From the NCBI RefSeq assembly GCF_000020225.1, contig NC_010655.1, forward strand, positions 2,280,001 through 2,312,000: a stretch of 32,000 bases of DNA, in the 5' to 3' direction. A program made the position numbers and the translations under genes. Source of the stretch: Akkermansia muciniphila ATCC BAA-835 (GTDB taxonomy: Bacteria; Verrucomicrobiota; Verrucomicrobiia; Verrucomicrobiales; Akkermansiaceae). The notes beneath the pieces were generated by a model. That model worked only from the letters and a program-made list of their open reading frames with translations. It did not search any database and had not been told where the DNA came from. Every line of letters starts with the position of its first letter. Position 1 is the first letter of the stretch. Positions 1 to 32,000 of the stretch are shown one piece after another.

Positions 1-2
1 AC

Positions 3-725
3 GTGCGCGTGGGGAGTATTGCGGTGCTTTCTTGGAGCATGGCCCAGGTATGGGAAACGCTGGTTGCGGAAAAAAATGTCTGGCAGCCTTCCTTCCGCCG
101 GGGCTCTGCCGCCTTCTGCATGGTTGTGACGGTGATGATGCTGGGCCTGCTGGGGATGGACATGCTGGGAGGGACGGGAAAGGTCGTTCTTTCCATGTTC
201 CCCGTATACATGATTGCATATGTTCTGCTGGTGTCCCTGGCATTCGCTGTGTTGTCTGCCGTGTTCCTGAGGCGGCTGGACGGAGGGAAGGAGCTGCCTT
301 GGCCCCGCCTGGGCGGCATGCTGACGGCTATGGTTCTGGTGAAAGCCTATATTGTGTATTCTCAGTACATGATTACCTGGTACGCCTCCATTCCGGCTGA
401 AATGTCCTTTTATAACGCAGCCGCTTCCTCCGGCTGGTCCGGAATGTTTGCCGCGGCTCTTGTTCTTCAGCTTCTGCTGCCTTTCCTTATTTTGCTGTTC
501 CCCGCGTTGAGACGCCGGCCGTCCGCGTTGGGCGCTGTATGCGCCGGGGTGCTGTTTGGCTCCCTGCTGGAAGCATGCTGGATGTTCGGCCCCGGACTTG
601 GGCTGGACCCGTCCGCATGGAAGGCATGGCTTCCGCTTGTCCTGCTCTTGGGAGGGATGGCCCTGATCTGCTGTTTTTCCTTCCTGGGGGCACTGAGCGT
701 CCGCAGGGTATTTCCCGAATCATGA
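3..725 (+). CDS. Polytopic membrane protein, 5'-truncated by the window edge. It resembles the NrfD-like/ActF-type membrane subunit of quinol:cytochrome c oxidoreductase (alternative complex III).
   Basis: Open frame from the window start. Multiple hydrophobic helices. The motif YMITWYASIPAEMSFY resembles the conserved IWYANIPEE motif of ActF-type proteins. Stop TGA at 723-725 overlaps the next ATG (ATGA). Confidence 0.6.
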   Translation: MRVGSIAVLSWSMAQVWETLVAEKNVWQPSFRRGSAAFCMVVTVMMLGLLGMDMLGGTGKVVLSMFPVYMIAYVLLVSLAFAVLSAVFLRRLDGGKELPWPRLGGMLTAMVLVKAYIVYSQYMITWYASIPAEMSFYNAAASSGWSGMFAAALVLQLLLPFLILLFPALRRRPSALGAVCAGVLFGSLLEACWMFGPGLGLDPSAWKAWLPLVLLLGGMALICCFSFLGALSVRRVFPES

Positions 726-3049
726 TGAACCGTACCGCCGCCGTTTTTTTTCTGTTTTCCCGCCGTCCGGGCGAGTATCTCCCCCTGTTCTGGCTGACAG
801 GGGCTTTCGTGCTGGGTTTCCTGTGGTCGCTGGCGTACGCTTCCGGTCTGGTGGCGGAGGAGCCTTTGCCGTGGCCGGCCGGCCGCCTCATGTTCGCATT
901 CTACGGCATGCTGGTGTACGGCTGGGCCCTCCCCGTCCTGTTTTCCTTTGCGGCGGGAAGCAGGAGCCGGTGGATGAAACCCGTAGAATGGCTCTGGCAT
1001 GCCTGCGTTGCGTTGGGGTTGGCGACTATTGCCGCGGGAAATGGGAGCGGCGTGCTCCTGATGCCTTTTGACTGGTGGGTTTGCCCGGTTTTTGCCTTCC
1101 TTGCCGCAGGGGCGGCGTGCGTCGCATGGTTCCGTCCGTTTCCGTGGACTGTACGGCTGTTGTTCAGTTCCTCCGCCGGGTGTGTGGCCGCGGCCCTTTG
1201 GGCGTTGGGACATACGCAGGCATTGTCCATGAATGGCCTGCTGGATGTTTCCGCCCTGGGAGGAAGCCTGTCCTGCGGGCTGATGTTTGCCGCCCTGGGA
1301 GCGGCGGCGCTCCGCCTGGATATGGCGCTGGGGAGGGCAGCCGGAATCCTGTCCGTCTGGATGGCCCTGGTGCTGGCGGCGGCTCCGGTGATTGGCGGGC
1401 TGGGGGGGCTTCAGGGGGTTCCCGTGCCGTGGATGTTGGTGGAGGCCGGTACCGCCTGGTTTTGGTGCGCCGTTCTTCCCGCCGTCCTGGCGGTGGCGCG
1501 TTTTTGGATAAAATCCGGTACGAAGACCGGAATATGGGTGAAGACCGGAGTTTCCCTGCTTGCCTTGCTGGCGGCATGGAACGTGTTTGTTGTGGGTGCG
1601 CCTGAGCTGATGCAGTTTTCCCTGTCTGCATGGCATGAACCGGAATTATGGATTCTGCTGGGGGCCGGAGTTTTGATGATGGCAGGGGGGAAGGCCCCCG
1701 GACATTTCCCTGCGGCATGGCGGCTGTTGGGCGCAGGCGTCTGCGGCGTGCTTCTGGCGTATGCCGTGGGCGTGCTTGCCGCCCTGGATGTCCAGGCTTT
1801 TCCTGAGGCCCGTCGCGCGGAGCTGATGAGCGGCTGGGTGGGCATGGCTGCCTGCATCCACGCCGTAGCCATGGCTTTTTGCCTGGCGGGCAGCCTCTGC
1901 CTGTGGCGGCCAGCGGGAGCGGAAGACGGAGGCCGGGAGTCTTCCCCTCCGTTTTTGCGGCGTTTCTTCTTCATTTCAGCCGTAGCGGCGGCTTTGGCGC
2001 TGGCGACGGCTGCGGCCGTTGTTCTGCATGCTCCGCCTCCGGATACCATGGAGGTTAGGAGGCACGTTCATGATGCGGAAGGTTCCGGCATTTACGCCGC
2101 AGAGGGGTGTGCCCTGTGCCATACCCAGATTATCCGGCGTTCCCTGTCCGGAAAGGACTGGCAGACGGCGATTGACCGCGGCACGGATCCTGATTTCCCC
2201 TACCGGGTCAGTGAACCGGAAGACATGGATGCCGAATTCAACAGGGAAGGGGCTCCGCAGGCGGGCGTGGCGGCCATAGGCCCGGACCTGAGCAATGCGG
2301 CGGAATACGCCGCCGGGAGGTTGGAATATGAAGACGCCGTATCCGGCGGCACGCGCCGCGCCGCGCAGGTGCGGGAATGGCTGGCCCTGCATCTTTACAA
2401 CCCGCGGGAATTGCAGTTCAACAAGCCCTGGACCATGTGTCCGGCCATGCCCGGACTGTTTGAGGAACGCCCGGTGGAAGGGAACGCCCCCTCCACGGCT
2501 GCCCTGCCTGTCCGGATGGAACGGGGCCGGGAGCTGGTGCCTTCCCCGCGCGGGGAGCGCCTGTTGAACTACCTGGAGTCCCTGCGGAGGGTGGAACCCT
2601 CCCTGAAGCGCGACCAAATCCATTCCTTCCCGGCCCTGTCCCATATTCACCCGGATTATGCCGCGCATCCTCCCGCCGTGGACATGGAACGCCTGAAGAA
2701 AGCCCGCGCCGCCGCCGTGATGGAAAAGGGCAGGGGCGTATACCTTTCCAAATGCGCCATCTGCCACGGCAACGACGGCATGGGGGACAAGGTGACCTAT
2801 CCTCCCCTGGCCGGGTCCGAGTGGCTGAAGGAAAAGCCTGATGTGGAAATCGTCAGGATCATCCTCCAGGGACTGACCGGACCCATCACGGTGAATGGAA
2901 AGGAATGGGATTCCACCATGCTGCCGCCCGGCGTCACGGATTCCCGCGACCTGGCGAACCTGCTCACATTCCTGCGCCGCCAGTTCGGCGGGGTGGAGAA
3001 GGCGGCCTATACGCCGGAGCAGGTGGACGCCATCCGCCGGGATCTGTGA
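722..3049 (+). CDS. 775-aa fusion protein: a roughly 12-TM membrane module, a TM anchor with a CcoO/FixO-like monohaem cytochrome c domain, and a C-terminal class I cytochrome c domain.
   Basis: ATG at 722 overlaps the upstream stop (ATGA). CxxCH motifs at nt 2108-2122 (CALCH) and 2753-2767 (CAICH). FixO-like string GPDL...W..HLYNPR....CPAMP. C-terminal string YPPLAGSEWL...ILQGLTGPITVNG...MLP is typical of small c-type cytochromes. Confidence 0.8.
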   Translation: MMNRTAAVFFLFSRRPGEYLPLFWLTGAFVLGFLWSLAYASGLVAEEPLPWPAGRLMFAFYGMLVYGWALPVLFSFAAGSRSRWMKPVEWLWHACVALGLATIAAGNGSGVLLMPFDWWVCPVFAFLAAGAACVAWFRPFPWTVRLLFSSSAGCVAAALWALGHTQALSMNGLLDVSALGGSLSCGLMFAALGAAALRLDMALGRAAGILSVWMALVLAAAPVIGGLGGLQGVPVPWMLVEAGTAWFWCAVLPAVLAVARFWIKSGTKTGIWVKTGVSLLALLAAWNVFVVGAPELMQFSLSAWHEPELWILLGAGVLMMAGGKAPGHFPAAWRLLGAGVCGVLLAYAVGVLAALDVQAFPEARRAELMSGWVGMAACIHAVAMAFCLAGSLCLWRPAGAEDGGRESSPPFLRRFFFISAVAAALALATAAAVVLHAPPPDTMEVRRHVHDAEGSGIYAAEGCALCHTQIIRRSLSGKDWQTAIDRGTDPDFPYRVSEPEDMDAEFNREGAPQAGVAAIGPDLSNAAEYAAGRLEYEDAVSGGTRRAAQVREWLALHLYNPRELQFNKPWTMCPAMPGLFEERPVEGNAPSTAALPVRMERGRELVPSPRGERLLNYLESLRRVEPSLKRDQIHSFPALSHIHPDYAAHPPAVDMERLKKARAAAVMEKGRGVYLSKCAICHGNDGMGDKVTYPPLAGSEWLKEKPDVEIVRIILQGLTGPITVNGKEWDSTMLPPGVTDSRDLANLLTFLRRQFGGVEKAAYTPEQVDAIRRDL

Positions 3050-3120
3050 CGGGAGGGCCCCCGATTACAACGTTTCATGCTCCTTGCCCCGGGAACGGAA
3101 ATGGCTGCAAATGCCATTCT

Positions 3121-3670
3121 ATGAATTTAGATGATACGTCCGCCCTTTCTGCGGACAGAAACGTTGTAATCGGAACAAATGCCAGTGCCGCCAATGGCAC
3201 GGACAATGTTGTGATAGGTTACCTCTTCCACCAGAGACGACCGGGGTACCGTTGTGGGTTCCACGTTCGTGGGCACCAACTCCGCTGGAACCGCCCTGGG
3301 GGATCATATTAAAGTAGGGAATTCCTGCGTTTCCGTAGGTTCCTGGTCCAATACGGACCACTGTCACATGGGGATTGCCCTGGGTTATCAGAGTAATACG
3401 TCCAATGAATCGGAGAAGCTCCATACGGCCACGGCCTATTCCTTCTGCGCGGGCATGGGTTCCCGGATCGAGGGGGACCTTCTGCATAGGCATCGGCAGG
3501 GGGGTATGTGGAAGACGGCTGCGGGCACAGCATCGTGCTTGGCGGCTATTCCAGGTCGGAAGTGCCCAGCGACATTGTGATTTCCGGCGGCCACGCGACG
3601 GCCACCCGGTGTGGTTCGTCAGTCCGGGCGTCACCAGCGGGGAGATGATGCTGGCCAGGCAAGCCCTTTT
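3121..3670 (+). pseudogene. Degenerate, multiply frameshifted remnant of a YadA-head/Hep_Hag-like or tail-fibre-like repeat protein.
   Basis: Repeat-like peptides appear in three different + frames. Frame 1: NVVIGTNASAANGTDNVVIGY (3121-3216). Frame 2: GSTFVGTNSAGTALGDHIKVGNSCVSVGSWSNT..GIALGYQSNTSNES (3218-~3475). Frame 0: TFCIGIGRG. Frame 1 again: HSIVLGGYSRSEVPSDIVISGGHATAT (3502-3645). No single frame stays open. Confidence 0.4.
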
Positions 3671-3953
3671 AGATTTCCACAACTTCCTCTTTCGTGATGG
3701 CATTGTAGGCCAGTGTTATCCCTCCGAAGCCGGAACCGGGGGCCGGAGGATTGCCCGGGTCAATGTCCTTTGCCAGCAAATCCAGCGGGTATAATTCCAG
3801 TTTGGTGCCGGGGGTGCAGAAAAATACCACGTCGGGATTGTCCCCGGTCTCGTCCGTTTTAAAACCAAGCTTGTCCCGGTAAAATTGCAGGGACTTTTTC
3901 ATGTCTATGACTCCAAGGCAGATGCCGGTTACTCTGTTCATGTTCTTCTTCAT
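3669..3953 (-). CDS. VOC (glyoxalase/bleomycin-resistance/dioxygenase) family protein, apparently truncated at the C-terminus (94 aa).
   Basis: N-terminal beta-alpha-beta-beta-beta module (VTGICLGVIDMKKSLQFYRDKLGF...ELY). The second module starts (GFGGITLAYNAITKEEVVEI) and then hits TAA. Typical single-domain VOC proteins are about 120-130 aa. Confidence 0.6.
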   Translation of the reverse strand: MKKNMNRVTGICLGVIDMKKSLQFYRDKLGFKTDETGDNPDVVFFCTPGTKLELYPLDLLAKDIDPGNPPAPGSGFGGITLAYNAITKEEVVEI

Positions 3954-4093
3954 GGAATTGGCGAATAGCCTGTTTTTCTGTTTAATGTTTTGCGGAGCCT
4001 CCGCCAGGAAAATGTGTTTTTCCCGGTTTTGTTAACGTCTGGTTTTATGGTGAAAGAAACGGAGCCGTCCGCAGGTAGTTAAGGAACCTTTTC

Positions 4094-5215
4094 ATGAATC
4101 TTCCTTCCTCCCGCATTCCCTGGCTGGACAATATCCGTGTTTTTGCCTGTATTCTCGTTATTGCCAGCCACATCGTGGGGCAGTTTTTTGTGTCGCCTCC
4201 TTTCACTCCGGACAATGAAACCTTTGCCTGGTCCTCCTTTTATACGGTGCTGGTGCGGGTCTCCATCCCCCTGTTTTTCATGATTTCCGGCGCCCTCCTG
4301 CTGCCCGTTCGGGATACGACGGGGCAATTCCTGAAAAAACGCTTCACCCGCGTCCTGTTCCCCTTCCTGCTGTGGTCTGCGTTTTACACTGTTTTTCCGT
4401 GGAGCTATGAAACGCTCACGGGGAACAGCTTTCACTCCGTCTTCCCCCTCTCACAGGTCACGCCGGACCTGGAAACCATGGGAACGAACCTGCTGCTGAT
4501 TCCACTGAAATTCAGCGTGGGCATTCATCTCTGGTACCTCTACGTGCTGATGGGCCTTTACCTCTTCCTGCCAGTAATATCCCCCTGGGTGGAGAAAGCG
4601 GGAAAGGCGGCCTTTGCCTACTTCCTGCTGCTGTGGGCGCTCACCCTCTTGTTCCCTTATCTCCAGACCATTTTCCCCAGCTATCTGGGAAAATGTCCCT
4701 GGAATGAATACGGGGCCCTGCATTCCTTCTCCGGGTACCTGGGCTACATGGTGCTCGGCTGCTTTCTGAGGAAATACCCTGGGAATGCCTCCTTCGCCCG
4801 CACGGCCTGCTGGGCCGTTCCGTGTCTGGCCGCGGCCTTTTGGTTTACCCTCCATTTCTACCGGACGTCCACGGCTCAGGCCTGGTCCTCAAGCGGCGAC
4901 TACATCGGCTTCGCCAGCATTAATGTGGCCCTCATGTCCGTAGCCTTCTTCGTTCTCTTCCAGTCACTTCCCGCGTTCAGAGCCGGGTCCGCGCCGCAGC
5001 GGTTCCTGGCTGATTTCTCCAGCATGAGTTTCGGCATCTACCTGGTCCACTTTGTGCTGGTGGGAGCCGTTTACCGCCTCTTTGGCATGCTCCATCTGTT
5101 GTTCCTTCCGGCTTCTCTTTCCATTCCGCTGCTGACTGCGGCGACGTGCCTGGCAGCCTGGGGAATCATCAAGCTGCTCTCCTTCCTCCCCGGCAGCAGG
5201 TACCTGATCGGATAA
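4094..5215 (+). CDS. Acyltransferase family 3 integral membrane protein (OafA/YrhL-like O-acyltransferase).
   Basis: N-terminal RIPWLDNIRVFACILVIASH signature. About 10 hydrophobic helices across 373 aa. Confidence 0.8.
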   Translation: MNLPSSRIPWLDNIRVFACILVIASHIVGQFFVSPPFTPDNETFAWSSFYTVLVRVSIPLFFMISGALLLPVRDTTGQFLKKRFTRVLFPFLLWSAFYTVFPWSYETLTGNSFHSVFPLSQVTPDLETMGTNLLLIPLKFSVGIHLWYLYVLMGLYLFLPVISPWVEKAGKAAFAYFLLLWALTLLFPYLQTIFPSYLGKCPWNEYGALHSFSGYLGYMVLGCFLRKYPGNASFARTACWAVPCLAAAFWFTLHFYRTSTAQAWSSSGDYIGFASINVALMSVAFFVLFQSLPAFRAGSAPQRFLADFSSMSFGIYLVHFVLVGAVYRLFGMLHLLFLPASLSIPLLTAATCLAAWGIIKLLSFLPGSRYLIG

Positions 5216-5230
5216 ATTCCGGCATGGAGA

Positions 5231-5269
5231 CAAAAAACTGCCCTCCGCATCGTGTGGCGGGAGGGCAGT
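5231..5269 (-). terminator. Rho-independent terminator downstream of icd.
   Basis: 10-bp stem ACTGCCCTCC (5237-5246) / GGAGGGCAGT (5260-5269). On the minus strand it is followed by TTTTTT (plus-strand A-run 5232-5237). Confidence 0.6.
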
Positions 5270-5298
5270 CCGGATGGAAAAAGCGGGAAAAACAGGGA

Positions 5299-6546
5299 TC
5301 AGCTCAGGGTTTCCACCAGTTTGTCGCCGTAAGCGGAGCAGGTAAGTTCCGTGGAACCGGGAATCATTTCCGCAAGGTCGAACGTAACCGTTTTTTCGGA
5401 AATCACCCGGTCAATGGCCTGAATCAGCAGATCGGCGGCTTCCGTCCAGCCCATGTAGCGCAACATCATCTCCGCAGACAGGATGACGGAGCTGGGGTTG
5501 GCCTTGTTCAGTCCGGCCAGTTTCGGCCCGGTGCCGTGCGTAGCTTCAAAAATGGAATGCCCCGTCAGGTAGTTGATGTTGCCTCCGGGGGCGATTCCGA
5601 TGCCGCCGACTTGCGCCGCCAGGGCGTCGGAGATGTAATCCCCGTTCAGATTCAGCGTGGCTACCACGTCGAAGTTTTCCGGATGGAGCAGAATTTCCTG
5701 AAGGAAGGCGTCTGCAATGCAGTCCTTGATAACGATACCGTTGGGAAGTTTCAGCCAGGGGCCGTCCCCTATGGGGAGGGCGCCGTATTCCCGCCGTGCG
5801 ACATCGTATCCCCAGTCACGGAAGCCGCCTTCCGTGAATTTCATGATGTTGCCCTTATGCACCAGCGTGACGCTTTTCCTTCCGTTTTTCACGGCATAGT
5901 CAATGGCGGCGCGCACCAGGCGCTCCGTGCCTTCACGGGAAACGGGCTTGATGCCGAAGCCGGAGCTTTCCGGGAAACGAACCTTTTTCATGCGGTCCGG
6001 GAAAATGCGGCTCATGGTATCAAAAAACAGCTTGGCATCCTCCGTGCCTTCCTTGAATTCGATTCCGGCGTAGATGTCTTCCGTGTTTTCGCGGAAAACG
6101 ACCATGTCCACTTTTTCCGGAGCTTTGACGGGAGTTTCAATGCCGTTGAAATAGCGCACGGGACGCAGGCAGACAAACAGATCCAGATCCTGCCGCAGCG
6201 TGACGTTCAGGCTGCGGATGCCTCCGCCCACCGGAGTGGTGAGGGGGCCTTTGATGCCGATGAGGTACGTGCGGAAAGCTTCCACCGTTTCATTCGGAAG
6301 CCAGGTGCCCAGATTGTCAAAAGATTTCTGCCCGGCAAAAACTTCATACCATGCGATGGAACGCCTGCCCTGATAAGCCTTGGCTACGGCTGCGTCAATG
6401 ACACGGGAGGCCGCCGCCCATATCTCAGGACCGGTTCCATCACCGATGATGAAGGGAATGACGGGCCTGTCCGGAACGCAAAGCCTGCCGTTCTGCATGG
6501 TGACGGCTGCACCGTCCGCGGGAGGGGTGAATGTTAAATTGGCCAT
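5299..6546 (-). CDS. icd: NADP-dependent isocitrate dehydrogenase (415 aa).
   Basis: Motifs [51 protein letters not shown]. Length matches E. coli-type Icd. Start chosen at MANLTF (ATG at 6544-6546) rather than the upstream in-frame ATG at 6657. Confidence 0.95.
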
Positions 6547-6666
6547 GACGTGCGTTCCTTTATAGGACGCAACCCGGTTTGGCAAGATAAAAGAGCGGAA
6601 TGGGGAACTGCGCTTCGTGGAGCAACCGGCCTTGAAAATGTTTTCCTCATCCCGCATGCGCGTGTC

Positions 6667-7359
6667 TCAGAACCAGCGGTCCTTCCCGGAAGGTTCTTCC
6701 GGCCGACCGGCTTCTTCCCGGAGGCGTTTGAGGAAATTTTCTTCAGCCTGGTGTTTCAAACCGCTCTCCATGATATGCTTCCGGGCGTTTTCGTTCAGCT
6801 GGTTGACGGCAATGGCGGCATCTTCGGAAGTCAGCCTGTTCCAGATGCCGGCGTCATCCTTCACGATTCGCAGGGACCCCTCCACCATCTCACAGGAAAT
6901 CAGCTTGCCATGAAGGCCCTCTGCCGTAATGGGGCCTTTGTTTCTTGCGGGAATGATAATCCGAAGAGGTTCGGGCCCTTCCAGATTGATGCCCCCGTGG
7001 GCGCGGTAGGCCGCTTTCAGAATCAGCGTTTTCCTGCTCCACCACCAGGTGGTGGAGTAACGGTATTCATATTCAAAAGTCCGTTCCACTGTTACCAGGT
7101 TGGCCACTTTTTCATCCTTCTGCACAATCAGGGCCACGCCGCCGTGGTTGGAGGAAAAACCTTTATTGATCAGGGTGAGGCCCGCTTCCCTGCCGGCTTC
7201 AATCAGTTTTTCCGCTACAGCCATCGGCTTTTCCGCCGGGGCGGTGATGCAGGTGCGCACGCCCCAGAACAATACGGCCAGCACTCCTATCAGAACGGCA
7301 CCCCTGGCCAGCGCGACAACGGCGGGGGAATGGAAAAAGGTGGGGGAGGATCCGCTCAT
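6667..7359 (-). CDS. Membrane-anchored hypothetical protein, possibly DUF4230-like.
   Basis: 230-aa ORF with one N-terminal TM helix (AVVALARGAVLIGVLAVLFWGV) and a soluble beta-rich body. It lies 23 nt downstream of the DUF1232 gene on the same strand. Confidence 0.65.
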   Translation of the reverse strand: MSGSSPTFFHSPAVVALARGAVLIGVLAVLFWGVRTCITAPAEKPMAVAEKLIEAGREAGLTLINKGFSSNHGGVALIVQKDEKVANLVTVERTFEYEYRYSTTWWWSRKTLILKAAYRAHGGINLEGPEPLRIIIPARNKGPITAEGLHGKLISCEMVEGSLRIVKDDAGIWNRLTSEDAAIAVNQLNENARKHIMESGLKHQAEENFLKRLREEAGRPEEPSGKDRWF

Positions 7360-7382
7360 GAGATGTTGTGCGTGGCGGAAAT

Positions 7383-7670
7383 TCAGGGTTCCGGGTCTTC
7401 ATGGGAACCATGTTCCCTGATGGGGGGCATGAACAGGGCCAGGAAGGTGAAGGCAATGACGGTCAGGTCATCTATCTGTCCTACTCCCGGAATGAAATCC
7501 GGAATCAGGTCAATGGGGGAAAAGGCATAAAGAGCCGTCAGAGCCAGGAGGACAAGCTTGCGTCTGGTGAACAGGCGCGGTTCTCCTTCCCGGCTGCGGA
7601 AGTAATTGATGGCCCTGACCAGAAGCTGCTGCCTGGAGCCGTTGGGCGGAATGGGAATCTTGTTTTTCAT
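7383..7670 (-). CDS. DUF1232 (YkvA-like) small membrane protein.
   Basis: The string SPIDLIPDFIPGVGQIDDLTV matches the characteristic DUF1232 motif. 95 aa. Confidence 0.8.
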   Translation of the reverse strand: MKNKIPIPPNGSRQQLLVRAINYFRSREGEPRLFTRRKLVLLALTALYAFSPIDLIPDFIPGVGQIDDLTVIAFTFLALFMPPIREHGSHEDPEP

Positions 7671-8114
7671 GGAGATGCAGGGGTGAATTTACCGTCAATG
7701 GAAAAGAAACTCTTTTTTATATGGACCGGAAGCAGACCCGGAGGCGGGATAACGGCCCCCTTCGTCCTGCCTTGTCCCGGCAACGGCACGGGAAGGGATT
7801 TTTTTGAAGCCGTTTTCTGTAGGCGTCTTTTCATCAGGAAAGCTCTTTCCTTATTGTCTCATGCACTCCCGGCCGCGTCCAGAGCAATTCCCGGCTTCTT
7901 CCGGGAATGAGCTTCCTTGCATTTGAGAGAGAGTATAACGTTTACTTTTGTCCCTGCCGTTTTCCGAGCCTGTTTTCCCCCAGCCGCAAAAACGTTCCGC
8001 AGGGTAGAGGAGGGCTTCTTCCCCATTGGCCTGCGTTCCCTTCCCGGCAGAGGTCCGCTTGGGCTTGCGGCATTGACACGGCGGGAGGCACGGGGTACTC
8101 TCCTGCGGCATATA

Positions 8115-9485
8115 ATGATCAGTTTTACCAATATCAGCGGGGCCGAGGAAATTGGGGCCAATTGCTATTTGCTTGAGATGGACGGCACCAGGATTGTGCT
8201 TGACAGCGGGATGCACCCCAAGAAGGAGGGGAAGGCGGCCATGCCGGATTTTGATTCCCTGGAACCCAATTCCGTGGAAGCCGTTTTTTTAAGCCATTCC
8301 CACCTGGACCATCTGGGAACGCTGCCTGTGCTTCAGGAGAAACAGCCAGCGGCGGAGGTGTTCATGACGCCCGCCGCGGCAGCCCTGTCTGAAGTGATGC
8401 TGCATAATTCCGTGAATGTGATGAGCGCCAAGAGGCTGGACCTGGGCATTGTGGAGTATCCTTTTTTCACCCATAATGATCTGGACAGATTGAGCGACGC
8501 CTGGCATGCCAAGTCCTGCAATGAAGTGTTTCGCGTGGGCTTCCGCCAGAACGTGCTGGCCACGTTTTACGATGCCGGGCACATCCTGGGGTCTGCCGGC
8601 GTGATGCTGGAGGGTGAGAGCGGCCATACCGTATTTTATACGGGGGACGTGCAGTTTGAAGACCAGAGCATGATTCCCGGGGCTGATTTTCCGGAATCCG
8701 GCGTAGATACGCTGGTTATGGAGTGCACGCGCGGCGGTTTCCAGCGCAGCGCCCACTATTCCCGGCCGGAAGAGATGGTGAGGTTCGGGAAAGCGATTGC
8801 GGAGACGCTGGAACGCGGCGGCGCCGTACTGATTCCGGTATTCGCCATCGGCAAGAGCCAGGAGATGCTGTTCAACATTCACCGTTTCAAGCAGCAGGGG
8901 GTGATTCCCGCCAATACTCCCGTGTACTTCGGCGGGCTGAGCGCGAAAGTTTCCCTGTTGTACGACCGTTTTGCCGGGTTGACGCGCAGGCATGACCATG
9001 AATTCAAGCTGAAGGAGGAGATTCAGACCGTGCCCCTTCCGCGCAAGGGAAAAGCTCCGCTGGTGTGTTCCCCGGGGAATATTTATGTGGTGTCCAGCGG
9101 CATGATGACGGAAAATACGCTTTCCAACGTCATGGCGGAGCAGGTTCTTCCCCAGGAGAAGAATGCTATTTTGTTCGTAGGATATGCGGATCCTGATTCT
9201 CCGGCGGGACTGCTGAAGGCAACTCCTGAAGGGGAACTGGTGAAAATGAGGCCCAACGGGCAGCCGGTGCGCCGCAAGTGCACCGTGGACTGTTTTGATT
9301 TTTCCGGGCATGCCACCCGGGACTCCCTGGTTAATTATGCCGTGAAGCTGAACCCCAGGCAGGTGGTTCTGGTGCACGGGGACCCGGATGCCGTGGAGTG
9401 GATGCACCACACGCTATCCGCCAAAATGCCTGATTCCACCATCGTCGTTCCTGAGCCGGGACGCCGCTACACTTTCGAGCCATGA
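8115..9485 (+). CDS. MBL-fold metallo-hydrolase of the beta-CASP type, a probable RNA-metabolising nuclease (456 aa).
   Basis: HSHLDHLG (HxHxDH) motif. Beta-CASP-like middle region. C-terminal FSGHA....VLVHGD. Start chosen at MISFTNISGAEEIGAN (ATG 8115). Confidence 0.85.
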   Translation: MISFTNISGAEEIGANCYLLEMDGTRIVLDSGMHPKKEGKAAMPDFDSLEPNSVEAVFLSHSHLDHLGTLPVLQEKQPAAEVFMTPAAAALSEVMLHNSVNVMSAKRLDLGIVEYPFFTHNDLDRLSDAWHAKSCNEVFRVGFRQNVLATFYDAGHILGSAGVMLEGESGHTVFYTGDVQFEDQSMIPGADFPESGVDTLVMECTRGGFQRSAHYSRPEEMVRFGKAIAETLERGGAVLIPVFAIGKSQEMLFNIHRFKQQGVIPANTPVYFGGLSAKVSLLYDRFAGLTRRHDHEFKLKEEIQTVPLPRKGKAPLVCSPGNIYVVSSGMMTENTLSNVMAEQVLPQEKNAILFVGYADPDSPAGLLKATPEGELVKMRPNGQPVRRKCTVDCFDFSGHATRDSLVNYAVKLNPRQVVLVHGDPDAVEWMHHTLSAKMPDSTIVVPEPGRRYTFEP

Positions 9486-10102
9486 GTTTTACCGGAGAAA
9501 GAAAGGGGAGGCTGATCGTCTTTGAAGGCATTGACGGCACGGGCAAGTCCACCCACATCGGCCACTTGCGAAAGTATTTGGAGGAGAAGGAGCTGGAAGT
9601 GGTGCAGAGTTTTGAGCCCACACGCGGACGGTGGGGCCGGATGCTCCGGGACTCCGCCGTGACCGGACGCCTTTCCGTAGAGGAGGAAGTAGCCCTGTTC
9701 CTGAAAGACAGGAGGGAACATGTGAAGATGCTGATTGCTCCCGCATTGGCGCGGGGGGCATGGGTTCTGCTGGATCGCTACTATCTTTCCATGATGGCTT
9801 ACCAGGGCGCGCGCGGCATAGATCCGGAGGTTATCCGTGCCGCCAATGAAGAATTTGCCCCGGTGCCGGATGCCGTGGTCTGGCTGGACATTCCCGTTTC
9901 CGTGGCGCTGGAACGCATTGGGAACCGCGGGGAACGCGACGCTTTTGAGACGGAAGCGGGCCTGGCGGCCTGCCGCAGTGTGTTTGCATCCGTCCATGCT
10001 CCCTGGATGCTCCGCATAGACGCGGACGCCGGGAAGGAAGAGGTGGCGGCAAGAGTGCGGAAGGCTCTTTCCATGCGTTTCCCCGATGTCATTGGGGCAT
10101 AG
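9482..10102 (+). CDS. tmk: Thymidylate kinase.
   Basis: P-loop FEGIDGTGKST and DRYYLSMMAYQG motif. ATG at 9482 overlaps the upstream stop (ATGA). Confidence 0.9.
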   Translation: MSFTGERKGRLIVFEGIDGTGKSTHIGHLRKYLEEKELEVVQSFEPTRGRWGRMLRDSAVTGRLSVEEEVALFLKDRREHVKMLIAPALARGAWVLLDRYYLSMMAYQGARGIDPEVIRAANEEFAPVPDAVVWLDIPVSVALERIGNRGERDAFETEAGLAACRSVFASVHAPWMLRIDADAGKEEVAARVRKALSMRFPDVIGA

Positions 10103-10165
10103 GCATCTCCTTTCGGCCATAGGCCGGGGATTTTTCCTTAGCGTTTCATTCCTGGCATTTGGATG

Positions 10166-10837
10166 CTATTCCGCAGGCGCATAAGCCGTTGGATCCGGAA
10201 TTCCGGCTTCCCTGAAGGCTTCCCGGCGTTCCATGCAGGTGGAACAGACGCCGCAGTGGACGGCTCCGCCCTTGTAGCAGGAATAGGTACGGGAAAAGTC
10301 CACGCCCAAATCCTGGCCCATGGCGGCGATGCCGCCCTTGGACATGTGGATGAAAGGGCGCAGGATGCCCAGGCCGGCATAGGTTCCCAAGCGAATGGCT
10401 TCCGTCATGGCGGCCATGAATTCCTCCCGGCAGTCCGGATAGATGCTATGGTCCCCGGAATGGGCCGCAATGACGAGCTGCTGCGCCCCGCAGCTTTCCG
10501 CAACCCCGGCGGCGATTGACAGGAAGATGCCGTTGCGGAAGGGGACGACGGTCTGCTTCATCAGTTCTTCATCATAGGAACCGTCCGGAATATCGTCCGC
10601 GCCGGAGAGGAGGGCTGATTTCAAATGGGAGGAGATGGAGGAAATGTCAATCACGCGGTGTTCTATGCCCAGACTGGCGGCCTGCCAGGCAGCGCATTTC
10701 AGCTCTCGTTCCGCGTGGTTGGAGGCATAGTCAAAGCTGAGGGCCACCCGGACGCGGTGGTTCCGGTGGGCCCAGTGCAGGGCTACGCTGGAGTCCAATC
10801 CCCCGCTGAGCAGTACGGCTGTTTCCATTTTGTCCAT
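10166..10837 (-). CDS. queC: 7-cyano-7-deazaguanine synthase.
   Basis: PP-loop motif LLSGGLDSS. C-terminal Zn-binding cysteines CYKGGAVHCGVCSTCMERREAF. Start taken at MDKMETAV (ATG 10835-10837). Confidence 0.9.
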   Translation of the reverse strand: MDKMETAVLLSGGLDSSVALHWAHRNHRVRVALSFDYASNHAERELKCAAWQAASLGIEHRVIDISSISSHLKSALLSGADDIPDGSYDEELMKQTVVPFRNGIFLSIAAGVAESCGAQQLVIAAHSGDHSIYPDCREEFMAAMTEAIRLGTYAGLGILRPFIHMSKGGIAAMGQDLGVDFSRTYSCYKGGAVHCGVCSTCMERREAFREAGIPDPTAYAPAE

Positions 10838-10845
10838 GGTCTGGA

Positions 10846-11256
10846 TTACAGGGGGCGGTTTTCCGGATTGTGTTCGGCTGTTGCGGTCAGCTGGATGCCG
10901 CCGCGGGGGGAGAAGCGGCCTTCCACCTTCAGCCACCGCGGGGAAATGGCGGCCACCAGATCATCCGTGATGCGGTTGACGATTTGTTCATTAAAAGCCG
11001 GATAGTTGCGGTAGGCGGCCAGGTAGTATTTGAGAGATTTGGTTTCCACGCACTTTTCCGCCGGAACGTAGGTGATCGTCAGGTGACAGGAATCCGGTTG
11101 ACCGGTAACGGGGCAGAGGGAGGAAAATTCATGGGTGTCCAGCGTGATGGTGTAGGGACGCGTGCCGCGGTTAGGGAAGGATTCCAGCCTGGCGTCGTCG
11201 GGATTGGTAAAGAAGGAGCTTTGAGAGCCTAATAGAGTCAGATGGTCGTCGGACAT
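10846..11256 (-). CDS. queF: NADPH-dependent 7-cyano-7-deazaguanine reductase (unimodular type).
   Basis: Catalytic Cys motif EFSSLCPVTGQPD and QueF motif ETKSLKYYL. 136 aa. Confidence 0.9.
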   Translation of the reverse strand: MSDDHLTLLGSQSSFFTNPDDARLESFPNRGTRPYTITLDTHEFSSLCPVTGQPDSCHLTITYVPAEKCVETKSLKYYLAAYRNYPAFNEQIVNRITDDLVAAISPRWLKVEGRFSPRGGIQLTATAEHNPENRPL

Positions 11257-11281
11257 GGTTGTTGTATATGGTAATGGATGT

Positions 11282-13717
11282 TCAGGTCCCCTGGACGGGG
11301 GCTCCGCCGAGGAATTCTTTCACGTACAAGTCCTGTTGAGGGAATGGGATGGAAATGCCGTGTTCGTTGAACGCATTATAGATGTGTTCCCGCACGGAGG
11401 AAAGGCTGGAGGACTTTGTCATGACGGGAACCCAGACCCATACGCCCAGATTGACGGCACTGTCTCCGAAACTGTCCAGCACCACGCTGGTTTTCTTGAC
11501 TTTGGAAAGGAAGGGCAGGGTTGCCAGCGTTTCCAGAATGATTTTGCGCGCCCTTTCCACGTCCGTCCCGTAGGAAATGCCCACTTCCACCTTCACGCAT
11601 TCGAATTTGTGGTTGCGGGTCATGTTGCGGAAGTTCTTGTTGAAAAGCTGGGAGTTCTGGAAGGCGATGATAGAGCCGTCCAGCGTCTCGATCATGGTGG
11701 AGCGGTAGCCCAGGGAGGAGACGCGGCCCCGGTAGCCGTCGCATTCAATCATGTCGCCCTGGCGCAGGCGACCCAGCATTAGGGAGAGGCCGCTGATGAT
11801 GTTTTCAATGGTATCTTTCAGGGCGAAGCCGATGCCCATGCTCAAGCCTCCCATGACCATCAGCAGCCCGTTGTAGTTGGCGTTCATGATGATAAGCGCC
11901 GTAAAAACGAAGAGCCCCCAGAGAAAAAGGGTGGAGAGTGTCACGAAGGTGGGGATGGTGCCTACTTCATAATCTTCTCCATAGATTTCATGCAGCGTAT
12001 TTTTCCCCAAGAATATCAAGTAGTTGAGAACAATGGCCATCAGGATGACCGTGATGACGCTGCTCCAGCTGAAAGTGAGCAGATCCTTGATTTCCGTGGT
12101 TGCGAAAATTTTATTAATGATGAGGTCCCCCATGTCGAAGGTGGCGGCGGGCCAGATGATGCTGAACAGGATGAGGAAAATGGTCAGGCAGGGAAGCAGC
12201 AGCTTGGAGATGAAGGGGCGGAACCACAGGATGGCCCTCTTGTTCCGTTCCTTCCGGCGGTTTTCATAATGGTGGAGCAGATCCCACAGCCCCACCAGCA
12301 GAAGGATGCTGGTCATCAGCATGATCCAGGTCATCAGCACCAGGAAGGCCATGAAGCTGAATCCAGTCCAGCACAGGACGCTGCCCAGGATGGTGAATAC
12401 CAGAGATACGGTGGAGAAAAAACGGTCCAGCCGGGGCAGCTTGTGCCTCTGCCGCACCCAGGTCAGCAGGGAGAAGAGGGAAACCAGCGTGAACAGGATG
12501 GGCATGGAAATGTCCACGATGATGTTGGGGGCCATGAACATGCGCAGAAGCATGAAGAATCCGCCCAGAAGCAGATAGGGCATGTAGATGCGGATGCCGG
12601 AGTTAATGGTGCCATACGGAAGGCGCGTGACCAGGGAGAACAGGATGGCGCTGACCAGAAGAAGGAATTCCGCGCCCAGGGAGGCCGCGCTCTCCAGCAG
12701 GTAGTTCGGCGTGCGCAGTGAGGCAATGACGAGGATCAGCGCCACGATAAGAATGGTGGTGACGTTGGCGAAAGCATGGCGTTTGTTGTAATGCCCCGTC
12801 TTTTTCAATGTATTTCGGAATCCCAGGAAGATGATGATGCGGGAGAGGCAGTAGGAGCACAGGATGATTCCCAGCAGGATAAGTCCGTAATGCTTGAGCG
12901 TTTCCGGGTCTGACGGAAGCTGGAGCTTGCTGTCCGCGGATGTTTCCCATGCCCCCATGCACGTTTCATACGTCTTGTGCGGTTTGAGAAAGATGTACCG
13001 GGCCGCGTGGGACGGCGTGTAGAAGACCCTGTTAAACAGGGCGGTGAACAGTTTGGCGCTTTCATTGTTGAGCGCGTCTATTTTGCCGTTCAGGCTGCTG
13101 AAAAGTTCCTTGAGGTAGCTGATTTGCTCCTTTTCACTTTGGAGGGATTCTTCCAGCTCCTGGCAGGCATACAGGGCTTCGTCCCGCTGAACCAGGGAGG
13201 CTTGCGACAGGGTGTCCGTATTTACTTCCTCCAGGGATGCCGCCAGCTTTTTAATGCGTTCTATTTCCTTGTCCAGCCGTTCCTCCTGCCCCTGAAAATC
13301 CGGTTTTTGGGCGTAATACGTCTTCACCAGGCTGGAAGCGGCCTTACAGTAAAAAGCCAGCGTAAATATTTTTTGGTCGTCCAGCGCGTAAAGCACGGCG
13401 GACATTTCATACACCCTAGTATCAAAATAATTATAGGTAGCATCCGCTTCCCTCACCAGCGTTTTCCGGATGGCCATCCTTTTTTCCTCATTCTTTTTCA
13501 GAATGGTGATTTCATGGCACAGAGCCATGATTACGGTATCCATTTCCGATTGGTCCGGCTGCTCCTGAGGCTGTTCCGCCTTGGCTTCCTCCGCCTGTTC
13601 CGGGGCGGCGGCAGGCGGAGCCTCCTGCTGTGCAGATGCAGAACCTGCGGCCAGAACCCCCGCCAGGAAAAAGGCGGCGCAGCGGCGGAAAAAGATCCGG
13701 TAATCAGGGATGCTCAT
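11282..13717 (-). CDS. Large mechanosensitive ion channel of the MscS family (MscK/KefA-like). It has a signal peptide and a coiled-coil periplasmic domain.
   Basis: 811 aa. N-terminal signal-like helix, Glu/Gln-rich coiled region, about 11 TM helices. C-terminal MscS core: GLSLMLGRLRQGDMIECDGYRGRVSSLGYRSTMIETLDGSIIAFQNSQLF. Confidence 0.85.
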   Translation of the reverse strand: MSIPDYRIFFRRCAAFFLAGVLAAGSASAQQEAPPAAAPEQAEEAKAEQPQEQPDQSEMDTVIMALCHEITILKKNEEKRMAIRKTLVREADATYNYFDTRVYEMSAVLYALDDQKIFTLAFYCKAASSLVKTYYAQKPDFQGQEERLDKEIERIKKLAASLEEVNTDTLSQASLVQRDEALYACQELEESLQSEKEQISYLKELFSSLNGKIDALNNESAKLFTALFNRVFYTPSHAARYIFLKPHKTYETCMGAWETSADSKLQLPSDPETLKHYGLILLGIILCSYCLSRIIIFLGFRNTLKKTGHYNKRHAFANVTTILIVALILVIASLRTPNYLLESAASLGAEFLLLVSAILFSLVTRLPYGTINSGIRIYMPYLLLGGFFMLLRMFMAPNIIVDISMPILFTLVSLFSLLTWVRQRHKLPRLDRFFSTVSLVFTILGSVLCWTGFSFMAFLVLMTWIMLMTSILLLVGLWDLLHHYENRRKERNKRAILWFRPFISKLLLPCLTIFLILFSIIWPAATFDMGDLIINKIFATTEIKDLLTFSWSSVITVILMAIVLNYLIFLGKNTLHEIYGEDYEVGTIPTFVTLSTLFLWGLFVFTALIIMNANYNGLLMVMGGLSMGIGFALKDTIENIISGLSLMLGRLRQGDMIECDGYRGRVSSLGYRSTMIETLDGSIIAFQNSQLFNKNFRNMTRNHKFECVKVEVGISYGTDVERARKIILETLATLPFLSKVKKTSVVLDSFGDSAVNLGVWVWVPVMTKSSSLSSVREHIYNAFNEHGISIPFPQQDLYVKEFLGGAPVQGT

Positions 13718-13835
13718 GAATGGTCCCTGTTCTAGGGGCTGCAGGCATTACGGTCAAGGTTATATATTCTCCTGCTGACGGAGGGTGAGCTTCACAGAAA
13801 AAAACTTTTTTCAACGTGAACCGTATGGAAAGGAC

Positions 13836-13918
13836 AGGGCATCTTCCGGCATCATTTCCCGAATCCCCGGAAGATGCCCTTCCGTAAACAGGAACCGCAC
13901 CGGAGAATTTCCGGTGCG
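13836..13918 (-). terminator. Two stem-loops just downstream of the gltX stop. They may be terminator or stabiliser structures.
   Basis: Perfect 14-bp inverted repeat AGGGCATCTTCCGG (13836-13849) / CCGGAAGATGCCCT (13867-13880). 9-bp stem CGCACCGGA (13896-13904) / TCCGGTGCG (13910-13918). The U-tract on the minus strand is weak. Confidence 0.3.
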
Positions 13919-13946
13919 TTTGAAAAGATGAATACTCCGGCGGGAA

Positions 13947-15248
13947 TCAGTCCAGAGAAAAGGAACGGATTCTCCTTACGGTTTCCTCCCGGCCCAGCAG
14001 GGAAAAGACGGAGGAAAGGTCCGGGCCGCCGCTTAACCCGGTGAGGGCCACCCGGGCCGGGAACATCACGGCTCCCATTTTTACGCCGTTTTCCTTGGCA
14101 AAGGCTTTCAGCACGCCAATGAGTTCATGTCCATCCCATTCCGGTTCCTGTTCCAGCCTGTCCGCCAGTTTGAAAAGCAGTTCCAGGGCTTCCGGCTGAA
14201 CTTTGGAGACGGCTTCCGGATCCATGCCCAGGTCAAAAAAGAAACGGATTTTATCCGGGACTTCCGCCAGAGTCTGCACCTTCGTTTGCACGGTGGCGAT
14301 GGCGGCGTCCAGAATCGGGGAATCCGGCAGGCCGGCTTTCAAACAGAAGGGGCGTGCCCGGAGGGCGAATTCTTCCGCAGGCAGGGCGATGATGTGCTGC
14401 TGGTTGACCCAGCGGCATTTGGTGATATCGAATTTGGCGGCGGAGTGGTTCACGGCTTCCAGAGAGAAGCGTCCGATCAGCTCCTGAGGGGAGAAAATTT
14501 CCGTATCGTCCTTGGGAGACCAGCCCAGCAGGGCCAGAAAGTTCATGACGCCTTCCGGCAGAAAGCCTTCTTCCGGGTAGGTTCCCAGGGCAGCGCCCAC
14601 GTCGCGCTTGGACATTTTGGAGCCGTCCTGGTTCAAAATCAGCGGCATGTGGGCGAAAACAGGGGGAGTGACGCCGAAAGCCTCAAACAGCTGGATGTGC
14701 TTGGGCGTGTTCATGATGTGGTCTTCCCCGCGAATGACATGGGTCATCTTCATCTCAATATCGTCCACCACGTTGACAAAGTGGAAGATGTAGGAACCGT
14801 CCGCGCGGCGGATAGCCATGTCCGGGGTGTTGGAGGCGTCCCGGTAGTCGATGGTGATGTTTCCGCAAATCAGGTCATGGAAGGTGACGGGTTTGGAGCG
14901 GTCAAAGCGGAAACGCCAGGCTCCTTCATCCTCGTACACGCGGCCGGCGTCCTGGAGCTTCTTGAAATAGGCGTCGTAAATATCGTTGCGCTGGCTTTGG
15001 AAATAGGGACCGCAATCGCCGCCCTTCATGGGCCCCTCATCCCAGTCCAGCCCCAGCCATTCCATGCCGGTGAAGATTGCGCGGGTAGCCTCCTCCGTGT
15101 TGCGGGCGTTATCCGTATCTTCAATGCGGAGGATGAAGGTTCCCCCCATCTTGCGGGCAAACAGCCAGTTGAACAGGGCGGTGCGGGCGCCCCCGATGTG
15201 AAGGTAGCCCGTGGGGGAAGGTGCAAATCTTGTTCTGACGAGACTCAT
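13947..15248 (-). CDS. gltX: Glutamate--tRNA ligase (433 aa).
   Basis: HIGH motif (PSPTGYLHIGGARTALFNW) and KMSKS motif (GSKMSKRD). Start taken at MSLVRTRFAPSP (ATG 15246-15248). Confidence 0.93.
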   Translation of the reverse strand: MSLVRTRFAPSPTGYLHIGGARTALFNWLFARKMGGTFILRIEDTDNARNTEEATRAIFTGMEWLGLDWDEGPMKGGDCGPYFQSQRNDIYDAYFKKLQDAGRVYEDEGAWRFRFDRSKPVTFHDLICGNITIDYRDASNTPDMAIRRADGSYIFHFVNVVDDIEMKMTHVIRGEDHIMNTPKHIQLFEAFGVTPPVFAHMPLILNQDGSKMSKRDVGAALGTYPEEGFLPEGVMNFLALLGWSPKDDTEIFSPQELIGRFSLEAVNHSAAKFDITKCRWVNQQHIIALPAEEFALRARPFCLKAGLPDSPILDAAIATVQTKVQTLAEVPDKIRFFFDLGMDPEAVSKVQPEALELLFKLADRLEQEPEWDGHELIGVLKAFAKENGVKMGAVMFPARVALTGLSGGPDLSSVFSLLGREETVRRIRSFSLD

Positions 15249-15399
15249 GATGGGTAAGAGAGTAAGGGCCTGTCTGCCCGCGTCAAGCAGATACAGGGGG
15301 TGCATGCCAAAAAACGGGGATGCGGAAGCAGTGGATTTTTTAGGACGTTGTCGGCCTTGCGGCTTGCGTGGAGAGGGCTTTTAGGCTTCATTTAACGCC

Positions 15400-16548
15400 G
15401 TGTTCTTTTTAAAACACATATTCCGTCTGCGGGAGAAGTGGCAGATTAAAAGGGAAGATGAGGAAAAGCCCTTTCTGGAGCATCTGGACGACCTGCGGAC
15501 CATGCTGCTGAGGATGGCTCTGTGCCTGACCGTCAGCACAATTCTGTGCGCCGGGTTTGCGTCCAATCTGATGGACATCCTGAGGCGTCCCGTCAACCAG
15601 GTGTGGGATATGTTTGAAGAATCCCATCTTCCGGCAGGGATTGGTCTGGATGCCTGGAGTAAGGCCAAGGAAATGGCAACGGCCATGACGAGCCTGGGAG
15701 CTTCCCAGCGGGCATTGTTTCTCCGCCAGGTTTCCCCGTCCCAGGCAGATTTGACGGAGGCTGCCCTGGTTCTTCGCGGCGCGCAGCCGCTGCCGGAGGA
15801 CAGGAAGCAGGTTTTCATCAGGGAAGGCAGCCCCTCCACGGCCGTGAGGGATCTGGCGGAAGCCCTGTATTCCAAAGGAGCCGTGCTGGCAGACGGAACG
15901 GGGCGGGGGGCCCTCAAGATGATGAGCGCGTTCCAGCCCGGGGAGGCGTTTATGCTGACCATCAAGCTTTCCCTGTATGCCGGAGTGGTCATTTCCTTCC
16001 CGCTTCTGTTGTACTTCCTGCTGCAATTCATCATTCCGGGGCTGCTGGAACATGAACGCAAGCTGCTGTACAAGTGCATGGCTGTCGGCTTCGGTCTCTT
16101 CCTGGCCGGGACGCTGTTTTGTTACTTCATCGTCCTCCCGCGGGTATTGACGTTTTTTTACACCTATTCCCTGGAATTCGGCATCTCCAATGAATGGCGC
16201 ATCGGCTATTACCTGTCCTTCGCCACGCAGATGATTTTAATGTTCGGACTGGCTTTTGAATTGCCTGTGGTAGTGATGCCCTTCGTCAAGCTGGGGGTGC
16301 TGACCTATGACATGATGAAGTCCACGAGACGCTATGCCATTGTGGCTATCGCCGTCCTGGCCGCGGTTATCACCCCTACGCCGGATGTAGCTACCATGAT
16401 GCTGATGGCCGTTCCCATGTATGCGCTGTATGAAATATGCATCATTCTGGCCTGGATGCATGAACGCAAGGAGGCCGCGCGCACCCGGGAAGAAATCGCC
16501 CGGTTTGAAGAAGATTTCAACAACAACAATTCTCCCTACAACCAGTAA
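15400..16548 (+). CDS. tatC: Twin-arginine translocase subunit TatC, unusually long at 382 aa.
   Basis: Motifs FLEHLDDLR, FQPGEAFMLTIKLS, ALYEHERK-like (GLLEHERKLL) and TPTPDVATMMLMAVPMYALYE. Only a GTG at 15400 is available upstream of the conserved N-terminal motif. Confidence 0.85.
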   Translation: MFFLKHIFRLREKWQIKREDEEKPFLEHLDDLRTMLLRMALCLTVSTILCAGFASNLMDILRRPVNQVWDMFEESHLPAGIGLDAWSKAKEMATAMTSLGASQRALFLRQVSPSQADLTEAALVLRGAQPLPEDRKQVFIREGSPSTAVRDLAEALYSKGAVLADGTGRGALKMMSAFQPGEAFMLTIKLSLYAGVVISFPLLLYFLLQFIIPGLLEHERKLLYKCMAVGFGLFLAGTLFCYFIVLPRVLTFFYTYSLEFGISNEWRIGYYLSFATQMILMFGLAFELPVVVMPFVKLGVLTYDMMKSTRRYAIVAIAVLAAVITPTPDVATMMLMAVPMYALYEICIILAWMHERKEAARTREEIARFEEDFNNNNSPYNQ

Positions 16549-16572
16549 ATACATCCAACCCACGCCAATATC

Positions 16573-17409
16573 ATGAACATTCTGGAAATTATTATCCTGG
16601 GCATTGTGGAAGGCCTGACCGAATATTTGCCGGTCAGCTCCACGGGCCACCTGCTCCTGACGGAATCCCTGCTGAACATGTCCCAGAGCAAGGAAGCTCT
16701 GGATGCCCTGGCCGTCTGCATCCAGGGGGGAGCCATCCTGGCGGTGCTGAGCCTGTATTTTCCGCGGGTAAAGGCCATGGCGCAGGGCATGCGCGGCAAT
16801 AACCCCGCCGGGCTGAAACTGCTGGTCAACCTCATTCTGGCCTTCCTTCCCGCCGCCGTGGTGGGCCTGTGCTGCGCTTCACTGATTAAGGAATATCTGT
16901 TCAACACATATACGGTGGCTTATTCATGGATCGTAGGGGGAGGCGTTATTCTGGCGTATTGCGCCTGGCGCGCCAGGGAGGGCCGTTCCAATGAAGGGGA
17001 CTCCGGCGCCTCCATTGAAAGCCTGACGCCAGCCAAGGCGCTGACGGTGGGCGCACTCCAGTGCGTGGCCATGATCCCCGGCACCAGCCGGAGCCTGATG
17101 ACCATGCTGGGAGGCATGTTTGTGGGGTTAAGCGTGGAAGCGGCCGTGGAGTTCAGCTTTTTGCTGGGATTGATTACCCTGGGCGCGGCCACGGTCCATG
17201 ATGCGTATAAGGACGGAGCTCTGATGCTGGAATCCTTCGGGTGGGAAGCACTTGCCGTGGGGACGGCGGTCAGCTGGCTTTCCGCATGGCTGGCTGTAAA
17301 ATGGATGGTATCCTATCTGCAAAGGCACAGTTTTTCCGTATTCGGATGGTACCGCATCGCCATTGGTATCGTGACGCTGGTTCTCCTGTCCATGGGGCTG
17401 GTGCATTGA
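16573..17409 (+). CDS. uppP: Undecaprenyl-diphosphate phosphatase (BacA/UppP).
   Basis: Motifs GIVEGLTEYLPVSSTGHL and PGTSRS. 278 aa, about 8 TM helices. Confidence 0.92.
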   Translation: MNILEIIILGIVEGLTEYLPVSSTGHLLLTESLLNMSQSKEALDALAVCIQGGAILAVLSLYFPRVKAMAQGMRGNNPAGLKLLVNLILAFLPAAVVGLCCASLIKEYLFNTYTVAYSWIVGGGVILAYCAWRAREGRSNEGDSGASIESLTPAKALTVGALQCVAMIPGTSRSLMTMLGGMFVGLSVEAAVEFSFLLGLITLGAATVHDAYKDGALMLESFGWEALAVGTAVSWLSAWLAVKWMVSYLQRHSFSVFGWYRIAIGIVTLVLLSMGLVH

Positions 17410-17468
17410 AAAACGGATTCCGGCATTCAAGCACCGGAAAACGTTTTTCTCCGGCGAGGCGGTTCTCT

Positions 17469-17490
17469 CCCGCAGCGGAAAGCGGGTTTT
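17469..17490 (+). terminator. Candidate intrinsic terminator after uppP.
   Basis: Stem CCCGC (17469-17473) / GCGGG (17482-17486), followed by TTTT. Confidence 0.35.
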
Positions 17491-17598
17491 GAACAATCCC
17501 GGAGAAGGATGGCCGCTGCCTGGACGAAGCCATGATACAGGGCCGTTTTGCATCCCCGGAACAGAACAGCCCTGCGATGAATAGCGGTTCAGGAAAAC

Positions 17599-18423
17599 TT
17601 ATCTCCTGTGCGTTCCGTGGGAATTCCCGGGATTGGAGGGTTTCGGTGAAGGGGATGGACGGGATGGCGCAGATGAATGAGGGGAGGACGGCCTGCTGGG
17701 TGCGCTGGCGGAATGGGGCGGGGAAGAAGGCCGGGAAACGGGAGAGGGCCTGCCGGGGCGGTTGATGCCGGAGTGGCCTGGATTGGGGGCGGAAGGCCTT
17801 GAAGACGGCAGGGTGGAAGGGCGGCTGGGACGTCCGAAATCCGGTCTGGAGGGACGGTTGCCTTCCGGACGGTTGATGACGGGGCGATTCGTGCCGCCGG
17901 GACGGGAAGGATTATTGGCGGAAGGGCGAGAAGGCCGTCCGGGCTGGTTGATTCCCGGATGATGTGCTGGCGGCCGCTGTAAATTGCCGGGTTTTCCAAA
18001 GTCCGGCCGTTGATTGGGCCGTCCGGGCTGAGGGGCCGGCCTGTTGTTTCCCGGACGGAAATGGTCAGGCCTGAAGTGGGGTTTCATCGGCGGTTTTGCC
18101 ATGGGGCGGCAGTTATGGGGACGGACATAATGCCCGCGGTAATAGGGAGCCGGCCCCCACGTGGGAATATAGTAATTCGGACGGATCAGGTTGATGGAGT
18201 AAATGGGGCTTCCGAACGTGTCGTAGGCATAAATGGGTCTTCCTCCATAATATCCGTAAATGGGGTAGCCGGAGCTGTCATACATGTACGACACGCCGGA
18301 ACCTCCGCTGCTGTAGGAGCCTGACACGCTGAAATTGTCATAATAAGGATCGTAGCAGCCGGACAAAGCGCAGCCGATAGCGGCCGCCAGCAGTGAGTTT
18401 TTTAAGATAACGTATGCTTTCAT
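17599..18423 (-). CDS. Low-complexity lipoprotein with a Tyr/Gly-rich N-terminal part and an Arg-Pro-Ser-rich disordered C-terminal part (274 aa).
   Basis: Signal peptide plus lipobox MKAYVILKNSLLAAAIGCALSGC. It is the only long open frame here, and the plus-strand ORFs are fragmented. Many RPSRP / NRP / GRP repeats. Confidence 0.7.
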   Translation of the reverse strand: MKAYVILKNSLLAAAIGCALSGCYDPYYDNFSVSGSYSSGGSGVSYMYDSSGYPIYGYYGGRPIYAYDTFGSPIYSINLIRPNYYIPTWGPAPYYRGHYVRPHNCRPMAKPPMKPHFRPDHFRPGNNRPAPQPGRPNQRPDFGKPGNLQRPPAHHPGINQPGRPSRPSANNPSRPGGTNRPVINRPEGNRPSRPDFGRPSRPSTLPSSRPSAPNPGHSGINRPGRPSPVSRPSSPPHSASAPSRPSSPHSSAPSRPSPSPKPSNPGNSHGTHRR

Positions 18424-18553
18424 GATGACGAAACAGGGCGGATTATATTTTCCCTTTGCCTGAAAAGCGGCAAGGAAAAAGTACATTTGTTTAAAATTAT
18501 TTTGCTTGGAAACGCACTTCCTGTTGTCTTAGACTGCAAAAACGTTCTACGCG

Positions 18554-19387
18554 ATGGGAATTCTTCTTCAAAATAAAAAAGTCGGCCTGGCTCTGCTGTG
18601 CGATAACGCCCCTTATACGCTGGCTATGACTCTGGCTTCCTATGGCAGGTCCGGGCTGCTTGGCTATTTTGACGAAGCATGCGCCGTTTTTCCGGAAAGC
18701 GCCGTCAAGGTACTGGAGACGGCCCTTTTCCATGGGCTTTCCGCGGTGGCCGCCCCGGTGGAAGGCGGTTTTATAGGAGCCCTCCATACGGCGGTCAACG
18801 CTCTTGATACGGATTACGTGCTGCTGGCGGAGGATGACTGCATGATCTGGGAACACCTGCGCGGGGAAAACCTGGAAAAGCAGTTGAAACGGGCATTGGA
18901 CCTGCTGATTTCCGGACAGGCGGATATGGTGCGCCTGCGCCATGCATGGCGCGGTTGCACGCGCTATAAGGCCGCTTATACATATTCCTACTTTTATCCC
19001 GTGGAACAGCTGGCCACCATGTGGGTGCATGCGGAAGGTTTGTCGGAAGCGCCGGACTGGATTAAAAGCATCCGGCGCTTCTTCCACCCTCTCCGCTCCA
19101 AGCGTTCGATAGGCCGTTGCGTTTATGTGGAGCAGAACCCGCATCTTCGCTTTCCCCAGTACATTACCAAGATTGATGAAGGCTATATTATTGACAGCGA
19201 GGTTTTCCAGTGGACCAACCAGCCTACGCTCATCGCACGTTCCAGAATCAGGCAGATTCTGACGGGGCTGGAGCAGATGTCCGGCTCCATCGGGAAATTG
19301 CCGCAGGATTTTGAACATGCCGTCAATAGCCCGCGATGGAGGAACGCCCATATGAACATAGGCGTCATCAGGGGAATTTTCACTTAA
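18554..19387 (+). CDS. Hypothetical protein, possibly a GT-A-fold glycosyltransferase-like enzyme.
   Basis: 277-aa ORF. DYVLLAEDDC resembles a DxD motif region. The antisense 284-aa ORF is Arg/His-rich junk. The stop abuts the next start (TAAATG at 19385-19390). Confidence 0.6.
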   Translation: MGILLQNKKVGLALLCDNAPYTLAMTLASYGRSGLLGYFDEACAVFPESAVKVLETALFHGLSAVAAPVEGGFIGALHTAVNALDTDYVLLAEDDCMIWEHLRGENLEKQLKRALDLLISGQADMVRLRHAWRGCTRYKAAYTYSYFYPVEQLATMWVHAEGLSEAPDWIKSIRRFFHPLRSKRSIGRCVYVEQNPHLRFPQYITKIDEGYIIDSEVFQWTNQPTLIARSRIRQILTGLEQMSGSIGKLPQDFEHAVNSPRWRNAHMNIGVIRGIFT

Positions 19388-19741
19388 ATGCGTATGGAAG
19401 ACGGCGGAAAAGCGGTGCGGTATGAATGCACCAGATGCGGCGCGTGCTGCCGCTGGGCCGGGGATGTGTGCGTTGAGACGGATGAAATCCGCGAGATTTC
19501 CCGTTTCCTGGACATGGACGAACAGGTTTTTATTGACACATGCTGCCGGTTGAGAGCCAACCGGCGCGGATTGTCCATCCGGGACGCGGAAGATGGCGCC
19601 TGCATGATGCTGACGAAAGACGGCTGCCGGATCAATCCCGTTAAACCCCGCCAGTGCCGGGATTTTCCCAACAAATGGAATTTTCCCGGCTGGCGGGATT
19701 TGTGCCGCGCCAGAGAAGTGGGGGAGGAACGGGAAGCATAA
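19388..19741 (+). CDS. YkgJ-family cysteine-cluster protein (putative Fe-S/Zn-binding, UPF0153).
   Basis: N-terminal CTRCGACCR (CxxCxxCC) motif and C-terminal CRINPVKPRQCRDFP. 117 aa. Confidence 0.8.
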   Translation: MRMEDGGKAVRYECTRCGACCRWAGDVCVETDEIREISRFLDMDEQVFIDTCCRLRANRRGLSIRDAEDGACMMLTKDGCRINPVKPRQCRDFPNKWNFPGWRDLCRAREVGEEREA

Positions 19742-19755
19742 TATGGCCGGAATGC

Positions 19756-19827
19756 CGCAAGATTCTTTTCTGCTTCCGGCATTATTCCATGGACGGGGTG
19801 AAATCCGGCTGGAATCTTGCGTTTTTT
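19756..19827 (+). terminator. Long-stem terminator after the ykgJ-like gene.
   Basis: CGCAAGATTC (19756-19765) pairs with GAATCTTGCG (19812-19821) around an internally structured loop, followed by TTTTTT (19822-19827). The T-run overlaps the aroA stop codon on the other strand. Confidence 0.4.
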
Positions 19828-21133
19828 ACAGGAACTGAGCCAGATCCCGTTCAAAACCGGGATAGGACGTATTGATGCATTCCGCATCCGTCACTACGGT
19901 TTCTCCCTGTGCGCTGAGTCCGGCCACCAGGAAGCTCATGGCGATGCGGTGGTCCCCATAACTGGATAATTCCGTTCCCTTCAGGGGAGTGCCGCCGTGA
20001 ACAACCATGCCATCGTCAAATTCTTCCACATCCACGCCCATGAGCCGGAGGTTGGCCGCCGTGGTGGCGATGCGGTCCGTTTCCTTGACGCGTAATTCGC
20101 GGGCGTTTCGGACGATGAAGTCTCCCCGGCCCAGGGCTCCCGCTACGGCCAGGATAGGTATCTCGTCAATGAGGTTGGGTATTTCTTCCGGGAGGAGGCT
20201 GGTGCCGTGCAGGGAATCCGAACCGTACACGGTAATATCGCCGTATGGTTCGCCGGCATCTTCCGGAGAAGTGGGCACGATGTCCATTCGCGCGCCCATC
20301 CGCTGCAGAGCGCTGATGACGGCGTTCCGCGTCTTGTTCAGCCCTACCTGGCGCAACGTCAGGCGGGAACCCGGACGGCTGGCGGCGGCCACCATCCAGA
20401 AGGCTGCGGAGGAAATATCTGCCGGGACTGTCAAATCATGGGCGACGGGGAGAGCTGGCCCGCAGGTTCCGACGGTAAGTCCATCCACGGTGCAGGGAAC
20501 GCCGAAATGGCGGAACAGGCGTTCTGTATGGTCGCGGGTGACGGCCGGCTGGCGCACGGTGGTGGTTCCGTCCGCAAACATGCCCGCCAATAGAATGGCG
20601 CTTTTAACCTGGGCGCTGGCCATGGGAAGCGTGTAGGAAATGGGGTGCACCCGCCCGCCGTGAATGCTCAGCGGAGCACAGCCCGGTTTGGCTCCCCGGG
20701 CTTCAATCCGCGCTCCCATCTGTTCCAGAGGCTGCATGATGCGGCCCATGGGGCGGGAGCTCAGGGAAGCGTCCCCAAACATTTCCGAATCAAAGGGGCA
20801 GGCGGCCAGCATCCCGGCCAGCAGCCTCATGCCCGTGCCGGAATTGCCGCAGTCAATGGGCCGTTCAGGAGCCTTGGGGCTCATGGCGACGCCCGTAATT
20901 CGGAAGCGGACGGGGCCGTATCCCTGCCGTTCTTCCAGCACATCCACTTTGGCGCCTAGCTGCTCCATGGCGCGCAGGGTATTCAGGCAATCTTCACTGC
21001 ATAGAAAATTATCCACTTCCGTCACTCCTTCCGCCAGGCCTCCCAGAATGGCGGCGCGGTGGGAAATGCTTTTGTCTCCGGGCACGGTCAGTGCCCCTTG
21101 CAGGGAGGAAATGGAATGGGAATGAAGGTTCAT
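19826..21133 (-). CDS. aroA: 3-phosphoshikimate 1-carboxyvinyltransferase (EPSP synthase) with class II signature motifs.
   Basis: PGDKSISHR, SAQVKSAILLAG, RDHTE, NKTR and SSRPMGRI motifs. 435 aa. Confidence 0.95.
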   Translation of the reverse strand: MNLHSHSISSLQGALTVPGDKSISHRAAILGGLAEGVTEVDNFLCSEDCLNTLRAMEQLGAKVDVLEERQGYGPVRFRITGVAMSPKAPERPIDCGNSGTGMRLLAGMLAACPFDSEMFGDASLSSRPMGRIMQPLEQMGARIEARGAKPGCAPLSIHGGRVHPISYTLPMASAQVKSAILLAGMFADGTTTVRQPAVTRDHTERLFRHFGVPCTVDGLTVGTCGPALPVAHDLTVPADISSAAFWMVAAASRPGSRLTLRQVGLNKTRNAVISALQRMGARMDIVPTSPEDAGEPYGDITVYGSDSLHGTSLLPEEIPNLIDEIPILAVAGALGRGDFIVRNARELRVKETDRIATTAANLRLMGVDVEEFDDGMVVHGGTPLKGTELSSYGDHRIAMSFLVAGLSAQGETVVTDAECINTSYPGFERDLAQFL

Positions 21134-21497
21134 GAGTTTCCGGAAGAACTACCCTGTATCGGATGCAGAATCAAGCCAATTACGAGATGGGCGGAGGCAT
21201 CAGGGAGCATTCCAGAATGGAGTTGATTTTCCGGGACGGTGGCGTATATTCATGTGCGTTATCGGCTGCATCCCCCTGAAGAGAAGGAGAGAGCTTTTCA
21301 GGATCAATGGATCAAGCTGGTTTTCATAGGTAGTAAGTTGGAGCGGCCACGGGAGCAGTCCTGTGGCCGCTTTACCTTGTTCAGGGAAGAGGGCGCCCAT
21401 TGGCTTGAAGAAGGAAGCGGAAGGAAGAAAGAAACAAAATGCTTTCCATGTCTGCTTTGGGCTTTACCGCGAGCCGATGAAAGCGTATGTAGTCCAT

Positions 21498-21921
<424 letters not shown>

Positions 21922-22009
21922 CTGCTTTTTTACCATGCCGTTTTCCTCCCCTCTTTTCGGGGGAAGAGAAACATCCGGGAAATTGTCCCGTTCCGGGGGC
22001 TCTTTGGGG

Positions 22010-22037
22010 TTGCATGGGCGTTTTAAATGTGTAGAAT
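22010..22037 (+). promoter_or_regulatory. Sigma70-like promoter candidate for murA.
   Basis: TTGCAT (22010-22015), 16-nt spacer, TAGAAT (22032-22037), about 24 nt upstream of the murA ATG. Confidence 0.4.
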
Positions 22038-22060
22038 CCGTCACCTAATTGCAACCCACT

Positions 22061-23338
22061 ATGGAGAAGCTTGTCGTACATGGAGGTTTTACGCTGAGGG
22101 GAGCCGTCAATATCAGCGGGTCCAAAAATGCCTCCCTGCCTATTTTGGCCGCATCCCTGCTGACGGATGAGCCTGTAGTGGTGCGCCGGGTTCCGGATGT
22201 TTCCGATACCAATTTCATGGTGCAGATCATGGGCCAGCTGGGAGCCTCCGTGGAGCGGTCCAGCGGCAATGTGCGCGTGGAAGCCAGGAACCTGCATTCC
22301 GAAGCCGCTTATGAACAGGTGCGCAAGATGCGCGCCTCCATCTGCCTGATGGGGCCCTTGATGGCCCGCATGCAGCGGTGCGTGATTCCCCTGCCGGGCG
22401 GCTGTGTGATTGGCGACCGTCCTGTGGATCTGCATATCAGGGCCATCCAGGCATTGGGGGCACAGGTGCAGATTGAGCGTGGCAACCTGATTATTGAAGC
22501 TCCCAGGGGGTTGAAAGGAGCCACGGTGGATTTGAGCGGCGACCACGGCCCCACCGTTCTGGGAACGGACAACCTGATGATGGCCGCCGTATTGGCGGAA
22601 GGCACCACCGTTATTGAATCCGCCGCCTCCGAGCCGGAAGTGGTGGATCTGGCGAACTTTTTAACCAAGATGGGCGCCAATATTCAAGGTGCGGGAACGC
22701 GCCGGATCGTCATTGAGGGAGTGGAAAAGCTCCGCGGCTGCAACCATACCGTTATCCCGGACCGCATTGAGGCCGGCACCTTTATGGTGGCGGCGGCTAT
22801 GATGGGGGATGGCGTGACCCTGCGGCGCGTGTGTGAGGAACACATGACTGTGGTGACGGATTTGCTCCGGAAGTGCGGCCACCACGTGGAATTCAACGAG
22901 CGGGGGGATACGGTCACCATCATTGCCGGGAAAACGCCCAAATGCGGGGAAATCAAGACAGCCCCGTATCCCGGCTACCCCACGGACATGCAGGCCCAGA
23001 TGACGGCTCTCTTCGCCACCACGCCGGGCATCTCCGTGGTGAAGGATACTATTTTCCCGCAGCGTTTCATGCACTGCTCCGAACTCAAGCGCATGGGGGC
23101 GGACATCAAGGTGGACAACGGCACTGCCGTCATTTCCGGAGTGGAAACGCTCAGCGGCGCCCCCGTCATGGCCTCCGACCTGCGGGCCTCCGCCGCCCTG
23201 GTTCTGGCAGCCCTGAAGGCGGAAGGCACTACGGAAATCCACCGCCTGTACCATATTGACCGGGGCTATGAAATGATTGACGAAAAACTCCTGGCCATCG
23301 GCGCTGCAGTGGAAAGGCTGCCGGATGACGACAATTAA
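22061..23338 (+). CDS. murA: UDP-N-acetylglucosamine 1-carboxyvinyltransferase.
   Basis: Motifs ISGSKNASLPILAASLL and LPGGCVIGDRPVDLH (active-site Cys present). ATG at 22061 preferred over TTG at 22049. Confidence 0.95.
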   Translation: MEKLVVHGGFTLRGAVNISGSKNASLPILAASLLTDEPVVVRRVPDVSDTNFMVQIMGQLGASVERSSGNVRVEARNLHSEAAYEQVRKMRASICLMGPLMARMQRCVIPLPGGCVIGDRPVDLHIRAIQALGAQVQIERGNLIIEAPRGLKGATVDLSGDHGPTVLGTDNLMMAAVLAEGTTVIESAASEPEVVDLANFLTKMGANIQGAGTRRIVIEGVEKLRGCNHTVIPDRIEAGTFMVAAAMMGDGVTLRRVCEEHMTVVTDLLRKCGHHVEFNERGDTVTIIAGKTPKCGEIKTAPYPGYPTDMQAQMTALFATTPGISVVKDTIFPQRFMHCSELKRMGADIKVDNGTAVISGVETLSGAPVMASDLRASAALVLAALKAEGTTEIHRLYHIDRGYEMIDEKLLAIGAAVERLPDDDN

Positions 23339-23419
23339 CGCCGTTTTAGGTCCTGATTTTCCTTCACACCGCATTTTTTCTTTACTGTCAGGGCTCCATA
23401 TGCTATTCACCGAAGTCCT

Positions 23420-23689
23420 ATGAACAAGGCTCAACTGATCGAACTGATTCAAAGCAAGCTGGGTGCTGATACGACCAAGAAGCACGCTGAAGAAGCTCTG
23501 GCCGCTGTGCTGGAATCCATCAAGGAAGGCGTGAAGGAATCCGGCAAGGTGCAGATCATTGGCTTTGGTACGTTTGCTACCAAGACCCGTGAAGCCCGTA
23601 CCGGCCGCAACCCGAAGACCGGCAACACGATTAATATTCCCGCCTCCAAGACGGTTGCTTTCAAGGCCTCTTCCGCCTTGAAGGACTAA
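23420..23689 (+). CDS. hup: HU-family nucleoid-associated DNA-binding protein.
   Basis: MNKAQLIE...GFGTFATKTREARTGRNPKTGNTINIPASKTVAFKAS is a canonical HU/IHF fold sequence. 89 aa. Confidence 0.95.
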   Translation: MNKAQLIELIQSKLGADTTKKHAEEALAAVLESIKEGVKESGKVQIIGFGTFATKTREARTGRNPKTGNTINIPASKTVAFKASSALKD

Positions 23690-23727
23690 GACGGCAACTC
23701 CTTCTCAAGGGAGTACTTTTCTTTCAG

Positions 23728-23760
23728 CACCCCCGTCCTTTGAGGACAGGGGTGTTTTTT
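23728..23760 (+). terminator. Rho-independent terminator after the HU gene.
   Basis: Stem CACCCCCGTCC (23728-23738) / GGACAGGGGTG (23744-23754) with one mismatch, followed by TTTTTT. Confidence 0.75.
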
Positions 23761-23785
23761 ATGTCCCGGTGCGGATGCACACGGC

Positions 23786-23814
23786 TTGACCGGGTGAACG
23801 CCTCCGTCTAGAAT
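23786..23814 (+). promoter_or_regulatory. Sigma70-like promoter for aroC. It predicts a leaderless or near-leaderless mRNA.
   Basis: TTGACC (23786-23791), 17-nt spacer, TAGAAT (23809-23814). Only 6 nt (ACCGCC) lie between the -10 element and the aroC ATG at 23821. Confidence 0.5.
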
Positions 23815-23820
23815 ACCGCC

Positions 23821-24906
23821 ATGTCCAGCAGTTTTGGTCAGGTGTTCAGAATTTCTACCTGGGGTGAATCCCATGGGACTGGGGTAGGCGTGGTGATTGA
23901 TGGTTGCCCGTCCCTCGTCCCGGTGACGGAAGAAGACATTCAGCGGGAGCTGGACCGGCGCAGGCCGGGGCAGAGCGACATCGTAACCCCCCGCAGGGAG
24001 GAAGACCGCGCGGAAATCCTTTCCGGAGTGCTGGACGGCAAAACCCTGGGAACGCCTATCGCCATCAGTGTCCGGAACAAGGACCACCGCTCTTCCGCCT
24101 ATGACGAGATGGCCAGAACGTACCGGCCCTCCCACGCGGACTATACATACGACGCTAAATACGGCATTCGCGCCTGGGCGGGCGGGGGCCGGGCCTCCGC
24201 ACGGGAAACCATCGGCCGCGTCGCAGCCGGAGCGGTGGCCAGGGCCGTGCTGAAGCAGGCTTTCCCCGATATGGAGGTCGTGGCCTGGGTGGATCAGGTT
24301 CACCATGTGAAAGCTTCCGTGGACTGGGGAGCCGTGACGGCCTCTGCCATTGAGAGCAACATCGTCCGTACGGCGGACCCCTCCGCTGCGGAAGCCATGA
24401 TCGCTGCCATCAAGGAAGCTCGTGACTCCGGAAACTCCTTGGGCGGCGTGGTCAAATGCGTGGTGCGCGGCTGCCCTCCCGGACTGGGTGATCCGGTTTT
24501 TGACAAGCTGGACGCTACGCTTGCCCACGCCATGATGAGCATTCCCGCCACCAAGGCTTTCGCCGTGGGTTCCGGTTTTGAAGCGGCGGACATGACCGGC
24601 TTGGAACATAATGACCCTTTTTACATGCAGGGCTGCCGGGTGCGTACTACCACCAACCACTCCGGCGGTATTCAGGGCGGCATCTCCAACGGAGAGGACA
24701 TTCTGATGCGCATCGGCTTCAAGCCTACGGCCACCTTGATGATTGACCAGCAGACGGTCAACAGGGACGGGGAGGATGCCCGGCTCAAGGGCAGGGGACG
24801 GCATGATGCCTGCGTACTGCCGCGCGCCGTGCCCATTGTGGAGGCCATGGCCTGGCTCTGCCTGTGCGACCACTACCTGCGCCAACGCTGCCAGAGGGCT
24901 CTGTAA
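23821..24906 (+). CDS. aroC: Chorismate synthase.
   Basis: Motifs [31 protein letters not shown] and [14 protein letters not shown]. 361 aa. Confidence 0.95.
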
Positions 24907-24939
24907 CAACCGGTTTCACGGCTTCTTTTCCCCTCATTC

Positions 24940-25833
24940 ATGGATTCCTCCCTCACATTTTACCTGGTTCTGGGCGCATTGCTGCTGGGTTTCATTGTAC
25001 TCGGCATGCTGAAGGGGATGATTAAGATGCTCCTGTTCGGCGCGGCAGTGCTCTCTTCCGTAGCCGCTTACTTCTGGCTATCCAAATACGGTTTCACCTA
25101 CCTCTCTTTCATCACCAGCGACCCGCGGGAATGGATGGTCACGGTGCTGTCCGTCGGAGGCGCGGCGGCTGTCTTCTTTGTCTTTATGCACGGTCTCTTC
25201 TGGTTCAGCGACGTCTTCTCCTGGGGACGGCGCATGGGCTTCGGCGGGGCCAAGGGAATCGTCACGACGGTACTGATGGCGGCAGTCGTATGCTGGGTGG
25301 GAGTCATGTGCATCTTCTTTTACGGCTCCATGGCGGAAATGACCCGCGCCCGAGAACTGGCCCTGTACCACATGGACCCCAACCGCACCATTTCCTTACC
25401 TGCCATTTATTCCATCAAAAAGTCCATCATGGACAACCCCCACCTGAGCTGGCTGGAAAAAATATCTCCGGAGCATGATCCGGAACGGCTTTCCCTGGCA
25501 AAAATGATCGCCTACCTGGTGACGCTCAGTCCAGAGCTCTCCGACCAGCGGCGCACCCAGCTGGACTGCTATATGCCCCGTTCCCGCATTACCAGCCGCG
25601 TGCTAAGCCTGAAAAGCCTGAGCGAAGACCCCGCCATCCGCCTTCTGGTGCAGAAGGGGGATATGCAGGGCTTATATAATGATGTCAAGCTGACCCGCTT
25701 TCTGGAAGACCACGATGTCCGTTCCGTCCTGTCCCAACTGGATGTTGATCGTGTGCTGGGCTTTGTCACGGAAATTCGTCGGACGGCCCCAGCCGGAAAT
25801 GAATACATTCCCGAAGCCACGCCAATTGAGTGA
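24940..25833 (+). CDS. Hypothetical membrane protein with a CvpA-like 4-TM N-terminal half and a soluble C-terminal domain.
   Basis: 297-aa ORF. Four hydrophobic helices in the first ~130 aa, with a GMLKGMIK motif after TM1. Hydrophilic C-terminal ~160 aa. Confidence 0.65.
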   Translation: MDSSLTFYLVLGALLLGFIVLGMLKGMIKMLLFGAAVLSSVAAYFWLSKYGFTYLSFITSDPREWMVTVLSVGGAAAVFFVFMHGLFWFSDVFSWGRRMGFGGAKGIVTTVLMAAVVCWVGVMCIFFYGSMAEMTRARELALYHMDPNRTISLPAIYSIKKSIMDNPHLSWLEKISPEHDPERLSLAKMIAYLVTLSPELSDQRRTQLDCYMPRSRITSRVLSLKSLSEDPAIRLLVQKGDMQGLYNDVKLTRFLEDHDVRSVLSQLDVDRVLGFVTEIRRTAPAGNEYIPEATPIE

Positions 25834-25960
25834 TAAGCGCGGATTTTTTGTTCCGCCGGAGTGGATTCGTTCCTTTTATCCGCCTTTAATTCAAGAAAAA
25901 ATCAGGGAGTTATTCCCCCTTGCGCCCGAACCGGAAAAAGAGAGTTCCTGCTTTTTTCAG

Positions 25961-26007
25961 GAAAAAGCGCTTCCTCCAGACGTTCATCCCGGAAGAAGCG
26001 CTCTTTT
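25961..26007. terminator. Bidirectional terminator between the convergent membrane-protein and flavodoxin genes.
   Basis: Stem AGCGCTTCCTCC (25966-25977) / GGAAGAAGCGCT (25991-26002) with one mismatch. An A-run lies upstream and a T-run downstream, so each strand reads hairpin followed by U-tract. Confidence 0.55.
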
Positions 26008-26039
26008 GAGGATAAGGTATTGCAAACCTTGAAAAAACA

Positions 26040-26498
26040 TCAGGAGAGTTTTTCCGCGATGGCATCCACCCATTCCGGGAAGGTATCATCATGGTCTCCA
26101 TTGGAAAGCACTACCGGCAGAAGCCTTTGCGCTTTCAAACGTTCCAGGAAGGAATCGAAGTCCTTGCCAGCCTGGCAGAAGTTTTCGTAAAATTCATCTC
26201 CAAGGGCAAAAACGGCGTAGCTTACCTCGGACAAATCTTCCGAAGAGTCCTTCAATTCCTGATGGAGGGCCTCTGCGTTGGTGGGAGGTTCTCCGTCCCC
26301 CCACGTACTGGTGATGACCAGCAGCGTTCCCGCATTCTTCAACTGTTCCACCGTTATACCTTCCATGTCAACCACCTTTGCCTGATGGCCGAGCTTGGTC
26401 AATTTTGCCCGTGCGTCCTGGGCCAGACTCTCCGAATTGCCAGTTTCCGTTCCGTAGATAATAGTGATTTCCATGCGTTCTGATGATTGGTTTGACAA
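26040..26498 (-). CDS. Flavodoxin.
   Basis: FMN-binding loop IIYGTETGNSE. 152 aa, acidic. ITSTWGDGEPP motif. Confidence 0.88.
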   Translation of the reverse strand: MSNQSSERMEITIIYGTETGNSESLAQDARAKLTKLGHQAKVVDMEGITVEQLKNAGTLLVITSTWGDGEPPTNAEALHQELKDSSEDLSEVSYAVFALGDEFYENFCQAGKDFDSFLERLKAQRLLPVVLSNGDHDDTFPEWVDAIAEKLS

Positions 26499-26617
26499 CG
26501 AAAGTTAGATTAAACTAATTAAACAGGCAAGGCAAAACAGCAGGACGACGGCTGAATTTTTCTTCCTTGTTTATCCTTCAGGGCAACTGGTTTTCCGGAA
26601 AATTCTCCGATACCATA

Positions 26618-27157
26618 CTACTCTCGTTTGATTATCAAAGTATTCGGATGCTGTGGAAAGGTGAAGCACCAGCCGAAAAGGCGCGCAAAACGATAGTATA
26701 ATCCCTTGCGGCAGGAATTCTGGCTGGTCATGATATCGTAAAAAGCCAGGTCAATCTGGCTTCTGGAAATGGGGGCTCCATTCATTTTGGCGTGCAGCAT
26801 GGCGTCGTGAAACAGGGAAGGGAGGAGCATATCCGGAGGGGTGGACCCCCAGGTGACGCCGTCCCAGCCATAGCCGGGAGTAATGCTGAAACGACCGCCC
26901 TCTGCCTGCATGCGTATGGATGGGTCATACACGCTGACGGCTGTCCAGCGGCCAAAATCCGCCCTTTTTCTTCCGCTGGTCCAGCTGATGGCGTTTTTAG
27001 TGATGTAGAAAGGCTTGTCTTCATAGAGGGTTCCTTCATACCAGCCGGCCACGGGTTCCGGGGCCGCAGCCGGAGTGGAGCAGGATTCCAGAAACATGGT
27101 TGCACATATTGTTGTGAACAATATGTAAATATAATGTGAATAAGAAATAAAGGGCAT
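26618..27157 (-). CDS. DUF1353-domain protein with an N-terminal signal and a possible lipoprotein Cys.
   Basis: The strings TPGYGWDGVTWGSTPP, PSLFHDAMLH and SRSQIDLAFYDIM match the DUF1353 pattern (xTDGxSxP ... HDxxY ... aDxxF). N-terminal hydrophobic segment ends in LESC. Confidence 0.7.
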   Translation of the reverse strand: MPFISYSHYIYILFTTICATMFLESCSTPAAAPEPVAGWYEGTLYEDKPFYITKNAISWTSGRKRADFGRWTAVSVYDPSIRMQAEGGRFSITPGYGWDGVTWGSTPPDMLLPSLFHDAMLHAKMNGAPISRSQIDLAFYDIMTSQNSCRKGLYYRFARLFGWCFTFPQHPNTLIIKRE

Positions 27158-27190
27158 GAGGGGACGGCGCGTTATCCGGATAGTTGTTTC

Positions 27191-28048
27191 TTATTGGATT
27201 TCCAGCACGATGATTTCCGGAGGGCAGCAGAAGCGCAGGGGAAGAACGCTGCATCCCAAACCGCGGGTAATGAGGAAGGGGGTTCCGTTCAGCTGGGACC
27301 AGGGATAGGAAAATTTGACCTTCTCTCGTGAGATGTTTGCCAGGGCCCTGCCTCCGGGAAGGCATATCTGGCCTCCGTGGGTATGCGCGCTGATGACGAG
27401 GTCCGCCGTGCCGGGAGCCAGCAGAGGAAAAATGTCGGGTACATGTGAAAGAAGGATATGCGGAATATCCGGGGAAAAACGCAGAGGCAATTCCTCCGGC
27501 CTGATTCTCAGGTGGTAGTCGTCCCTGACGGAAGAGAGCTGCAGCTCACGGCCTCCGGGAAGGTGCAGCAGCAGGGAATCATTCCACATGGGCAGGATGC
27601 CCAGCCCGGAAAACATGTTGCGCCATAAGTTCCAGCCGTAATACTGGTCATGGTTGCCCTGCACGGCAAAAATGCCGAGAGGGGCTTTCAACATCTTGAA
27701 ATATTCCCGGGCCGTTTCCGGGGCCATGCTGCTCTCCCTCGTGTGGCCGTTGGCATAATCCCCCAGCAGGAAAATCATATCCGGCCGAGCTTCCATGATT
27801 GTTTCCATGTACCTGTGCGCCAGATCGCCCCCGTTCGGACGCAGATGGAAATCCCCGGCAATCGCGATACGGAGGGGAGGGCTTTCTTTTCTCTTCCACT
27901 GAGGCATCTCCATCGCAGCCGTGACGGTTTCCACACGCCTGGGTTCCACCTGCCATGCCCACATGAATAAGGAGAAGCCGATCATCAATATTGGGACAAA
28001 GATAATTGCCAATTTGTTGAGAAAGGGGCGGCGTGGTCGTGACTTCAT
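27191..28048 (-). CDS. Membrane-anchored metallophosphoesterase (calcineurin-like, YaeI-like).
   Basis: Motifs IAGDFHL, LLGDYANG, QGNHD and SAHTHGGQI. N-terminal TM helix. Confidence 0.88.
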   Translation of the reverse strand: MKSRPRRPFLNKLAIIFVPILMIGFSLFMWAWQVEPRRVETVTAAMEMPQWKRKESPPLRIAIAGDFHLRPNGGDLAHRYMETIMEARPDMIFLLGDYANGHTRESSMAPETAREYFKMLKAPLGIFAVQGNHDQYYGWNLWRNMFSGLGILPMWNDSLLLHLPGGRELQLSSVRDDYHLRIRPEELPLRFSPDIPHILLSHVPDIFPLLAPGTADLVISAHTHGGQICLPGGRALANISREKVKFSYPWSQLNGTPFLITRGLGCSVLPLRFCCPPEIIVLEIQ

Positions 28049-28107
28049 GCAGGGCAGGGCTCCTGACTGATTATGAGGCCTTTTAACCGATTTTCAATCA
28101 TTCGTGT

Positions 28108-28135
28108 TTGCTAATCGGGAATTTGCTGGTATGAT
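28108..28135 (+). promoter_or_regulatory. Sigma70-like promoter candidate for the IscU-like / GGGTGRT cassette.
   Basis: TTGCTA (28108-28113), 16-nt spacer, TATGAT (28130-28135). This would give a 5' UTR of about 60 nt before the ATG at 28203. Confidence 0.4.
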
Positions 28136-28202
28136 CCGTCCCGCTCAAGGTAGCGGCTGTCCGATGACTGCAGCTCTATCTTCATATTAACATCCTAATA
28201 CC

Positions 28203-28895
28203 ATGCAGTTTACACACGAAATCGAACAAATGTGTTGCGTCAAGAAAGGCTGCAACCATGGTCCGGCACCTATCCCGCAGGAAGGCAACTGGACGCAATC
28301 CAGGGAAATCACGGATATTTCCGGCCTGACCCACGGCGTGGGCTGGTGCGCTCCCCAGCAGGGCACCTGCAAACTGACGCTGAATGTCAAAAACGGCATC
28401 ATTGAAGAAGCACTCGTGGAAACCAGCGGCTGCTCCGGCATGACCCATTCCGCCGCCATGGCTGCGGAAATCCTGCCCGGCAAGACCATACTGGAAGCAA
28501 TGAACACGGACCTCGTGTGCGACGCCATCAACACCGCCATGCGCGAACTGTTCCTGCAGATCGTGTACGGCCGCACCCAGAGCGCCTTCTCTGAAGGAGG
28601 CCTTCCCATCGGCGCCGGTCTTGAAGACCTCGGCAAGGGGCTTCGCTCCCAGATCGGCACCCTGTACGGCACCCGCGCCAAGGGCCCCCGCTATTTGGAA
28701 ATGGCTGAAGGCTACATTACCAAGCTTGCCCTGGATGAAGACGGTGAAATCATCGGCTACGAGTTTGTGCGCATGGGGCCGATGATGGAAATGATCAAGA
28801 AGGGCGTGGACGCCAACGAAGCCGTCGCCAAATGCACGGGCAACTACGGTCGTTTCGACGAGGCCGCCAAGTACATCGATCCTCGTCACGAATGA
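28203..28895 (+). CDS. IscU/NifU-N-like Fe-S scaffold-domain protein with an extra N-terminal Cys/His cluster and a C-terminal extension of about 100 aa.
   Basis: GVGWCAPQQGTCKLTLNVKNGIIEEALVETSGCSGMTHSAAMAAEILPGKTILEAMN...LVCDAINTAM parallels the three-Cys IscU core. N-terminal MCCVKKGCNHG. 230 aa. Confidence 0.8.
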   Translation: MQFTHEIEQMCCVKKGCNHGPAPIPQEGNWTQSREITDISGLTHGVGWCAPQQGTCKLTLNVKNGIIEEALVETSGCSGMTHSAAMAAEILPGKTILEAMNTDLVCDAINTAMRELFLQIVYGRTQSAFSEGGLPIGAGLEDLGKGLRSQIGTLYGTRAKGPRYLEMAEGYITKLALDEDGEIIGYEFVRMGPMMEMIKKGVDANEAVAKCTGNYGRFDEAAKYIDPRHE

Positions 28896-28940
28896 GATTG
28901 AATTAAAAAGAGTATCTTAACTTCAAGCACTATTACCATT

Positions 28941-29948
28941 ATGCCTCTTTTCGAATCCTACGACCGCCGCATCAAGCAGATCAATGAAGCCCTGGCCAAA
29001 TACGGCATCGGCTCCATTGAAGAAGCGGAACAACTCTGCCTTTCCAAGGGAATCAACCCCCGTGAAATTGTGAACGGTATTCAGCCCATCGCGTTTGAAA
29101 ACGCCGGCTGGGCCTATGTGGTGGGAGCCGCCATTGCCATCAAGAAGGGCTGCACGAAGGCCGCTGACGCCGCTGAAGCCATCGGAGAAGGCCTTCAGTC
29201 CTTCTGCATTCCCGGCTCCGTTGCGGATGAACGCAAGGTGGGCCTGGGCCACGGCAACCTGGCCGCCATGCTCCTGCGCGATGAAACGGAATGCTTCTGC
29301 TTCCTGGCCGGTCACGAATCCTTTGCCGCCGCTGAAGGCGCCATCGGTATTGCCAAGTCCGCCAACCGCGTCCGCAAACAGGATCTCCGCGTTTGCCTGA
29401 ACGGCCTCGGCAAGGATGCCGCGTACATCATCTCCCGCATCAACGGGTTCACGTACGTGCAAACCAAGTTTGACTATGCCACGGGCAAGCTGAACATCAT
29501 CCAGGAGAAAGCTTTCTCCAAGGGTCCCAAAGCCGCCGTGCGCGTGTACGGCTGCGATGACGTGCGCGAAGGCGTGGCTGTCATGTGGAATGAAGGCGTG
29601 GATGTTTCCATTACCGGGAACTCCACCAACCCCACCCGCTTCCAGCACCCGGTAGCCGGCACCTATAAAAAGGAATGCAATGAGAAGGGCAAGAAGTACT
29701 TCTCCGTGGCTTCCGGCGGCGGCACGGGCCGTACCCTGCACCCGGACAACATGGCGGCCGGTCCCGCTTCCTACGGCATGACTGATACCATGGGCCGCAT
29801 GCACTCCGACGCCCAGTTCGCCGGTTCTTCCTCCGTGCCCGCCCATGTGGAAATGATGGGCCTCATCGGCATGGGCAACAACCCGATGGTCGGCGCTTCC
29901 GTAGCGGTGGCCGTGGCTGTTGAAGAAGCCGCCAAGCAGAACGCCTGA
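28941..29948 (+). CDS. GGGtGRT-motif protein, a conserved family of unknown function.
   Basis: 335-aa ORF with SVASGGGTGRTLHPDN (GGGTGRT encoded at 29715-29735). Conserved-looking Cys/His sites: GLGHGN, ECFCFLAGHESF, YGCDD. Confidence 0.8.
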   Translation: MPLFESYDRRIKQINEALAKYGIGSIEEAEQLCLSKGINPREIVNGIQPIAFENAGWAYVVGAAIAIKKGCTKAADAAEAIGEGLQSFCIPGSVADERKVGLGHGNLAAMLLRDETECFCFLAGHESFAAAEGAIGIAKSANRVRKQDLRVCLNGLGKDAAYIISRINGFTYVQTKFDYATGKLNIIQEKAFSKGPKAAVRVYGCDDVREGVAVMWNEGVDVSITGNSTNPTRFQHPVAGTYKKECNEKGKKYFSVASGGGTGRTLHPDNMAAGPASYGMTDTMGRMHSDAQFAGSSSVPAHVEMMGLIGMGNNPMVGASVAVAVAVEEAAKQNA

Positions 29949-29972
29949 GCGAGCAGCTGAGCAAAAAATCGC

Positions 29973-30008
29973 AGAGCCGCTTTCCCGATTTGGGAAAGCG
30001 GCTCTTTT
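29973..30008. terminator. Strong bidirectional terminator between the GGGTGRT gene and the convergent secreted-protein gene.
   Basis: Perfect 14-bp stem AGAGCCGCTTTCCC (29973-29986) / GGGAAAGCGGCTCT (29992-30005), followed by TTT. An A6 run at 29963-29968 provides the U-tract for the minus strand. Confidence 0.75.
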
Positions 30009-30075
30009 AGCAATTGAAAGAAAAAAAGGGGATGTCCCCCATTTCCGGCCCCCTTTTCCTGCCCTTGTATCCGCA

Positions 30076-30666
30076 TCAGCTTCCGATACGGAATCTTCCA
30101 TCCCGGTCCGCCCGGGGAGGAAGCCCGCGCGAAGGAACGGATTTTCTGGAAACGGATTCCTGCCTGGCAGAGGCCGGCTTGACGGAGCGGATTTTCGGGC
30201 GGGAGGCAGAAGCGGGAGCAACCGTTTTTCCCGGTTGCGTGCCGTGGGAGGAAGGAAGAACAGGAACGGTTCCCACAACCGTTTTTTGCCGTTCATGGGC
30301 CTTATAGGCGCGTTGCAGGGTAAAATCCCGCTGTTCTCCCGGTCTCAGGGAATAATCCGCCTTTTTGGGAGCTCCGGCTTTTTGCGCCAGAGGTTCCACG
30401 CGCCGCTGCAGCTGAGCGGCGGTATCCAGTTTGCCGGCCACCCATTCCGGGTTCCATTCCGGCTCGGATGTTTTCAGGGACTGAAGCAACTGCTCCGCTT
30501 TCTTGCCGCTTTCCAGGGCTGCCTTATAATCCCCCTCCTTCTCCTGCCGTGCCGCGCGCGTCAGGGAAAGGTTGGCTTCGTAAAAAGTGTCTCCGGGATT
30601 GCCAAGGGCCGTTGTAGCCGCCAGGAACATGCAGAGCAGGGAACAGGGTAGAAACTTCCTTTTCAT
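30076..30666 (-). CDS. Secreted hypothetical protein with a helical N-terminal part and a basic low-complexity C-terminus.
   Basis: Signal peptide MKRKFLPCSLLCMFLAATTALG (ATG 30664-30666). 196 aa. The overlapping plus-strand ORF is Arg/Gly junk. Confidence 0.55.
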   Translation of the reverse strand: MKRKFLPCSLLCMFLAATTALGNPGDTFYEANLSLTRAARQEKEGDYKAALESGKKAEQLLQSLKTSEPEWNPEWVAGKLDTAAQLQRRVEPLAQKAGAPKKADYSLRPGEQRDFTLQRAYKAHERQKTVVGTVPVLPSSHGTQPGKTVAPASASRPKIRSVKPASARQESVSRKSVPSRGLPPRADRDGRFRIGS

Positions 30667-30839
30667 GATTGTTGGCACGATAACATGATTCCTCGTTTTG
30701 GAAAGGCCTTTCTTCCGGCATGTTTTGCGCAGGGCCGGACTCCGTTTCCCTTGCGGATAAAGGAAAGGTTCTCCATTCCGCACCCCGGAGCAACTTGACG
30801 GAAAGTCCGGAGTGCCGTATGCTGGACGGGACCTGCTAT

Positions 30840-31973
30840 ATGACCCGGAACGAGCCATCATCCCTTCCAGCTCCGCAGATGGAGGAAGATCCCAGATTCC
30901 TGACGGAACAAATTGTAACCTATTTGGGCAATAAGCGTTCCCTTCTTCATTTTCTGGGGACGGGGCTGGAACAGGTGAAAAAACGCCTGGGTAAGGAAAG
31001 GCTGAAAGCAGGGGATCTTTTTTCCGGCAGCGGCATTGTGGCGCGTTTTCTGAAACAGCATTCGGAAGACTTGATCGTCAATGATCTGGAGGAATACAGC
31101 CGGGTCGTCAATACCTGTTACCTGAGCAACGCGGAGGAAGTGGAAAATCTGGAGCTGGACAGACATTACAGACGCCTGCTGCGGTATATGGAAACGCATG
31201 AATCCCCTGGCTTCATCACGGAACTGTACGCTCCCAGAAATCCGGACTGCATCACGGCGGATGACCGCGTTTTCTATACGCGCCGCAACGCCGTGTACCT
31301 GGATACGGCGAGGCAGACCATCAATTTGCTTCCGGCAGAAGTCAGGCCCTATTTTATCGCTCCTCTTCTGGCGGAAGCTTCCGTCCACACAAACACATCC
31401 GGCGTATTCAAAGGTTTTTACAAAGACAGGAACGGAATCGGCAAATTCGGGGGAACGGGAGGCAACGCCCTTTCCCGCATTCTGGGAGAAATTTCGCTGC
31501 CGTTTCCCGTGTTTTCCCGGTTTGACTGCCGGTATTCCATCCATTGCCGTGACGCCAATGAACTGGCTGCCGAGCTGCCGGAAATGGATGTGGTGTACCT
31601 GGACCCTCCCTATAACCAGCATCCGTACGGTTCCAATTATTTCATGCTGAATTTGCTGTCTTCTTATGAAAAGCCGGAGGAAACCAGCCGAGTTTCCGGC
31701 ATTCCCGCAGATTGGAAACGTTCCACGTACAATAGCCGCCAGCATGCTCCGGAGGCCCTGTTCCGGCTGCTGGAGGATTGCCCGGCCAAATTTATTCTGC
31801 TTTCCTACAGCTCGGAGGGGTTCATCAACTATGAGGAGATGACCGGTTTCCTTGGACGCCTGGGCCATACCGTTACGCTGGAAACGCCGTACGCCGCGTT
31901 CCGGGGCAGCCGGAATTTCAGAAACCGTCCTCAGAACGTGACGGAATTCCTGTTCCTGGTGGAACGGTTTTAA
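30840..31973 (+). CDS. N6-adenine DNA methyltransferase, D12/Dam-like class (alpha motif order).
   Basis: Motifs YLGNKRSLL, AdoMet-binding DLFSGSGIVARFL and catalytic VVYLDPPYNQHPY, plus ILLSYSSEGF. The start is uncertain: ATG at 30840, or in-frame ATGs at 30819 and 30879. Confidence 0.8.
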   Translation: MTRNEPSSLPAPQMEEDPRFLTEQIVTYLGNKRSLLHFLGTGLEQVKKRLGKERLKAGDLFSGSGIVARFLKQHSEDLIVNDLEEYSRVVNTCYLSNAEEVENLELDRHYRRLLRYMETHESPGFITELYAPRNPDCITADDRVFYTRRNAVYLDTARQTINLLPAEVRPYFIAPLLAEASVHTNTSGVFKGFYKDRNGIGKFGGTGGNALSRILGEISLPFPVFSRFDCRYSIHCRDANELAAELPEMDVVYLDPPYNQHPYGSNYFMLNLLSSYEKPEETSRVSGIPADWKRSTYNSRQHAPEALFRLLEDCPAKFILLSYSSEGFINYEEMTGFLGRLGHTVTLETPYAAFRGSRNFRNRPQNVTEFLFLVERF

Positions 31974-32000
31974 CAGATGACAGGAAAAGCAGCCTCCATG

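Follow-up and report, generated by a model that had tools for sequence, protein, structure and literature searches.

Layout of the cassette

Near the end of the window, the 32,000-nucleotide stretch of Akkermansia muciniphila DNA analysed here, is a self-contained bicistronic operon encoding a NifU-like protein (ORF1) and a GGGtGRT protein (ORF2), with genes on the opposite strand on either side (Table 1). The two reading frames, the gap of 45 nt between them, the hairpin, the promoter-like site and every motif quoted in an earlier note made from the sequence alone are present as claimed there, as is the isolation of the cassette as a transcription unit of its own. The start codon of ORF1 is backed by an N-terminus (M1, E6 and M10) that is conserved across phyla.

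Upstream of ORF1 is the promoter-like site, which is not significant by itself (2 sites against 1.0 ± 1.1 in shuffled sequences); its hexamers have similar counterparts, at aligned positions, ahead of the gene in the Akkermansiaceae loci L004, L005 and L007. Downstream of ORF2 is the hairpin, which none of 200 shuffled sequences matched in folding. Its stem is followed by just four U on the plus strand and by a longer T-run on the minus strand, and it is probably a bidirectional intrinsic terminator between the convergent genes. A search of Rfam detected no RNA element in the cassette or its surroundings.

Table 1 Features of the two-gene cassette, in window coordinates
Feature	Position	Strand	Basis or remark
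Metallophosphoesterase gene, flanking	27191-28048	-	
Promoter-like site, TTGCTA, 16-nt spacer, TG-extended TATGAT	28108-28135	+	9/12 consensus matches
ORF1, NifU-like subunit, 230 aa	28203-28895	+	RefSeq: iron-sulfur cluster assembly scaffold or NifU protein
ORF1 IscU-fold core, aa 37-119	28311-28559	+	NifU_N score, profile search, Foldseek, conservation
ORF1 invariant Cys codon, C49	28347-28349	+	
ORF1 invariant Cys codon, C56	28368-28370	+	
ORF1 invariant Cys codon, C77	28431-28433	+	
ORF1 invariant Cys codon, C106	28518-28520	+	
ORF1 post-core conserved segment, aa 120-170	28560-28712	+	mean identity 0.86, 70 species
ORF1 C-terminal small alpha/beta domain, aa 171-230	28713-28892	+	pLDDT about 70-80
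ORF2, GGGtGRT protein, 335 aa	28941-29948	+	PF14057 full-length match
ORF2 N-terminal all-helical domain, aa 1-112, with invariant GHG (H104)	28941-29276	+	AlphaFold2 model
ORF2 Rossmann-like alpha/beta domain, aa 113-258	29277-29714	+	AlphaFold2 model
ORF2 Gly/Ser/His-rich segment, aa 259-298, GGGTGRTLHPDN...SYGMTD...GRMHSDAQFAGSSS	29715-29834	+	conservation
ORF2 C-terminal helices, aa 299-335	29835-29945	+	AlphaFold2 model, conservation
Perfect 14-bp hairpin	29973-30005	.	-28.8 kcal/mol, z = -5.97
Uncharacterised flanking gene	end at 30076	-	

The NifU-like protein ORF1

ORF1 is composed of a strongly derived N-terminal domain of the IscU/NifU fold and about 110 further residues that match no family. 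The IscU/NifU-like core, already recognised in the earlier note, is recovered by the NifU_N family of Pfam (borderline, with 23.2 bits for the N-domain alone, above the cutoff of 22, and 21.6 bits for the full-length protein, below it), by a profile of ORF1 that reaches the IscU structure 4eb5_C (E = 6e-5), and by Foldseek, in which the ORF1 model retrieves IscU/ISCU chains with a probability of up to 1.0 and a TM-score of about 0.5 on the target length. The monomer model is of low confidence (pLDDT 52) and usable for the IscU core only, so that the Foldseek support for the fold is only moderate. SufU is also found, weakly, among the Foldseek and HMM matches. NCBIfam equivalogs score clearly below their thresholds (20-26 bits, cutoffs of 92-192), and the SufU equivalog TIGR01994 gives 21 bits with a cutoff of 92.5.

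Invariant within the core, which also carries GWC, SGCSGMTHSAAMA and LVCDAI, are residues H44, C49, C56, C77, C106 and D107. Preceding the core is the segment MCCVKKGCNHG (residues 10-20), in which C11, C12 and C17 are retained in 77%, 40% and 7% of sequences, respectively; the CCxxxxC cluster is lineage-specific. Of the cysteines to which the earlier note drew attention, those of the core are conserved and the N-terminal cluster is not.

Following the core is the conserved segment comprising residues 120-170, which has a pLDDT below 50 in the monomer model despite its high conservation and is a candidate interface element. Within ORF1, conservation is lowest in the C-terminal domain (mean identity 0.65). 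Segment-wise scans at E <= 10 returned no Pfam family for either region. Weak Foldseek matches of ORF1 to lipoate-ligase entries may correspond to the C-terminal domain.

The GGGtGRT protein ORF2

ORF2 is a GGGtGRT protein, as the earlier note had stated: PF14057 scores 643.5 bits (cutoff 27) and is covered over profile positions 1-327 of 327. The statement that this family has no assigned function also agrees with the 13 papers in which it is mentioned, none of which gives a characterisation of it; a 2025 paper describes its role as remaining unclear. As predicted by the AlphaFold2 model, ORF2 has a new overall architecture, in which a helical domain and a Rossmann-like domain are combined with a 40-residue, near-immutable segment. 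Invariant in the Rossmann-like domain are the motifs GHES (H125-S127), GLGK (155-158) and GNST (226-229), and the C-terminal helices include the invariant H302, a GNNP motif and an Ala/Val-rich tail.

Between the Rossmann-like domain and the C-terminal helices is the Gly/Ser/His-rich segment (residues 259-298), at the start of which lies the motif that names the family (SGGGTGRTLHPDN, residues 258-270, with GGGTGRT encoded at nt 29715-29735). GGGTGRT itself is invariant in the 80 species compared and in a divergent branch of the family. Across the 80 species the segment has a mean identity of 0.99, with 95% of its columns at least 95% conserved, and it is invariant in the divergent clade too. 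In the monomer model its pLDDT is below 50; the monomer models thus fail to place exactly the most conserved segments of the pair, residues 259-298 of ORF2 and 120-170 of ORF1.

Residues retained in ORF2 include H104, H125, H267, H288, H302, D269, D282, R264, R286, K158 and K244, and the histidines listed in the earlier note are among those conserved. Its cysteines fare differently: C89 and C118 (the first cysteine of ECFCF) are invariant in the main clade and lost in the divergent branch, C120 (the second cysteine of ECFCF) is kept in 21% of sequences and C205 (of YGCDDV) in 10%. As C89 and C118 are lost in a branch that still keeps the gene pair, there is no universally conserved cysteine in ORF2, and it cannot be a classical client carrying a Cys-ligated Fe-S cluster.

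No relative of ORF2 was found in the PDB by phmmer at E <= 10, and a profile search of the PDB gave a single chance match (E = 0.93). The Foldseek search suggested in the earlier note likewise found no solved structure that resembles ORF2: at E <= 0.001 there were no matches, and beyond this threshold only generic alpha/beta matches (best E = 0.037, TM-score of 0.23 on the query). Segment-wise Pfam scans at E <= 10 returned nothing beyond PF14057. The Walker A motif GxxxxGK[ST] is absent from ORF2, as in ASGGGTGRT the Lys is replaced by Arg and the spacing is wrong, and the Pfam scans returned no P-loop family for either protein. The Gly-rich loop, the most conserved element, is compatible with a putative phosphate- or nucleotide-binding role. 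Motifs considered for comparison gave no exact fit, among them the phospho-histidine motif GGxTxH of PEP utilizers, GGDGT of PFK and NAD kinases, the PP-loop SGGxDS, and HxGH and ISSTxxR of nucleotidyltransferases; none of these resemblances is supported by any search, and they serve as leads only.

Conservation of the gene pair

The adjacency of the two genes in other genomes, on which the earlier note had staked its proposal, is strict. An ORF1 homolog lies directly upstream of the GGGtGRT gene, on the same strand and 9-230 nt away, at 77 of the 77 main-clade loci with upstream sequence. These loci span at least nine phyla (Verrucomicrobiota, Kiritimatiellia, Bacillota, Bacteroidota, Spirochaetota, Desulfobacterota, Myxococcota, Planctomycetota and Actinomycetota); the main-clade sample consists of the best-scoring 80 of at least 594 loci and is consequently biased towards close relatives. 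In the divergent branch, which is 51-54% identical, the arrangement is the same (4/4 loci); two further candidates for this branch, P0209 and P0267, proved to be frameshifted main-clade copies. Carriers of the pair include the gut genera Akkermansia, Bacteroides, Faecalibacterium, Roseburia, Clostridium, Alistipes and Treponema, and an ORF2 identical to that of the window is present in more than 21,000 collection blocks. An apparent archaeal occurrence, in a Methanobrevibacter bin (L083), was rejected, as the neighbouring genes look bacterial and the contig is probably mis-binned. Natural fusions of ORF1 and ORF2, which would have spoken for a complex, were also discounted: each of the 'long' database proteins could be traced to chimeric assembly or to an artefact of internal tandem repeats.

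No third gene recurs beside the pair at the 80 loci: of 258 flanking ORFs, no more than 5 fall into any one cluster. Among the 85 Pfam families matched by the 61 neighbours on the same strand, not one is found at more than two loci. Cysteine desulfurase is absent from the 25 neighbour families listed, and no ferredoxin, A-type carrier or other assembly gene recurs near the pair at these 80 loci.

Between phyla, identity is 0.79 for ORF2 and 0.76 for ORF1, and at four-fold degenerate sites, which are saturated, it is only about 0.31. This combination points to ancient purifying selection and not to recent transfer; horizontal transfer was rejected as the source of the high identity on account of the saturated sites and of a GC3 that follows the host genome in each case. 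The distances of ORF1 and ORF2 co-vary (Mantel r = 0.60, a value reached in none of 2,000 permutations).

Abundance and response to iron

Both proteins of the pair are very abundant (PMC3261163, PMC11204068), a NifU homolog accounting for about 1% of the spectra of the core gut metaproteome (PMC3261163) and GGGtGRT being expressed at a high level in vivo across several phyla (PMC11204068). The pair is prominent in gut and rumen metaproteomes. The 'NifU homolog' among the top gut COGs in metaproteomics may largely be an ORF1-type protein and not a cluster-assembly scaffold. Abundance combined with expression that tracks iron is typical of iron-consuming enzymes, and not of a biogenesis scaffold with its client.

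Under iron limitation, BT0173-4 of Bacteroides thetaiotaomicron are reduced 11- to 12.8-fold (PMC10434189), and the GGGtGRT protein of C. pasteurianum is 7.1-fold higher with iron, a behaviour that it shares with [FeFe]-hydrogenase (PMC5395762). A storage or carrier function would also be consistent with expression tied to iron supply.

Transposon mutants of BT0173-4 in B. thetaiotaomicron show incomplete silencing of Cur in glucose, in the same direction as pfkA mutants, with a regulatory effect of only 2-fold and normal growth in glucose (bioRxiv 10.64898/2026.04.10.717545). Given this normal growth, the complex is not an essential glycolytic step in B. thetaiotaomicron.

Function of the pair

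We propose, with a probability of roughly one half, that ORF1 and ORF2 are each one subunit of a metalloprotein complex, obligately heteromeric and iron-dependent, with a wide distribution among anaerobic bacteria. A permanent metal centre, Fe-S or of another kind, is most likely bound in ORF1 by C49, C56, C77 and C106 along with H44 and D107. Residues 259-298 of ORF2 most likely form a ligand, phosphate or nucleotide site, which is probably ordered only once bound to ORF1 or to a cofactor. The complex would probably be a very abundant enzyme or redox protein, with its synthesis tuned to iron supply.

Cluster carriage, storage or repair is another conceivable task for the pair, although on balance an unlikely one. 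ORF1 would then be an abundant IscU-like reservoir or donor of clusters for the large Fe-S proteome of anaerobes, and ORF2 might, by analogy with the HscA/HscB partners of IscU or with Mrp/Nbp35-type NTPases, be a nucleotide-dependent partner that loads or releases them. Such a module would accommodate the IscU fold of ORF1, the Gly-rich loop and Rossmann-like domain of ORF2, the high abundance of the protein (PMC3261163), expression set by iron supply, extreme conservation, which many client interactions could underlie, and dispensability in vitro, which redundancy with SUF would lead one to expect. However, desulfurase, ferredoxin and A-type carrier genes do not recur nearby, GGGTGRT does not fit GxxxxGK[ST], so that ORF2 is no P-loop protein, and ORF2 matches no known ATPase. 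ORF1, moreover, lacks both the canonical ligand set of a labile cluster and the LPPVK chaperone-binding segment, and its four invariant cysteines suggest a fully ligated, permanent centre. In the earlier note, it was suggested that ORF1 could be a dedicated metallocluster scaffold and ORF2 the client enzyme receiving its cluster, a model that accounts for the strict adjacency of the genes, the IscU-like core and the invariance of C89 and C118 within the main clade, and that we now consider improbable. The divergent branch keeps the pair yet loses C89 and C118, which leaves ORF2 without a universal cysteine; ORF1 lacks most features of the IscU scaffold, most tests of IscU membership going against it, and its core is as constrained as ORF2. 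Both proteins are abundant in proteomes, a scaffold not being present in merely catalytic amount, no assembly gene recurs nearby, and the abundance and iron response are unlike those of a scaffold. Nor does the pair have the appearance of a general scaffold for Fe-S assembly and a client.

A non-catalytic role for an abundant structural, regulatory or stress-related pair, conserved owing to high expression and multiple interfaces, would agree with the extreme conservation and expression level, with mutants that have no growth defect and with an ORF2 model that matches no enzyme fold; it is very improbable in view of where the conserved residues are concentrated, namely in motifs of His, Asp, Arg, Ser and Gly and in four cysteines, a pattern typical of catalytic or metal sites and not of surfaces. 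Least probable among these readings is a sulfur-transfer or thiolation system, with ORF1 as a SufU/SufE-like persulfide or zinc-dependent sulfur carrier and ORF2 as an enzyme that inserts sulfur at the expense of ATP and has a domain like that of USP or PP-loop proteins; the enzyme might be sacrificial, which would explain the abundance. Its appeal lies in the fold common to ORF1 and SufU, with SufU among the Foldseek and HMM matches, in the universal stress proteins among the fold matches of ORF2 (TM-score of up to 0.48 on the target length), and in SGGGTG of ORF2, which we take to be loosely like the PP-loop motif SGGxDS. The SufU equivalog score of ORF1 is nevertheless far too low (21 bits, cutoff 92.5), cysteine desulfurase is absent nearby, the universal stress protein matches are not significant (E > 0.2), and the strong iron dependence of expression is left unexplained.

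As to the reaction catalysed by the proposed metalloprotein complex, there are weak pointers to phosphorylated three-carbon intermediates of lower glycolysis (3-phosphoglycerate, 2-phosphoglycerate or PEP). One of them is the incomplete silencing of Cur in the BT0173-4 mutants. In the divergent branch the pair adjoins phosphoglycerate mutase genes, of the ApgM type at L084 and L087 and of the GpmI type at L088; His_Phos_1 genes are also present at L084 and L087, and a HAD phosphatase at L087. The phosphoglycerate mutase link represents two independent events in three divergent lineages and is a post hoc observation with a rough chance probability of about 0.1. Within 6 kb of the main-clade pair, enolase is found at 3 of 80 loci and GpmI at 1 of 80; this was rejected as evidence of enrichment, TyrRS being a neighbour at 4 of 80, and the main-clade neighbourhoods carry no functional signal. 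A tentative and rather speculative extension is that the complex represents a new class of abundant, iron-dependent two-subunit enzymes, with an IscU-derived four-Cys subunit and a catalytic subunit of new fold, acting at the 3-phosphoglycerate/2-phosphoglycerate/PEP node. If true, central carbon metabolism in gut anaerobes would include a reaction or bypass that has so far gone unrecognised.

Few protein pairs of anaerobic bacteria that lack a function, structure or mechanism are as conserved and as abundant as this one, which belongs to a family already catalogued yet mechanistically unexplored. Finding the role of the complex would fill a gap in anaerobe physiology, be it in central metabolism, in the iron economy or in redox stress, and would probably establish both a new enzyme fold and a novel use for the IscU fold. 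With defined subunits, invariant candidate ligand residues, iron regulation and a metabolic hypothesis, this motif-named family is now tractable, and the viable B. thetaiotaomicron transposon mutants from a published screen add to this.

Comparison with known systems

The fold of the ORF1 core is shared with the N-domain of IscU/NifU (PF01592; TIGR01999, TIGR03419), whereas its ligands largely are not. In the profile alignment to IscU structures, the sole canonical ligand that aligns is Cys63 of IscU, which corresponds to C77 of ORF1 (in GC(S/A)G); the positions of Cys37 and Asp39 are occupied by Gln and by Gly or Ala, and the HC106 motif has no ORF1 counterpart, C106 of ORF1 aligning in an earlier helix. 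Also absent from ORF1 is the LPPxKxHC (LPPVK-type) segment, which precedes the last cysteine of IscU and is chaperone-binding. ORF1 differs further in its new invariant cysteines C49, C56 and C106, in the extra residues after the core, in equivalog scores at roughly 10% of the cutoff, in having no adjacent desulfurase gene, and in its very high abundance and repression by iron limitation. With SufU/SufE it shares the IscU-type fold, but it has no SufS partner gene and a different ligand pattern.

The nearest fold matches of the central domain of ORF2 are USP, PFK and NAD(P)-dehydrogenase domains (none at E <= 0.001; TM-scores of at most 0.28 on the query). Those to USP have E = 0.23-0.5 and TM-scores of 0.39-0.48 on the target length, and HMM and PDB profile searches returned none. 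Like domains of the USP/HUP class and other Rossmann-like domains, this domain is a three-layer alpha/beta structure with Gly-rich loops after the beta-strands, but those domains have nothing that corresponds to the helical domain beside it or to the invariant segment of 40 residues in ORF2.

In its general organisation the pair resembles the iron-sulfur L-serine dehydratase SdaAB/SdaAA, whose small and larger subunits are encoded by adjacent genes, and which is iron-dependent, typical of anaerobes and acts near the 3-phosphoglycerate/serine node. The likeness is an analogy only, and the Pfam scans returned no serine dehydratase family for ORF1 or ORF2. BT0173-BT0174 of B. thetaiotaomicron are the same pair, annotated and co-regulated, and within the GGGtGRT family with its adjacent NifU-like gene the proteins of the window are ordinary members that differ in nothing essential.

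Organization of the cassette

The NifU-like protein ORF1 (230 aa) and the GGGtGRT protein ORF2 (335 aa), together the pair, are encoded 45 nt apart. With both neighbours on the opposite strand, a promoter-like site ahead of the pair and a strong hairpin behind it, the cassette is confirmed as the insulated two-gene unit described in the earlier note. The promoter-like site, recovered by a promoter scan, is not significant alone (2 sites versus 1.0 ± 1.1 in shuffles); similar hexamers are aligned at the same upstream position in three other Akkermansiaceae loci (L004, L005 and L007). The hairpin has a folding energy of −28.8 kcal/mol (z = −6.0), and none of 200 shuffles folds as well. The U run 3′ of it has only four residues on the plus strand, and a longer T-run follows on the minus strand. 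A bidirectional terminator serving convergent genes is the reading that fits best.

Downstream of the cassette is a gene for a D12-class N6-adenine DNA methyltransferase. The next gene, just beyond the window end, is of the phage integrase family, so this region, noted in the window and in locus L001, may hold a small mobile or restriction-modification island. Located 1.7 kb upstream of the pair is a gene for flavodoxin, the classic substitute for ferredoxin at low iron; its closeness to the iron-induced pair (Akkermansia only: the window and three near-identical A. muciniphila loci) may be a coincidence. Between the genes for chorismate synthase and the metallophosphoesterase lie two ORFs (297 and 179 aa) for which Pfam gives no match; genes are called at both positions in three Akkermansia loci (L001–L003), the second as 159 aa. 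The RNase P RNA matches the complete model (RF00010) with 198 bits.

Features of the window and of compared loci
Feature	Sequence	Position	Strand
Bacterial RNase P RNA, class A	window	21501–21920	+
ORF, 297 aa	window	24940–25833	+
Flavodoxin gene	window	26040–26498	−
ORF, 179 aa	window	26618–27157	−
Metallophosphoesterase gene, flanking the cassette	window	27191–28048	−
Promoter-like site TTGCTA-16-TATGAT	window	28108–28135	
ORF1	window	28203–28895	+
ORF2	window	28941–29948	+
Perfect 14-bp hairpin	window	29973–30005	
Uncharacterised gene, other flank of the cassette	window	ends 30076	−
D12-class methyltransferase gene	window	30720–31973	+
Methyltransferase and phage-integrase region	L001	9059–9946	
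Putative membrane proteins co-encoded with the pair	L084	4392–5306, 6992–7972	
Putative membrane protein co-encoded with the pair	L088	2839–3837	
Putative membrane protein co-encoded with the pair	L089	4528–5631	

Family identity, distribution and pairing

ORF2 matches the entire Pfam profile PF14057 (positions 1–327 of 327, 643.5 bits), which bears out its assignment as a complete GGGtGRT protein; no NCBIfam model matches it. The cassette is not new as an object, because the pair is an ordinary member of this catalogued family and the pairing with a NifU-like gene is already in genome annotations and in two papers. In A. muciniphila the pair consists of AMUC_RS10155 and the gene downstream of it. 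The exact ORF2 protein is found in 21,494 blocks of a public collection. In an HMMER scan of 1.84 billion cluster representatives, the family at 50% identity is essentially one cluster, its representative identical to the query; besides it there is one genuine divergent full-length cluster (P0157, 51% identity), and the remaining matches are fragments, frameshifts or chimeras. Many 'long' database homologs of ORF1 or ORF2 (P0122, P0271, P0008, P0105, P0021, P0131 and P0192) are assembly artefacts, with internal tandem repeats of conserved sequence or chimeric, unrelated N-termini, likely because assembly graphs loop or cross where the genes are near-identical between co-occurring species. No true ORF1–ORF2 fusion was found among the database homologs.

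The nearest matches of ORF1 are Akkermansia proteins. Against the Pfam NifU_N model the full protein narrowly misses the cutoff (21.6 bits at aa 57–113; cutoff 22), and its N-terminal domain by itself scores 23.2 bits; the NCBIfam IscU, NifU and SufU equivalogs give only 20–26 bits against cutoffs of 92–192. A profile built from 21 diverse ORF1 homologs reaches IscU structures (E = 6e-5, 4eb5_C) over residues ~49–114 only. The C-terminal ~110 residues match no family in the Pfam scan.

Scanning one genome per GTDB species places the family in at least 594 species. The best 80 of these at least 594 loci, referred to here as the main clade, are 74–86% identical to the Akkermansia protein and span Verrucomicrobiota, Kiritimatiellia, Bacillota (including Negativicutes and Erysipelotrichaceae), Bacteroidota, Spirochaetota, Desulfobacterota, Myxococcota, Planctomycetota and Actinomycetota. 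In 77 of these best 80 the gene directly preceding ORF2, in the same orientation, is an ORF1 homolog (gap 9–230 nt), most of them full length and 70–87% identical; the other three loci have at most 70 nt of upstream sequence. In all four loci of the divergent branch (L084, L087, L088 and L089; ORF2 ~51% identical) an ORF1-like gene lies directly upstream and overlaps the GGGtGRT start, that of L084 encoding a protein 54% identical to ORF1. Conservation as neighbours across phyla, on which the earlier note had staked its hypothesis, thus holds at every testable locus, 77 in the main clade and four in the divergent branch.

No third gene recurs in the main clade (best 80): the largest homologous cluster holds 5 of 258 flanking ORFs, in mixed positions, and the 61 same-strand close neighbours carry 85 Pfam families, none in more than two loci. 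The only 'archaeal' locus with the pair (L083, Methanobrevibacter bin RUG236, 1–12948) was rejected, its neighbours being bacterial-type (SstT transporter, GlnH-like binding protein, NAD kinase and malate dehydrogenase); the contig probably comes from a bacterium and was assigned to the wrong bin.

Constraint and invariant residues

In a comparison of 24 taxa, mean protein identity across phylum boundaries is 0.79 for ORF2 (range 0.73–0.86; 0.82 within phyla) and 0.76 for ORF1 (range 0.64–0.83; 0.80 within phyla). Identity at four-fold degenerate positions is ~0.31 and 0.30, respectively, and GC3 of the pair (0.14–0.87) follows the GC content of each host locus, which argues against recent transfer as the source of the high identity and points to an ancient similarity kept by purifying selection. 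Pairwise distances of the two proteins co-vary (Mantel r = 0.60, reached by 0 of 2,000 permutations).

Residues were surveyed in 70 ORF1 and 80 ORF2 sequences, each with four divergent ones. Invariant in both branches of ORF1 are H44, C49, C56, C77, C106 and D107. The cysteine core noted earlier is therefore upheld, and the N-terminal cluster is not, with C11 at 77%, C12 at 40% and C17 at 7%; the divergent branch also lacks H19 and H82. Mean identity is 0.90 over ORF1 residues 37–119 and 0.86 over 120–170. ORF2 has many residues invariant in both branches: H104, H125-E126-S127, K158, R166, N227-S228-T229, K244, S258, T262, R264, T265, H267, D269, S277-Y278, T281-D282, R286, H288, Q292, S296-S298, H302 and N313-N314. 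Residues 259–298 reach 99% mean identity, with 95% of columns at least 95% conserved. None of its cysteines is conserved in both branches: C89 and C118 are invariant in the main clade only, and C120 (21%), C205 (10%) and C152 (3%) are not conserved.

Predicted structures

The AlphaFold2 model of ORF2 (pLDDT 77.9, pTM 0.81) comprises an N-terminal helical domain (residues 1–112), an α/β domain (residues ~118–257) and C-terminal helices (residues 299–334), and the invariant segment 259–298 has pLDDT <50. Foldseek against the PDB gave no match at E ≤ 0.001 (best E = 0.037, TM 0.23 on the query); its matches are generic Rossmann-like proteins (carboxyspermidine dehydrogenase, phosphofructokinase, universal stress proteins and UDP-GlcNAc 2-epimerase). 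The PDB yielded nothing to sequence or profile searches either. ORF2 has no known structural or functional relative and is dissimilar to all characterised proteins compared.

The ORF1 monomer model is poor (pLDDT 52, pTM 0.38), with the conserved 120–170 segment unmodelled. By Foldseek its low-confidence N-domain is IscU-/SufU-like (probability up to 1.0, TM ~0.5 on target length); weak secondary matches to lipoate-ligase entries come without the aligned ORF1 residues. As the best-conserved segments of both proteins are exactly those that monomer prediction fails to place, these segments may take up their fold only in contact with the partner protein or a cofactor.

Published expression and mutant data

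The papers naming GGGtGRT contain no characterisation of the family, in agreement with the earlier view that it has no assigned activity, and the name is absent from titles and abstracts. A 2025 study, in which an antibody to GGGtGRT was produced, calls the function of the protein still unclear (PMC12078515). Iron limitation lowers both members of the B. thetaiotaomicron pair, BT0173 (GGGtGRT) and BT0174 (NifU), 11- to 12.8-fold (PMC10434189). In exponential phase, iron excess raises C. pasteurianum GGGtGRT 7.1-fold, and the protein shares its column pattern with [FeFe]-hydrogenase-1 (PMC5395762). Expression of GGGtGRT in vivo is high in Bacteroides, Megamonas, Megasphaera, Blautia and Succinatimonas (PMC11204068), and a NifU homolog (COG0822) makes up 1.0% of spectra in the core human gut metaproteome, where GroEL makes up 0.9% (PMC3261163). 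In the rumen, NifU and GGGtGRT group with GAPDH, PPDK and PEPCK and are higher before feeding (PMC7035244). A 2026 preprint screen for loss of glucose-dependent silencing of Cur, a regulator, yielded transposon insertions in BT0173-4, pfkA and an M16 peptidase locus; BT0173-4 mutants grow normally, with a 2-fold effect versus 4.5-fold for pfkA (bioRxiv 10.64898/2026.04.10.717545).

Genomic context of the divergent branch

The divergent-branch pair is embedded in tighter operons than that of the main clade. At L084 the operon encodes an HTH regulator, a cofactor-independent phosphoglycerate mutase of the ApgM type (499.7 bits; equivalog cutoff 489), a membrane-like protein, the pair, a second uncharacterised protein and a His_Phos_1 phosphatase/mutase. 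That at L087 comprises His_Phos_1, HTH, ApgM, a phosphoglycolate-phosphatase-like HAD protein and the pair, and that at L088 the pair, the same uncharacterised protein as at L084 and a GpmI-type phosphoglycerate mutase (617 bits). At L089 no phosphoglycerate mutase, HTH, His_Phos_1 or HAD gene accompanies the pair. Two apparently membrane-associated protein families are co-encoded with the pair at L084, L088 and L089, neither with a Pfam or NCBIfam match.

It is suggestive, as a post hoc observation on three lineages, that phosphoglycerate mutases of two unrelated kinds adjoin the pair in two independent lineages, and this fits the direction of the B. thetaiotaomicron Cur screen. Within 6 kb in the main clade (best 80 of at least 594), enolase (3/80) and GpmI (1/80) are not above TyrRS (4/80). 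A link of the pair to 3-phosphoglycerate, 2-phosphoglycerate or PEP is conceivable, at rather long odds.

Discussion

ORF1 and ORF2 are strictly paired, co-diverge and are under extreme purifying selection. ORF1 has a derived IscU fold with four invariant cysteines. ORF2 has an invariant Gly/His/Asp/Arg-rich segment and no universally conserved cysteine. We propose that the two proteins form an obligate complex, in which ORF1 would carry a Cys-ligated centre, probably Fe–S, and ORF2 would supply a ligand or phosphate site; the complex may be an abundant iron-dependent enzyme or redox protein. The main rival is a role in Fe–S carriage, storage or repair, with ORF2 as a nucleotide-dependent partner.

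Taken together, ~79% cross-phylum identity alongside saturation at synonymous positions, pairing at every testable locus (the deep branch included), a residue-level map of invariant candidate positions and the phosphoglycerate mutase context mark the pair as a high-value 'known unknown'.

Less likely than the proposed complex is the model of the earlier note, with ORF1 as metallocluster scaffold and ORF2 as its client enzyme, because conserved cluster ligands are missing from ORF2, ORF1 departs from IscU in most membership features, assembly genes do not recur beside the pair in the best 80 loci, and both proteins are abundant and, in published data, repressed under iron scarcity. In the profile alignment with IscU, ORF1 is without the LPPxKxHC segment and has Gln and Gly or Ala where IscU has the canonical Cys37 and Asp39; its C77 aligns with IscU Cys63.
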